From contig JBBDRO010000026.1 in the NCBI GenBank assembly GCA_040905425.1, forward strand, positions 1-50,674: a stretch of 50,674 nt of DNA, written 5' to 3'. The notes under the pieces were generated by a model. That model did not search any database. It had not been told where the DNA came from and was given only the letters and a program-made list of their open reading frames with translations. This document shows positions 1 through 50,674 of the stretch, piece after piece. Position 1 is the first letter of the stretch; the number at the start of each line of letters is the position of its first letter. This stretch comes from Gemmatimonadota bacterium (GTDB lineage: Bacteria > Gemmatimonadota > Gemmatimonadetes > Longimicrobiales > RSA9). The translations under genes and the position numbers were made by a program.

Positions 1-325
1 GGCGGGCGGGCGGCGGGCGGGCGGCGGGCGGTGCGGGGTTGCGCCGGCCGCCGCCTGAACGGCCTACCCGTCCCCTGAGGGGGTCGCCTGGACCGGGCCG
101 GTGTCCCCGAAAGTGGACGCTCGTCGCGGCCAGCCCATCCGCCACGCCACCGCTGGAAATCACCTAAATCGTTGTGTTCGTGCCACTTGTCGGTCAAGGC
201 ACCGCGTCGGGCACGCCCGGACCGGAACCTGCCCTTAGAGAGGCCGCGAGCCGCACCGCTGCCCCGACGGGCGGCGTCCGCGGCACCGGCGCGGCGACGC
301 GCTCCCGGAGAAATCAGGAGACACC

Positions 326-958
326 ATGTCCGCATTCGGCGCACACGAGCACGCAGTGGCCTCCCCGGCGCGAGCCCGGCTCAAGGAGCTGGATGACAGC
401 GGCGTGGTGGCGGCCATCCTGGGCGGCGAGCGGCGCGCCTTCGACGAACTGGTGGTGCGCTACAACCAGCGCCTGGTGAACTTCGTCTACCGCACCATCG
501 GTGACCGTGAGCGCGCGGAGGACCTGGTCCAGGAGACATTCGTGCGCGTCTACCGGCACCTGCACCGCTTCGATCAGGCGCGCAAGTTCTCCACCTGGAT
601 CTACACCATCGCGGGGAACCTGGCCAAGAACGAGCTGCGCAACCGGTCGCGCAACCCGCTGGTGCTCTTCCAGACGCTCAAGCAGAACTGGGATGCGGAC
701 CACCGGCCGCTGGAGTGGGAGGACAACACCTACCGGCCGGATGACCTGTACCGCAAGCGGCACCTGCGGGAGACAGTGGAGAAGGCCGTGGCCCAGCTGC
801 CCGAGCACCATCGCCTGGTTTTCGTGCTGCGCGAGATGGAGGGCAAGACGTACGAGGAGATTGCCGACATCACGGGCGTGAACCTGGGCACGGTGAAAAG
901 CCGGCTGAACCGCGCGCGCAACAACTTCGCGCAGATCATCGCGCCGATGCTCGACTAG
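326..958 (+). CDS. ECF RNA polymerase sigma factor (RpoE/SigW-like)
   Basis: Region 2 (AEDLVQETFVRVY...FSTWIYTIAGN) and region 4 (LREMEGKTYEEIADITGVNLGTVKSRLNRAR); AGGAG RBS at 316-320. Confidence 0.95.
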   Translation: MSAFGAHEHAVASPARARLKELDDSGVVAAILGGERRAFDELVVRYNQRLVNFVYRTIGDRERAEDLVQETFVRVYRHLHRFDQARKFSTWIYTIAGNLAKNELRNRSRNPLVLFQTLKQNWDADHRPLEWEDNTYRPDDLYRKRHLRETVEKAVAQLPEHHRLVFVLREMEGKTYEEIADITGVNLGTVKSRLNRARNNFAQIIAPMLD

Positions 959-1102
959 TCTGCGCGGTGTGCGCCGCCCCGCCCGCACCGGGGGGCGGCG
1001 GCGCCGCCATCGACGATCCGGGACGGCGCGCGCGTCCCGCACGAACAGGTCCGCGGGTCGGCCTCCTGGCAGGGGGTCGGCCCGCGTGGCATTTTGGGTG
1101 AC

Positions 1103-2587
1103 ATGCGCGCACGCCCCCGTTTCCGGCTTCGTCTGCCCGACCCGCTCGTGCTCCTGGTGGGCGCGGTGCTCGTGGCCGCCCTGCTCACCTGGCTGCTGCC
1201 CCCCGGCGCCTACGAGCGGGCGGCGGACCCGGCCACCGGCCGCGAGGTGGTGGTGGCGGGCAGCTTCCAGCCCATCGACGCCGAACCGGTGGGGCCCTTC
1301 GACGCGCTGGTGGCGCTGACGCGCGGCATGACCGAGGCCGGCGACATCATCTTCCTTGTCCTCCTGGTGGGCGGCGCCTTCGTGGTGGTGGAGCGCACGG
1401 GTGCCCTGCACGCGGGCATCGAGCGGGCGTTGCGGGTCTTCGGGCGCCAGGACCTGCTCATGATCCCCCTGGCCGTGATCCTCTTTGCCTCCGGCGGCGT
1501 GCTCTTCAACATGCAGGAGGAGTTCGTGGGGCTGATCCCCGTGCTCCTGCTGGTCACCGCGCGCCTGGGGCTGGACCCGCTCATGGCGGTGGCCATGAGC
1601 ATGGGCGCGGCCATGGTGGGCTCGGCCTTCAGCCCCATCAATCCGTTCCAGGTGGGCATCGCGCAGAAGCTGGCGCAGCTGCCGCCGCTCTCGGGCGGGG
1701 CGTACCGCATCGGCTTCCTGCTGGTGGCGGTGGCCATCTGGAGCGTGGCGCTCATGCGCCACGCACGGCGCACCCGCGCGGCGGGCCGCGCCCGGGCGGC
1801 CGCGGGCGCAACGGCGGCGCCGGGCGCAACGGCGGCTGCGGCCGCAACGGCACCGCAGGGCGCAACGGCGGCTGCGGCTGCCACGGCGCATGCGGGTGCC
1901 TCGGCGGACGAGCGCGCGCCGGTGACGGGCGGCGCGGACGTCGCTTACCACGCACACACGCTGATCCTGCTCCTCATCCCCGTGACCTTCGGCATCTACG
2001 TGTGGGGCGCCATGACGCGCGATTGGGGCTTCCACGAGATGAGCGGCCTGTTCTTCCTCATGGCCGTGACGGCGGGGCTGGTGGGGCGGCTCGGCCTGGA
2101 CGGCACCGCCCGCGCGTATGCGGAGGGCTTCCGTGAGATGGCCTTCGCGGCCGTGCTCATCGGTGTGGCCCGCGCCATCTTCGTGGTGCTCGCCGACGGC
2201 GGCGTCATCGACACCATCGTGCACGGCCTCTTCCAGCCGCTGGACGGGCTGCCGGCGCCGGTGGCGGCCGTGGGCATGATGGGCGTGCAGACGCTCATCC
2301 ACGTGCCGGTGCCCAGCGTGAGCGGCCAGGCGGTGCTCACGCTGCCCATCCTGGTGCCGCTCTCCGATCTGCTCGACATCAGCCGCCAGGTGACGGTGCT
2401 GGCCTACCAGTACGGGGCCGGGCTGTGCGAGCTCATCACCCCCACGAACGGCGCGCTCATGGCCGTGCTGGCGGCCGCCCGCGTGGATTTCGGCCGCTGG
2501 ATCCGCTTCGTGCTGCCGCTCTGGGGCATGCTCTTCGGCCTGGGCGTGGTGAGCGTGGTGCTGGCCCTGGCGCTGGGGCTGCAGTGA
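1103..2587 (+). CDS. YfcC-family (DcuC/ArcD-like) inner-membrane transporter
   Basis: About 12 hydrophobic segments; family-like motifs LPPGAYER, NPFQVGIAQKLA, PSVSGQAVLTLPILVPL and AYQYGAG...ITPT; Ala-rich insertion in a loop. Confidence 0.85.
   Translation: MRARPRFRLRLPDPLVLLVGAVLVAALLTWLLPPGAYERAADPATGREVVVAGSFQPIDAEPVGPFDALVALTRGMTEAGDIIFLVLLVGGAFVVVERTGALHAGIERALRVFGRQDLLMIPLAVILFASGGVLFNMQEEFVGLIPVLLLVTARLGLDPLMAVAMSMGAAMVGSAFSPINPFQVGIAQKLAQLPPLSGGAYRIGFLLVAVAIWSVALMRHARRTRAAGRARAAAGATAAPGATAAAAATAPQGATAAAAATAHAGASADERAPVTGGADVAYHAHTLILLLIPVTFGIYVWGAMTRDWGFHEMSGLFFLMAVTAGLVGRLGLDGTARAYAEGFREMAFAAVLIGVARAIFVVLADGGVIDTIVHGLFQPLDGLPAPVAAVGMMGVQTLIHVPVPSVSGQAVLTLPILVPLSDLLDISRQVTVLAYQYGAGLCELITPTNGALMAVLAAARVDFGRWIRFVLPLWGMLFGLGVVSVVLALALGLQ
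1805..1894 (+). repeat. 18-bp degenerate tandem repeat (about 5 copies) encoding the Ala/Thr-rich loop of the YfcC protein
   Basis: Units resembling ggcgcaacggcggc... start at 1805, 1823, 1841, 1859 and 1877. Confidence 0.8.
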
Positions 2588-2618
2588 GGCCGGCGGATGG
2601 CACCCTTGCCCCTGCCGG

Positions 2619-2646
2619 GGAACTTCCCCGCTCCAGGCCAGTAGTA
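2619..2646 (+). promoter_or_regulatory. Putative ECF-sigma promoter for the anti-sigma/holA operon
   Basis: GGAACT-N16-GTAGTA, about 55 nt upstream of ATG 2702. Confidence 0.45.
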
Positions 2647-2701
2647 CTGGCAATGATGTGGGCGCCGTGGCGCCCTTCCTGGGCCGGGAGCAGAACGCCG
2701 C

Positions 2702-3304
2702 ATGACCTGTCGGGATTACCTGGAAGACTACACCGAGCTGCTGGACGGGTACCTGCCCGCCGAGCGCGCGGACGATCTGCGCGGGCACGCCCGGGCGTGT
2801 CCGGCGTGCGCGGACTACGACCGCACCGTGCGCCGCTCGCTGGAGGAGCTCCGCCGGGTGGAGACCATCGACGTCGCCGACGACTTCGCGCTGCGCCTGC
2901 AGCACCGCCTGCTGCACGTGCGCGAGGAGCGGGCCGGCGGTCTCCGCGGCGCGTCCTCCGGCATGGCCGGCATCGTGGCCGTGGCCGCCTTCCTGGCGCT
3001 GGCCGCGTGGAGTCCGTGGCTCATGGAGCGGCTCACGCAACCCGTGGCGGCGCCGCTCTCCGTGGAGAGTTCTCAAGCGACGTCCCCCGTCGGCGCACCG
3101 GCCGAAGCGGTCACGCGGCCGGCGCTGGATCCGTGGTACGTCAGCACGCCCCGAGGGCTGCTCTTCTCCGCCGTGGACCCCTACCCGGACGACCCGCGCT
3201 ACTCACTGCCGGGGCCGAGTTCGCCCGTCATCGTGGCGCCGCCCGCCACGGGACGCCCGGGGGTGTCCGGCGTGAGCACGCGCCTCAGCGTAGAATACGA
3301 ATAG
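2702..3304 (+). CDS. Zinc-binding anti-sigma factor (zf-HC2/ZAS) with one transmembrane helix
   Basis: MTCRDY...LLDGYL...HARACPAC contains the HxxxCxxC ZAS motif, followed by TM helix GMAGIVAVAAFLALAAW. Confidence 0.88.
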   Translation: MTCRDYLEDYTELLDGYLPAERADDLRGHARACPACADYDRTVRRSLEELRRVETIDVADDFALRLQHRLLHVREERAGGLRGASSGMAGIVAVAAFLALAAWSPWLMERLTQPVAAPLSVESSQATSPVGAPAEAVTRPALDPWYVSTPRGLLFSAVDPYPDDPRYSLPGPSSPVIVAPPATGRPGVSGVSTRLSVEYE

Positions 3305-3354
3305 CCCGAGCCGTTCCCGCCCTGGCGCGCGGCACCCGAGCCCGCGAGTAGCCC

Positions 3355-4365
3355 ATGCCACCCACCGATATCCCGACCCTGCAGCGCGCCCTGGACAAGG
3401 GGCGGCGCGGCGGCGTGTTCTTTCTCTGGGGAGACGAGGAGTACCTCCAGGAGGAGGTGGCCGCCACGCTCGTGGAGGCGCATCTGGACCCCGCCACGCG
3501 GGACTTCAACCTGGACGAGCTGCGCGGCGGTGAGCTGGCGCCCGAGACGCTGGCCTCCGTCCTTGCCACCCCACCCATGATGGCCGAGTGGCGCGTGGTG
3601 GTGGTGCGCGATGTCCAGGCGCTGGCCGGCGCACCCAACACCCGCGCCGCCGTGGAGGAGGCCGCCGCCGCCACGCCGCCGGGACTGGCGCTCATCCTCC
3701 TGGCCCGTATCCCGGACAAGAGCAAGGCCAAGTTCTACACCACGCTGAAGAAGCAGGCCGTGAGCCTGGAGTGCGCGCCGCTGGCGCCGGGGGATGTGCC
3801 GGGCTGGCTGGTGGCGCGCGCCGAGGGGGCGGGGGTCAAGCTCGAGTCGGCCGCCGCGCGCGCCCTGGCCGGGGCGCTCGGCGGCCAGCTCGGCCCGCTC
3901 GTCAAGGAGCTGGAGAAGCTGGTGGATTACATCGGCGAGCGGGGGGTGATCACCGCCGAGGACGTGGCGGCCGTGGTGGAGAACGTGCCCTCGGAGAACC
4001 GCTGGGACTGGTTCGATCGGGTGGGCGGTCGCAGCTTCGCCGAGGCGCGCGCCCGGCTGCCGGTGCTGCTCGAGGCGGACACGGGCGTGGGGCTGGTCAT
4101 CGGCCTGGGCACCCACTTCCTGCGCCTGGGGCTGGCCGTGGCCGGCGGGCAGCGCGCCCTGGACGCCGCCCTGCCGCCCTACCAGCGCTGGGTGGGCCGC
4201 CGCCTGGCGCAGCAGGCGCGCGCCTGGGACATGGCCGGGATCGACGCCGCGCTGGACGATCTGCTGCGCGCCGACCGGCTGCTCAAGAGCGCGTCGCTCA
4301 CGGACCGCCAGGTGCTGGAGGAATTTCTGCTGCGCCGGGAGGTGGGCGCGGAGGCGGCGGCGTGA
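3355..4365 (+). CDS. holA: DNA polymerase III delta subunit
   Basis: FFLWGDEEYL, TRDFNLD, TPPMMAEWRVVVV, KELEKL...ITAEDV and C-terminal DRLLKS; 336 aa. Confidence 0.9.
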   Translation: MPPTDIPTLQRALDKGRRGGVFFLWGDEEYLQEEVAATLVEAHLDPATRDFNLDELRGGELAPETLASVLATPPMMAEWRVVVVRDVQALAGAPNTRAAVEEAAAATPPGLALILLARIPDKSKAKFYTTLKKQAVSLECAPLAPGDVPGWLVARAEGAGVKLESAAARALAGALGGQLGPLVKELEKLVDYIGERGVITAEDVAAVVENVPSENRWDWFDRVGGRSFAEARARLPVLLEADTGVGLVIGLGTHFLRLGLAVAGGQRALDAALPPYQRWVGRRLAQQARAWDMAGIDAALDDLLRADRLLKSASLTDRQVLEEFLLRREVGAEAAA

Positions 4366-5462
4366 GGCGGGCGGGCGGGCGGCGGACGGCGCGCGGCCGG
4401 CGGACGGCCGCGGGCGGGCGGCGTGCGGCGGGCGCCCCGGGGTGGGCGGGCGGCGCGCTGTTGGTGGGCGTGCTGCTGGCCCTTACGCCCGCGGCGCCGG
4501 CCGCGGCGCAGGAGGACGGCCTGGCGCGCGTGGAGGCGCTCCTGCAGGCCGGCCGCATCAGCGACGCGCGTGCGCGCCTGGCGGACTGGCGGGCCGCGGA
4601 GGAGGCGGGCGCCCACGCACGCTTGCGCGCCCGGGCGCTGCTGCTGGAGGCGCGCCTGGCCACCGACCGGGAAGCGGCGGAGGCCGCCTACATGGGCGTG
4701 GTCTACGGCTACCCGGCCGCACCCGAGGCCGCCGACGCGCTGCTGCGCCTGGGGCAGGGCGCGCTCACGGCGGCGGAGGCCACCCGGGCGGCGGGCTACC
4801 TGGAGCGCCTGGTGCGCGACTACCCCGGCACCGCGGCCCGCACCACCGGTCTGCTCTGGCTGGCGCGCGCCCATCGGGCGGACGGCCACGCCGCGCTGGC
4901 CTGTGAGGCGGCCGGCCGCGCCGTGGCGGCCGCCGACGGGGCGCTCCGGCCGCTGGCGCAGGCGGAGCGCGCCGCGGCGTGCGGAGCGGGGACGGGTGCC
5001 ACGCCGGTAGCGGCGCAGGCCGGCAAGCCCCCCGCACGGTCGACCGACCCACCCGTACGTGCGGCCGATCCACCGGTACGCGCCGGTGACCCGCCGGTAC
5101 GCACGGGTGACCCGCCGGTGCGCGAGACGCCCGACGGCCGCTGGACGGCGCAGGTGGGTGCGTTCCGGGCCGTGGCCGGCGCGCGCACCGTGGCGGCCCG
5201 GCTGGAGCGCGCCGGGTTCACCGCTCGCGTGGTGCGCCTGCCCGAGAGTGAGCTGGTGCGCGTGCGCGTGGGCCGCTACGCCACGAGCGCCGCGGCGGCC
5301 GCCACCGTGCGGGCGCTCGGCGCGGCGGGCTTCGACGCCGTCGTGGAGGCGAACGCGCGCGCGGAGCTCCCACCCACGCGCGCCCCGGCCCGGGCGGTGC
5401 CGTGCGGCCCGGCCGGACGCCTTGTGTGCGTGCCGGCACAGGCGGTAACGTTCAGGCGATGA
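4362..5462 (+). CDS. Exported TPR-like + SPOR-domain protein
   Basis: GTG overlaps the holA stop (GTGA); signal peptide ending AAA|Q; TPR-like YPAAPEAADALLRLGQ...YLERLVRDYP; SPOR motif WTAQVGAF...VRVRVGRY. Start uncertain. Confidence 0.8.
   Translation: MRRAGGRRTARGRRTAAGGRRAAGAPGWAGGALLVGVLLALTPAAPAAAQEDGLARVEALLQAGRISDARARLADWRAAEEAGAHARLRARALLLEARLATDREAAEAAYMGVVYGYPAAPEAADALLRLGQGALTAAEATRAAGYLERLVRDYPGTAARTTGLLWLARAHRADGHAALACEAAGRAVAAADGALRPLAQAERAAACGAGTGATPVAAQAGKPPARSTDPPVRAADPPVRAGDPPVRTGDPPVRETPDGRWTAQVGAFRAVAGARTVAARLERAGFTARVVRLPESELVRVRVGRYATSAAAAATVRALGAAGFDAVVEANARAELPPTRAPARAVPCGPAGRLVCVPAQAVTFRR
5046..5129 (+). repeat. 21-bp tandem repeat x4 encoding (DPPVRxx)4 linker
   Basis: gacccacccgtacgtgcggcc / gatccaccggtacgcgccggt / gacccgccggtacgcacgggt / gacccgccggtgcgcgagacg. 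Confidence 0.9.
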
Positions 5463-5788
5463 GCGCACCGCATAGCACGCCGCGGCAGGAGTATCAGGAG
5501 TGGGTCGAGGAGCAGATCGACGACCACAAGTCCGCCCTCAGCCGCGAGGAGCTCCTGGCCCTGGCGGACGAGGCCGTGGAGCAGCTCTTCACCACCCCGG
5601 ACGGGCAGTATCCCCTCACCGAGATCCTGCTGCGCGACGCCGTGGACGCCCTGCTCATGCGGCGCCTGGGGCTGCCCGACTTCCGCCAGTGGCGCAATGC
5701 GCGTCGATCTGACACGGTGAAGCGTCCCATGGAGAGGACGGACGCCGCCGGCGCGGACGGCGGCAAGTCCTCGCAAGACCTTACATAA
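5459..5788 (+). CDS. Hypothetical acidic helical protein (109 aa)
   Basis: ATG overlaps the upstream stop (ATGA); typical GC3-rich codon usage; no motif recognised. Confidence 0.75.
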   Translation: MSAPHSTPRQEYQEWVEEQIDDHKSALSREELLALADEAVEQLFTTPDGQYPLTEILLRDAVDALLMRRLGLPDFRQWRNARRSDTVKRPMERTDAAGADGGKSSQDLT

Positions 5789-5830
5789 CAACAGCTTAGG
5801 CGGTTTGTGAGGTTCTGGTACACGCCGTGC
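5774..5830 (+). promoter_or_regulatory. Putative sigma54 promoter with upstream IHF-like sites
   Basis: TGGTACACGCCGTGC (GG 5817-18, N10, GC 5829-30); CAA-N4-TTA at 5774-5783 and 5789-5798. Confidence 0.5.
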
Positions 5831-5915
5831 CCTGGTTATGGCGCGCGCCCGCGACGAGGCCGGCGCCACGGATCCCGACCGATCCGCATCAGGCACAGCG
5901 TACCGGAGCATCATC

Positions 5916-6086
5916 ATGGACACGCCGCACGCAGCGGCAGCGGGCCGACGCGAGCCGGAGCCCGTGGGGATCGTCATTCACGATCGTCACGAGCCGGCCA
6001 GGCGCCCCGCCATTGCCGCGTTCATATGGGGCGGCAAGGTCCGCCCCGCGCCGGCGCTTCCCTACGGGAGGCGGACGGCCGCATAG
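5916..6086 (+). CDS. Small hypothetical protein (56 aa)
   Basis: GGAG RBS at 5905-5908, 7 nt before the ATG; protein-like core GIVIHD...AAFIWG; followed by a terminator. Confidence 0.6.
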   Translation: MDTPHAAAAGRREPEPVGIVIHDRHEPARRPAIAAFIWGGKVRPAPALPYGRRTAA

Positions 6087-6120
6087 ATCGGCGGCGCCCC
6101 GCGCGCCGCCCGCAGCACCT

Positions 6121-6160
6121 ACGGGCCCCGGATCTCAGCGATCCGTGGGCCCGTTTTTTT
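6121..6160 (+). terminator. Intrinsic terminator
   Basis: Stem-loop acgggccc-cggatc-tcagc-gatccg-t-gggcccgt running into a T7 tract. Confidence 0.85.
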
Positions 6161-6180
6161 GGGCGCGGTTATGATTAGGC

Positions 6181-7527
6181 ATGAACGCCGTAGCTGAGGG
6201 GCGCCCCGCGCACGTGGCCGTGGTGGGCGGCGGGCCCGCCGGGTTGGCCGCGGCTACACGGCTGCTGGAGGCGGGCCGCCGGGTCACGCTGCTCGAGGCG
6301 GGCGCCGCGCCGGGCGGGCTGCTGCGCACCGACGCGCTGGAGGGCGCCCTGCTCGACCCGGCCGTCCAGCTCGTGGCGGACAGCTATACCCGCTTCCTGA
6401 ACCTCGTCCGCCGGACGGGTGCAGGTGGCCTGCTGGTGCGCGCCCCCGGAAAGGACGCGCTCTGGCGCGGCGGGCGGGTCCATCCCATCACCTACGGCTC
6501 CATTGTCAGCATGAGCGCCTCCGGTGCGCTGCCCGTGACGCTGAAGCTCCGCCTGGCCGCGCGCTACCTGCCCTTCCTGAAGCGGCACGCCGCGGGGCTG
6601 GACGCCAACGACCCGCTGGGCACCGGCGGCGCGCGCCACGACGATGTATCGGTGGCGGCGTGGGGCGCCGAGCACGTGGGGGGCGGCGACTTCGCGGAGC
6701 TGCTGGCCTATCCGCTCCTGGGTGCCTACTACGGCGCCACCCCCGAGGAGACGGCCGCGGCCTTCTACCACGGACTGGCGCGCGAGGGGATGGACGTGCG
6801 CGTCTACGGGGCGCGCGGGGGTATGGGCGCCCTGGCCGCGGCCGTGGTGGCGGAGCTGGTGGCGCGCGGCCTGGAGGTGCGGAGCGGGGTGGAGGTGCGG
6901 CGCGTCCGGCCCGAGGGGCAGGGGGCACGGGTGGAGGCGGATGGCGGCGCGGCGGGCGGGGAGCGCTTCGACGGGGTGGTGGTGGCGGTGCCCGCGCCGG
7001 TCGCGGCCCGCCTCCTCGGTGCGGACGGCGCGCTCGGTGGCTGGCTGGCGGGCGTGCGTACGCGCTCCTCGGCCACGGTGGGCTTGGTACTCGACCGACC
7101 GGCCCGCGTGGACTGGTTCGGCCTCTCCTTCCCGCGCGCCAGCATGCCGGGTCGGGCCCTGGTGGCCGCCACCGTGCAGGGCAACAAGGCCGGGCTCGAG
7201 GGCTCCACTGCGCTGGTGCTGATGCCCGCTCCGGCGCGGGCGGAAGAGCTGACCGCCGCGTCATCCGAAGCGGCTGTGGAGGCGCTGCTGGGACCCCTGG
7301 AGGCCGCGCTGCCCGGCGTGCGGGAGCGCGTGGTGCGGGCGCGCCACTACACCTTTCCGGACGGCTACACGCTCTTCCCGCCGGGCTACGTGGCGCATCT
7401 GGCGCGCTTCCAGGAGGACTGGCTGCCGGCGGGCGTGGCGTTGGCGGGAGGCTACCGCGTGGCGCCCACCGTGGAGGGGGCGGTGCGCAGCGGCGAGCGG
7501 GCGGCGGAGCGGCTGCTGGGGGAGTGA
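6181..7527 (+). CDS. FAD-dependent oxidoreductase (protoporphyrinogen oxidase / amine oxidase family)
   Basis: VAVVGGGPAGLAAA...VTLLEA...PGG dinucleotide-binding motif; C-terminal LAGGY...TVEGAVRSGERAA. Confidence 0.85.
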   Translation: MNAVAEGRPAHVAVVGGGPAGLAAATRLLEAGRRVTLLEAGAAPGGLLRTDALEGALLDPAVQLVADSYTRFLNLVRRTGAGGLLVRAPGKDALWRGGRVHPITYGSIVSMSASGALPVTLKLRLAARYLPFLKRHAAGLDANDPLGTGGARHDDVSVAAWGAEHVGGGDFAELLAYPLLGAYYGATPEETAAAFYHGLAREGMDVRVYGARGGMGALAAAVVAELVARGLEVRSGVEVRRVRPEGQGARVEADGGAAGGERFDGVVVAVPAPVAARLLGADGALGGWLAGVRTRSSATVGLVLDRPARVDWFGLSFPRASMPGRALVAATVQGNKAGLEGSTALVLMPAPARAEELTAASSEAAVEALLGPLEAALPGVRERVVRARHYTFPDGYTLFPPGYVAHLARFQEDWLPAGVALAGGYRVAPTVEGAVRSGERAAERLLGE

Positions 7528-7573
7528 GGGGACCGGCGGTCAGGCGCCGGTCCCCTGCACACGCGGTGTGGCA

Positions 7574-8761
7574 TCAGTCCCGCGGCAGCGTCACCCGCAC
7601 GCGCTGCCGCTTGCGTAGCACCTCCAGCACCACCGGCTCGTCTCGGGGCGCGCGCTCGATGGCGCGGCGCAGCTCCGCCACGGTGGCCACGCCGCGCCCG
7701 GCGGCGCTCACGATGAGGTCGCCGCTGCGCAGGTCGGCGCGGTAGGCGGGCGTGGCGTCCGGCACCTCCAGCACCAGCAGCCCCTCGTCGGCCCCCAGCT
7801 CCAGCGCCTCGGCCAGCGCACCGCTCACCTCCTGCAGATGGGCGCCGGCCACGGCGCGTTCTCCAAAGAAGCGCCAGGAGGGGGCCGCGCGCTCGAACAG
7901 GGTGCCCTCGAAGTGGCGCGCGGAGTCGGGGAAGAAAACGCGGACGCTGCCAGGGTCCTGATCGCTCACCCAGCTCTGACTGAAGACGCGGAAGTGAGCG
8001 GAGTCGCCCATCATGCTGTCCCGCTGCACGCGGAGCATGCCGCGGAAGCGGTCCGCCATGCTGTCGGCGGTGAACACGCGATGCGTGCTGTCGCCGCTCA
8101 GCACGCGCAGCCGGAAGTTGAAGTTGCTCGAGTCGGGGAAGATCTCCATGAGATGGGTACGGATCGTGTCCAGCTGCACGCCCAACCTCCCCAGGGAGCG
8201 GCTCGGCAGGCGCTCCACCATCACCTCCGGCAGGCGGCGGATGGAAAGGCTGTGCGCCGCCGAGTCCATGAGGATGCGCACCCGCCCCATGATGGAGTCG
8301 GTCTGGAAGGAGACGATGCCCATGCTCGGGGAGAGGGCCACGTAGGCGGCCGGCCGCTCGCCAGCGGTGAGCGCTATGCGCCGCTCCCCGCCTGCGCGCC
8401 GCACCAGCACGTCCACTTCGTCGCCCGGCGAGAGGGAGGCGGCCAGCGAGCCGATGAGTTCCTCACTCGCGGCCAGGCCGTTCACGCTGAGCAGCGTGTC
8501 ACCCACTTCCAGGCCCGCTGCCTCCGCCGGGGAGCCCTCCACCACCCGGGTGATCACCACGACCGGGCGCTGGGCGCCCTCGGCGCGGCGCCCCGGCTCG
8601 AAGCTGATGCCGATCCAGCCGCCGGCCATGGCCGGTCGGATCCACACCCGCTCCGGCTCCTGCGCCGCGGCGGGAGCCGCCAGGGTGGCGGCCAGGGTGG
8701 CGGCCAGGGTGAGGGCCAGCAGGGCCGCCCCCGCTACGGGAAGCGCTCGTCTCGTGTTCAT
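7574..8761 (-). CDS. Exported protein with two PDZ domains
   Basis: Signal peptide ending AAA|Q; PDZ1 GWIGISF...VVEGSPAEAAGLEVGDTLLSVNG; PDZ2 GLLVLEVPDATPAYRADLRSGDLIV; no protease motif seen. Confidence 0.85.
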   Translation of the reverse strand: MNTRRALPVAGAALLALTLAATLAATLAAPAAAQEPERVWIRPAMAGGWIGISFEPGRRAEGAQRPVVVITRVVEGSPAEAAGLEVGDTLLSVNGLAASEELIGSLAASLSPGDEVDVLVRRAGGERRIALTAGERPAAYVALSPSMGIVSFQTDSIMGRVRILMDSAAHSLSIRRLPEVMVERLPSRSLGRLGVQLDTIRTHLMEIFPDSSNFNFRLRVLSGDSTHRVFTADSMADRFRGMLRVQRDSMMGDSAHFRVFSQSWVSDQDPGSVRVFFPDSARHFEGTLFERAAPSWRFFGERAVAGAHLQEVSGALAEALELGADEGLLVLEVPDATPAYRADLRSGDLIVSAAGRGVATVAELRRAIERAPRDEPVVLEVLRKRQRVRVTLPRD

Positions 8762-8771
8762 GGTGCTGCTC

Positions 8772-9650
8772 CTAGAACCAGCTGTTCGTGGCCGTGGCGG
8801 CAATCTGCCGCAACGTGGCATCGCGCTCGGCCACCGCACTGAGGTGGTAGCCGTTGATGACGGGGTCCGCCGGCGCCCAGTCCAGCGCCGCGCCCGTGGT
8901 CCGGGTGATGGCCTCCAGCGCCGCCAGGCGGGACATGGCGTCGCCCGTGCGTGGCTCGCCGGCCAGCTCCGCGTACAGGGTGAGGGCGCTCACGTAGTTC
9001 TGCTCCGCCAGGCGCAGCCACGCCTCCGCCTCCTCCACCGAACGCGGCTCGAAGCTGGCGTAGCGCTGCGGCCCCGCGCCGGCAGGCGCGGCTCGCGGCC
9101 CGGCGCGCCCCGCCGCGTTACCGGCCGCGGCGCTGCGGCTCTCCTCCTGGATGGCGGCCAGGCGGGCGGCGTTCTCGGCTGCCGCGGAGCCCGGCCGGGG
9201 GGTGGCGTCCATGGGGTCGACGGCCGCGGGGGTGGCGGATGCGTCGGGCGCGGCGTCTTCCGGCGGGGACGCGGCCGGCGCGAAGGTCGCTTCCGGAGTA
9301 TCGGTCGTGGCCAGCCGTGCCGGCTGGCTGCCGTCCAGCAGCAGCACCGACGAGGCGGCACCCGCAAGAAAGACCACGAGCGCGGCGGCCAGGCGGAGCA
9401 GCGCGGCCGGCCAGCGCCGCGCGCCGCGGCCGCCGCCGAGGAGGCCCTCATCGAGCAGGCGCCGCTCCAGGGCGGGCCAGGCATGCTCGGGCAGCGCGGG
9501 TTCGGGTAGCACGCCGAGCGCCGTCGTGGTGCCGTGCAACTCCTCCAGTTCGGCGCTGCAGTGAGCGCAGCCGCGCAGGTGGGCCGCCTCTGTTTCCGCG
9601 GGCTGCTCATCCACGAGCCGCGCCAGGGTCTCAAGCGTGAGATGGGACAT
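8772..9650 (-). CDS. Anti-sigma factor (ZAS-type) with TM helix and periplasmic domain
   Basis: HLRGCAHC = HxxxCxxC; TM helix LLRLAAALVVFLAGAASSVLL; overlaps the 3' end of the sigma gene. Confidence 0.85.
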   Translation of the reverse strand: MSHLTLETLARLVDEQPAETEAAHLRGCAHCSAELEELHGTTTALGVLPEPALPEHAWPALERRLLDEGLLGGGRGARRWPAALLRLAAALVVFLAGAASSVLLLDGSQPARLATTDTPEATFAPAASPPEDAAPDASATPAAVDPMDATPRPGSAAAENAARLAAIQEESRSAAAGNAAGRAGPRAAPAGAGPQRYASFEPRSVEEAEAWLRLAEQNYVSALTLYAELAGEPRTGDAMSRLAALEAITRTTGAALDWAPADPVINGYHLSAVAERDATLRQIAATATNSWF

Positions 9651-10194
9651 ACTTCGCCTCTCCATCATCCGGTTCGGCCCGCTCGGTGAGCAGCTCACGG
9701 AGGCGGGCGCGTGCCTTGAACAACTGACTCTTCGAGGTGCCCGCGGCCACGCCGAGGGTCTCGCCGATCTCTTCGTGCGTGTAGCCTTCCACGTCGTGCA
9801 GGATCAGGACGCGCCGCATGCCCTCGGGGAGCTGATCCACGGCGTGCGCCAGCGTCATGCGCAGCTCGGTGCCCTCCGCCCGGCCGTGAGTGGGCAGGGC
9901 CACGGGCAGCGGGATCTCGTGGCGCACGCGCCGCTCGCGCCAGCGCCGTCCATGCAGCGCCGCGTTCACCGCGATGCGGTGGATCCAGGTGGAGAACTTT
10001 GCGTCACCCCGGAAACCGGGCAGCGCGCGCAGCGCGCGCACCCACGCCTCCTGGGCGTAGTCCTCCGCCAGGGCATCGCACCCCGCCAGCCGGCGGGTCA
10101 CGGCGTAGACGCGCGGGGCGTGCAGACGGTAGAGCTCGCGTATCGCCGCGTCATCGCCCTGCCCGGCCCGCCGGATCAGCTCCTGCTCATTCAT
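9631..10194 (-). CDS. ECF RNA polymerase sigma factor
   Basis: AEDYAQEAWVRA...FSTWIHRIAVNAAL and LHDVEGYTHEEIGETLGVAAGTSKSQLFKAR; GGAGGAG RBS upstream of 10194. Confidence 0.95.
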   Translation of the reverse strand: MNEQELIRRAGQGDDAAIRELYRLHAPRVYAVTRRLAGCDALAEDYAQEAWVRALRALPGFRGDAKFSTWIHRIAVNAALHGRRWRERRVRHEIPLPVALPTHGRAEGTELRMTLAHAVDQLPEGMRRVLILHDVEGYTHEEIGETLGVAAGTSKSQLFKARARLRELLTERAEPDDGEAKYVPSHA

Positions 10195-10215
10195 GCTCCT
10201 CCCGACGTGTGCCCT

Positions 10216-10244
10216 TCTGATCCCCGCCGCGCCCCCAGGGTTGC
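10216..10244 (-). promoter_or_regulatory. Putative autoregulatory ECF promoter
   Basis: GCAACC-N16-GATCAGA on the minus strand, ending about 20 nt before the sigma start codon. Confidence 0.55.
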
Positions 10245-10292
10245 TCGCACCTCCAAGGTTGCCGCCTCTCCAGGGGTGCCCGCGCCCGGCGT

Positions 10293-10320
10293 GGAACTTG
10301 CTCCCGCCGCCCCGGTTGGT
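10293..10320 (+). promoter_or_regulatory. Putative ECF promoter for the PAP2 gene
   Basis: GGAACT-N16-GTTGGT. Confidence 0.45.
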
Positions 10321-10349
10321 GACACCCTGCACGAGATGAGGAGCACGTG

Positions 10350-11192
10350 ATGGCGCGGGACGTGGCACGCCGGCTCCGGCCGGCCGGGACGGCGCTCGCC
10401 TTATGGCTATGCATGTTGGCGGCGGCGCCCGCCGCGGGCCAGGAGCGGGCCTGGGAGGATGACCTGGATGACCTGACGGATGACGTGGTGGACGTCTGGA
10501 CCTCCCCCTTCCGCGCCGACGCGGAGGACGCGCTGCGCCTGGTGGCGCACGGCGCGGTGTTCGCCGGGCTCTATGCGGCGGACGGCGCCATCCAGGATTG
10601 GCTCCGCACTCACGCGGACGCGCCCTACGTTGGCTGGCTGGCTGTGGCGGGCCACGAGAGCCCCCTCAACCTGGTGGGCCGCACGCACGTCATATCCAGC
10701 ACAGGGGCGTTGGTCTGGCTGGTGGGGGTACTGGCCGAGAAGGACGCTCTACGCGACGCCGGCCTCGGCTGCGTCACCGCGAACCTGGCTACGACGCTGT
10801 CCCGCGTGGCGCTGGCCAACCTGGTGAACCGGGCGCGCCCGGAGACGGGACGGGGCCCGCGCGTCTGGGACGTGCCGGGCTTCGGACCCTGGGAGATGCG
10901 CTCCTTCCCCGGCGGGCACGCGGGCAACGGCATGAGCTGCGCCTCCTTCCTGGCCAACCGCTTCGAGTGGGGTGCGGTGGAGCCGGCCATATATGCGCTG
11001 GCGGGCTCCATGGGTATGGCCCGGGTGCGCGACGAGGCCCACTGGACCTCGGACACCTTCGTGGGCATGGCATGGGGCTGGCACGTGGGGCGCGCGGTGG
11101 CCGACCGCTTCCTGGCGCGTGAGGAGCGGCGCGCCGTGGAGGGCGCGCGGGCGCTGCCCGGGGTGATGCTCGGCGCGCGGGTACACTTCTAG
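10350..11192 (+). CDS. PAP2-family phosphatase, exported
   Basis: Three PAP2 motifs: RARP, SFPGGHA and ARVRDEAHWTSD; signal peptide ending AAG|Q. Confidence 0.88.
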   Translation: MARDVARRLRPAGTALALWLCMLAAAPAAGQERAWEDDLDDLTDDVVDVWTSPFRADAEDALRLVAHGAVFAGLYAADGAIQDWLRTHADAPYVGWLAVAGHESPLNLVGRTHVISSTGALVWLVGVLAEKDALRDAGLGCVTANLATTLSRVALANLVNRARPETGRGPRVWDVPGFGPWEMRSFPGGHAGNGMSCASFLANRFEWGAVEPAIYALAGSMGMARVRDEAHWTSDTFVGMAWGWHVGRAVADRFLAREERRAVEGARALPGVMLGARVHF

Positions 11193-11238
11193 CCGTGCGT
11201 GGCCCCATCAGGGACGATTCTGCAGGAGGTGAGCCGTG

Positions 11239-11511
11239 ATGACGTGGCGCACGTTGGAAGCCGATGGGTGCGAGTGGCAGGTGCGCGCGGTGCCCCGCCC
11301 GGAGGAGGGTGGCCAGGACGAGCCGGACAGGGACGAGGTGCTGGAGTTCCGCACCGCGGAGGGCACCCGCCCGCCGCGGCGCCTGGCGGTGCGGGCGGGA
11401 GCGCTGGCGAACATGGACGAAGGGGCGCTGCGGGCGGCGTACCTGCAGGCCCGTCCGATCGGTGGGGATCACTACGGCCGGCCGGGCAAGACCATGTCGG
11501 ACATGCGCTAG
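11239..11511 (+). CDS. Hypothetical protein (90 aa)
   Basis: GGAGGT RBS; coding-like sequence TWRTLEADGCEWQVRAV...VLEFRT. Confidence 0.7.
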   Translation: MTWRTLEADGCEWQVRAVPRPEEGGQDEPDRDEVLEFRTAEGTRPPRRLAVRAGALANMDEGALRAAYLQARPIGGDHYGRPGKTMSDMR

Positions 11512-11677
11512 GGCGGCGGTCGGCGCGGCCGTGGCAGAGCGCGGGCGGGACAGGTTGCCCCGCGCCTTGCCGTGAGCGGACGCACCGCCCACACTGAGCG
11601 GCACCGGCGCGCGTCGGGCGCGCCGGGCCGCCGGCGCGGCTGCGCCGCGGCCGCTCGACCCTGGCAAGTGACCGGCA

Positions 11678-12850
11678 ATGACCGCCTCCGTGATGCCCGG
11701 CGCCACGCACCTGGAGTGCACGCGCTGCGGCAAGCAGTACGATAGCCAGACCCTGCACCGCCTCTCCCCCTGCTGTGCCAAACCCCTCTACGCTCGCTAT
11801 GACCTGGACGCCATACAGGCGGACTTCACGCCGGCGGCGCTGCATGGGCGGGAGCCTACACTGTGGCGCTATGCCGAGGTGCTCCCCGTGCGCGATCCGG
11901 CGCACCGCATCTCCCTGGGCGAGGGCTACACCCCGCTGCTGGACGCGCCCCGCCTGGCGGCGCGCCTGGGCATGGAACGCGTGTGGCTCAAGGACGAGGG
12001 GCTGAATCCCACGGCCAGCTTCAAGGCACGCGGCCTCTGCCTGGCCGTCTCGCGGGCCAGCGAACTCGGCGTGCGTGAGGTGGCGCTGCCCACGGCCGGC
12101 AACGCCGGCTCCGCCACGGCCGCCTACGCCGCCGCCGCCGGGCTCACCGCCCACGTGGTGGCGCCCGCGGACACGCCGCGCGTGATCGTGGAGGAGATGC
12201 GCGCGTTGGGGGCCGACCTGGAGCTCATCGACGGCCTCATCACCGATGCCGGCCGGCGGGTGGCGGAAGGCGCCGCCGAGCACGGCTGGTTCGACCTCTC
12301 CACGCTCAAGGAGCCCTACCGCGTGGAGGGCAAGAAGACCATGGGCTACGAGCTCTTCGAGCAGCTCGGTGGCCGCCTGCCCGACACCATCGTGTATCCC
12401 ACGGGCGGGGGCACGGGGCTGGTGGGCATGTGGAAGGCCTTCGACGAGATGGAGCAACTGGGCTGGATCGGCGCGGCGCGCCCGCGCATGATCAGCGTGC
12501 AGGCCGAGGGCTGCGCCCCCATCGTGCGCGCCTGGGAGGCGGGCGCCGCGGACGCCGAGCCGTGGCAGAACGCCACCACGTACGCGGCCGGGCTGCGGGT
12601 GCCGCAGGCGGTGGGGGACTTCCTCATCCTGGACGCGGTGCGCGCGTCCGGCGGGGCGGCCGTGGCCGTCCCCGACGCGGCCATGGCCGAGTGGGTGCTG
12701 GCCATCGGCGCCGACACCGGCGTGTTCGCGGCGCCGGAAGGCGGGGCGACGGCGGCCGCCCTGCCGGCGCTGCGCGAGCGCGGGCTCCTGCAGCCGGACG
12801 AGGAGACCGTCCTCTTCATCACGGGGAGCGGGCTCAAGTACGTGCCCTGA
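11678..12850 (+). CDS. thrC: Threonine synthase (PLP-dependent)
   Basis: SLGEGYTPL, KDEGLNPTASFKARG (PLP lysine), EGKKTMGYE, YPTGGG and ITGSGLKY. Confidence 0.9.
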   Translation: MTASVMPGATHLECTRCGKQYDSQTLHRLSPCCAKPLYARYDLDAIQADFTPAALHGREPTLWRYAEVLPVRDPAHRISLGEGYTPLLDAPRLAARLGMERVWLKDEGLNPTASFKARGLCLAVSRASELGVREVALPTAGNAGSATAAYAAAAGLTAHVVAPADTPRVIVEEMRALGADLELIDGLITDAGRRVAEGAAEHGWFDLSTLKEPYRVEGKKTMGYELFEQLGGRLPDTIVYPTGGGTGLVGMWKAFDEMEQLGWIGAARPRMISVQAEGCAPIVRAWEAGAADAEPWQNATTYAAGLRVPQAVGDFLILDAVRASGGAAVAVPDAAMAEWVLAIGADTGVFAAPEGGATAAALPALRERGLLQPDEETVLFITGSGLKYVP

Positions 12851-12931
12851 CAGGCACTGCCGGCTGGACCGTGAGCCCTCCCGCCGAAGGGGTAGGCCGC
12901 CGCGGCACGGGGCGTGCTCGTAGCTCCTGGC

Positions 12932-14155
12932 ATGTGGCGCAACGCGATACGACGGAGTGGTGTACGGCCCGGCGGAACTACCGCCCTGGCGGCCCTGCTG
13001 GTGGCCGTGCTCCTGGGCGCGGCGTTCCTGCTGGAAGTGCCCGACCATTCGCTCGGTGGGATGGAGCTGGTCATCCGGGCGGGGGACGATTCGTGGGCCA
13101 CGGCCCTCTCCGTGGAGGTGCCCGATTCGGCCCGGCGCGCGGCCGCCAACCCCGGGCGGGTGCCGCTCGTGCTGGGCGTGCGCAACGCCGGTCCGCGGCC
13201 GGGCGCCGCGGCGCGCCTCCGCGTGCACGTGCCCCCTCGCTTCCGGCTGGTCGACCGCCGGGGGGAGCCGTATCCCTACGACGTGCCGCTTGGCGAGGCG
13301 CTGACCCGCTATGCGTTCGAGTTGGAGCCGCGCCTGCTGCCCGTGGACGATACGGTGCGCGGGCTGCCGCCCCTGGACACGCTCTGGCTGGAGCCCTGGC
13401 TGCCCGACTGGACGTGCCAGCTGCAGGCGGGTGGGGTGCCGGAGTTCGTGCCGGCGCCCGCACAGGCCGCCGGGTCGTTGGCGCGGGCCAAACTTTTCTG
13501 GGTGCTGGAGGGTTCGGGTCAGGGGCGCCAGGCGGGGAACCTGACGTTGCACTATGATACCACGCTGGTGTCCCAGCGCACGCCGGCCCGGCCGCCGCTC
13601 TATCCCACGGAGCTCCGGGAGCCGCGGCTGCCGCCGCCGGACCTGGGTATGCTCCGCGGCGTGGGTGCCCGCCACGTGCTGTGCGGGGACCCCGAGCGGC
13701 CGGTGGCGCTCACGTCCCGTATGTGGGAGACGGCATCCGGCGGTCGGGTCATCGAGGTCTTCACGGCGCAGGGACCGCACAAGCGGCTCTTCGACCTGGA
13801 CCGGGACAGCGTCGTGGAGATGGAGATGTGGGATCCGGACGGGGACGGTGACTTCGAGGCACGGCGTGCCGCCCGCTTCCCCATCCCCGGGTTCCTGTTG
13901 CCGCGTCCCGAAGCGGTGGACACCGCGGCCAGCGCGGCGGCCGACAGTCTGGGACTCGGCGGAGCGGGCTTCCCCGGGGCCCGGGACACGGCGGCCGCCA
14001 GCACGACGGGCGCCGACACGGCGGTCGCGGACACGGTGGCCGCGGACACCGCCGCAGCGCCGCCGCAGCCGCGGCGGCGGGGGCCGGTGGGCACCCCGGT
14101 GCCACCCCCGGGGACGGGGGGCACGGCAAGCCACACCACTCGAACGGGAATGTGA
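12932..14155 (+). CDS. Hypothetical membrane-anchored exported protein
   Basis: N-terminal TM helix; DLDRD and DPDGDGDFE Ca-binding-like motifs; D-T/S-rich low-complexity tail. Start uncertain. Confidence 0.7.
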   Translation: MWRNAIRRSGVRPGGTTALAALLVAVLLGAAFLLEVPDHSLGGMELVIRAGDDSWATALSVEVPDSARRAAANPGRVPLVLGVRNAGPRPGAAARLRVHVPPRFRLVDRRGEPYPYDVPLGEALTRYAFELEPRLLPVDDTVRGLPPLDTLWLEPWLPDWTCQLQAGGVPEFVPAPAQAAGSLARAKLFWVLEGSGQGRQAGNLTLHYDTTLVSQRTPARPPLYPTELREPRLPPPDLGMLRGVGARHVLCGDPERPVALTSRMWETASGGRVIEVFTAQGPHKRLFDLDRDSVVEMEMWDPDGDGDFEARRAARFPIPGFLLPRPEAVDTAASAAADSLGLGGAGFPGARDTAAASTTGADTAVADTVAADTAAAPPQPRRRGPVGTPVPPPGTGGTASHTTRTGM

Positions 14156-14157
14156 GC

Positions 14158-14541
14158 ATGAAGGAAGCCGATCGTAAGCAGATTGAGCAGCGTCTCCAGG
14201 CGGAGCGCGAACGGGCGCTGGCGGATCTGCGGGAGCTGGACGCCGACGTGGCCGATGACGCGGAGATGGCCGGCGAGCTGAGCAACTATCCGCAGCACCT
14301 GGCCGACGAGGGCACGGCCAACCAGCAGGCCGAGAAGGACCTCATGCTCCTGGGCAAGGAGGGTGAGCGCCTCTACGACATCGACGAGGCCCTGCGCCGG
14401 CTCTACCGCACACCGGAGCTGTTCGGCCATTGCGAGGAGTGCAACAAGGAGATCGTGCTGGAGCGCCTGGAGTTGGTTCCCTGGGTTCGCTACTGCCTGG
14501 AGCACCAGGCGCAGCACGAGCAGGAGACGCGACCCACCTGA
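14158..14541 (+). CDS. DksA/TraR family zinc-finger protein
   Basis: Coiled coil with HLADEGT tip, IDEALRRL...FGHCEECNKEI...RLELVPWVRYCLEH. Confidence 0.88.
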   Translation: MKEADRKQIEQRLQAERERALADLRELDADVADDAEMAGELSNYPQHLADEGTANQQAEKDLMLLGKEGERLYDIDEALRRLYRTPELFGHCEECNKEIVLERLELVPWVRYCLEHQAQHEQETRPT

Positions 14542-14632
14542 GCGCCGGGGGGCGGCGGCGGTCATGCTCACCCGTTGCCCGCCCCCTCCCCGCTCGCCAC
14601 ATTTCCCCCGTACCCCTCAGGAGCCCAGCAGC

Positions 14633-14869
14633 ATGACCTCCATCCTCTTCCTGGCCGCCGCCGCCCTGGTGATCGCGGGTGGGCTGGCGGCCCGCCGGCG
14701 TGTGGAGGAGGCCCGGGAGAGCCGGCGCGGGCTGGCCGACGAGGACATCCGCCGCATCGAGGAGGGGGGCTGGGTGGAGCTGGACGAGCCGCTGGACCTG
14801 GACGAGGCGCGCGCGGAGGAGGAGCAATTCTGGGAGGAAACGTGGGACGAACCCGAGGACCCGTTCTGA
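14633..14869 (+). CDS. Small membrane-anchored acidic hypothetical protein (78 aa)
   Basis: AGGAG RBS; N-terminal TM helix; acidic Trp-rich tail EEQFWEETWDEPE. Confidence 0.7.
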   Translation: MTSILFLAAAALVIAGGLAARRRVEEARESRRGLADEDIRRIEEGGWVELDEPLDLDEARAEEEQFWEETWDEPEDPF

Positions 14870-14886
14870 GCGGGGAGCGCCGTACT

Positions 14887-16593
14887 GTGAGAGCGTCCAG
14901 CGCGCGGGCGATCACACGCGCGCGCGGGCTGCGGGCCCTGCTGCTGGCGCTGGCGCTGGCGGCGGCCGGCCCGCTGGCCGCGCCCGCGGCGGCCCAGCAG
15001 TATGACGTGCTCATCCGCGGCGGCACTGTGGTGGACGGCACGGGCACGCCCGCCTTCGCGGCCGACGTGGCCATCTCCGGGGACCGTATCGTGGCCGTGG
15101 CGCGGGACGGTATCCCCGCCGAGCGGGCGCGCCGCGTCATCAATGCCTCCGGCCTGGTGGTGGCGCCCGGCTTCGTGGACGCCCACGCCCACGCGGAGGG
15201 TCTGGACACGCGGCCGCTGGCGGAAAGCTTCCTGCGCCAGGGCGTCACCACGCTCATCTACGCCGCGGACGGCGGCATGCCGTGGCCGCTGGGCGAGCAC
15301 ATCGCCGCGCTGGAGGCCGCTGGCTTCGCGCCCAATACCGCCTTCTTCGCGGGGCACAACACCATCCGCCGCGCCGTCATGGGCAATGACGACCGCGCGC
15401 CCACGGCCGCCGAGCTCACGGCCATGAAGGAGCGCGTGGCGCGCGCCATGGAGGAGGGCGCCATCGGCCTCTCCACGGGGCTCCGCTACACGCCGGGCAC
15501 GTACTCGGAGACGGCGGAGGTCATCGAGCTGGCGCGCGTGGCGGCCGCGCGCGGTGGCATCTACAGCTCCCACATCCGCGACGAGGGGGAGGGCGTCTTC
15601 GATGCGGTGGCCGAGGTGGTGCGCATCGCGCGCGAGGCCGGGCTGCCCGCCAACGTGACCCATCACAAGCTGATGGGGCAGCCGCAGTGGGGCCGCGCCG
15701 CCGAGACGCTCGCGCTCATGGACCGGGCGCGCGCCGAGGGGCTGGACGTCACCATGGACCAGTACCCCTACACGGCCACCTCCACGGGCACGGCGGTGCT
15801 CTTCCCGTCGTGGGCGCTGGCCAGCGGGCAGTCGCTCGGCGAGCGGCTGGCGGATCCCGAGCAGCGGGCGCGTATCGAGGAAGAGATGCGGGCCATCATC
15901 CTGGAGGAGCGCGGCGGCGGAGACCTGGCGCGCATCCAGATTGCCTCCTACGGCGCCAGCCCGGCCTGGAACGGCCTGACCTTCGCCGACATCGCGGCCG
16001 AGCGCGGGGAGGAGCCCACGCTGGACTTTGCGGTGGCGCTGGGCCAGGAGATCCAGCTGGCCGGCGGCGCCAGCGGTGTGTGGCACGTCATCGACGAGCC
16101 CGACCTGCGCCGCATCCTGGTCCACCCCTGGGTCATGGTGGGCTCGGACGGCGGCTTCGGCGTGCCGGGCCACGCGCATCCGCATCCGCGCGCCTACGGG
16201 GCGCACGCCCGGGTGCTGGCCCGCTACGTTCGCCAGGAAGGCCTGCTGACGCTCGAGGAGGCGGTGCGCAAGATGACCAGCCTGCCCGCCTGGCGCATGG
16301 GCCAGCCGGAGCGTGGTTTGGTGGCGGAGGGCATGTTCGCGGACCTGGCCGTCTTTAGCGCGGAACGCGTGCAGGACCGGGCCACCTTCGCCGACCCCCA
16401 CAGCTTCAGCGTAGGGGTGGAGTACGTGCTGGTGAATGGCGTGGAGGTGCTGCGCAGCGCCTCCCTCACGGGAGAGAAGCCGGGCCGGGTGCTGCGCCGC
16501 ACGGATCCGGGGCCGTACCGCTGGACAGTGGCGGCGTCCACCCCCACCTTGCCCGGGAACGGGCGGGCGCCGGATGCGTCGCGCGCCCGGTGA
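14887..16593 (+). CDS. N-acyl-D-amino-acid deacylase (D-aminoacylase family), exported
   Basis: YDVLIRGGTVVDGTG, APGFVDAHAH, GLSTGLRY, SHIRDE, DQYPY, GSDG...HPRAYG and EEAVRKMTSLPA; signal peptide ending AAA|QQ. Confidence 0.92.
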   Translation: MRASSARAITRARGLRALLLALALAAAGPLAAPAAAQQYDVLIRGGTVVDGTGTPAFAADVAISGDRIVAVARDGIPAERARRVINASGLVVAPGFVDAHAHAEGLDTRPLAESFLRQGVTTLIYAADGGMPWPLGEHIAALEAAGFAPNTAFFAGHNTIRRAVMGNDDRAPTAAELTAMKERVARAMEEGAIGLSTGLRYTPGTYSETAEVIELARVAAARGGIYSSHIRDEGEGVFDAVAEVVRIAREAGLPANVTHHKLMGQPQWGRAAETLALMDRARAEGLDVTMDQYPYTATSTGTAVLFPSWALASGQSLGERLADPEQRARIEEEMRAIILEERGGGDLARIQIASYGASPAWNGLTFADIAAERGEEPTLDFAVALGQEIQLAGGASGVWHVIDEPDLRRILVHPWVMVGSDGGFGVPGHAHPHPRAYGAHARVLARYVRQEGLLTLEEAVRKMTSLPAWRMGQPERGLVAEGMFADLAVFSAERVQDRATFADPHSFSVGVEYVLVNGVEVLRSASLTGEKPGRVLRRTDPGPYRWTVAASTPTLPGNGRAPDASRAR

Positions 16594-16631
16594 GTCCACG
16601 GGCCTCGTCGCTTAACTCCAGGGAGATGGTC

Positions 16632-17591
16632 ATGGCCGACACGCAAGCTCCCGCCGCCCCGGCGGCCGATGCCACGCCCGAGCGCGTGAGCCGGCCGGTG
16701 GTGCCCGGACTGGACGACGTGCTCGGGCAGCCGTTCCGCGTGCTGGATGACGGCTTCGTTCGGGTGGTGGACTACATGGGTGACGACCACGCCATCGTGC
16801 AGGCGGCGCGCGTCTCCTACGGCGCCGGCACCAAGACGGTCCGCCAGGACCGCGGCCTCATCCGCTACCTGCTGCGCCACCGCCACACCACGCCCTTCGA
16901 GATGTGTGAGGTGAAACTGCACGTGCGCGTGCCCATGGACACGTGGCGGCAGTGGATCCGCCACCGCACCGCCAACGTGAACGAGTATTCCACGCGCTAC
17001 TCCATTGCCATCGACGCGGCGCAGGCCACCCCGCCGGAAGAGTGGCGCTCCCAGTCGGCGGACAACAAGCAGGGCAGCGGCGCGGCGCTGGACGCCGCCA
17101 CCGGCGCCCGCCTGAGCGAGCGCGAGCGGGAGCTGCAGCGCTTTGCCCGGGAGATCTACGACGAGCGGCTGGAGGCGGGGGTGGCCCGCGAGCAGGCGCG
17201 CAAGGACCTGCCGCTGTCCACCTACACGGAGGCCTACTGGAAGGTGGACCTCCACAATCTGCTCCACTTCCTGGAGCTGCGCATGCACGCGCACGCGCAA
17301 TTCGAGATTCGCGCGTACGCCCGCACCATCGGAGAGCAGATCGTGGCCCGCTGGGTGCCGCTCGCCTGGGAGGCGTTCCTGGACTACCACGTGGGTGGGG
17401 TGGAGCTGTCCGCGGCGGCCGCCGACGTGCTGGCGGCGCTGCACCGCGGCGGGAGCGCGGCCGCGCTGGCGTGCGCGGAGGAGCGCGGCCTGGTCACGCG
17501 TAGCGCGGAGGGCGGCCCGAAGCCGGGGCGGGAGGCACGCGAGCTGGAGCCGTTGTTGGAGCGGCTCGGGGCGGAGGTGCCGTGGAAGTAG
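16632..17591 (+). CDS. thyX: FAD-dependent thymidylate synthase
   Basis: AARVSY, HTTPFE, ThyX motif RHRTANVNEYSTRY, REQARKDLP and HAQFEIR. Confidence 0.95.
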   Translation: MADTQAPAAPAADATPERVSRPVVPGLDDVLGQPFRVLDDGFVRVVDYMGDDHAIVQAARVSYGAGTKTVRQDRGLIRYLLRHRHTTPFEMCEVKLHVRVPMDTWRQWIRHRTANVNEYSTRYSIAIDAAQATPPEEWRSQSADNKQGSGAALDAATGARLSERERELQRFAREIYDERLEAGVAREQARKDLPLSTYTEAYWKVDLHNLLHFLELRMHAHAQFEIRAYARTIGEQIVARWVPLAWEAFLDYHVGGVELSAAAADVLAALHRGGSAAALACAEERGLVTRSAEGGPKPGREARELEPLLERLGAEVPWK

Positions 17592-18547
17592 ATCTGCTGC
17601 TGGTACCCTATGACTCCGGGCTGCGCGCCACCCGCATGGGGCGGGGCCCCGCACGGCTGGTGGAGTCCGGCCTGATCGAAGGGCTGGCCCGCGCCGGCAG
17701 CCGGGGGCGCATCCACAGCCTGGAGACGCAGCGTCTGGAGAGCCGCTCGGAGGTGCCCGCCGAGATCGCCACGACCTTCGAACTGGCGCGACGCCTGTCG
17801 GAGGCGGTGGCGGCCGCCTGGGACGCGGGGCGGCTGCCCACCGTGCTGGCGGGCAACTGCTTCAGCGCGCTGGGCACGGTGGCGGGGCTCGGCGCCGGTG
17901 CCACGGCGGTCATCTGGTTCGACGCGCACGGTGACCTGAACACGCCCAGCACCACCACCAGCGGTTTTCTGGACGGCATGGCGCTGGCCACGCTCATGGG
18001 CTACGCCTGGGACGCCATGGCCCGCGCGGTGCCGGGCTACTCGCCGGTGGCCGCCACCGACGTGCTGCTGGTGGGCGCCCGTGACCTGGACCCGCCCGAG
18101 GTGGAGGCGCTGGCCGCGTGGGGCATCCACCACGTCAGCGTGGAGCAGCTGCGCAAGGCCGGCCCGGCCGCCTTCATGGCCGAGGTGGCCAGCGCCTTCG
18201 GCCCCTGGGTGGACCGTGCCTACATCCACGTGGACCTGGACGTGCTGGATCCCGCCGAGGGGCGGGCCAACCACCTCTCGGTGCCGGGCGGCCTCACGGC
18301 GGCCGAGGTGGTGGAGGCCATCGAGGGGGTGGGGCAGCACCTGCATCTGGGCGCGCTGGGCCTGACCTCCTACGACCCGGCGGTGGATCCCTCCCGGGCA
18401 ATCCCCGAGGCGGCCGGCCAGATCCTGCGCGGCTTCGTGCGCGCCGCCGATGACCAGTCCGACGACATCCGCCTGCGCCCTGATTCGCCCGTGCACCGGG
18501 GCGGGCCCAAACGCCCGCCGCCGCCCCCTGAACCAACCGCCGAATGA
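17582..18547 (+). CDS. Arginase/ureohydrolase family protein
   Basis: WFDAHGDLNTP...SGFLDGM and HVDLDVLDP; GNC in place of the canonical GDH. Confidence 0.88.
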   Translation: MEVDLLLVPYDSGLRATRMGRGPARLVESGLIEGLARAGSRGRIHSLETQRLESRSEVPAEIATTFELARRLSEAVAAAWDAGRLPTVLAGNCFSALGTVAGLGAGATAVIWFDAHGDLNTPSTTTSGFLDGMALATLMGYAWDAMARAVPGYSPVAATDVLLVGARDLDPPEVEALAAWGIHHVSVEQLRKAGPAAFMAEVASAFGPWVDRAYIHVDLDVLDPAEGRANHLSVPGGLTAAEVVEAIEGVGQHLHLGALGLTSYDPAVDPSRAIPEAAGQILRGFVRAADDQSDDIRLRPDSPVHRGGPKRPPPPPEPTAE

Positions 18548-18819
18548 GTCGACCGACCGTACGCTTCCAGCCCACGCCGAATCCCAACGCGGGCAAGTTC
18601 ACCGCCGACCGGCCGGTCGTGGAGGGCAAGGCCTCGAAGTCCTACTACAGCGCCGCGCAGGCCGCCGACGATCCGGTCGGCCGCGCGCTCTTCGCGCTGC
18701 CGGGCGTGCAGTCCCTCTTCATGGTGGAGGACTTCGTCACCGTCACGAAGACGGCCGAGGCGGACTGGGGCGAGCTCATCCCGCGGGTCGAGGAGGCCAT
18801 CGTGGAGGCCATGGCGTGA
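18544..18819 (+). CDS. NifU N-terminal (Nfu_N) domain protein
   Basis: PTPNPNAGKF...LFALPGVQSLFMVEDFVTVTK...W. Confidence 0.85.
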   Translation: MSRPTVRFQPTPNPNAGKFTADRPVVEGKASKSYYSAAQAADDPVGRALFALPGVQSLFMVEDFVTVTKTAEADWGELIPRVEEAIVEAMA

Positions 18820-19712
18820 GCGGCCGGCTGCCGCTGGCGCTGGTCGCGGCGGCCCTCCTCCTGCTGCCGGCCGGCGTGGCCGGGCAGTGCCTGCCCAATG
18901 CCGTACCCGAGGACCCGGACAACCCCTGCCGCATCGACTTCCCCCGCTGGACGGGCCACGTGGCCGCGGCCGGCGCGAACGCCGCCCTGCACGGGCTGGC
19001 CGCGGGCGTGTGGGCCGCCGTCCAGGGCCGCGACTTCAGCCAGGCCTTCACGGTGGGCGCGGCGGGCGGTGTCCTGGTGTACGGCGGCAAGGCCATGGCG
19101 GGGCAGCGCTGGGACGGCGCCGGGCTACTCGGCCGCCAGGTAGCGGCAATGGGCACCAGCCTCTCCCGCAACGCAGCCGATGGCGTGGGCGCGCTGGACC
19201 GGCTGGTCTTCCCGGTGGGGCTCGGCCGGCTCTACGTCACCCCCCACGCCGCCCGCCCGGTGCGCTTCCGTGTGGATGCCATGGCGCTGGGTTGGACGGT
19301 GTACGGGATCGTGGAGGAGGAAGTGACGCTGGCCTGGGATGCGTCGCTTTCCGCCGGCACCCCGGTCTTCCTGACGGACGGCAAGCTGCTGGACCGTGAA
19401 GCCGGGGCCCACGCGGCGGGCGTCACCCAGAGCGGGGTGGTCTTCGCCGCGGACATCCCGGTGCTCGGGAGCGCCTTCCTGGACCGCGCGCTGGCCCACG
19501 AGCGCGCGCACGTAGTGCAGCACGACCAGATCTTCGGTCTGTTCACCGATCCCGCGGAGGACTGGGTGCTGCGGCGCACACCGGGGCTGGCGCGCCTGGA
19601 GCCGTGGCTGGACGTAAACCTGGGCGCGCAGCTCCTGCAGGCCCTGGGCTACGTCTTCCCCGAGTGGGCGGACCGGCCCTGGGAGCTGGAAGCCACCTTC
19701 ATGGCCCGATGA
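18816..19712 (+). CDS. Exported hypothetical protein with a HExxH motif
   Basis: GTGA overlap with the upstream gene; signal peptide ending VAG|Q; Gly/Ala-rich hydrophobic helices; LAHERAHVVQ and PWELEA. Confidence 0.7.
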   Translation: MSGRLPLALVAAALLLLPAGVAGQCLPNAVPEDPDNPCRIDFPRWTGHVAAAGANAALHGLAAGVWAAVQGRDFSQAFTVGAAGGVLVYGGKAMAGQRWDGAGLLGRQVAAMGTSLSRNAADGVGALDRLVFPVGLGRLYVTPHAARPVRFRVDAMALGWTVYGIVEEEVTLAWDASLSAGTPVFLTDGKLLDREAGAHAAGVTQSGVVFAADIPVLGSAFLDRALAHERAHVVQHDQIFGLFTDPAEDWVLRRTPGLARLEPWLDVNLGAQLLQALGYVFPEWADRPWELEATFMAR

Positions 19713-20467
19713 GGCGTAAGCGACCCGGCCCGTCTGCCCGCGCGGCGCGCGTCGTGTGCGCGGCTCTGCTGGCGCTGCCGGCGGCGGGCTGCATGGATTT
19801 CGTGGCGCCGGAGTTCGCGGGTGCCGGTGCGCCCGCCACCTTCAACGGCGCCATCCGCGTGGTGGATGGCGCCGCGCTGCTCGTGGACGGCCGCCTGGTG
19901 CCGGGGCGCGCGGGCACCGGCTTCCTGCGCGCGGTGCCGGCGCCCGAACTGCTCGTGCTCGACACGGCCGTGGCACCCACGCGGATCACCGAGACCGCCC
20001 TGGACTACCAGAGCGAACTGCCGCTCGCGGCGGCCGGCGGGGTCGACGCGGCCGGGCCCGTGGCGTGGCGGGCGCCCGTCGTGGAGGGCGTGGGCGAGCC
20101 ACCGTCCATCGTCTGGTATCCCTACCGGCCGGTGGCGCCGGACACCTTCTCGGTGGTGGCCGGCCAGGACGTGGTCGTGCGGGTGCGGCCTCCCGCCGGC
20201 GCCACCACGCCCGCGCCGGACCGCACGTCGTGGTTCGTCACCGTGGTGGGGGGCACCGGATCCGTGCGGGTGAGCGCGGACGGCGTGCCGCCGGAGACCA
20301 TCCGCATCCCGCCGGCCTTCCTCCCCGAGCCGGCCGGCGAGCGCTGGCGCGTCCGGCTGCAGGTCTTCGAGCAGGCGGGCCTGAGCGGGGCGGGGGGGGA
20401 CTACCAGGCGCAGCTCGTCCTGGAGACGCGCTTCGACTGGCTCGTGGATCGGCGGCCGGCCCCATGA
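19709..20467 (+). CDS. Putative lipoprotein
   Basis: Lipobox-like LALPAAG|C; ATGA overlaps on both sides. Confidence 0.7.
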   Translation: MRRKRPGPSARAARVVCAALLALPAAGCMDFVAPEFAGAGAPATFNGAIRVVDGAALLVDGRLVPGRAGTGFLRAVPAPELLVLDTAVAPTRITETALDYQSELPLAAAGGVDAAGPVAWRAPVVEGVGEPPSIVWYPYRPVAPDTFSVVAGQDVVVRVRPPAGATTPAPDRTSWFVTVVGGTGSVRVSADGVPPETIRIPPAFLPEPAGERWRVRLQVFEQAGLSGAGGDYQAQLVLETRFDWLVDRRPAP

Positions 20468-21762
20468 GCGCTCTGGAGCAGGCCGCCGTCTGCGCGCGCC
20501 GCCGGGCGCGGGTCCTGGAGCTGCTGGGGCCGGACGCCGCCCTGGTGCTGCCCGCCGGTCCCGAGCTGGTGCACGGCCGCGACGGCGAGGTGCGCTACCT
20601 CCCCGACGCCGACCTCTTCTACCTCACCGGCTACGAGGAGCCGGAGGCGGTGCTGGTGCTCTGCCCGGCGTGGGAGGAGGCGCCCTACACGCTGTTCGTA
20701 CGCCCGCGGGATCCGGAGCGGGAGCGCTGGACCGGTGTGCGCGGCGGTGCGGAGGCGGCGCTGGAGCGTTTCGGCGCGGACGCCGCCTACCCGCTGGAGG
20801 AGCTGGGCGAGCGGCTGGCAAGCATCGTAGCCGGCACGGAGCGCCTCTACGCGCCGCTGCGGAGTGGGCGCACCGCAGTGGACGACGCCGTGCGGGCCGT
20901 GCTCGAGGCGGGCGAACGGAGTCACGCGCGGCGCGGCCGCGGCCCCCGCGCGCTGGTCTCGCCCCGGGTACTGCTGGACGAGCTCCGCCTGGTGAAGGAG
21001 CCCGGTGAAATCGCGGCCATCCGTGCCGCGGCCGCCCTCACGGTGGCGGCCTGCCGGGCGGCCGCGGCGGCCGTGGGCCCCGGCGTGGGGGAGTGGGTGG
21101 TGGAGGCGGCGCTCGAGAGCGGCTTCCGGTCGCGCGGCGCGCGCGGGCCCGCCTTCCCCAGCATCGTGGCCGCGGGGGGCAACGCCACCGTGCTCCACTA
21201 CGTGGCCAACGACCACGTGATGCGGGCCGGCGAGCTGGTGCTGGTGGACGCCGGCGCCCGCCTCGGCATGTACTGCGCGGACGTCTCGCGCACCTGGGCG
21301 GTGGGGCGCGTGGACGGCGCGCGTGCGGAGCTGCACGCCGTGGTGCGGGCCGCCCACAACGCGGCCGTCGACGCCGTGCGGCCCGGCGCCACCGTCCAGG
21401 AGCTCCACGCACTGGCCGCGCTCACCCTGGCCGAGGGGCTCGTGCAGCTGGGCGTGCTGGCGGAGGTGCCGGAGGAGGCGGCGGAGGCCGACGCGCTACG
21501 GCGCTTCTACCCGCATCGCACGTCACACTGGCTGGGGCTGGACGTCCATGACGTGGGGGACTACGTGCGCGGCGACGAGCCCCGCCCGCTGGCGGCGGGC
21601 ATGGTCCTCACCATCGAGCCTGGCCTCTATATCCCCGCGGACGACGAGGCCGCGCCGGCGGGGTTGCGCGGCGTGGGCGTGCGCATCGAGGATGACGTGC
21701 TCGTCACCCCGAACGGACGCGAGCTGCTCACCGGGGAGCTGCCCACCGGCCTGGCGCTCTGA
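20464..21762 (+). CDS. pepP: Xaa-Pro aminopeptidase (M24B)
   Basis: DLFYLTGYEEPEA, LVDAG...ADVSRT, HWLGLDVHDVG, TIEPGLY and GVRIEDDV. Confidence 0.92.
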   Translation: MSALEQAAVCARRRARVLELLGPDAALVLPAGPELVHGRDGEVRYLPDADLFYLTGYEEPEAVLVLCPAWEEAPYTLFVRPRDPERERWTGVRGGAEAALERFGADAAYPLEELGERLASIVAGTERLYAPLRSGRTAVDDAVRAVLEAGERSHARRGRGPRALVSPRVLLDELRLVKEPGEIAAIRAAAALTVAACRAAAAAVGPGVGEWVVEAALESGFRSRGARGPAFPSIVAAGGNATVLHYVANDHVMRAGELVLVDAGARLGMYCADVSRTWAVGRVDGARAELHAVVRAAHNAAVDAVRPGATVQELHALAALTLAEGLVQLGVLAEVPEEAAEADALRRFYPHRTSHWLGLDVHDVGDYVRGDEPRPLAAGMVLTIEPGLYIPADDEAAPAGLRGVGVRIEDDVLVTPNGRELLTGELPTGLAL

Positions 21763-21878
21763 GCCGCCGCTTGCCATCGGCAGCCGGGCAGCGCAGCTTG
21801 GTCCTCGTCCATCGATCCACGCCGACGCTGGCGTCACGGCCGCTCCCCGCGGCCACTCCCGATCCAGCGGAGCCGGCG

Positions 21879-23663
21879 ATGCGCGCGCATCCACGACAAT
21901 CACTTTCTACGGGTCCCCTGGCCGTGCTGGTGGTGGCCGCAGGCCTGCTCACGTGCGTGGTGCTGGCCCTCCACGCCGCGTGGTGGGAGGCCGCGCTCAC
22001 GCTGGCCGTGGCGGTGCTGGCCGCGCGGCTGCACTGGCACGTGGGGCAGGGTCGCGCCCGTGAGCGGCGTGTTCGCGATGAGGTGGTCCTGCACGCGCGG
22101 ATGCTCGACGCGGTGGGCGAGGCGGTCGTGGGCTGCTCGCCGGGGTCCACCATCACGTACTGGAACCGGGCCGCCGAGCGGCTGCTGGGCTGGCGCCGGG
22201 CGGAGGCCGTGGGCTCCGACCTCACCACCGTACTGCCGGATCTTTCCTTCACGGAGGCACGCCACCAGCCGGGCGCCGAGGCGGAGCTCCGCCATCGGGA
22301 CGGTCATACCATCCCTGCGCTCGTGACGGTCTCCCCGCTGGATGCGCGTGTGGGCCAGCCCACGGGCTGGGTGCTGGTGCTCGTGGACCTGACCCATCAG
22401 AAGAGCGGCGAGCGGGAGCAGCGCGTGCTGGCGGAGGTGGGCGCGGTGCTGGCTGCCGGACTGGGCCTGGAGACCACGCTCAGTCGGGTGGCGCACTGCG
22501 CGTTGCCCACGCTCGGCAGCGTCTGCCTCGTGGACGTCGTGGAGGACGGCGCCGCCCGGCGCCTGCACACGCTGCACGCCGGGCGGCGCTCGGCGGCGCT
22601 GGCCGAGGCGGTGCATGGTGCCGCTGGCGCGCCCGTCTGGCCCGACGATGTCCTCGCGGCGGCGCTGGCGGGGGAGGCACTCACCCTCAACGGGCCCGCA
22701 GGCGGCGGCGTGCTCAGTGCCTACGGCTGCCACGGGGCGCTCGTCGTGCCGCTGCGGGCGCATGGGCACACGCTGGCCCTGCTGTCCTTTCTGGTTGGTC
22801 CGGAGCGGGGGCCCTTCGGCCAGGAGGAGCTGGCGCTGGCGCGCGAACTGGCCAATCGCGTGGCGGTGGCGCTGGAGAATGCGCGTCTCCTCGAGGAGGC
22901 GCACACCGCCACGCGCTCGAAGGCGGATTTCCTGGCGGTCATGTCCCACGAGCTGCGCACCCCGCTCACCGCCATCACCGGGTACGCCGACCTGCTGCTC
23001 GGCGGCATGGCCGAGCCGGTGCCCCGGCAGGCGCTCACGTACGTGCAGCGCATGCGGGGCGCGGCGTGGCACCTGCTCGGCATCATCGAGCAGATCCTGA
23101 CCTTTGCCCGTCTGGACGAGGCACGCGAGCAGGTGGACCCCGGCCGCCTGGCGCTGGCCGACTTCGTTCGTGACACGGCGGCCCTGATGGAGCCGGTGGC
23201 CGCCGAAAAAGGCGTGGCCTTCAGCGCCAAGGCGCCGGGGGATGGGGTCACGCTGGTGACGGACGCCACCCGCCTGCGCCAGATTCTGCTCAATCTGCTA
23301 TCCAACGCGGTCAAGTTCACCGACAGTGGCGTGGTGGCGCTCACGGCCAGTCTGGAGGGTGACATGGCCGTCTTCGAGGTGCGGGACACGGGCGCGGGCA
23401 TCGAGGCCGAGCACCTGGAGCACATCTTCGAACCGTTCTGGCAGGTGGATCAGTCCTCCGCGCGCCGCGCGGGCGGCACCGGCATCGGTCTGTCGGTGGC
23501 GCAGCGCCAGGCACGGCTGCTCGGCGGCACCATCACGGCGGCCAGCTGCCCGGGGGAGGGCACCACCTTCACGCTGCGCATCCCCGCCGCGTGGGTGCCC
23601 TCGACCGAGCGCCGCCCGGCGTCCGGGCAACGGTCGCTGGCCGTGAGTGCGGGCAGCGGCTGA
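21879..23663 (+). CDS. Sensor histidine kinase (2 TM, PAS, GAF, HisKA, HATPase)
   Basis: PAS YWNRAAERLLGW; GAF ending AVALENARL; H-box SHELRTPL; N-box QILLNLLSNAVKFT; DTGAGI and GTGIGL. No adjacent response regulator. Confidence 0.93.
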   Translation: MRAHPRQSLSTGPLAVLVVAAGLLTCVVLALHAAWWEAALTLAVAVLAARLHWHVGQGRARERRVRDEVVLHARMLDAVGEAVVGCSPGSTITYWNRAAERLLGWRRAEAVGSDLTTVLPDLSFTEARHQPGAEAELRHRDGHTIPALVTVSPLDARVGQPTGWVLVLVDLTHQKSGEREQRVLAEVGAVLAAGLGLETTLSRVAHCALPTLGSVCLVDVVEDGAARRLHTLHAGRRSAALAEAVHGAAGAPVWPDDVLAAALAGEALTLNGPAGGGVLSAYGCHGALVVPLRAHGHTLALLSFLVGPERGPFGQEELALARELANRVAVALENARLLEEAHTATRSKADFLAVMSHELRTPLTAITGYADLLLGGMAEPVPRQALTYVQRMRGAAWHLLGIIEQILTFARLDEAREQVDPGRLALADFVRDTAALMEPVAAEKGVAFSAKAPGDGVTLVTDATRLRQILLNLLSNAVKFTDSGVVALTASLEGDMAVFEVRDTGAGIEAEHLEHIFEPFWQVDQSSARRAGGTGIGLSVAQRQARLLGGTITAASCPGEGTTFTLRIPAAWVPSTERRPASGQRSLAVSAGSG

Positions 23664-23678
23664 AGTGAATCCGCTGGC

Positions 23679-23711
23679 GTGGTGATTTTGTGCTACCATA
23701 AAGACCACCAC
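23679..23711 (+). promoter_or_regulatory. Putative TA promoter/operator
   Basis: Extended -10 TGcTACCAT (23691-23699) lying inside the inverted repeat GTGGTG...CACCAC. Confidence 0.4.
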
Positions 23712-23772
23712 TTGACGGAACCCCCCTTGGGAGCGAAGTTGGTTAGGTGAAACTCCCCCAGGAGGATTGAAA

Positions 23773-24102
23773 ATGGCATCGGCAAGCGCGCCAACGTTCA
23801 GCGGTATGTCTTCCGTCCGCAGGAGGGGAGGAGTTGCTGGCGACCGCCCCAGGAAGGTGGGCTGGCAGGTCAGCCAGTCGGTCGCGGAGGCGGTGAAGGA
23901 GGCGGTCGAGAACGGCGCTGCGGAGAGCCAGAACGCCTTCGTCGAAAATGCCCTGCTCCGTCGCCTGAAGGAATTGCGCCGTGACAGGATCTACTCTGCC
24001 TATGAGGATGCAGCGCAGGACCCGGTTTTCATGGCAGATATGCGCAGCACCAGCCAAGCGTTCAGCGTTACGGTGAGCGACGGCCTTGAAGCCGGGGGCT
24101 GA
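23773..24102 (+). CDS. Antitoxin with ribbon-helix-helix-like domain
   Basis: GGAGGA RBS; strand-helix-helix pattern RKVGWQV / SQSVAEAVKEAVENG / SQNAFVENALLRRL; lies directly upstream of the PemK toxin. Confidence 0.75.
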   Translation: MASASAPTFSGMSSVRRRGGVAGDRPRKVGWQVSQSVAEAVKEAVENGAAESQNAFVENALLRRLKELRRDRIYSAYEDAAQDPVFMADMRSTSQAFSVTVSDGLEAGG

Positions 24103-24107
24103 GACGG

Positions 24108-24491
24108 ATGGCGCATCAGGGTCCCGTTCGCCGCTGGGAGATCTATTGGGTGGACCTGGAGCCGGCCGTAGGAAGGGAACAGGCCGGTGATCGCCGGCCG
24201 GCCGTCGTGGTTTCGAACGACGGTTTCAATCACATTTTCGACATCGTCACGGTCGTCCCGATGACGAAGCGAAAGGGCAAAAAGCGTCGGGTCTACCCTT
24301 TTGAGGTCCTGGCACCCGACCTCCTCGGCACCGGCCAAGAAAGCATTCTCATGCCGCAGCAGGTCCGCACGATCTCTAAACTGCGCCTCCTCGAGCGTGG
24401 CGGCGTGCTAGAGGACCCGGCAATTCAGATCGATCTCGAAAACCGGCTCCTCGAGCATCTCGGCATCGACTTCGAGGCGGACGGGTTGTAA
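24108..24491 (+). CDS. PemK/MazF family toxin (endoribonuclease)
   Basis: RRWEIYWVDLEPAVGREQAGDRRPAVVVS...VTVVPMT...QVRTISKLRL. Confidence 0.93.
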   Translation: MAHQGPVRRWEIYWVDLEPAVGREQAGDRRPAVVVSNDGFNHIFDIVTVVPMTKRKGKKRRVYPFEVLAPDLLGTGQESILMPQQVRTISKLRLLERGGVLEDPAIQIDLENRLLEHLGIDFEADGL

Positions 24492-24507
24492 GCCGGCACC
24501 CCTCGTC

Positions 24508-24537
24508 TTGACACTACCAACACCCCACCCCTACCGT
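24508..24537 (+). promoter_or_regulatory. Sigma70 promoter of the metH leader
   Basis: TTGACA-N18-TACCGT, about 15 nt before the aptamer. Confidence 0.7.
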
Positions 24538-24551
24538 ACACCCATGTCGTA

Positions 24552-24630
24552 CGGCGGAGATTTGCTGGCCGCTTGCCACCGCCGGGCAGGCAACGACGTG
24601 CGTTGCCGCCATTCAAAGGTCTAAAGTGCC
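24552..24630 (+). ncRNA. SAM-II-like riboswitch aptamer with an extra hairpin in the long loop
   Basis: P1 cggcgg (24552-57) pairs with ccgccg (24579-84); conserved GAUUUG (24559-64), UUGC (24573-76) and CUAAAG (24621-26); pseudoknot ggccgcuug / cuaaagugcc; upstream of metH. Confidence 0.8.
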
Positions 24631-24679
24631 GGGAAAGATCGCCGCCCCGCCCGCGCACCGCGTGTGGCCTGGCCCTTCC

Positions 24680-24713
24680 GCCCCGCACTTTGACCGCGGG
24701 GCTTCGCGTTTCC
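24680..24713 (+). terminator. Leader terminator-like hairpin (riboswitch expression platform)
   Basis: gccccgc-actttgacc-gcggggc followed by an imperfect U-rich tail, ttcgcgtttcc. Confidence 0.6.
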
Positions 24714-24744
24714 GGCCCCGCTCACGAACGCTGAATCGAGAGTC

Positions 24745-27700
24745 ATGGGCCGCCCCAGCTACACCGACGTACTGACCCGCCGCGTCCTCGTCTTCGACGG
24801 CGCCATGGGCACCAGCCTGCAGAATCTCCAGCTCACGGCCGCCGACTTCGGCGGGGAGGCGCTGGAGGGCTGCAATGACCACCTGGTCCTCTCCCGCCCC
24901 GACGCCGTGGAGAGCGTGCACGCCTCCTTCCTGGAGGTGGGCTGCGACGTGCTGGAGACGGACACCTTCCGCGCCAACCGGCTGACGCTGAAGGAATACG
25001 GCCTGCACGAGCGGGTGCTGGAGATGAACCGCGCCGCCGCCCGCCTGGCGCGCGGCGTGGCCGATCGCTTCGCCACCGCCGCGCACCCCCGCTTCGTGGC
25101 AGGCAGCATCGGCCCCTCCGGCTTCCTGCCCGCCACCTCGGACCCCACGCTGGGCAGCGTGGGCTACGCCGAGCTGGTGGACGTCTTCCGCGAGCAGGCG
25201 GTGGGTCTCATCGAGGGCGGCGTGGACGTGCTGCTCATCGAGACCAGCCAGGACATCCTGGAGGTGAAGGCGCAGATCGTGGGCATCCGCCGTGCCCGCG
25301 AGGAGACCGGCGTGCACCTGCCCATCCAGGCGCAGATCACCCTGGACGTCACCGGCCGCATGCTGCTCGGCACGGACATCGGCGCCGCCACCACCATCAT
25401 CGAGGCCATGCGGGCCGACGTCATCGGGCTGAACTGCTCCACCGGTCCCGAGCACATGCGCCAGCCCGTGCGCTGGCTGAGTGAGAACGCGCGCCTGCCG
25501 ATCAGTGTCATTCCCAACGCCGGCATCCCCCTGAACGAGGGTGGGGAGGCCGTTTACCCGCTGACGCCCGAGCAGCTGGCCGACGCGCACGAGCACTTCG
25601 TGAAGCACGAGGGTGTGGCCGTGGTGGGCGGCTGCTGCGGCACCACGCCGGAGCACATGCGGCTGGTGGTGGAGCGGGTGGGGCAGGGCACCGCCGCGGG
25701 CGGCGCGCGTCTGAGCGCCAGCAAGCGTTCCCCGCGCGTGGTGCCCCGGGCCGCCAGCGCCATGACCGCCTTCGACCTGGCCCAGGACCCGCCGCCCACC
25801 CTCATCGGCGAGCGCGTCAATTCCCAGGGCTCGCGCGCCGTGAAGCGCCTGCTCCTGGCCGACGACTACGACGGCATCCTGGAGGTGGGCCGCGGCCAGG
25901 TGGAGGGCGGCGCCCACCTGCTGGACGTCTGCGTGGCGCTCACCGAGCGCCAGGACGAGGCCGACCAGATGAGCGCCGTGGTCAAGCTGCTCAGCCAGGG
26001 CGTGGAGGCGCCGCTGGTGCTGGACACCACCGAGGCGGACGTGGTGCAGGCCGCCCTGGAGAAGTGTCCCGGCCGCGCGGTCATCAATTCCATCAACCTG
26101 GAAAACGGCCGCGCGCGGATCGACAGCGTAGTGCCGCTGGCCGTGGAGCACGGCGCCGCGCTCGTGGCCCTCACCATCGACGAGGAGGGCATGGCCAAGA
26201 CGGCCGCCCGCAAGGTGGAGATCGCGCGCCGCATCCACGACATATGCGTCAACGAGTACGGGCTGGAGAGCGGCGACCTCATCTTCGACGACCTCACCTT
26301 CACCCTGGCCACGGGCGACGAGGAATTTCGCCGCAGCGCCGTCGAGACGCTGGAGGGCATCCGCCTCATCAAGAGCGAGCTGCCCGGCGTGCTCACCTCG
26401 CTCGGTGTCTCCAACGTCTCCTTCGGCCTCTCCAAGGCCGCGCGCGCCGTGCTGAACTCCGTCTTCCTGCACCAATGCGTGGAGGCCGGCCTGGACATGG
26501 CCATCGTGAACCCCGCGCACATCACGCCCTACGCCGAGATCGACGACGAGCAGCGTCGGCTGGCCGACAACCTGATCTTCGATCGAAGCGACGATGCCCT
26601 GTCCCGCTTCATCGCGTTCTACGAGAGCCACACGGCCGACGAGGATTCGGACGTGGACCCCACCGAGGGGATGAGTCCCGAGGAGGCGGCCCACTGGCGC
26701 ATCCTGCACCGCAAGAAGGACGGCATCGAGGAAACGGTCGACGCCGCCATCGCCGAGCACGGCGGCGATCACGCCGCCGGGGTGCACGTGCTGAACCAGG
26801 TACTGCTGCCGGCCATGAAGGAGGTCGGTGACAAGTTCGGCGCCGGGGAGCTGATCCTGCCCTTCGTGCTGCAGTCCGCCGAGGTTATGAAGCGGGCCGT
26901 GGCGCGCCTGGAGACGTACCTGGACAAGGTGGAGGGCCAGAGCAAGGGCATCGTGGTGCTGGCCACCGTCTATGGCGACGTGCACGACATCGGCAAGAGC
27001 CTGGTCAACACCATCCTCTCCAACAACGGCTACACGGTGCACGACCTGGGCAAGCAGGTGCCCGTCAACACCATCATCGAGAAGGCCCAGGAGGTGGGTG
27101 CGGACGCCATCGGCCTGTCGGCGCTACTCGTCTCCACCTCCAAGCAGATGCCCCTCTGCGTGCAGGAGCTGGCCACGCGCGGGCTGAAGTACCCGGTGCT
27201 CTGCGGCGGAGCCGCCATCAACCCGTCCTTCATCCGCAACGCCGCCTACCTGGACCGGGAGGCTGACCAGGTCTACGAGCACGGCGTGTGGTACTGCAAG
27301 GACGCCTTCGAGGGGCTGGCGGCCGTGGAGGTGCTGGCCGATCCGGAGCGTCGCGGGGCGTTCACGGCCGAGCGGCTCACGGACATCCGCGAGGGCGTGG
27401 CCCGCCGCGAGGCCCTGGAGGCGAAGGCGCGCGCCAGCCGGCCAGCGGGCGGCGCCCGGCCGGAGCGCGATCCGGCGCTCGTCCCAGCCGCTCCCTTTCA
27501 GGGCCGCCGGGTCATCGAGCGGCTCCCCTGGGAGAAGCTCTTCCACCACATCGATCTGAACACGCTCTACCGTCTCCACTGGGGCGCCAAGAACGCCAAG
27601 GGTGAAGCGTACGAGCGCATCGTGCGCGAGGAGTACGAGCCCCGCCTGGCGCGCATGAAGGCGGACGCCCTGGAGGGCACCTGGGACCACCCCCGTGCCG

Positions 27701-28233
27701 TCTACGGCTACTTCCCCGCCGCCGCCGAGGGTGACGAGCTGGTGATCTTCGACGCGGCAGACCCCGGCGTGGAGCGAGGTCGCTTCCCATTCCCCCGGCA
27801 GGCGGATCGCGACGGCCTGTGCCTCACCGACTACTTCGTGGAGAACCGGAAGGGCGCCCGCGATGTCGTGGCGCTGCAGGTAGTCACCACCGGCGACCTC
27901 ATCCTGGAGCGCTCCGAGGCCATGATGAAGGAAGGGGAGTACACGGAGGGCTACTACCTGCACGGCTTCGGCGTGCGCCTGGCCGAGGCGGGCGCCGAGC
28001 ATGTGAACGCGCTGATCAGAAAGGAGCTCGGCCTGGGCGCCGGACGTGGCCTGCGCTACTCCTGGGGCTACCCGGCCTGTCCCGAACCCCTGCAGCACGA
28101 GCTGGTCTTCGAGCTGCTGGGCGCGCAGGAAGCGCTCGGCATGGAGCTCACCACCGCGGGTGCGCTGGTCCCCGAACTCTCCACGGCGGCCATCGTGGTC
28201 CACCATCCCGACGCCAAGTACTTCAGCCCATGA
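24745..28233 (+). CDS. metH: Cobalamin-dependent methionine synthase
   Basis: DGAMGT, GLNCSTGP and GGCCGTTP (Hcy domain); IGERVN and GVSNVSFG (pterin domain); GDVHDIGK and GLSALL (B12 domain); RYSWGYPACP (activation domain). Confidence 0.97.
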   Translation: MGRPSYTDVLTRRVLVFDGAMGTSLQNLQLTAADFGGEALEGCNDHLVLSRPDAVESVHASFLEVGCDVLETDTFRANRLTLKEYGLHERVLEMNRAAARLARGVADRFATAAHPRFVAGSIGPSGFLPATSDPTLGSVGYAELVDVFREQAVGLIEGGVDVLLIETSQDILEVKAQIVGIRRAREETGVHLPIQAQITLDVTGRMLLGTDIGAATTIIEAMRADVIGLNCSTGPEHMRQPVRWLSENARLPISVIPNAGIPLNEGGEAVYPLTPEQLADAHEHFVKHEGVAVVGGCCGTTPEHMRLVVERVGQGTAAGGARLSASKRSPRVVPRAASAMTAFDLAQDPPPTLIGERVNSQGSRAVKRLLLADDYDGILEVGRGQVEGGAHLLDVCVALTERQDEADQMSAVVKLLSQGVEAPLVLDTTEADVVQAALEKCPGRAVINSINLENGRARIDSVVPLAVEHGAALVALTIDEEGMAKTAARKVEIARRIHDICVNEYGLESGDLIFDDLTFTLATGDEEFRRSAVETLEGIRLIKSELPGVLTSLGVSNVSFGLSKAARAVLNSVFLHQCVEAGLDMAIVNPAHITPYAEIDDEQRRLADNLIFDRSDDALSRFIAFYESHTADEDSDVDPTEGMSPEEAAHWRILHRKKDGIEETVDAAIAEHGGDHAAGVHVLNQVLLPAMKEVGDKFGAGELILPFVLQSAEVMKRAVARLETYLDKVEGQSKGIVVLATVYGDVHDIGKSLVNTILSNNGYTVHDLGKQVPVNTIIEKAQEVGADAIGLSALLVSTSKQMPLCVQELATRGLKYPVLCGGAAINPSFIRNAAYLDREADQVYEHGVWYCKDAFEGLAAVEVLADPERRGAFTAERLTDIREGVARREALEAKARASRPAGGARPERDPALVPAAPFQGRRVIERLPWEKLFHHIDLNTLYRLHWGAKNAKGEAYERIVREEYEPRLARMKADALEGTWDHPRAVYGYFPAAAEGDELVIFDAADPGVERGRFPFPRQADRDGLCLTDYFVENRKGARDVVALQVVTTGDLILERSEAMMKEGEYTEGYYLHGFGVRLAEAGAEHVNALIRKELGLGAGRGLRYSWGYPACPEPLQHELVFELLGAQEALGMELTTAGALVPELSTAAIVVHHPDAKYFSP

Positions 28234-30206
28234 GCCACACCCTGCTGGACCTCATCCACGATGACCGACCGCACGTCTTCGACGGCGCCATGGGCACCAT
28301 GCTCTACGCACGCGGTGTCTACATCAACCGCTGCTTCGACGAGCTCTCGGTGCGCGACCCCGACCTCGTGCGCGGCGTCCACAGCGCCTACCTGAAGGCC
28401 GGCGCCGAGATCATCGAGACCAACAGCTTCGGCGCCAACCGCGTGAAGCTGGCCGAGTACGGCCTCGAGGACCGCGTGGCCGAGCTGAACGAGGCCGCCG
28501 CCCGCGTGGCGCGCCAGGCCGCCGGTGAGCAGGCGCTGGTGGCGGGCGCCGTGGGCCCGCTGGGGATTCGCATCGAGCCGTATGGCCCCACCTCCCTGGA
28601 CGAGGCGCGCGGCTTCTTCCGCGAGCAGATCGAAGCCCTCATTGCCGGCGGCGCCGACTGCATCCTGCTGGAGACCTTCCACTCCCTGGACGAGATCGAG
28701 CAGGCGCTGCTGGCCGCGCGTGACGTGGGCACCCTGCCCGTGATCGCCCAGATGACCATCCAGGAGGGTGGCAAGACCGCCTTCGGCACCACGCCCGAGA
28801 CATTGGCCGCGCGCCTCGATGCCTGGGACGCGGACGTCATCGGGCTGAACTGCTCGGTCGGCCCGGCGGGCATCCTGAGCGCCATCGAGCATCTGGCCGC
28901 CGGCACCGAGCGCAAGCTCTCCGCCCAGCCCAATGCCGGCCTGCCCCGAGAGGTGGCCGGGCGCAAGATGTACATGGCCTCGCCGGAGTACATGGCCAAG
29001 TTCGCGCAGCGCCTCATCCGCTCGGGCGTCAAGTTCGTGGGCGGCTGCTGCGGCACCACCCCCGAGCACACCAAGCTCATGGCCGACGCCGTGCACGCCC
29101 TGCACCCCCGGCGCACCGTGACCGGCGTCCACACAGAGCTGTCCAGCGCCGCCCCCCGCGAGCCCAAGCCGCTGGCCGAGCGCTCGCGCTGGGGCCGCAA
29201 GCTGGCGGCCGGCGAGCTGGTCACCACCGTGGAGATCGTGCCCCCGAAGGGCATCACCCCCGCCAAAATGCTGGCGGGCGTCCGCCTGCTCAAAGCGGCA
29301 GGCCTCGACGGCGTCAACGTCCCCGACGGCCCCCGCGCCCAGATGCGCATGGGCGTCCTCCCCACCGCCACCCTGGTCGAGCAGGTGGTGGGCATCGAGG
29401 CCGTGGTCCACTACTGCTGCCGTGACCGCAACCTGCTCGGCATGCTGAGTGACCTCCTCGGCGCCCACGCGCTCGGCCTCCGCAACCTGCTGCTCATCAC
29501 CGGGGACCCGCCGAAGATGGGCCCCTACCCCGAGGCCACCGCGGTCTTCGACATCGACGCCATCGGCCTCACCAACATGGTCTCGCGCCTGAACCGTGGC
29601 CTGGACCCCGGCGGAAACGCCATCGGCGAGCCCACCAGCTTCACCATCGGCGTGGGCGTCAATCCCGGCGCGTTGGACCAGGATTACGAATTGAACCGCT
29701 TCTACTGGAAGGTGGAGGCCGGCGCCGAGTATGCCATCACGCAGCCCGTCTTCGACGCCGAGCAGCTGCTCGCCTTCATCTCGGAACTCGAGCGCCGCGA
29801 CCTGCGCATCCCCATCGTGGCCGGTATCTGGCCACTGGTGAGTGCCCGCAACGCCGAGTTCCTGGCCAATGAAGTGCCCGGCGTCACGGTCCCCGCCCCC
29901 ATCCTGGAGCGCATGCACGCCGCCACCGCCCGCGGCAAGGAGGCAGCCCTGGAGGAAGGCATCGCCATCGCCCGCGAGATGTTCGCCGAGGTGCGCCACG
30001 CCGTGCAGGGCCTGCAAGTGAGCGCCCCCTTCGGCAAGGTGCCCTTCGCCCTGAGGGTCTTCGAGGGCATCGAAGGCATCCAGACGCTGGCCGACCTCTC
30101 CGAAGTGGAGGTGGACGGCGAACGCTTCGGCTTCGCGCCGCCCTCGCGGAGGGAAGTGGTCGAGAACGCCGGCGGTCAGCCGCTCGGAGCGTCCCCGGGA
30201 GCGTAA
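28230..30206 (+). CDS. Bifunctional homocysteine S-methyltransferase / methylenetetrahydrofolate reductase (YitJ-like)
   Basis: N-terminal DGAMGT, GLNCSVGP and GGCCGTTP; C-terminal MTHFR VEIVPPKG, CRDRN, ITGDPP and KVEAGAEYAITQPVFD; ATGA overlap with metH. Confidence 0.93.
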   Translation: MSHTLLDLIHDDRPHVFDGAMGTMLYARGVYINRCFDELSVRDPDLVRGVHSAYLKAGAEIIETNSFGANRVKLAEYGLEDRVAELNEAAARVARQAAGEQALVAGAVGPLGIRIEPYGPTSLDEARGFFREQIEALIAGGADCILLETFHSLDEIEQALLAARDVGTLPVIAQMTIQEGGKTAFGTTPETLAARLDAWDADVIGLNCSVGPAGILSAIEHLAAGTERKLSAQPNAGLPREVAGRKMYMASPEYMAKFAQRLIRSGVKFVGGCCGTTPEHTKLMADAVHALHPRRTVTGVHTELSSAAPREPKPLAERSRWGRKLAAGELVTTVEIVPPKGITPAKMLAGVRLLKAAGLDGVNVPDGPRAQMRMGVLPTATLVEQVVGIEAVVHYCCRDRNLLGMLSDLLGAHALGLRNLLLITGDPPKMGPYPEATAVFDIDAIGLTNMVSRLNRGLDPGGNAIGEPTSFTIGVGVNPGALDQDYELNRFYWKVEAGAEYAITQPVFDAEQLLAFISELERRDLRIPIVAGIWPLVSARNAEFLANEVPGVTVPAPILERMHAATARGKEAALEEGIAIAREMFAEVRHAVQGLQVSAPFGKVPFALRVFEGIEGIQTLADLSEVEVDGERFGFAPPSRREVVENAGGQPLGASPGA

Positions 30207-30320
30207 GCTGCGCACCCGGCAGCGGCAGCCGAGGCGGCAGCGGCCAGGATGGTGGAATGGGCCAACGAAGGCGATTTTCGGTGCCGTGTACGCATCTACG
30301 TTGTGCCCTCCCAAACACTC

Positions 30321-31635
30321 TATTCATGTCCGCAGGAAATGTTGGTGTGGCGTAAAGGCTAGACAGGACGTTCCACACCCTCATCCCATCGTATTCGGCG
30401 GTCCGCGCACGTCCCACGTCAGCAGCTCCCCCACGAAGTGCCCGCGCCGCGTGGCATCCACGATCTCGTACCACACCAGGTAGTTCTCCAGGTACTTGGT
30501 GGCCACGCCCCGGAATCGAGGCATCCACGCATGAAGCCGCATCGTGTAGGAGCGAACGTGCGCCAGGTGATGAAGCGGATCCTGGGTCACTGCCAGCGAC
30601 TCGGACAACCGCCCACGCACCGTCCCTCGCCGCGCCGGTAGCGGTTCAAGCGACGAGCTTCCCCACGCCTGTCGGTAGCGCATCCCCAAGCGGCGCGCCA
30701 CCGCCGCATACTTGCTCAACCGACCCTGCTTCGCCACGAGCACCGCATCTCCCCGGACGGCTTCTCGCAAGGCGCTTTCCACGCCGTGCCCACGGCAGAT
30801 CTGCCTGAGCGGCAGACGCCAACGGTACCAGCGACCTTCATGGAACTCCACCAATCTTCCGCGTTCGCCGATCACCCCGGACCAGTGTGCACCCGTCCGG
30901 TCGACCAGCAGCAGCACGCGCACCAGATGCTCCGCGGGCCGGCCCGGTATCCGACCCGCTGCGTGCGACCCCTCCGCCCGGTGCTGACCCTTGGTCGAAT
31001 AGGGAAACGCGGTCTCGCCGAGCTCGATGATCCCACGCAGAGGTCGCGGAGGTGCGGCAAGGTGCGCAGCCAGGATCCGGTGTCGCCACCGGAAGGCCGT
31101 ATCCTTGTGAATGCCCACCCGCCGAGCGCTCGCGCGCACGGACCGCCCGTCGAGCATGCAGGCACAGTAGGCGGGCCAGAGGCGCAGGCGCTTGGTGTAG
31201 GCCAGCGGAGTGCCGGTGAGGTCGCTGAACGTGCGCCGACAGCCGTGGCAACGATAGCGTTGCCGACCCGAAAAACGCCCCCAGCGGATCACCTTCGTGG
31301 AGCCACAGCGGGGGCACGCGGGCCCACGCGAAAAGCGCCGGTCGCGAACGTCCTGGATAACGGGCAACTCGCGCTGGCGCTCCAGCCGAGCGAGCTGGGC
31401 CGGGGTGAGGGGAGCAGGCCGCCGCCGCTCGATGCGGGCCATGCGCTCGTGTCGCTCATGGTCGCGCAGAGCCTCGGCATGCGTGAGGAAGGCCTCCGAA
31501 TCAGAGGGGTTCGGAGGCGGCCGGTCGGGGGGGTCGGGATGGGGCGGAGGAGGGGTAGTCATGGCAGAAAGATCGGTGACCAGCGGGGCACCGGAATGGC
31601 CCATTGCGCCACCAACAATTCCCGCGCACATAGGC
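30321..31635 (-). mobile_element. Degenerate IS1595-family element
   Basis: Imperfect inverted repeats atgtccgcaggaaatgttggtg (30326-47) and atgtgcgcgggaattgttggtg (reverse complement of 31610-31) bracket a transposase ORF. Exact ends uncertain; no target duplication seen. Confidence 0.7.
30381..31562 (-). CDS. IS1595-family transposase-like protein (zinc ribbon, HTH, degenerate catalytic domain)
   Basis: CPRCGS...RQRYRCHGCRRTFSDLTGTPL; HTH SVRASARRVGIHKDTAFRWRHRIL; C-terminal RFRGVATKYLENYLVW. Confidence 0.85.
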   Translation of the reverse strand: MTTPPPPHPDPPDRPPPNPSDSEAFLTHAEALRDHERHERMARIERRRPAPLTPAQLARLERQRELPVIQDVRDRRFSRGPACPRCGSTKVIRWGRFSGRQRYRCHGCRRTFSDLTGTPLAYTKRLRLWPAYCACMLDGRSVRASARRVGIHKDTAFRWRHRILAAHLAAPPRPLRGIIELGETAFPYSTKGQHRAEGSHAAGRIPGRPAEHLVRVLLLVDRTGAHWSGVIGERGRLVEFHEGRWYRWRLPLRQICRGHGVESALREAVRGDAVLVAKQGRLSKYAAVARRLGMRYRQAWGSSSLEPLPARRGTVRGRLSESLAVTQDPLHHLAHVRSYTMRLHAWMPRFRGVATKYLENYLVWYEIVDATRRGHFVGELLTWDVRGPPNTMG

Positions 31636-31736
31636 AGGGCGTGTCGAGGGGGAGATGTTGCCTCCTTTCAGGTGTCCCATCTTCACATTACCGTGCTCTC
31701 GTCCTTCAGTCGCCCCGCCTCCCCTTTTCATAAGCG

Positions 31737-31775
31737 ACGAGGGGGCGGCGCCGTTACCGGCGCCCTCCCCCTCGC
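31737..31775. terminator. GC-rich hairpin after the DUF5916 gene
   Basis: cgaggggg-cggcgccg-ttac-cggcgcc-ct-ccccctcg; U tract weak. Confidence 0.45.
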
Positions 31776-31798
31776 GGCTCCGCTAGCTTCGCGCGCTA

Positions 31799-34552
31799 CT
31801 ACAGGCCGAGCCAGTAGCTGACCTTGATCAGGAACACGTTTTCGGCCCGGCGCCCGAACAGCGCGTCCACGTCGCGCGAGATGTCGAAGTCGCCCTGCCG
31901 CGCCGACGTGTCGCGGCCCTGTGTCCACACCACGAAGAGCGAGGATCCGGGCCGATATTCCCACCGGAGGACCGCGTTGGAGCGGAACTCACTGACGTTG
32001 AAATCGGGGTCATTGAAGCTGAAATCAGCCGTGCCGTCCGTGTTGGTGTCTACTGCGTAGACTCGCCTGCCGCTGTCATCGTGATGGCTGCTGATCTGAG
32101 CTTCCGAATACGTATGGAAACGCCCGGCGAAGCTTTCCGCACGAGGATCGCTCACCTCCATGAAGCCATCATAGTCCCCGGCGGCCAGGAACGGCTGCGC
32201 GTAGAGCTCCAGCGAGAGTGTGGGCGTGAAGGTATAGGCCACGCGCGCCGTCAGCCCGAGCACCGTCTGGTCCATCTTGGCATACAAGAAGTGACTCTCA
32301 TCGTAGGCGGTGCGGCGGCCGACCCACTGCCATCCTGCGTTCGTCCGGGACCAGTTGGCCCCGAGGGAGACCTGAGCTCGGTCCGAGGGGCGGAGGTTGA
32401 CGCTCGGGCTGAGCGAATAATTCGACCCGCCGGTCTCGTTCTCGATACGCCAGTTGAGGTTCAGTCTGCCCTGCAGCGACTTGCGGTCGTCGCTGTAGAG
32501 GCCCCCCCAGCCGTTTACGGCAGACGGGGTGCGGATGGCCGGGCCGCCGCGCAGCGCACTGACGGACAGGCCGGAGCTCTGTGGGTTGACGCCGAAGTGG
32601 CCGCCCCAGCGGTTGTGCAGCTGGAAATTGCCGTTGACGTTGCCACCCACGCCCATGTGCTCGCCACCGAACGTGTAGGAGTTCCAACCGTTGAGGTTGA
32701 CGCCCCACCTGCGAAACCAGTTGCCCGGCGTGTTGTCGCGGTAGCCTACGAATCCCACGTGGAGGATCTGGTCGGCGTCCTGCTGATATCCCAGGTCGTT
32801 CACCTCGAATCCCGGAGCGCGGATGTTCAAGGCCGTGAGGTAGCTCCAGTTACCGCCGCCCACCTTGCCCACCTCCGTGGAACTCATCCACCCGGAGAGC
32901 GTGGTGCGCGTGGGGTCGAGTTCTTTGTAGTCGGCGTCCGGCCGCTGGTAGTAGCGGGCGGGAGCGCGCTGGGTGGCGCTGATGGCGTCCGCGCTTCCGC
33001 GCACATGGCTGCCTACGAGGCTCGAGCTGAGCGTGTAGTCGGTGCCGGACTCGCCGCCCCACCGATGCCGGGCGCTTGCACCCACGGTATAGGCGCCCGT
33101 GTGCAGCTGATCGATGGCCGGATCATCGATGCGCCGGTTCACGGCCGTGCCGATGAGACTGAGTGCGCTGCGCCCCGCGCGGAAATCGCGGATCACCCGG
33201 CCGACCGTGTAGTTCGTGAACGGCTCCACCACGGTCCTGCCCCGCGTGCCGTCGGCAGCTGTCCAGCGTGCTTCCTCGGCCTGCGTGACCGCTTCGAGAA
33301 CCCCGATGGACCAGCCCCCGGCGGTCTTACCGGACAGCTTGGCGGCACCGAGGATCGTGCTTTGCGAAGGCGCCGTCGACCATTCAGCCGCGTCTGGCGC
33401 CGCGCCGCGCGGGGCCCGGCCGATCCGCCGTGAGTAGAAGAGCCCTTCGTTGCCCAGGTCGCCATCGCCCAGGCCGATGCCGAAGCGGTAGATGTCGGCG
33501 CCCTCTACAAAGAACGGGCGCTTTTCGGGCAGGAACGTCTCGAACGCGCTCAGGTTCACCACGGATGGATCAGCCTCGACCTGACCGAAATCGGGGTTGA
33601 TCGTGGCGTTCAGGGTGATGTCGGACGTCAGTCCCACCTTGATGTCGCCCCCGAAGCCGCCGGTGGGATCGGTCCGCTCGAAGTAGGGGTTGTCGGGATT
33701 GCCATTGGCGCGGTCCACGCGGCCCAGCGAATAGGGCAGCAGTTCCACGCTGCGGGATGGCTCCAGGCCCTGGAGCCCGCGCAGTTCGCCGAAGCGGGAG
33801 ACCACGGCGTTCACGTCGGGGTCGAGCGGCGCCCACACACTGGACTCGTTCAGGCGCGCTACGTCACGGCGCACTTCGAAGCCCCAGGCGCGGGTGCCGT
33901 CGGTCGAGAATCGAAGCTGGGAGAGTGGAATGCGAAACTCGGCCGTCCAGCCCTGGTCGTCGGTGGACACGGCCACATCCCAGATGGCGTCCCAGTCGTG
34001 CGTCTCCATGACGTCGTCATAGAGGAGGATGTCACGCTTCACACCGGCTGGGTTCACGCCGAAGGCAAAGCCCGTGCGACGGTCGCCGTAGCTGTCCATG
34101 GCCACGAAAACCCAGTCGGAGTATACGTCGCTATCCCGGCGGGCCAGGCGTCCCACGATCGAATCGGGGCTCGTGTCATACATGCGGACACCGACGTAGA
34201 TTGCTTCGTGGTTGTACACCACGCGGACTTCGGTGGGGAAGGTGGCAGGGCTGCCGGCCTCGGGCTGAAATTGCACGAAATCTCCGGCGATCTGGGCGCT
34301 TTCCCAGACGGCGTCGTCGAGGCGGCCGTCCAGGTCGGGCGCGGCGCCGGCTACTTTCGTGGCCATGAGGAAGGGGACCGGCTGCCCGGCCCGCATGGGT
34401 GCGGAACCGGAGTCCGCGGTCGCGGCGTCGGCAGCCATCTGCTGGGCGGAAACGGAGGGTGCAAGCGCTATCGCGCCGACCATCGTGCCCGCCGCGATAC
34501 AGGTGCGGAGTGAAGGGCCGAGGCGGCGCGCGATCTGCTTCGTCAGGTTCAT
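31799..34552 (-). CDS. DUF5916 / CBM9-like domain outer-membrane protein
   Basis: Signal peptide ending VSA|QQ; CBM9-like PDLDGRLDDAVW...GWTAEFRIPLSQLRF; ATINPDFGQVEADP...PEKRPFFVEG...LFYSRRIG; barrel-like end VLRWEYRPGS...FLIKVSYWL. Confidence 0.88.
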   Translation of the reverse strand: MNLTKQIARRLGPSLRTCIAAGTMVGAIALAPSVSAQQMAADAATADSGSAPMRAGQPVPFLMATKVAGAAPDLDGRLDDAVWESAQIAGDFVQFQPEAGSPATFPTEVRVVYNHEAIYVGVRMYDTSPDSIVGRLARRDSDVYSDWVFVAMDSYGDRRTGFAFGVNPAGVKRDILLYDDVMETHDWDAIWDVAVSTDDQGWTAEFRIPLSQLRFSTDGTRAWGFEVRRDVARLNESSVWAPLDPDVNAVVSRFGELRGLQGLEPSRSVELLPYSLGRVDRANGNPDNPYFERTDPTGGFGGDIKVGLTSDITLNATINPDFGQVEADPSVVNLSAFETFLPEKRPFFVEGADIYRFGIGLGDGDLGNEGLFYSRRIGRAPRGAAPDAAEWSTAPSQSTILGAAKLSGKTAGGWSIGVLEAVTQAEEARWTAADGTRGRTVVEPFTNYTVGRVIRDFRAGRSALSLIGTAVNRRIDDPAIDQLHTGAYTVGASARHRWGGESGTDYTLSSSLVGSHVRGSADAISATQRAPARYYQRPDADYKELDPTRTTLSGWMSSTEVGKVGGGNWSYLTALNIRAPGFEVNDLGYQQDADQILHVGFVGYRDNTPGNWFRRWGVNLNGWNSYTFGGEHMGVGGNVNGNFQLHNRWGGHFGVNPQSSGLSVSALRGGPAIRTPSAVNGWGGLYSDDRKSLQGRLNLNWRIENETGGSNYSLSPSVNLRPSDRAQVSLGANWSRTNAGWQWVGRRTAYDESHFLYAKMDQTVLGLTARVAYTFTPTLSLELYAQPFLAAGDYDGFMEVSDPRAESFAGRFHTYSEAQISSHHDDSGRRVYAVDTNTDGTADFSFNDPDFNVSEFRSNAVLRWEYRPGSSLFVVWTQGRDTSARQGDFDISRDVDALFGRRAENVFLIKVSYWLGL

Positions 34553-34618
34553 GCCAAGGGATCTCCAATGGTGGTACGTGCTCATCGAACCGCCCTACGA
34601 GGGAGCTCTACCACCAGT

Positions 34619-34647
34619 TTCGATGGGCGCAGCGGCGGATTGGTTGC
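34619..34647 (-). promoter_or_regulatory. Putative ECF promoter of the DUF5916 gene
   Basis: GCAACC-N16-CATCGAA, same architecture as 10216-10244. Confidence 0.45.
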
Positions 34648-34722
34648 GGCGGGATCATACGCGTGGTGTTCACGGCGGGGTCGGTTCCCCCGCAGGTGGC
34701 CACGCAAAGACCGGGGGGCAGG

Positions 34723-35661
34723 ATGCGGCGACTGAGGTTCGCGAAGGGGCATGGGCTGGGGAATGACTATCTGGTGGTGCATGAGGCGGAACTGCCCGAT
34801 TCACTGACCGGCGCGCGGGCCGTCCTGCTGTGCGATCGCCACCGCGGGCCAGGCTCGGACGGCGTTCTCGTGGCGGATCTGGCGATGCGGCCCAAAGGAC
34901 CGTTTCGCCTGCGCATCGTGAATCCGGATGGCACCGAGGCGGAGAAGAGCGGCAACGGATTGCGCATTTTCGCGGCCTGGCTGCACGCGCGAGGCGCGGT
35001 GGAAACCGGTGCGTGGTTCGACGTCGAACTGGCCCGGGACACCGTGCGCATGCGGGTCGAGGGCCCCGACGAAGGCCGGAGCGGGGCACTGATCGTCCGG
35101 GTGGAGATGGGCCGGGCGGCGTTCAGCGCGCGGGCGGCAGGCTTCACGCCGGCAGGAGCGGCAGGAGCGCCAGAAGGGGACGGAGCGGAGGGAGCGGAGG
35201 ATGACGTGGGGGGCGGGGTGCCCCTGGCGCTGCCGGGCGGGGTCGAGACCGTGCATCCGCTCTCCCTCGGCAATCCGCACTGCGTAGTGCTGGTGGACAG
35301 GCTGGAACGGGACGATTTTGTGGGGCGGGCTCCGGCGCTTTGCACGCACGAGGCCTTTCCCGCCGGAACGAATGTGCAGTGGGCCCGGGCGGCTGGACCG
35401 CGTCTGCTGGAAGCCTGGATCTGGGAGCGAGGGGCCGGCGAGACGCTGGCGTCGGGCTCCTCGGCGTGCGCCGTGGCCGCGGTGGCGGTGCGCAACGGCC
35501 TCGTGGAGGCCGGGGCGGTGGAGGTGCGTATGCCCGGCGGTAGCGTCCAGGTGGACGTAGCTCAGGACTACGCGCTCACTCTCGTGGGGCCGGCAGTCAT
35601 GATCTACGAGGGCGAGCTTACGGAAGCCATGACCGCGGCGTGGTTGGCCGAGGGCAGCTGA
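34723..35661 (+). CDS. dapF: Diaminopimelate epimerase-like protein with Cys-to-Ser active-site variants
   Basis: FAKGHGLGNDY, GSDG, NPDGTEAEKSGNG, LGNPHCV, FPAGTNVQ and WERGAGETLASGSSACA. Confidence 0.85.
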   Translation: MRRLRFAKGHGLGNDYLVVHEAELPDSLTGARAVLLCDRHRGPGSDGVLVADLAMRPKGPFRLRIVNPDGTEAEKSGNGLRIFAAWLHARGAVETGAWFDVELARDTVRMRVEGPDEGRSGALIVRVEMGRAAFSARAAGFTPAGAAGAPEGDGAEGAEDDVGGGVPLALPGGVETVHPLSLGNPHCVVLVDRLERDDFVGRAPALCTHEAFPAGTNVQWARAAGPRLLEAWIWERGAGETLASGSSACAVAAVAVRNGLVEAGAVEVRMPGGSVQVDVAQDYALTLVGPAVMIYEGELTEAMTAAWLAEGS

Positions 35662-35662
35662 C

Positions 35663-35743
35663 GCGCCCCGGGGCTGGGTGCGCCCTGGGCCCGGGAGCGC
35701 CCCGGGCCTGGGAGCGCCCCGGGGCTCGGGTGCGCCCCTGCCC
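35663..35743. repeat. About 17-bp tandem repeat (x4.5) filling the dapF/lptG convergent gap
   Basis: gcgccccggggctgggt / gcgccctgggcccggga / gcgccccgggcctggga / gcgccccggggctcgggt / gcgcccctgccc. Confidence 0.8.
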
Positions 35744-36810
35744 TAGGTGCGTACGCGGGTCATCAGCACCACGGCCGCCACCGCGAACAGCGCGTTCGGC
35801 CCCCAGGCCGCCAGATCGGGCGAGATGGTGCCGGTGTTTCCCAGGGCCTCGGTCACCTTGAAGAGCATCAGATAGACCACGGTCACGGCCAGCGAGATGC
35901 CGATCCCATAGGCGGGTCCGCCACGACTCGAGGTGGTGGCCATGGGCATCCCGAAGAGGATGATGATGAAGGTGGCCACGGGTATGGCCAGCTTCATGGC
36001 GCGCTCCACTTCCAGCTCGAGGGGTTCGGTGCCGGAACGCTTCAGCGATTCGATGAAGGCGCTCAGCTCGGCGTAGCGCATCTCGTCGGGCTCCTTGGGC
36101 GTGGCCAGGAACTCGTCGGGCGTGTAGGTGAGGTTCTCCGGCTGCACGGAATCGAACGGGATACTCTCCACGACGCCCTCGCCAACCCACTCGCGCTGGA
36201 AGCCGTCGTGGAGCGTCCAGCGGCTGCTCGCGCTGTCGTAGACGGCACGCCGGGCCACGAGATCCACGGTGGGCATGCTCGCCCCGTCCCCCTCCAGCTC
36301 CCCGTGGAAGAAGTAGATGGTGTCCCCGGTGATGCGGCGGCCACGATAGAACCAGTTGTCGGGGGCGCGGTAGTGGAAGTTGCTGCGCGACTGCACCTGC
36401 CCGGCGCGATCACCGCGCAGCTCGGCCGCCTGCGACTGCGTGACGGGCACCACCTCCGAGAGCCCCAGGCCGAGCGCAGTGGCCACAAGGCCCAACAGCG
36501 GCAGCGGCAGGAAGAGCCGCCAGAAGCTCACGCCCCCCGCCTTGGCGGCCGCGACCTCAGAGGTGCGCGTCATGTTGCTTACGGTGAACACCGTGGCAAT
36601 GAGCCCGGCCACCGGCAGCGACCAGAGCATGAAGAGCGGATAAGCGTAGAGGTAGCTCAGCGCCTGGTCCGCGAGGGGAATGCCGCGGTTCGAGTACGTA
36701 TCGATGCGGTCGGTCCAGTCCCCCAGGATGAAGAGGAAGGGCGCCGCCACCGTGAAGAGCACGAAGAGGCGGATGAACTCGCGGGCCACCAGGCGGTCGA
36801 GGCGGCGCAT
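35743..36810 (-). CDS. lptG: LPS export ABC transporter permease LptG (YjgP/YjgQ family)
   Basis: MRRLDRLVAREF, SEVAAAKAGGVS, periplasmic domain, KLAIPVA...WGPNALF. Confidence 0.88.
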   Translation of the reverse strand: MRRLDRLVAREFIRLFVLFTVAAPFLFILGDWTDRIDTYSNRGIPLADQALSYLYAYPLFMLWSLPVAGLIATVFTVSNMTRTSEVAAAKAGGVSFWRLFLPLPLLGLVATALGLGLSEVVPVTQSQAAELRGDRAGQVQSRSNFHYRAPDNWFYRGRRITGDTIYFFHGELEGDGASMPTVDLVARRAVYDSASSRWTLHDGFQREWVGEGVVESIPFDSVQPENLTYTPDEFLATPKEPDEMRYAELSAFIESLKRSGTEPLELEVERAMKLAIPVATFIIILFGMPMATTSSRGGPAYGIGISLAVTVVYLMLFKVTEALGNTGTISPDLAAWGPNALFAVAAVVLMTRVRT

Positions 36811-36956
36811 CAGCGTGCTCCCCGGCTCAGCGGCGTGGTTGTCCGGCGCATCAGCGTGCTCCCCGGCTCAGCGGCGTGGTTGTCCGGCGCATCAGTGTGC
36901 TCCCCGGCGCAGCGGCGTGGTTGCCCGGCGCATCAGCGTGCTCCCCTGCGCAGCGG
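36803..36956 (-). repeat. 41-bp tandem repeat (3 full copies + partial) of the lptF-stop/lptG-start junction, encoding three 13-aa mini-ORFs
   Basis: Unit cggcgcatcagcgtgctccccggctcagcggcgtggttgtc at 36803, 36844, 36885 and 36926 (partial); each carries GGGGAG plus TGATG on the minus strand. Confidence 0.95.
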
Positions 36957-38396
36957 TCGCAGGGGCCGCAACGCGGCGGCCTTGATGCTGGCCACCAGGT
37001 CATCCCAGCCGCCGCCGCGTGAGGTGGACGTCTCCCGCCCGATGCGCGCCAGCGCCAGGAGCGCGATCAGGAAGAAGATGAGGTTCGGGCCCCATGGCCC
37101 CCAGAAGGGCGCGATGACGCCGTCGTCACCGAGCGTCTCGCCGCCGATCAGCGACATGTAGTAGATCCCGAAGATGCCCAGCGAGATGGCGATCACCATG
37201 CCCACTCCCCCCCGGGGAAAGCGCACGGCCAGCGGTGCGCCGAGCAGGACGAAGACAATGCACGCGAAGGGGATTGCCCACTTCTTGTGGATCTCCACGC
37301 TGTTGCGATTGACTTCCCGCTGGGCGTGCTGCGCCTGGGCGTTCAGCACGTCCAGATCGAGCGCCACGCGGCGCACCAGGGCGTCCTCCTCACCGGCCGA
37401 ACGGCCGCGGGCCAGCGCGCGCGCCGCCCCGGGCACGTCCGCCAGGTTCACGCGCCCTGCCTGCGCGGCCGCGGGGATACCGCCACGGTAGGCGTCCGCC
37501 CCGGCCAGCACGTCGTCCAGCGCGGCGCGGGCCACTACGGCGGCGGAATCGCGGAACACGGCCAGCTCCTGGCGCGCCGTATCCACCTGGGCGCGCAGCA
37601 TGGCAATGGACATCTCGCGGTCGCCGCGGCTGCGCCCCTCCTGATTGCGGGTCAGCTCGTCGCCCACCCCTTCGAGCACCGTCTGCTGCCGGTCGAAGAA
37701 CACGCGGTCGTAGACGGTGAGGTCCGACTCGGCCACCTCCTGCACCCAGCCCTCATCGAGGGTGAGGAGCAGGTCGGTCTGGTCCTGGTTGAAGTCCATG
37801 CGGCCGCGCTCGGCGTAGATGGTCCGGGCGCGGGTGGACTCGCTCATGTCGTAGATGACCACGTCCTCGAGCACGTTCGTGCCCCGGTCGATCTGGGCGG
37901 CCTGGATGTAGTAGCGGCGCCCCGCCTGGCTGGTGGGGATCAGGTTGACCACCTGCTCCTTCAGCAGGAAGGTGGGGCTCTTCCGGTTGGCGTCGGCCAG
38001 CAGCAGGCTGAGCTCGTGGTTGGTCTCGGGCAGCACACGATCGTTGAACCAGACCATGAAGCCGGTCAGCATGCCGGCGGCCACGAGCAGGGGGATGAGC
38101 AGCGTGAGCAGGTTCGTACCGCTGGCCTTCAGGGCCGTGATCTCGTTGTCCGCGGCCAGCTGGCTGAAGCCGTAGAGCACCGCCACGAGTACGGCCATGG
38201 GCGTGGTGAGCGCCACGATGTGCGGGATGGAAAGCGCAAAGACCTCGAAGTAGATGCTGAGCGGCAGGCCCTTGCCGGCCAGCTCCTCGAAGCGGCGCGC
38301 CACGGTGTTGATGAACAGCAGTCCCGTGAGTGCCGTGAGGGCAAACACGAAGGGCGCCGCGTGTACGCGGAGAAGGTATCGCGTCAGAATGCGCAT
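36933..38396 (-). CDS. lptF: LPS export ABC transporter permease LptF (YjgP/YjgQ family)
   Basis: MRILTRYLLR, PMAVLVAVL...LAADNEITALKASG, VEIHKKWAIPFAC...WGPNLIF. Confidence 0.9.
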   Translation of the reverse strand: MRILTRYLLRVHAAPFVFALTALTGLLFINTVARRFEELAGKGLPLSIYFEVFALSIPHIVALTTPMAVLVAVLYGFSQLAADNEITALKASGTNLLTLLIPLLVAAGMLTGFMVWFNDRVLPETNHELSLLLADANRKSPTFLLKEQVVNLIPTSQAGRRYYIQAAQIDRGTNVLEDVVIYDMSESTRARTIYAERGRMDFNQDQTDLLLTLDEGWVQEVAESDLTVYDRVFFDRQQTVLEGVGDELTRNQEGRSRGDREMSIAMLRAQVDTARQELAVFRDSAAVVARAALDDVLAGADAYRGGIPAAAQAGRVNLADVPGAARALARGRSAGEEDALVRRVALDLDVLNAQAQHAQREVNRNSVEIHKKWAIPFACIVFVLLGAPLAVRFPRGGVGMVIAISLGIFGIYYMSLIGGETLGDDGVIAPFWGPWGPNLIFFLIALLALARIGRETSTSRGGGWDDLVASIKAAALRPLRPLRRGAR

Positions 38397-38414
38397 CGGT
38401 GCGGCGTTCGTCAG

Positions 38415-38463
38415 TTGAGAGGCGTGTAAGTCGTTAGTATATTTAGAACTTGCTGGCCCGCAA
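38415..38463. promoter_or_regulatory. Putative bidirectional sigma70 promoter for sprA (+) and lptFG (-)
   Basis: Plus strand TTGAGA(38415)-N17-TATATT(38438); minus strand TTGCGG(38463)-N16-TATACT(38441). The two -10 boxes overlap. Confidence 0.55.
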
Positions 38464-38518
38464 ACCGCACGCGGGACCTTACTCCGCACAACCCCGGCGC
38501 CCGGCGCCGTCCGCCCCT

Positions 38519-41500
38519 ATGAGTGCAGCACGCATCCGGACGCTTCCGCTGGCGTGGCGGCCCCCGGTCGCGGGGCCCGGCGCAGGCGTGCGGGCAACTG
38601 GCGGTGGCCGTGCAACGGGGCTGCGGGATCAGCCCGGCGGCGGTGGCCGTGCAACGGGGCTGCGGGCCCGGGCATTCGCCGGGCGGTCCGAGGCGTTGCT
38701 GCGTGCCCGCTTCCCAGGTGCCCTGCTGCAGGCGACGACGCTGGCCGCCGCCCTCGCCGCGCTGTCCTTCACGCCCGCGGCCGCGCAGGCGCCGCCCGTC
38801 CGTTTCCAGGCCCGTGCCATCCCGGACAGCGCCACTGCCGCCGCTGCCGTTGCCGTGCGGCCGGGCATCCGCGCAGACGCCTGGCGCGTTCGGGCCCTGG
38901 CAGGTACACCGGTGGCGCTCGGTCGTTTCCCTGGGAGCGCGGCGGAGCGCATGGAGCGGGTGTTCCTGCCGCTCAGCTTCCTGGGCTGGGTCGAGGCGCG
39001 GACGGGGCGGTTGGAGGAGATCCTGGAGCGCGAACGTCGGGCGCTCCGGGTCGCTTACATGAAGCCGGCGGGGGTGGCCGATAGCACGGTGGGACGGCAA
39101 TCGGGGGCGGGGGATCAGATCCTGGCGGAGGAGCTGGTGGCGGGGGATTCGCTGGCGGCGGGGGACTCGCTCGTGGCGGCGGGCCAGGCGGCGGCCGACA
39201 CGGTGCGGTGGCTGATCCTGCCGATGGACCGCGACTCGCTGCGGGCGGCGCGCGACTCGCTGCGCGTGGACCAGCCGGGCGTGGAGGTGACGGACGAGCT
39301 CCTGGGTGAGGCGCTCAGCCGCTATGCGGACCTGGGCATGGAGGTGACGGGGACGGGGGACTTCGGCGGCTCCTGGACGCGCTACAGCCCGTGCGACCCG
39401 ACCACGCCGTTCAACTGTGATCCGGGGCTCATTCCGCGCCTGCAGCCCACGGTGGACTTCTCGTTGCGCGTGGGCGGCACCGTCTCGGAGCGGATCCATC
39501 TGGACGTGGATTACAACCAGACGCGCCAGGACTTCGGCAGCCAGAACATCAACGTCTGGTACCAGGGCTTCGAGGACGAGGTGCTGCAGCGCGTGGAGGT
39601 GGGGGACGTGTCGCTGCGGCTGCCGGCCTCGCGCTTTATCGGGCAGGGCATCCCGGCGGGCAACTTCGGCTTCCGCGGCGCCGGGCGGCTGGGGCCCATG
39701 GACTTCCAGGCGGTGTGGGCGCAGCAGCGCGGGGACGTCACCACCCGCGAGTTCAAGCTGGGCGGCGCGGGGGCGCAGCAGTCGCTGGTGCAGCACGAGG
39801 AGCTGGAGCTGGATGACGCGGACTACGCGCGGGGGCAGTTCTTCTACCTGGCCCACCCGGATTCGCTCGGGCCGGCGCCGCACCTGGACCCGCTGCGCCT
39901 GGTGCCGGAGGACGCGCCGGCCACCGTGCGCCCCGATGCCGGGGGCACGCTGCAGGTGTTCGTGGACGAGCGCTACTCGGCGGGCAACGCCCAGGAGCAG
40001 GCGTCGCTGGGCTTCTTCCTGGCCGACGCGCTGCCGGCGGGCTCCACGAACCGCCACAGCGGGCTCTTCCGGCGCCTCACCCCGGGCGAGGACTACTACC
40101 TCCACTCCAGCGGTCTGTGGCTGGCGCTGCGGGCACCGCTCCGCCCGGACGAGGCGCTGGCGGTGGCCTACGTCACCGCGGCCGGGGACACGGTGGGCCA
40201 CCTGAACGCGGAGTCGGCGCCGGCGGGCACCACCCCGGAGCTGCGCCTGGTGCGCGGCGCGCAGGCGGTGCACCAGCCGGGGCAGCCCACCTGGCCCTTC
40301 GAGATGCATAGCGTCTACCGGGTGCGGGGCACCGAGGTGGACGTGGAGACGCTGGAGCTGGACATCTCGCTCGGCGGCCTCTCGGCGGGCCGGACCTTTA
40401 CCGAGGCCAACGGCCAGCAGACCTCCTTCATCCAGCTCTTCGGCCTGGACGAGCAGGCGCCGCTGGAGCGGCTGGACCGCTCGCTCATCTGGCAGCCGGG
40501 CGGCGCCGATCCGGTCTCCGCGAGCCGCGAGGGGATCAGCGGCACCTTCGTCTTCTTCCCCACGCTGGAGCCGTTCCGCGCGCCCCCACCCAGCCGCAAC
40601 CTGACGGCCGCCGAGGCCGCCGCAGCGCTGGGCAGCGACGGCAACGCGAAGATCTACACGGAGCCGGACCCCGTCACGCGCCAGGGCTCGGGCCGCTTCC
40701 GCCTGAACTTCCGCTTCCGCACCAACGTGGAGGGGCTGCGAGAGACCTTCTCGCTGGGCACCTTCGGCATGCGCGAGGGGAGCGAGCGGATCGTGCTGGG
40801 CAACCGGCCGCTCGTGCGGGACGTGGACTACGAGATCGACTACACCATCGGCATGGTGACGCTGCGCAACGCGGCGGCGCTGTTCGCGGCCAATCCGGAC
40901 GCGGAGCTGCGCGTCACCCTGGAGCAGCAGGCGCTCTTCGACCTGGCACCCACCAGCGTCTTCGGCATGAACGCCACCTACCAGGTGGGCCGGCGCGGCA
41001 CGGTGGACCTGGTGGGGCTCTACCAGAGCGAGAAGAACATCTTCGCGCGGCCGGAGCTGGGCACCGAGCCGGGCGCGGCGCTGGTGGCCGGGGTGAAGGC
41101 GGACCTGGACCTGGGAGGAGCGGGCCTGCACCGGCTGCTCTCGGCGCTGCCGGGGCTCCGGCTGGCCGGCGAATCCAGCGTGCGGCTCTCGGGTGAGGCG
41201 GCCCTCTCGGCGCCCGATCCGAACTCCCGCGGCGCCGCCTACCTGGACGATTTCGAGGGCACGGACGCCACCTGGCTGAGCGTGAACGCGCAGGACTGGA
41301 AGCTGGGCTCGGTGCCGGGCAGCCGGGACGGCTCCGAGGGCGTCCTGCCGCTCAGCATGGACGCCGCCAGCGCGGACAGCCTGGTCTGGCAGCACCTGGT
41401 GCAGCAGGGCGGCGGCACCGCCGGCGGCGAGCTGCCCGGCAACATCGACCGGGCCATCCAGGTGGCGGGCGCCGCGCAGCGCGAATCGGTGCTGTGGCTC

Positions 41501-44500
41501 ACCATGGGCGGCCGGGGCGCGCCGCCCGCGGGCCAGCGCTGGCGCTCCATGACCACCGTGCTGTCCAGCACGGGGCGGGACCTGTCGCGCGCCGAGTACC
41601 TGGAGCTGTACGTGAACTCGGCCCGCCCCATGGCGCTGGTCCTGGACCTGGGCAGCGTGAGCGAGGACGCCTTCTACCTGACCCCCGAGGGCGCCACGAA
41701 CGGCACCTACGAGGACGGCCGGCCCTGGGGACTGGGCGTGCTGGACGAGGAGGCCCGCCTGGCGGAGCGCGAGGTGTGGGGCACCACGGCCGATGCGCGC
41801 GGCCTCTGGGACCAGCCGTGCCAGGTGCGGCCGCTGGAGGCGCATCCGCTGGGCCACCCGGCGGCCAACTGCACCCGCGGCAACGGCGTGCCGGATACCG
41901 AAGACCTGGACGGCAACGGGGTGCTGGATGCCACGGACGGCGCCTACTTCCGCTACGTGGTGCAGCTCGGCCCCGGCTCCCCCTACCTGGCGCGGGACAC
42001 GGCGGAGACGGGCACGGCCTACCGCCTCTACCGCATCCCCCTGCGCTCCACCGGCACGCCCGTCAACGGTGCCTCGGACGCCACCTGGCGCTTCGTGAAG
42101 CATCTGCGCATGACCGTGGCGGGGGACCACCAGGGCGCCTCGAGCGGCTTCAACGCGGCCATTGCCCGGCCGCGCATCGTGGGCTCGCGCTGGGCCAAGC
42201 GGGACGTCACGGGCGTGCGCCGCGGCCTGCTGGACGACGAGGAGGGCCTGAGCGCCTCGACCGCGCGCGTGCAGGTGGGGCCGGCCGGCCGCCTGACCGA
42301 CGGCGGCGCCTACAGCTCGCCGCCCGGCGTCATCGACCAGCTGCAGGATCCCACGCAGGGCGTGGGCGCCGGCGGCGTGGAGTTCAATGAGAAGGGCCTG
42401 CGCCTGCGCTACGAGGAGCTGGGCGCCGACGAGCGGGCGGAGGTCTACTTCCGCTACCCGCAGACGCCGCGCAACTTCCTGGACTACCGCCAGCTCCGCC
42501 TGTGGGCGGTGGCGCGGGAGGGGGACTGGGGGCCGGAGGGCAGCGAGACGCTGCTGGTGAAGGTGGGCACGGACGCCCGCAACTTCTACCTGTACCGCGC
42601 GCCGCTCAATCCGGCCACCGGCGGCGCGGTGGTGCCCGGGGACTGGACGCCGGAGCTGGTCATCGAGTTCGCTCCCTGGCTGGAGCTCCGCCGCCAGGCC
42701 GAGGAGCGGCTGGTGGTGCGCGGGCCGCTGGCCACGCAGGACACCCTCTGGAACGAGGCCGGCACGCACGCGGTGGTGCTGGAGGAGCGCGGCCGGGCCC
42801 CCAACCTGGCCGCCGTGCGCGAGCTTTCCCTGGCCGTCCACAACGCGGCCGGCTTCCCGGCCACCGGTGAGGTGTGGCTGAATGACATCCGCCTGGATGC
42901 TCCCTACCGGGAGCCGGGCGGCGCGGGCCAGGTGGACTTCACGGTGCAGGGCGGGGACTTCATGGACGTCCGCCTCTCGCTGGACAACCGCGGCGCCCGC
43001 TTCCGGCAGCTGAACCAGGACGCTCGCTACGTCACCAACGGCAATCTGGCCTTCTCCAGCACCGCCAACCTGGGGCGCATGTTGCCGGCCGGCTGGGGAG
43101 TGGCGCTGCCCGTGAGCGTGCGCCACGCCCGCACGGCCGACGACCCCTACTTCCTGCAGGGCGGGGACGTGCTGGCCGGGGAGCTGGAGGGGCTGCGCGA
43201 GACGGGCAGCAGCAACACGGACGTGGTGGTGAATCTGCGCCGGGAGGCCCCCTTGGCCCATCCGCTGCTCTCCCTGCTGGTGGACGGCATGGCGCTCTCG
43301 CTGCGCTACAACACCGCCGAGAACAAGGGCCTCACGCAGCGCGCGGAGGCGCACGGCCTCACGGGCGGACTCAGCTACCGGCGCCAGCCCGCGGCGCGCA
43401 CGCTGGACCCGGTGCCCGCGCCCGTGGAGGGCGTGGTGCGGGCGCTGCTGCCCGGCTTCATCCAGGCCAGCAGCCTGTTCCAGCGCATTGCCGCCTCACC
43501 CTTCCGCTGGAGCCCCACGGACCTCTCCTTCGGCGGCTCCTACGAGGATCGCAACGCCCGCTCCTATCGCTTCAACCGGATCCTGACCACCGCGGAGGAC
43601 TCGCTGGTGAAGCCCACCGAGTCACCGCGCGTGGGTCTGAACACCGAGGTGGGCATTGGTTTCCGGCCCTTCAGTACGCTCAGCATGGGCGCCGATCTGC
43701 GTACCGCCCGGGATCTGCTCGACCCCGCCCGCGCGGCCACGGTGGCCAGCACGCGCGAGGCGCTGGCGCGGGCGCGCGGCGAGCTGGCCGGCATGGACGT
43801 GGGCTGGGAGGTGGACCGCAGCCTGGCCACGCGCTTCAGCTACGAGCCACGCATCTTTTCCTGGCTGGCCGCTAGCTACCGTTTCGATCACCGCTTCGGG
43901 CAGCGCCGTGACGCCGCCAACTTCCAGCAGGTGGTCGAGGGGGCGGATACGGTGGCCGAGCTCCAGCGCCGCTTCAACGGGGACCGTACCATCGACCGCC
44001 GGCTGGAGCTGAGCCCGGCCGCCGTGGCGGACGCCCTGCTGGGCGCGCCCGACAGCGCCGCGGGCGGCCCGGCCGCGCTGGCGCACCGCGCGCTCGGCGC
44101 CGTGCAGGACGTCCGCCTGCAGTGGCGTGACCGCCTGTCCTCCCGCTACGAGCAGGAAACCAACGCGCCGGACGCCATCTACCAGTTCGGCCTGGGCGGC
44201 CTGGACCACTTCCGTTTCCTGAACGGGGACACGGCCAGCTTGGCCACCGACGAGCGCCTCTTCGAGGTGCAGGGCGGCGTGAACCTGCCGGCCTCCCTGG
44301 CGCTCACGGTGCGCCGGAGCGAGGCCACGAGCCAGAGCCTGGACGTGCGCGGCGGCCTGCGCGAGCGCACCAGGGAGACGTGGCCTTCCCTCACGCTGAA
44401 CGCCGCCCAGCTCCCCGTGCCGGAGTGGCTGCGCGGCACGTTGCGCCAGGCCAGCGCCAGCATGGGCTACGAGGAAACGCTGGAATCCACGGTGCTCGGC

Positions 44501-45025
44501 CGGGTGGGCGACCCGCCGCGCACGGCCGAGTCCACGCGGCTCACGCCCACCCTGCGCCTCACCCTGGGGCAGGGCATCATCATGAGCTACCGCGGCAATC
44601 TGACCGACCGCACGGGCCGCGAGCCGACGGGCCGCACGGAACGCGCCCACGCGCAGCACAGCCTGGAGCTGCGGGGCACCCTCATGCCGCCCGAGGGCTG
44701 GCGGGAGCGGCTGCGCGGGTCGCTCAACCCCGGCCTCACGGTGGAGTGGCTGAGCACCGACGAGTGCCGCGTGCGGGCCGCCGCGGTGGACGCGGAGGCG
44801 TGCGTGCCCTATATCGATCTGAACACCCGGCGCATCAACTTCAATCTGGACACCAACCTATCGGACCTGATGGTGGGTGTGCGCCTGAGTCACAACGCCA
44901 ATCAGAACAACGTGGGCACCGCCACGGGGTCCAACCAGTTCTCCATCGGTTTCTTCGGGCAGTTCCGCCTCTCGGCCGGCCGCTTCCCCGAGACGCGCGC
45001 GCCCGGCCTGCCCGGCATCCGCTAG
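38519..45025 (+). CDS. sprA: SprA/Sov-like very large outer-membrane protein (T9SS translocon homologue)
   Basis: About 2,170 aa; signal peptide ending AAA|Q; SprA-like motifs VWYQGFEDEVLQRVEVGDVSL, LVRDVDYEIDYTIGMV, AYLDDFEG, LDLGSVSED, PDTEDLDGNGVLD and GEVWLNDIRL; amphipathic beta-strands in the C-terminal part. Start uncertain. Confidence 0.82.
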   Translation: MSAARIRTLPLAWRPPVAGPGAGVRATGGGRATGLRDQPGGGGRATGLRARAFAGRSEALLRARFPGALLQATTLAAALAALSFTPAAAQAPPVRFQARAIPDSATAAAAVAVRPGIRADAWRVRALAGTPVALGRFPGSAAERMERVFLPLSFLGWVEARTGRLEEILERERRALRVAYMKPAGVADSTVGRQSGAGDQILAEELVAGDSLAAGDSLVAAGQAAADTVRWLILPMDRDSLRAARDSLRVDQPGVEVTDELLGEALSRYADLGMEVTGTGDFGGSWTRYSPCDPTTPFNCDPGLIPRLQPTVDFSLRVGGTVSERIHLDVDYNQTRQDFGSQNINVWYQGFEDEVLQRVEVGDVSLRLPASRFIGQGIPAGNFGFRGAGRLGPMDFQAVWAQQRGDVTTREFKLGGAGAQQSLVQHEELELDDADYARGQFFYLAHPDSLGPAPHLDPLRLVPEDAPATVRPDAGGTLQVFVDERYSAGNAQEQASLGFFLADALPAGSTNRHSGLFRRLTPGEDYYLHSSGLWLALRAPLRPDEALAVAYVTAAGDTVGHLNAESAPAGTTPELRLVRGAQAVHQPGQPTWPFEMHSVYRVRGTEVDVETLELDISLGGLSAGRTFTEANGQQTSFIQLFGLDEQAPLERLDRSLIWQPGGADPVSASREGISGTFVFFPTLEPFRAPPPSRNLTAAEAAAALGSDGNAKIYTEPDPVTRQGSGRFRLNFRFRTNVEGLRETFSLGTFGMREGSERIVLGNRPLVRDVDYEIDYTIGMVTLRNAAALFAANPDAELRVTLEQQALFDLAPTSVFGMNATYQVGRRGTVDLVGLYQSEKNIFARPELGTEPGAALVAGVKADLDLGGAGLHRLLSALPGLRLAGESSVRLSGEAALSAPDPNSRGAAYLDDFEGTDATWLSVNAQDWKLGSVPGSRDGSEGVLPLSMDAASADSLVWQHLVQQGGGTAGGELPGNIDRAIQVAGAAQRESVLWLTMGGRGAPPAGQRWRSMTTVLSSTGRDLSRAEYLELYVNSARPMALVLDLGSVSEDAFYLTPEGATNGTYEDGRPWGLGVLDEEARLAEREVWGTTADARGLWDQPCQVRPLEAHPLGHPAANCTRGNGVPDTEDLDGNGVLDATDGAYFRYVVQLGPGSPYLARDTAETGTAYRLYRIPLRSTGTPVNGASDATWRFVKHLRMTVAGDHQGASSGFNAAIARPRIVGSRWAKRDVTGVRRGLLDDEEGLSASTARVQVGPAGRLTDGGAYSSPPGVIDQLQDPTQGVGAGGVEFNEKGLRLRYEELGADERAEVYFRYPQTPRNFLDYRQLRLWAVAREGDWGPEGSETLLVKVGTDARNFYLYRAPLNPATGGAVVPGDWTPELVIEFAPWLELRRQAEERLVVRGPLATQDTLWNEAGTHAVVLEERGRAPNLAAVRELSLAVHNAAGFPATGEVWLNDIRLDAPYREPGGAGQVDFTVQGGDFMDVRLSLDNRGARFRQLNQDARYVTNGNLAFSSTANLGRMLPAGWGVALPVSVRHARTADDPYFLQGGDVLAGELEGLRETGSSNTDVVVNLRREAPLAHPLLSLLVDGMALSLRYNTAENKGLTQRAEAHGLTGGLSYRRQPAARTLDPVPAPVEGVVRALLPGFIQASSLFQRIAASPFRWSPTDLSFGGSYEDRNARSYRFNRILTTAEDSLVKPTESPRVGLNTEVGIGFRPFSTLSMGADLRTARDLLDPARAATVASTREALARARGELAGMDVGWEVDRSLATRFSYEPRIFSWLAASYRFDHRFGQRRDAANFQQVVEGADTVAELQRRFNGDRTIDRRLELSPAAVADALLGAPDSAAGGPAALAHRALGAVQDVRLQWRDRLSSRYEQETNAPDAIYQFGLGGLDHFRFLNGDTASLATDERLFEVQGGVNLPASLALTVRRSEATSQSLDVRGGLRERTRETWPSLTLNAAQLPVPEWLRGTLRQASASMGYEETLESTVLGRVGDPPRTAESTRLTPTLRLTLGQGIIMSYRGNLTDRTGREPTGRTERAHAQHSLELRGTLMPPEGWRERLRGSLNPGLTVEWLSTDECRVRAAAVDAEACVPYIDLNTRRINFNLDTNLSDLMVGVRLSHNANQNNVGTATGSNQFSIGFFGQFRLSAGRFPETRAPGLPGIR
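38600..38666 (+). repeat. 28-bp direct repeat with 39-bp period in the 5' end of sprA
   Basis: ggcggtggccgtgcaacggggctgcggg at 38600-38627 and 38639-38666. Confidence 0.85.
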
Positions 45026-45036
45026 GAGAGGGTCAC

Positions 45037-45972
45037 ATGAGACATTTCGCGCTCACCGTGCTGCTGCTGGCCGCCTGCCAGAACGGCGGCGCCGGCCAGA
45101 TGGGCGGCACCGCCGCGCTGGTGGACGCCCCCGAGTTCCCGGCGGACAGCGCCTTCGCACTGCTCCGCCACCAGGTGGCCTTCGGGCCGCGGGCGCCCGG
45201 CACCGAGGGGCACCGCGCCCAGCTGGCCTGGATGGAGGAATTCCTGCAAGCGCGGGCGGACACGGTGGTGGTGCAGCGCTTCGAGCACACGCCGAACGCC
45301 GGCGGTGCGCCCATCTCCATGGCCAACGTCTTCGCGCGCTTTGCGCCCGAGAACCCCACGCGCATCCTGCTGGCGGCCCACTGGGACACGCGTCCCACGG
45401 CGGACAACGAGGGCCGGCGGGAGGACCGCGAGCGGCCCATCCCGGGCGCCAACGACGGCGCCAGCGGCGTGGCCGTGCTGCTGGCGCTGGCGCAGGTGCT
45501 GGCGGCCCATGCGCCGCCCATCGGGGTGGACCTGCTGCTCACGGACGGGGAGGACTTCGGCCCGGGTGAGATGTACCTGGGCGCCGAGCACTTCGCGGCC
45601 GACCCGGTGCCCGGCGCCGGCTACCGGCCGCTCTACGGCGTGCTGGTGGACATGGTGGGGGACCGGGAGCCGCGCTTTCCGCAGGAGGACTACTCGCGCG
45701 AGCGCGCCCCCGAGGTGGTGGACCGCATCTGGCGGCTGGCGCACGACATGGGGCTGGGCGGCTACTTCCCCATGCGCAACCAGGGCGCCATCTCGGACGA
45801 TCACCTGGCGCTCAACGACGCGGGCATCCGCACGGCCAACATCATCGACTTCGACTACGGCCCGGGCAACCGCTTCTGGCACACCCAGGAGGATAACCTG
45901 GAGAACGTGGGCCCCGAGGGGCTGGAGGTGGTCGGGCGCGTGTTGCTGCAACTGATCTACCGGGGCGGCTGA
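45037..45972 (+). CDS. M28-family lipoprotein, glutaminyl cyclase-like
   Basis: Lipobox LLLAA|C; QVAFGPRAPGT, LLAAHWDTRP, GANDGASGV, TDGEDFG, DMVGD, DDH and FWHTQED. Confidence 0.85.
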   Translation: MRHFALTVLLLAACQNGGAGQMGGTAALVDAPEFPADSAFALLRHQVAFGPRAPGTEGHRAQLAWMEEFLQARADTVVVQRFEHTPNAGGAPISMANVFARFAPENPTRILLAAHWDTRPTADNEGRREDRERPIPGANDGASGVAVLLALAQVLAAHAPPIGVDLLLTDGEDFGPGEMYLGAEHFAADPVPGAGYRPLYGVLVDMVGDREPRFPQEDYSRERAPEVVDRIWRLAHDMGLGGYFPMRNQGAISDDHLALNDAGIRTANIIDFDYGPGNRFWHTQEDNLENVGPEGLEVVGRVLLQLIYRGG

Positions 45973-46032
45973 GGGCGGCGGTGTGGCCCACCCGCCCATG
46001 GCCGTGCCCGCCCCGCGCGCGCACCGTGAGGC

Positions 46033-46425
46033 ATGCTCCGCCTCTCCCGCGACGAGACCCGCGCCCTCACGCTGGTGGTGGCGCTGCTGCTGGCCAGCGG
46101 CGGCGTGCGCTACGCACGCCGGCCGGCCCCGCTCGAGCTCACCGCCCCGGAGCTGGACGTGCCCGCGCTGGCGGATTCCAGCCGCGCGGCCATGGTGCGC
46201 GCCGAGCGGGCCGGCACGCCGCTCGGCGAAGGGGAGAGGCTGGACCCCAACACCGCGGGGGTGACGGAGCTGCAGCGCCTGCCCGGCATCGGGCCGGCGC
46301 TGGCGGCGCGCATCGTCGCTTACAGAGACAGTGCCGGCCCTTTCCGTACGCCGGAGGAGCTCCTCCGGGTGCCCGGCATCGGCGCCACCACGTTGGAGCG
46401 GCTGCGACCCCATCTGGGCCGCTGA
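46033..46425 (+). CDS. comEA: ComEA-family helix-hairpin-helix DNA-binding protein
   Basis: N-terminal TM helix; LDPNTA...LQRLPGIGPALAARIVAYR...GPFRTPEELLRVPGIG. Confidence 0.9.
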   Translation: MLRLSRDETRALTLVVALLLASGGVRYARRPAPLELTAPELDVPALADSSRAAMVRAERAGTPLGEGERLDPNTAGVTELQRLPGIGPALAARIVAYRDSAGPFRTPEELLRVPGIGATTLERLRPHLGR

Positions 46426-46437
46426 GGCATCCAATCC

Positions 46438-46467
46438 TTGACCGCGTAACCTGCTTCGCGGTAACTT
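46438..46467 (+). promoter_or_regulatory. Putative sigma70 promoter of pilB-pilT-pilC
   Basis: TTGACC-N18-TAACTT. Confidence 0.55.
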
Positions 46468-46518
46468 TTTGCTTCCTCTCGAACTCAATTCCCCCACGCG
46501 AGGTCGCGTAGTACAGGA

Positions 46519-48243
46519 ATGGCAACGACCGCCGCAGCCACACCCGATAGGATCGGAGACCTCCTCGTCCGGGAAGGCCTCATCACGCAGGAGCAGCTGA
46601 CGGCTGCTCTGGCGGATGCCAAGGAGAACCGGACGCGGATCGGCTACAGCCTCATCAAGATCGGGGCGATCGCCGAGACGGAGCTCACCCGCGCGCTGGC
46701 CAAGCAGTATCGTGTGCCCGCCGTGGACCTGGAGCGCGTGACGGTCGACCAGAAGATCCTGAAGCTGATCCCCGCCGACGTGGCGCTCAAGCACGTGGTG
46801 CTGCCGCTACGGCGCGTGGGGCGCATGCTCACGGTGGCCATGGCCAATCCCACGGACGCCAACGCCATCGAGAACCTGCGCTTCATCACCCGGCACGACA
46901 TCGAGCCGGTGATCGTGGGGGAGTACACCCTCAAGAAGCACCTCGAGAACTACTACCAGGTGGACGATGATGACCACCTGGCCCAGCTCATGGAGGCCAT
47001 CGAGGGGGCCGATGATGACGTGGAGCTGGTGGAGGAGGAGGACGAGGACGTCTCCGTGGCCGCGCTCACGGCGCAGGTGGATGACGCCCCCGTGGTCAAG
47101 CTCATCAACGGGCTGCTCACCGACGCGGTGACGCGCGGCGTCTCCGACATCCACATCGAGCCGTTCGAGAAGGAGATCCGGGTGCGCTACCGGATCGACG
47201 GCGCGCTCATGGAGATCATGAAGCCGCCCATGCGCATGAAGGCGGCCATCACCTCCCGCATCAAGATCCTGGCGCAGCTCAACATTGCCGAGCGCCGGGT
47301 GCCGCAGGACGGCCGCATCAAGCTGAAGATGAAGACCAAGGTGGTGGACTTCCGCGTGTCCACGCTGCCGGTGATCTTCGGCGAGAAGATCGTGATGCGT
47401 ATCCTGGACGCCGGCAACCTGACGCTGGACCTGGAGAAGTTCGGCTTCGAGCCCAACGCCGAGCGCGTCTTCATGGACGCCATCATGAACCCCTACGGCA
47501 TGGTGCTGGTCACCGGCCCCACGGGTTCGGGTAAGACCACCACGCTGTACTCGGCCCTCTCCAAGATCAACACGGAAGACGTCAACATCATGACGGCCGA
47601 GGATCCCGTGGAGTACAACCAGTACGGGATCAACCAGGTGCTGGTCAGGAACGAGATCGGCATGACGTTCGCGGCGGCGCTGAAGGCCTTCCTGCGCCAG
47701 GATCCGAACATCATCATGGTGGGTGAGATCCGTGACATCGAGACGGGCGGCATTGCCATCAAGGCCGCCCTCACGGGCCACCTGGTGCTCTCCACGCTGC
47801 ACACCAATGACGCGCCGAGCACCATCACGCGTATGATCGACATGGGCCTGGAGCCCTTCAACGTGGCCGCGGCGCTGAACTGCATCACCGCGCAGCGGCT
47901 GCTGCGCCGCATCTGCAAGGATTGCAAGGAGCCCACCACCTACCCGCCGGAGTATTTCAAGGCCGGCCGCATCAAGGGTGAGGACGCCAAGGCGCAGTAC
48001 TACAAGGGCAAGGGCTGTGACAAGTGCGGCGGGAGCGGCTACAAGGGCCGCGCCGGCCTCTACGAGGTCATGGGCATGACGGCCGACCTGCGCCGCCTCA
48101 TCATGCACGGCGCCGGCACGGACGAACTGCAGGCGCAGGCACTCAAGGACGGCATGATTACACTCCGCATGGACGGCATGATCAAGGCCAAGGCAGGGGT
48201 TACCACACTGGAAGAAGTCATCAAGGAGACCGCCGCACAATGA
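46519..48243 (+). CDS. pilB: Type IV pilus assembly ATPase with N-terminal MshEN-like domain
   Basis: RIGDLLVREGLI...RIGYSLIKIGAI (MshEN-like); SDIHIEP, ERRVPQDGRI, GPTGSGKTTT, LRQDPNIIMVGEIRD and CKDC...CDKC zinc motif. Confidence 0.96.
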   Translation: MATTAAATPDRIGDLLVREGLITQEQLTAALADAKENRTRIGYSLIKIGAIAETELTRALAKQYRVPAVDLERVTVDQKILKLIPADVALKHVVLPLRRVGRMLTVAMANPTDANAIENLRFITRHDIEPVIVGEYTLKKHLENYYQVDDDDHLAQLMEAIEGADDDVELVEEEDEDVSVAALTAQVDDAPVVKLINGLLTDAVTRGVSDIHIEPFEKEIRVRYRIDGALMEIMKPPMRMKAAITSRIKILAQLNIAERRVPQDGRIKLKMKTKVVDFRVSTLPVIFGEKIVMRILDAGNLTLDLEKFGFEPNAERVFMDAIMNPYGMVLVTGPTGSGKTTTLYSALSKINTEDVNIMTAEDPVEYNQYGINQVLVRNEIGMTFAAALKAFLRQDPNIIMVGEIRDIETGGIAIKAALTGHLVLSTLHTNDAPSTITRMIDMGLEPFNVAAALNCITAQRLLRRICKDCKEPTTYPPEYFKAGRIKGEDAKAQYYKGKGCDKCGGSGYKGRAGLYEVMGMTADLRRLIMHGAGTDELQAQALKDGMITLRMDGMIKAKAGVTTLEEVIKETAAQ

Positions 48244-49370
48244 GTTCCGCAGGAACCGCCATGCCGGGCCAGGCCCCGCAGGCCAGCGCCGTGAATCTGC
48301 GCGCGCTACTCGACGAAATGGTCAAGCGGGGTGCGTCCGACCTGCACATCACCGCAGGCGAGCGCCCCATGTTCCGCATCGATGGGGAGATCACGCGCTC
48401 CTCCATCGAGGTGGAGCTGGACCCCAAGCAGACGCTGGCTATTGCCTACAGCATCCTCACCGAGGCGCAGAAGAAGCGCTTCGAGGTGGAGGATGAGTTG
48501 GACTTCAGCTTCGGCATCCAGAACCTCAGCCGCTTCCGTGGCAACGTCTTCAAGCAGCGCGGCTGCGTGTCCATGGTGGTGCGGCAGATCCCCTTCAAGA
48601 TCCTGACCTTCGAGGAGCTCAAGCTGCCCGCCATCACGGCCAAGATGGCCGAGCGGCCGCGCGGCCTGGTGCTGGTCACCGGCCCCACGGGCTCGGGCAA
48701 GAGCACCACGCTGGCCGCCATGCTGGACAAGATCAACAAGGAACTCAAGGGGCACATCCTCACCGTGGAGGACCCCATCGAGTTCGTGCACAAGCACCAG
48801 AACTGCATCGTGAATCAGCGCGAGGTGGGCGCGGACACGAACAGCTTCAAGGACGCCCTCAAGTACGCACTCCGGCAGGACCCGGACGTGGTGCTGATCG
48901 GTGAGATGCGTGACCAGGAGACCATTGCCGCGGGGCTGACCATTGCGGAAACGGGCCACCTGGCGTTCGCCACGCTGCACACCAACTCGTGCGCGGAGAC
49001 CATCAACCGCATCATCGACGTCTTCCCCAGCACGCAGCAGAGCCAGGTGCGCGCGCAGCTCTCCTTCGTGCTGGAGGGCGTGATCACGCAGACGCTGCTG
49101 CCGCGCGCCAAGGGCAGCGGCCGTGTGGCCGCCTGCGAGATCATGGTGTGCACGCCGGCCATCCGCGCCTGCATCCGGGATGACAAGATCCACCAGATCT
49201 ACTCCATCATGCAGGCCGGTAAGAAGTACGGCATGCAGACCATGAATGACGCGCTCTACCAGCTCTACGTGCAGAGTGAGATCACGCTCGAGGACGCCCT
49301 GGCGTCCAGCCACGACCCGAACGAGCTGCTCCGCATGGCGGGCGAGCCCATTCCGGGCCAGGAGAAGTAA
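48240..49370 (+). CDS. pilT: Type IV pilus retraction ATPase
   Basis: GASDLHI, GPTGSGKSTT, EDPIEF, NQREVG, LRQDPDVVLIGEMRD, AIRACIRD (AIRNLIRE variant) and GMQTM. Confidence 0.96.
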   Translation: MSSAGTAMPGQAPQASAVNLRALLDEMVKRGASDLHITAGERPMFRIDGEITRSSIEVELDPKQTLAIAYSILTEAQKKRFEVEDELDFSFGIQNLSRFRGNVFKQRGCVSMVVRQIPFKILTFEELKLPAITAKMAERPRGLVLVTGPTGSGKSTTLAAMLDKINKELKGHILTVEDPIEFVHKHQNCIVNQREVGADTNSFKDALKYALRQDPDVVLIGEMRDQETIAAGLTIAETGHLAFATLHTNSCAETINRIIDVFPSTQQSQVRAQLSFVLEGVITQTLLPRAKGSGRVAACEIMVCTPAIRACIRDDKIHQIYSIMQAGKKYGMQTMNDALYQLYVQSEITLEDALASSHDPNELLRMAGEPIPGQEK

Positions 49371-49469
49371 CCGGGCCGCACGGCACGGGCCCGTACCACT
49401 GCAAGGCAGTAAGCGACGAGGCGGCGCCGGCTCCCGCGCGCCTCAACCCACAACGCGCGGTAGGACCCG

Positions 49470-50672
49470 ATGGCCACTTTTGTCTACACGGCACGCACAC
49501 CGTCCGGTGACGTCCAGGCCGGTGAGGGCTCGTTCAAGGACCGTGACGAGCTCATGGCCCACCTGCGCAAGCAGAAGTGGATCCCGGTCAAGATCGAGGA
49601 GAAGAAGAGCGCCTTCGCCGGGCTGGGCGGCGGCAGCATCGGCACGCGTGACATCGTCATCTTCACGCGCCAGTTCGCCACCATGATCAACTCCGGGCTG
49701 CCGCTGGTGCAGAGCCTGGACATCCTGGCCCGGCAGTCGGAGAGCAAGGCGCTGCGCAAGGTCATCGAGGGCGTGCTCTACTCCGTGGAGAGCGGCCAGA
49801 CGCTGGCCGACGCCATGCGCGATCACCCCAAGACCTTCACCGACCTGTACGTGAACATGGTGGCCGCCGGTGAGGCCGGTGGTATCCTGGACACCATCCT
49901 GCTCCGCCTGGCCACCTTCCTGGAGAAGGCCGACGCCCTGAAGCGCAAGATCAAGGGCGCCATGATCTACCCGGGCGTCATCCTGTCGGTGGCCATCGGC
50001 GCCGTGGCCGTGCTGCTCATCTTCGTGATCCCCACCTTCCAGGTCATGTTCGAGCAGGCGGGCGTCCCCCTCCCGCTGCCCACGCAGATCGTCATCAACA
50101 TGTCGGCGTTCCTGCAGAGCAATCTGTTCTACATGATTGCCATCATCATTGCCGTCAGCTTCGCGGTCCGGCAGTACTACAAGACGTCCAACGGCCAGCT
50201 GGTGCTGGACCGCCTGCTGCTGAACATGCCCATCCTGGGCAACGTGCAGCGCAAGGCCGCCATCGCCCGCTTCACCCGCACGCTGGGCACCCTGGTAGCC
50301 TCCGGCGTATCCATCCTGGACGGCCTGGAGATCACCGCCCGCACCGCAGGCAACCGCGTGCTGCACGACGCCATCATGGAGTCAAGAGCCAGCATCGCCG
50401 GCGGTGAGACCATCAGCGAGCCCCTCAAAGCCTCCGGCGTCTTCCCGCCTATGGTCACCAGCATGATCAACGTGGGTGAGCAGACCGGCGGCCTGGACGA
50501 GATGCTCTCCAAGATCGCCGACTTCTACGACGAAGAAGTCGACGCCGCCGTGGAGGCCATGCTGGCCGCCATGGAGCCGCTGATGATCGTGTTCCTGGGC
50601 ACGGTGGTGGGCGGCATGATCGTGGCGATGTATCTGCCGATCTTCGATATGATCGGGGCTGTGGGGGGGTAG
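49470..50672 (+). CDS. pilC: Type IV pilus platform protein (GspF family)
   Basis: FTRQFATMINSGLPL, AAGEAGGILD, KIKGAMIYP, VGEQTGGLDEML and EPLMIV...AMYLPIF. Confidence 0.95.
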   Translation: MATFVYTARTPSGDVQAGEGSFKDRDELMAHLRKQKWIPVKIEEKKSAFAGLGGGSIGTRDIVIFTRQFATMINSGLPLVQSLDILARQSESKALRKVIEGVLYSVESGQTLADAMRDHPKTFTDLYVNMVAAGEAGGILDTILLRLATFLEKADALKRKIKGAMIYPGVILSVAIGAVAVLLIFVIPTFQVMFEQAGVPLPLPTQIVINMSAFLQSNLFYMIAIIIAVSFAVRQYYKTSNGQLVLDRLLLNMPILGNVQRKAAIARFTRTLGTLVASGVSILDGLEITARTAGNRVLHDAIMESRASIAGGETISEPLKASGVFPPMVTSMINVGEQTGGLDEMLSKIADFYDEEVDAAVEAMLAAMEPLMIVFLGTVVGGMIVAMYLPIFDMIGAVGG

Positions 50673-50674
50673 GG

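Follow-up and report, generated by a model that had tools for sequence, protein, structure and literature searches.

A riboswitch of the SAM-II class (SAM-II or 'long loop' type) very probably controls, by transcription attenuation, an operon made of metH and of a gene fusing homocysteine S-methyltransferase to methylenetetrahydrofolate reductase (HMT/MTHFR) in the window, i.e. the whole stretch of 50,674 nt of Gemmatimonadota DNA that was analysed. Computed support for this reading comes from the conserved motifs, from covariation in P1 and in the pseudoknot, from the conservation of promoter, hairpin, terminator and antiterminator among Gemmatimonadota, and from the likeness to the Rfam SAM-II models. 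The regulated genes are genes of the methionine/SAM cycle. From these data we infer that the RNA binds SAM, in which direction it switches and how efficient the weak terminator of the window is. A first-pass annotation of the same DNA had proposed a SAM-dependent transcriptional OFF switch in a lineage outside the Proteobacteria, and this proposal is supported by the presence of the element in 17/17 loci, by covariation, and by the recurrence of the terminator hairpin (16/16 copies) and of the antiterminator (15/16 copies).

All the elements described below lie within the 253-nt interval between a PemK/MazF-type gene (24108-24491) and metH (24745). The latter (24745-28233, + strand) encodes a cobalamin-dependent methionine synthase of 1162 aa, in which five Pfam domains were recognized: S-methyl_trans, Pterin_bind, B12-binding_2, B12-binding and Met_synt_B12. 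The second gene of the operon (28230-30206, + strand, within a mechanically delimited ORF at 27819-30206) starts at an in-frame ATG at position 28230 and carries the Pfam domains S-methyl_trans (4.9e-74) and MTHFR (5.3e-32) expected of the HMT/MTHFR fusion, an organization which we take to resemble the yitJ arrangement of Bacillus. Since this ATG overlaps the metH stop codon as ATGA, the riboswitch probably controls both genes; the ORFs located beyond the fusion gene are on the minus strand. On the other side of the interval, 17 nt separate the end of the PemK/MazF-type toxin gene (+ strand, Pfam 2e-22) from the -35 box of the promoter. Just before the toxin gene is an ORF of 111 aa (23767-24102, + strand) that is a candidate antitoxin by its position and for which no Pfam match was found at E<=0.01.

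Relatives of this leader were collected through a search of genome contigs in which residues 1-352 of MetH served as query and which returned 80 loci (designated below by L numbers). The closest loci, at 64-78% amino-acid identity, were from Gemmatimonadota MAGs, many of them labelled Longimicrobiales, an order that the NCBI taxonomy places in the phylum Gemmatimonadota and the FCB group. The FCB group also includes Bacteroidetes. Among the 22 loci labelled Gemmatimonadota, five were cut at the 5' end of the gene and were left out, and all of the remaining 17, for which upstream sequence was available, displayed a SAM-II-type element upstream: 15 full copies of the variant seen in the window, one copy cut by a contig end (L007) and one canonical copy (L021). 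The 15 full copies were found with a regular expression and scored 48-95 bits with R1, a covariance model of our own built from an alignment containing both the window and L008; the truncated copy of L007 reached 23.6 bits. The element precedes metH in 13 of the full-copy loci, as it does in L007 and L021. In the other two, L001 (1071-1149) and L002 (1102-1230), riboswitch and terminator are located before metK, identified by its three S-AdoMet synthetase domains (Pfam), and metH follows directly. With R1, the 50.7-kb window yielded no second copy of the element, and the 58 metH loci from outside Gemmatimonadota yielded no copy at all.

Upstream of the aptamer, sequence reading revealed a promoter-like site (24508-24537, + strand), composed of a TTGACA -35 box (24508-24513), an 18-nt spacer and a weak -10 box, TACCGT (24532-24537). 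The arrangement of TTGACn, a 16-19-nt spacer and an nAnnnT box occurs 34-50 nt before the start of the alignment in 14/16 copies, but the -10 box is poor and a scanner for consensus promoters and terminators made no calls in 24000-25200. Transcription from this site would start a few bases before P1.

Region 24552-24633 displays all the hallmarks of SAM-II, namely P1, GAUUUG, GCUUGC, CUAAAG and the pseudoknot, each of them at the place indicated in the first-pass annotation or at most one base away. The P1 module (24552-24584, + strand), delimited on the basis of covariation and invariant columns, is closed by the pairing of cggcgg (24552-24557) with ccgccg (24579-24584) and surrounds the L1 motif GAUUUG (24559-24564), the 5' strand of the pseudoknot and the GCUUGC motif (24571-24576). 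The 3' part of the aptamer (24611-24633, + strand) consists of an A-rich linker, the CUAAAG motif (24621-24626) and the 3' strand of the pseudoknot, in which 24624-24632 pairs with 24565-24574.

Pairing was evaluated in an alignment, A2, of 16 sequences (the window and 15 loci); the truncated L007 copy was kept outside the pair counts, as was L021, which had been misaligned in an earlier alignment, A1. The six pairs of P1 were paired in 100% of the cells, and three of them had changed on both sides (7 cells). The eight pairs of the pseudoknot were paired in 94.3% of the cells, with one compensatory replacement of G-C by A-U, in L008, and two pairs varying between C-G and U-G; the support is weaker here than for P1 because the pseudoknot strands are nearly invariant. 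Taken together, these 14 pairs were formed in 96.8% of the cells, as against 37-53% once the 3' partners had been slid, and the observed covariation was reached by 0/500 shuffles, a significance that is overstated because the sequences are related. Covariation in relatives, which the first-pass annotation had put forward as a check, was therefore found as compensated changes both in P1 and in the pseudoknot. An additional pair joins the base that opens GAUUUG and the base that closes GCUUGC (A2 columns 13 and 34; 24559 and 24576 in the window), two positions that covary perfectly: 12 copies have G-C and four, those of L001, L002, L009 and L017, have C-G, giving the variant CAUUUG/GCUUGG. This implies a putative closing pair inside P1. 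With it, the 15 annotated pairs were formed in 97.0% of the cells in register and in 39-53% when slid, and again 0/500 shuffles attained the observed value.

Directly after the 3' strand of P1, folding predicts the additional hairpin announced by the first-pass annotation (24585-24610, + strand), a 26-nt element of 10 bp with one bulged A and a 5-nt loop. Together with the linker on its 3' side, its folding energy is -16.9 kcal/mol, which was reached by 0/300 shuffles. A hairpin occupies this insert site in 15/16 copies, and the inserts, which are unrelated in sequence, measure 25-75 nt with the linker counted in. The shortest insert is that of L001 and the longest that of L002, at about 60 nt and predicted to be branched, whereas L008 is a natural copy without insert that shares its pseudoknot tail and terminator arm with the other copies. 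This natural series of inserts, from about 0 to 60 nt at one and the same site of the pseudoknot loop, shows how much this loop can tolerate. A different placement was produced by cmscan, which located a 28-nt insertion inside the P1 loop and took GCCGCC (24605-24610) as the 3' strand of P1; it was rejected because in the relatives the P1 3' strand directly follows GCUUGCnA and covaries at that place.

Recognition of the element by the curated Rfam models was poor. Scanning of the whole window with Rfam 15 yielded no match at gathering level, and a permissive scan of 24400-24850 returned SAM_alpha (RF00521) alone, with 10.8 bits (E=9.3) for a cut-off of 36, while RF01726 gave nothing at E<=10 for the window. 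The first-pass annotation had named a covariance-model search as a check and the lack of a hit as evidence against its own reading, and on formal grounds the window thus speaks against it. As a consequence, the case for the identity of the element rests on its relatives. The window does align with SAM_alpha over the full length of the model (positions 1-79), and its shortfall in score coincides with the 28-nt insertion of that alignment. The core letters correspond to the consensus in the cmscan alignments of the window to SAM_alpha and of L008 to both Rfam SAM-II models. L008 reached 39.2 bits on RF01726, the 'SAM-II long loop' model (cut-off 44), and 33.9 bits on RF00521 (cut-off 36), with an E value of about 2.5e-6 in a search of 251 nt. 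The canonical L021 obtained 40.6 bits with SAM_alpha, above the gathering score of 36, and was the sole one of the 17 Gemmatimonadota loci to do so. At the other extreme, L001, with its short insert and its CAUUUG/GCUUGG variant, was recovered by neither RF00521 nor RF01726 at E<=10. With R1, L008 and the window scored 48.3 and 80.0 bits, respectively, a fit that is given by construction, both being in the alignment behind this model.

Scores below the Rfam cut-offs could also be those of a diverged SAM-II look-alike serving another ligand, for instance SAH or another metabolite of the methionine cycle, or of a chance GC-rich match, and the obligatory insert, together with the CAUUUG/GCUUGG variants of four copies, does depart from the Rfam consensus. 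Such an origin is nevertheless highly improbable: L1, GCUUG and CUAAAG are invariant in the 16 copies and the same as in both Rfam consensuses (the invariant columns of A2 include AUUUG and GCUUG, and the positions of the full GAUUUG, GCUUGC and CUAAAG motifs are invariant or nearly so), the genes concerned are metH, metK and MTHFR, and covariation excludes chance. L008 and L021 moreover are natural intermediates that connect the clade to SAM-II.

Downstream of the aptamer, a GC-rich spacer of 46 nt (24634-24679, + strand), folded on itself in the minimum free energy (MFE) structure, is longer than the 14-35 nt found at this place in the 15 relatives. It is followed by a terminator-like hairpin (24680-24713, + strand) that was recognized by folding and by comparison with homologues. 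Its stem GCCCCGC/GCGGGGC (24680-24686 with 24696-24702) has 7 bp and a 9-nt loop, for a predicted energy of -14.2 kcal/mol, and precedes an imperfect U tract, UUCGCGUUUCC (24703-24713), which is interrupted and weak. That the scanner called no terminator here is in part due to the 9-nt loop. A GC-rich hairpin is located 14-46 nt after the aptamer in 16/16 copies, and it is followed by a run of at least four U in 13/16, the exceptions being the window, L001 and L010. Conservation is unusually high in the 5' arm of this hairpin (CCCCG-CAC, with UU often coming next), whose sequence complements the invariant tail of the aptamer, AAAGUGCCGGG.

The conservation of this hairpin also bears on whether the switch might act mainly on translation by masking the ribosome-binding site, either directly or indirectly, in the way that certain SAM-II/SAM-V elements from Proteobacteria and marine sources do. 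Sequestration of the Shine-Dalgarno sequence by SAM-II does exist, as described in the available text of Scheuer et al. (2022, PMC9373788). In the window, however, the aptamer ends at 24633 and the metH ATG stands at 24745, so that 111 nt separate them by sequence reading (the first-pass annotation had estimated about 115 nt). Among the relatives, terminator and start codon lie at widely differing distances from each other and the sequence in between is unconserved, the terminator hairpin being conserved instead. A mainly translational control is accordingly a very unlikely account of the leader.

The complementarity between aptamer tail and terminator arm provides the antiterminator. Its 5' strand (24618-24633), which contains the whole 3' strand of the pseudoknot (24624-24632), pairs with 24681-24695 in both RNAduplex and the MFE fold, forming 14 bp with two bulges at -21.1 kcal/mol. 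Complementarity between ggtc(t)aaagtgc (24618-24629) and gcactttgacc (24685-24695) had been noticed in the first-pass annotation and is indeed present, but the 11 bp counted there fall short of the full pairing, which reaches deeper into the terminator 5' arm. As the antiterminator takes up the whole terminator loop together with five of the seven 5' arm bases, the two folds exclude each other, as had been claimed.

The strength of this pairing was compared with several backgrounds. In the window, -21.1 kcal/mol was reached by 0/1000 shuffles of the target half, and the duplex is the strongest of the 16 copies. Over both strands, 79 of 101,316 segments of 16 nt reached the same value; they fall into 29 distinct sites. 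Two of these are the real site and the trivial antisense self-site, which leaves 27 others with -21.1 kcal/mol or less on the two strands of 50.7 kb. By our own arithmetic, the chance of such a site within about 110 nt before a start codon is roughly 1.5-3%. By itself, the complementarity in the window is thus only moderately unusual; more weight attaches to its conservation in relatives. When the aptamer tail was paired with the 5' half of the terminator, the best duplex was below the shuffle mean in 15/16 copies, L012 being worse than the mean; it was at or below 5% of the shuffles in 6/16 copies, the other 10 not being individually so. The conserved part of the duplex pairs GUG(C)..GGG with CCC..(G)CAC. 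When the leader was folded as far as the U tract, the MFE structure, which contains the antiterminator, came to -74.7 kcal/mol and the best structure with the terminator enforced to -73.8 kcal/mol. The two states are thus predicted to be nearly isoenergetic, and a balance of this kind is what a switch requires.

These elements can be assembled into a mechanism. The aptamer would be an H-type pseudoknot (P1, L1 GAUUUG and the pairing of 24565-24574 with 24624-24632), into which an inert, variable hairpin is placed between the P1 3' strand and the A-rich linker. When SAM is bound, the pseudoknot would hold the strand AAGUGCCGG, the GCCCCGC/GCGGGGC hairpin could form, and transcription would stop near 24703-24713 (OFF). 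When SAM is absent, 24618-24633 would pair with 24681-24695, the terminator would be lost and the polymerase would read into metH (ON). The parts predicted to be protected by SAM under this attenuation model are GAUUUG, GCUUGC and CUAAAGUGCC.

An additional pairing of the terminator 3' arm complicates the situation in the window. This arm can also form an alternative hairpin, H2 (24696-24721, + strand, -14.8 kcal/mol), with a second copy of GCCCCGC at 24714-24721, and H2 is found together with the antiterminator in the MFE fold. No equivalent of H2 was seen in the folds of the 15 relatives. The sensor could in this case be a genuine SAM-II-type one whose terminator has decayed in the window, with control exerted through Rho, through mRNA stability, or through a relay of the GCGGGGC arm between 24680-24686 and 24714-24721 that alters access to the start region. 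The interrupted U tract, the silence of the scanner and the stability of H2, which equals that of the terminator, are all compatible with such a decay, and the available text of PMC9373788 describes effects of SAM-II on RNA stability and translation, besides termination, in S. meliloti. Against it, clean U runs follow the same hairpin in 13/16 homologous leaders, no Shine-Dalgarno or start-codon pairing is conserved, and the 3' arm of H2, which has no counterpart in relatives, emerges from the polymerase only after the U tract and therefore should not block termination. Decay of the terminator consequently appears improbable, and H2 might stabilise the read-through state.

The preferred reading, attenuation by a SAM-II-type riboswitch, relies on a mechanism that is not new in itself. 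According to the text available for Corbino et al. (2005, PMC1273637), SAM-II promoters are usually a few nucleotides before P1 and many of these riboswitches are associated with intrinsic terminators and act as OFF switches; the hosts named there are alpha-proteobacteria, a few other proteobacteria and the Bacteroides group. The metA element described in that report (SAM_alpha, RF00521) and the element of the window have in common the single P1 and H-type pseudoknot, the GAUUUG, GCUUGC and CUAAAG cores and, as far as its available text goes, the promoter near P1, the methionine/SAM gene context and the terminator-type OFF reading. They differ in the 26-nt hairpin after the P1 3' strand, in GC-richness, in the Gemmatimonadota host and in score (10.8 bits for a cut-off of 36). 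'SAM-II long loops' (RF01726) were reported from Bacteroidetes and marine samples by Weinberg et al. (2010, PMC2864571), whose published alignment, in its available part, is variable immediately beyond the 3' strand of P1, where some members carry hairpin-forming inserts, one of them of about 90 nt. The insert site is thus the same as in the window. Most of the published sequences, which are AU-rich, lack an insert, whereas in Gemmatimonadota a hairpin is present in 15/16 copies and the tail GUGCCGGG is GC-rich and doubles as antiterminator strand. The metZ and metA SAM-II riboswitches of Sinorhizobium meliloti, for which the available text of Scheuer et al. (2022) describes Rho-independent terminators and short leader RNAs at high SAM, likewise have an aptamer followed by a terminator, in another phylum and before other genes.

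The novelty attributed to the switch in the first-pass annotation has to be reduced accordingly. The host is a member of Gemmatimonadota and lies outside the Proteobacteria, but both the terminator platform (PMC1273637) and the insert site (PMC2864571) already figure in the portions of these reports that were available. A search of the literature for SAM-II in Gemmatimonadota found none, and 'Gemmatimonad' is absent from the main text of McCown et al. (2017, PMC5473149). What is new is the existence of a SAM-II clade that escapes both curated Rfam models, with 1/17 loci at gathering score. Genome annotation therefore leaves the regulation of metH and metK blank in this phylum, a detection gap for which the 16-sequence alignment could seed a better model. 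The value of the element lies in annotation, in phylogeny and in the series of insert lengths. In addition, its nearly invariant aptamer tail, which is also the antiterminator strand, illustrates clearly how two constraints can bear on a single strand.

A further possibility is that the Gemmatimonadota elements constitute a lineage-wide SAM-II subtype, characterized by an obligatory hairpin after P1 and by a tail, GUGCCGGG, that has co-evolved with the CCCCG-CAC arm. The window would then be a three-hairpin relay with a decayed U tract and H2, and not a two-state attenuator. The post-P1 hairpin would perhaps set the order of folding or the time window for SAM capture. We regard this proposal as doubtful.

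In some loci from other phyla, metH or its neighbourhood carries a different regulatory RNA. SAM-I (S-box, RF00162) was detected, with 75-91 bits, upstream of or near metH in 8 of the 23 loci that were scanned with Rfam among the 58 from outside Gemmatimonadota (L020, L022-L025, L028, L031 and L035). These loci were mostly labelled Chloroflexi/Anaerolineae, with one Rubrobacter (L023), and in six of the eight the riboswitch stands some 90-200 nt ahead of metH. In those phyla, control of this gene by SAM is thus exerted through a riboswitch of another class: the SAM-I leaders of Chloroflexi-labelled loci share the gene and the ligand logic with the leader of the window, and have an unrelated fold, a four-way junction versus a pseudoknot.

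Repeated sequences were also observed upstream of several metH genes. The best score obtained with R1 among the 58 loci from outside Gemmatimonadota (13 bits, L037, 2240-2400) was rejected as a riboswitch, the region being one of tandem repeats. In this Phototrophicaceae locus, repeats of about 70 nt with GATTTGTCGGACA-like units are located upstream of metH. Purine-rich tandem repeats with units of 7-8 nt occur just before the metH start in L001, L006, L009, L010 and L016, and the window is without them. In all five loci these repeats lie between the terminator and the start of metH, and in L001 (about 2380-2480) five and then seven copies of the unit follow each other.

Follow-up and report, generated by a model that had tools for sequence, protein, structure and literature searches.

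The window, that is the whole stretch of 50,674 nucleotides analysed here, belongs to a draft Gemmatimonadota genome (115 contigs, 96.7% complete) and carries two divergent groups of genes, lptG-lptF on the reverse strand and sprA-QC-comEA-pilB-pilT-pilC on the forward strand. The first group encodes two LPS export permeases: the lptG-like gene (35743..36810, -) scores 213.1 bits against Pfam LptF_LptG and 151.2 bits against TIGR04408, below the equivalog cut-off of 240, and the lptF-like gene (36933..38489, -), which diverges from sprA, scores 273.2 bits against the same Pfam family and 177.7 bits against TIGR04407, below the cut-off of 230. The second group begins with sprA (38519..45025, +), a gene of the SprA/Sov outer-membrane translocon family, followed by the gene for a predicted type II (M28-fold) glutaminyl cyclase lipoprotein (QC; 45037..45972, +; 311 aa, Peptidase_M28 112.6 bits, lipobox-like N-terminus) and by comEA (46033..46425, +), which encodes a helix-hairpin-helix DNA-binding protein (HHH_3 79.5 bits; TIGR00426 61 bits against a cut-off of 53.1) with a membrane anchor visible in translation as an N-terminal hydrophobic segment. 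It continues with pilB (46519..48243, +; type IVa pilus assembly ATPase, TIGR02538 732.5 bits against 675.65), pilT (48294..49370, +; retraction ATPase, TIGR01420 498.6 bits against 319.1) and pilC (49470..50672, +; platform protein, Pfam T2SSF 227.4 bits over two repeats). The start given for pilT is an estimate, the reading frame being open from 48024 (48024-49370) and the TIGR01420 match beginning at residue 92 of that frame; PilC scores 493.6 bits on NF052606 against a cut-off of 700, and all PilC equivalogs fall below their cut-offs. The initial annotation had described this layout correctly, and its statement that PorK/L/M/N and PorV genes are missing from the window also holds, as none of these families was found among the window proteins scanned (10 with Pfam and NCBIfam, 17 with Pfam only).

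The sprA reading frame (38450-45025, +) would encode 2191 aa if translation began at its TTG and 2168 aa if it began at the ATG at 38519. A more likely start is the TTG at 38696 (2109 aa), because it is followed by a classical signal peptide, whereas the ATG at 38519 adds some 60 surplus N-terminal residues. The predicted Sec signal peptide (38696..38785, +), read by eye in the translation from this TTG, ends in ...PAAA|Q, which would leave Gln at the start of the mature protein. Upstream lies a promoter-like box, TTGAGA-17-TATATT (38415..38443, +), identified purely by its match to consensus; it is the sole sigma-70-like site detected across 38000-50674, and the pattern TTGAGN-17-TATATT is present in 5 of the 11 corresponding intergenic regions from the window and 10 close relatives. 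The sprA stop codon TAG ends at 45025 and the M28 lipoprotein begins with an ATG at 45037; the gaps are thus 11 nt between sprA and QC, 60 nt between QC and comEA and 93 nt between comEA and pilB, and sprA, QC and comEA may be co-transcribed. The last gap holds a weak hairpin with a T-run (46441..46470, +), a possible terminator with a G+C-rich 6-bp stem and a 10-nt loop (-11.4 kcal/mol for the 55-nt segment, z = -2.15), although a terminator scan called nothing on the forward strand, this hairpin included. Rfam gave no match within 38000-50674.

Several lines of evidence bear on the SprA-like gene of about 2,170 aa reported in the initial annotation. The protein scores 454.7 bits against NCBIfam TIGR04189 (T9SS outer membrane translocon Sov/SprA, an equivalog) where the cut-off is 200, in four stretches covering model positions 136-258, 372-790, 897-951 and 1078-1525, and 32.6 bits against Pfam SprA_N (PF14349; cut-off 27), and a PDB sequence search matched the solved SprA chain 6h3i_A with an E-value of 1.1e-25. 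The C-terminal 1060 aa were modelled with AlphaFold2 from an input alignment of 48 sequences, which gave a pLDDT of 86.7 and a pTM of 0.67; when the model was used as a Foldseek query the best four matches were SprA chains (E 2.4e-29 to 7.1e-23) and the fifth match followed at 9.2e-7. The model aligns with the SprA chains over more than 1100 columns with query-normalised TM-scores of 0.44-0.47, and identity to the solved SprA in the structural alignment is about 12%. Judged by sequence and predicted fold, the product is a true SprA/Sov homologue, of the same family as SprA of F. johnsoniae (6H3I, 6H3J, 8GL6, 8GL8) and Sov of P. gingivalis and with the giant barrel fold predicted over its C-terminal 1060 aa. 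The gene is present at a single locus in the genome. Its closest named relative comes from an uncultured Gemmatimonadaceae MAG, in keeping with the earlier placement outside Bacteroidota, and NCBI taxonomy sets Gemmatimonadota inside the FCB group. The SprA tree (FastTree with SH-like supports) sorts by family, which indicates vertical descent of sprA.

The initial annotation went further in calling this an undescribed envelope system, which is too strong: NCBI already labels relatives of the protein 'cell surface protein SprA', and JGI labels the product of the neighbouring gene 'glutaminyl-peptide cyclotransferase'. Our search outside subscription journals found no paper describing type IX secretion, SprA or glutaminyl cyclase in Gemmatimonadota, and none on GWxTD.

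The M28 lipoprotein is closest to solved bacterial glutamine cyclotransferases (6qro_A, E 2.4e-57; 6qql_A, 5.8e-50; 7cje_A, 6.9e-50), with human QC at about 1e-10 and the aminopeptidases YwaD and 2ek8 at 1e-7 to 1e-6. In alignment it is identical to 6qro at the D of G-A-x-D-G, the E-D pair and the D-D-H stretch, which presumably include the zinc-binding residues. Some of its top matches were deposited under the older name 'leucine aminopeptidase'. By sequence we assign the protein to the type II glutaminyl cyclases, and it resembles those of Bacteroidota (6QRO, 6QQL, 7CJE; P. gingivalis PG2157) in its M28 fold and lipoprotein N-terminus, matching the solved enzymes with E-values of 1e-50 to 1e-57. 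It is unlike them in that its gene lies 11 nt after sprA and in that some relatives carry a type I enzyme (beta-propeller, PF05096) instead, a type that is absent from this genome.

The genome also provides a pool of potential substrates for such an enzyme, in line with the Q-rule to which the initial annotation referred. A home-made signal-peptide heuristic classed 392 N-termini as secreted-like; 199 of them have [AGS]Q directly after the hydrophobic core, where windows drawn at random from protein interiors give 47.5 +/- 6.3, and the motif AxAQ occurs 81 times among these N-termini against 2.2 expected. In 20 PorV-type proteins the signal peptide ends without exception in the A|Q junction. 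This enrichment of Gln after predicted signal-peptidase sites resembles the 'Bacteroidetes Q-rule' (PMC5837995), a paper that makes no mention of Gemmatimonadota, and extends that rule and its cyclase to this phylum. Four relatives lack a strong match to the M28 cyclase (three have none, one a weak M28 match), and all four have a type I cyclase. Loss of the Q-rule could not serve as a discriminating test of the role of the M28 cyclase, as both of these genomes that were sampled (G021 and G027) retain the rule, a persistence that we attribute to the type I cyclase present there. The two cyclase types have thus been exchanged within one order while the Q-rule persisted, which speaks for pyroglutamate capping as a general trait of the envelope that lies outside type IX secretion.

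The arrangement around sprA is conserved far beyond the window. In relatives, 40 loci centred on sprA were compared: a divergent lptF/G gene precedes sprA in 38, comEA lies downstream in 37, pilB/T are present in 33 and pilC in 30, and the QC gene is adjacent in 22; this context is conserved across the phylum and sets these genes apart from Bacteroidota SprA/Sov. The components are nevertheless separable. In genome G008 and family f3, QC-comEA-pilBTC are kept at the locus without sprA, PorV-type barrels or the C-terminal tail described below; family f2 has retained sprA-comEA-pilT-pilC, while its QC gene lies elsewhere or is replaced by a type I cyclase; family f10 has sprA and comEA without pilBTC; and lptFG persist in genomes without sprA, and therefore LPS export is independent of it. 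The order lptFG<>sprA-(QC)-comEA-pilBTC is a phylum-wide feature composed of modules that can be lost individually. The functional link between SprA and pyroglutamate capping made by the initial annotation is not supported by this comparison: the association of QC with SprA is one of position without dependency, since the QC gene stays where sprA is gone and a type I cyclase takes its place in relatives without it.

The same data address the suggestion of a single machine built from sprA, the cyclase, comEA and pilBTC, with SprA serving as an outer-membrane conduit for DNA uptake or pilus-linked export; the initial annotation had itself called a link to the pilus or DNA uptake speculative. The placement of comEA and pilB/T after sprA across the phylum and the short gaps between the genes are what such a machine would be expected to show. 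However, comEA-pilBTC remain in place where sprA is missing, f10 has sprA and comEA without pilBTC, the weak hairpin and T-run separate comEA from pilB, two secretin genes of this genome are located away from the locus, and SprA instead tracks PorV-type barrels and tailed cargo. A role of SprA as a partner of the pilus or of DNA uptake is not supported, and we consider a single machine highly improbable. ComEA and the type IVa PilB-PilT-PilC proteins give standard family matches and differ from known systems only by their conserved position after sprA and QC; they constitute an ordinary module for DNA uptake and type IV pili.

Four PorV/PorQ-family genes, candidates for carriers of SprA substrates, lie elsewhere in the genome (C111, 141.7 bits; C73, 79.5; C16, 55.3; C7, 29.6), of which only C111 exceeds the family cut-off of 90 (NF033709; 145.2 bits when the protein is searched by itself, 141.7 in the genome scan). 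None of the genome's carriers passes the PorV equivalog NF033710 (63.8 bits against 250). The C111 barrel matches F. johnsoniae PorV (6h3i_F) with an E-value of 2.1e-8, and both it and the C16 barrel score on the PorQ model. Three proteins end in a type IX-like C-terminal tail, namely two S8 subtilases, confirmed as such by Pfam, and a protein of 1196 aa. One tail is marginal on TIGR04183 (22.4 bits alone and 23.1 with neighbours, against 23); the two others were found with a profile built from it and are recognised by neither NCBIfam nor Pfam. The 1196-aa protein matched only uncharacterised clusters in a protein atlas and had no match in a PDB sequence search. For two of the three tailed proteins (C111 and C16) the very next gene downstream encodes the protein's own carrier barrel, and the C111 tail matches the tail portion of the PorZ model. 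An ORF downstream of the C105 subtilase was considered as a carrier and discarded, as it is not PorV-like. In the relatives, 18 of 20 loci have a homologous tail at the end of the protein encoded upstream of the PorV-type gene. We suggest that tailed proteins encoded next to such a barrel are its cargo.

The distribution of these components across the phylum gives further weight to their association. SprA was found in 97 and PorV_fam in 101 of 121 phylum genomes, a sample that includes single-contig assemblies and many that are 98-100% complete. When 8 further genomes are added (n=129), both are present in 98 and both missing in 23, with SprA only in 2 and PorV only in 6, giving 8 discordant genomes of 129, although the genomes are mutually related and these counts overstate their independence. 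The tail profile matched in 3 of 4 SprA-positive and in 0 of 6 SprA-negative genomes, the exception being G004, which has SprA and PorV_fam yet no tail match. SprA and the carrier barrels are thus present or missing in step across the sample. As in Bacteroidota, SprA is accompanied by PorV-type barrels and candidate C-terminal-tail cargo; unlike a canonical T9SS, this genome offers three candidate cargo proteins only.

The other components of a canonical T9SS were not found. In profile searches run without a positive control, the models for GldK, GldL, GldM, GldN, PorU and PorP all stayed below cut-off in this genome; GldM was found in none of 121 phylum genomes, GldN likewise in none of the 121, and GldL had no match above cut-off among them and three marginal ones; GldM_1st was found in none of 5 genomes. 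Searches of 5 genomes, again without a positive control, gave no GldK above cut-off (generic FGE-sulfatase-type matches of at most 91 bits against 350) and no PorP/SprF (TIGR03519), and the PorU model NF033707, run in the same manner, was matched in its tail region only (at most 21.3 bits against 420). The control set for the motor, ring and sortase searches comprised 14 genomes, none with a T9SS, and a very divergent motor could therefore have escaped. While the motor may be truly absent, one alternative is an ordinary T9SS whose motor, ring and attachment complex have diverged too far for TIGRFAM and Pfam models trained on Bacteroidota, or were left unassembled. In addition to the lack of a positive control, the fit of SprA to its model in only four stretches and the failure of the carriers to reach the PorV equivalog cut-off speak of large divergence, and the current model, according to PMC12635249, has the extraction of the carrier-substrate complex from SprA depend on an energy chain driven by GldLM/PorLM. 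Against this, the same pipeline that recovered SprA and PorV_fam in about 80% of the 121 genomes returned no GldM or GldN and no GldL above cut-off, and the neighbours of two weak FGE-sulfatase matches in this genome are unrelated genes with nothing resembling gldLMN among them. We regard an ordinary T9SS as unlikely.

It is also conceivable that SprA has been repurposed for LPS or envelope biogenesis or for uptake, with the tailed proteins reaching the surface by another route. The missing energy chain and the nearly constant divergent lptF/G would fit this explanation, as would the fact that the operon of the best carrier gene, C111, begins with a TonB-dependent-receptor-like gene. However, lptFG persist without sprA, the predicted fold fits the translocon along more than 1100 columns of the alignment, and the loss of SprA goes with that of the PorV-type barrels and the tail, all of which make this reading improbable, if less so than a machine shared with the pilus.

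We propose that the locus is part of a phylum-wide envelope block of three separable modules, SprA with PorV/PorQ-type carriers, a general QC, and comEA-pilBTC, an interpretation that we consider somewhat probable. SprA would form the pore through which PorV/PorQ-type carrier barrels export a very small set of tailed proteins, and the QC would cyclise the Gln left at the N-terminus of most proteins processed by signal peptidase I, including SprA and the carrier barrels, as a general envelope function rather than one specific to SprA. As the PorL/M motor, the PorK/N ring, the sortase PorU and the PorP/SprF carriers were not found, the pore would be self-sufficient or driven by an unrecognised energiser. 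On the further proposal that Gemmatimonadota possess a pared-down and perhaps ancestral version of type IX secretion, made up of SprA and dedicated carriers without PorLM, PorKN or PorU, we hold the balance to be even; such a system may be unpowered or run by an energiser of another kind, for which a TonB-type system is one candidate. The minimal T9SS-like export system of the initial annotation is retained in part, in the co-occurrence of SprA, carriers and tails and in the failure of searches without a positive control to find a canonical T9SS, whereas its connection to pyroglutamate is not supported. Of the outcomes that the initial annotation had named as refuting its idea, two did not come about, as homology and predicted fold hold and the gene neighbourhood is conserved.

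The export logic would be nearer to that of dedicated carriers or type B cargo than to bulk type A secretion. Dedicated carriers are described in P. gingivalis, where PorZ is paired with PorQ and PorU with PorV, and type B substrates use carriers of the PorP/SprF family (PMC12635249). The Gemmatimonadota system is like these in that a candidate cargo gene lies directly upstream of its own barrel gene, but its candidate carriers belong to the PorV/PorQ family rather than PorP/SprF, and a sortase was not found.

Gemmatimonadota keep or lose SprA, PorV-type carriers and tailed cargo together, yet the 121 genomes yielded no sign of a motor or ring. If the absence of the motor survives a controlled search, the phylum would provide a natural minimal system for studying the requirements of SprA and the origin of type IX secretion. 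Were the stripped-down reading true, the energy chain held to be essential in Bacteroidota would have been added later, and cultured Gemmatimonas could be used to test what SprA minimally requires; the availability of sister-family members with single-contig genomes makes such bench tests realistic.

The sprA ORF lies at 38450–45025 on the forward strand of the window (2168 aa counted from the ATG at 38519), and the next gene starts 11 nt past the stop codon, with an ATG at 45037; it encodes a Peptidase_M28 protein of 311 aa whose N-terminus is lipobox-like. On the same strand comEA (46033–46425) follows after a gap of 60 nt, and pilB, pilT and pilC begin 93 nt past comEA; lptF and lptG lie 5' of sprA and are divergent from it. 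Every element of the locus described in the initial annotation was thus found in its place. The window's 50,674 bases, of 65–77% G+C, are the whole contig, one of 115 in a draft genome of 4.12 Mb that is 96.7% complete. A family scan detected no type IX families among the other 17 larger ORFs, all of them housekeeping. Three genes upstream of sprA, 31799–34585 (reverse strand) encodes a large, envelope-type protein of 928 aa, in which DUF5916 (241 bits) and a CBM9-like domain were recognised and which recurs near the block in some loci of sister family f2 (L073, L075). At 24745–30206 (forward strand) two neighbouring genes each open with a homocysteine S-methyltransferase domain, one encoding a full B12-dependent MetH-like protein and the other a fusion to an MTHFR domain.

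When translation begins at TTG 38696, the product opens with a classical signal peptide that ends in PAAA and is followed by Gln, and this is a more plausible sprA start than the ATG at 38519. The intervening bases (38519–38695) would encode Gly/Arg/Ala-rich repeats (GGRATG-like). Relatives cover only 0.87–0.89 of the 2168-aa query in tblastn, so part of it, most likely the N-terminus, is not conserved; bases 38519–38695 are probably a 5' leader rather than coding. A single sigma-70-like box was found by consensus match in 38000–50674, at 38415–38443, and the pattern TTGAGN-17-TATATT is present in 5 of 11 intergenic regions from the window and ten close relatives. The gap between comEA and pilB contains a weak hairpin with a T-run (z = -2.15). 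Putative transcription units were deduced from intergenic gaps alone.

The product of sprA scores 454.7 bits against TIGR04189, the NCBIfam equivalog representing type IX secretion system (T9SS) translocon Sov/SprA (cut-off 200), and 32.6 bits against Pfam SprA_N (cut-off 27), and matches the solved Flavobacterium johnsoniae SprA (6h3i_A) at E 1.1e-25. The family model leaves the C-terminal 620 residues uncovered. For a fold test, the last 1060 aa were aligned with 47 relatives from the fetched loci and their structure predicted (pLDDT 86.7, pTM 0.67), giving long beta-strands all through. In a Foldseek search of the PDB the first four matches were SprA chains (8gl8_A, 8gl6_A, 6h3i_A and 6h3j_A; E 2.4e-29 to 7.1e-23, 1123–1168 aligned columns, TM 0.44–0.47), the fifth-ranked match being at E 9.2e-7. 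The genome has one copy of sprA. Its database relatives are labelled Longimicrobiales or Gemmatimonadetes/Gemmatimonadota, and the name is already in public use, several of them being recorded as 'cell surface protein SprA'. In a FastTree phylogeny of C-terminal halves, families f1, f2, f4, f5, f10 and f12 are each monophyletic (SH-like supports 0.52 to 1.0), a topology that fits vertical descent. NCBI taxonomy places Gemmatimonadota within the FCB group, and a review describes T9SS, in general terms, as a trait of the FCB superphylum (PMC11205867).

In the genome under study, GldL, GldM, GldM_1st and GldN gave no match above cut-off, nor did PorP/SprF. Matches to GldK were of the generic FGE-sulfatase type, with unrelated genes as neighbours, and the PorU sortase model matched in its tail region only. 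Across 121 genomes of the phylum, GldM and GldN were each found in none, and GldL in none above cut-off, with three marginal matches (E about 5e-4 to 8e-4); these negative searches have no positive control, because a T9SS is missing from all 14 control genomes. The main rival explanation, that a canonical T9SS is present with a motor too divergent for detection, draws on that missing control; SprA and PorV_fam were detected by the same pipeline that returned the motor negatives, and we regard this explanation as unlikely. We favour, with moderate confidence, a reduced system in which SprA and carrier barrels export a few tailed proteins without a recognisable canonical motor, ring or sortase, alongside a general glutaminyl cyclase and an ordinary ComEA/type IV pilus module.

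A candidate carrier for such reduced export is encoded on another contig, C111. This barrel scores 145.2 bits on the PorV/PorQ family model (cut-off 90) and 63.8 bits, below the cut-off of 250, on the PorV equivalog, and matches PorV (6h3i_F) at 2.1e-8; weaker PorV/PorQ paralogues occur on C73 (79.5 bits), C16 (55.3) and C7 (29.6). Immediately upstream of the C111 barrel gene is that of a 1196-aa protein whose tail gave the genome's sole match to Por_Secre_tail (cut-off 23; 22.4 bits alone and 23.1 with neighbours). The same tail aligns with the tail part of the PorZ model as well, and the rest of the protein was not explained by Pfam, PDB or protein-atlas searches. A profile built from this tail retrieved two further tails, both on S8 subtilases. 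The subtilase gene on C16 is directly followed by a PorV/PorQ-type gene (64.1 bits), and the one on C105 has none directly downstream. Among 20 relatives' loci picked by their PorV_fam match, the gene upstream of the PorV-type gene ends in a homologue of the C111 tail in 18 (tblastn E 8e-13 to 6e-42); of the two misses, one had a 110-aa query cut that crossed a stop codon and one gave no match. Where the signal peptide ends, Ala-Gln is invariant among the aligned PorV-type barrels. This placing of putative cargo next to a candidate carrier resembles PorZ–PorQ, or the type B cargo with dedicated carriers described in PMC12635249, although the carriers here belong to the PorV/PorQ family.

The operon-like run on C111 (42342–53160) comprises genes for a TonB-dependent-receptor-like protein with CarboxypepD_reg, the tailed protein, the barrel, a protein with a GWxTD domain, and an ORF of 425 aa that matched no family; the opposite strand encodes a protein with TPR and GWxTD, and a search on GWxTD found no paper in the library covered. 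In the genome under study sprA and the PorV-type gene are on separate contigs. In 16 genomes of family f4 one contig carries both sprA and the best PorV-type gene, 12–18 kb apart, and in G071 and G055, the only two with orientation worked out, the PorV-type gene is on the lptFG side. Nine genomes of f10 (G032, G035, G038, G041, G044, G047, G050, G052 and G054) have 10 to 16 PorV/PorQ-family matches each and most other families 1 to 5 per genome, which suggests that the f10 class may have a much larger repertoire of carriers and cargo.

The distribution of SprA and carrier was compared in 121 evenly chosen genomes of the phylum, with completeness of 90% or more and contamination of 5% or less in all but one. 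SprA was found in 97 and PorV_fam (E <= 1e-10) in 101; 95 have both, two SprA only (G102, G136), six PorV only (G029, G051, G074, G084, G086, G103) and 18 neither, the SprA status of four of the last (G123, G128, G129, G132) being inferred from the search tally and sample list. Eight extra genomes were all concordant (G004, G005 and G009 with both; G008, G024, G026, G028 and G030 with neither), giving totals of 98, 2, 6 and 23 among 129 genomes. Because the genomes are related, these numbers do not amount to independent trials. Some of the genomes counted are flagged as unpublished (G020 and G083, and G015, G016 and G018 in the order-level cyclase count below). The C111 tail profile matched three of four SprA-positive genomes (G004 was missed) and none of six SprA-negative ones. 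Losses of sprA and PorV occur in several families, including that of the present genome (G008).

The M28 lipoprotein has bacterial glutamine cyclotransferases as its best solved relatives (6qro_A, 2.4e-57; 6qql_A, 5.8e-50; 7cje_A, 6.9e-50); human glutaminyl cyclase matches at about 1e-10, and matches to true aminopeptidases fall far below those to the bacterial cyclotransferases. Its closest named record, from an uncultured Gemmatimonadaceae MAG, is 66% identical, and relatives are named 'glutaminyl-peptide cyclotransferase' by JGI and 'M28 family peptidase' by NCBI. With a home-made procedure that called genes by GC3 and filtered N-termini on charge plus a hydrophobic core, we found [AGS]Q within 18 residues past the core in 199 of 392 secreted-like N-termini (51%), compared with 47.5 +/- 6.3 (maximum 61) for random interior windows in 200 resamplings. 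AxAQ was observed 81 times against 2.2, and Gln is the residue most enriched after AxA (9.3-fold). The sections consulted of PMC5837995 describe this Q-rule as specific to Bacteroidetes, with a continuum in the rest of the FCB group, do not mention Gemmatimonadetes, and argue against a mechanistic link between the Q-rule and T9SS.

Among 31 genomes of the order, 26 have a strong match to this type II cyclase (E <= 1e-58). In the order-level search it was not found in G021, G027 or G029, and G023 gave a weak M28 match only; each of these four genomes, all of f2 (L179–L181), encodes a beta-propeller cyclase of type I (PF05096, E 1e-82 to 1e-93), a type that the genome under study lacks. In 400-kb samples the Q-rule holds for 14 of 28 N-termini in G021 and 12 of 22 in G027, both with type I only, against about 10% in interior windows, and for 9 of 14 in G019, a type II genome. 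The Q-rule thus persists under either cyclase; capping with pyroglutamate accordingly seems to be a trait of the envelope in general, which one type or the other provides.

A functional link between SprA and pyroglutamate capping, as initially proposed, does not agree with these distributions, since the cyclase stays where sprA is lost and sprA stays without a type II cyclase. Loci of f3 and G008 have lost sprA and show the cyclase gene beside the divergent lptF, with comEA-pilBTC after it (L054 of G008; L064–L067 of G030, G026, G022 and G028), and those genomes have no SprA, PorV_fam or tail-profile match genome-wide. Loci of f2 have comEA-pilT-pilC immediately after sprA, and the cyclase gene of G019 and G025 is elsewhere in the genome. 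Among 14 cyclase-centred loci of the present genome's family, sprA adjoins the cyclase in 12, is 3.8 kb off in one (G014) and is missing in one (G008); in G014 (L055) about 3.8 kb of additional DNA separates the two genes.

Forty sprA-centred loci from 11 families were taken from the SprA match list blind to their neighbours. Divergent lptF/G lies upstream of sprA in 38, and downstream are comEA in 37, pilB/T in 33, pilC in 30 and the cyclase, within 1.5 kb, in 22, some misses being loci ended by contig edges. The pilus module is independent of SprA, since it persists without sprA and two secretin genes lie outside the block in the genome under study. The present analysis contributes a table of co-loss of SprA, PorV and tail, the complementarity of type I and type II cyclases with a persisting Q-rule, and a test of the fold predicted for SprA's C-terminal half. 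Export, capping and pilus modules would all sit in an ancestral gene block, from which each could be lost or moved independently.
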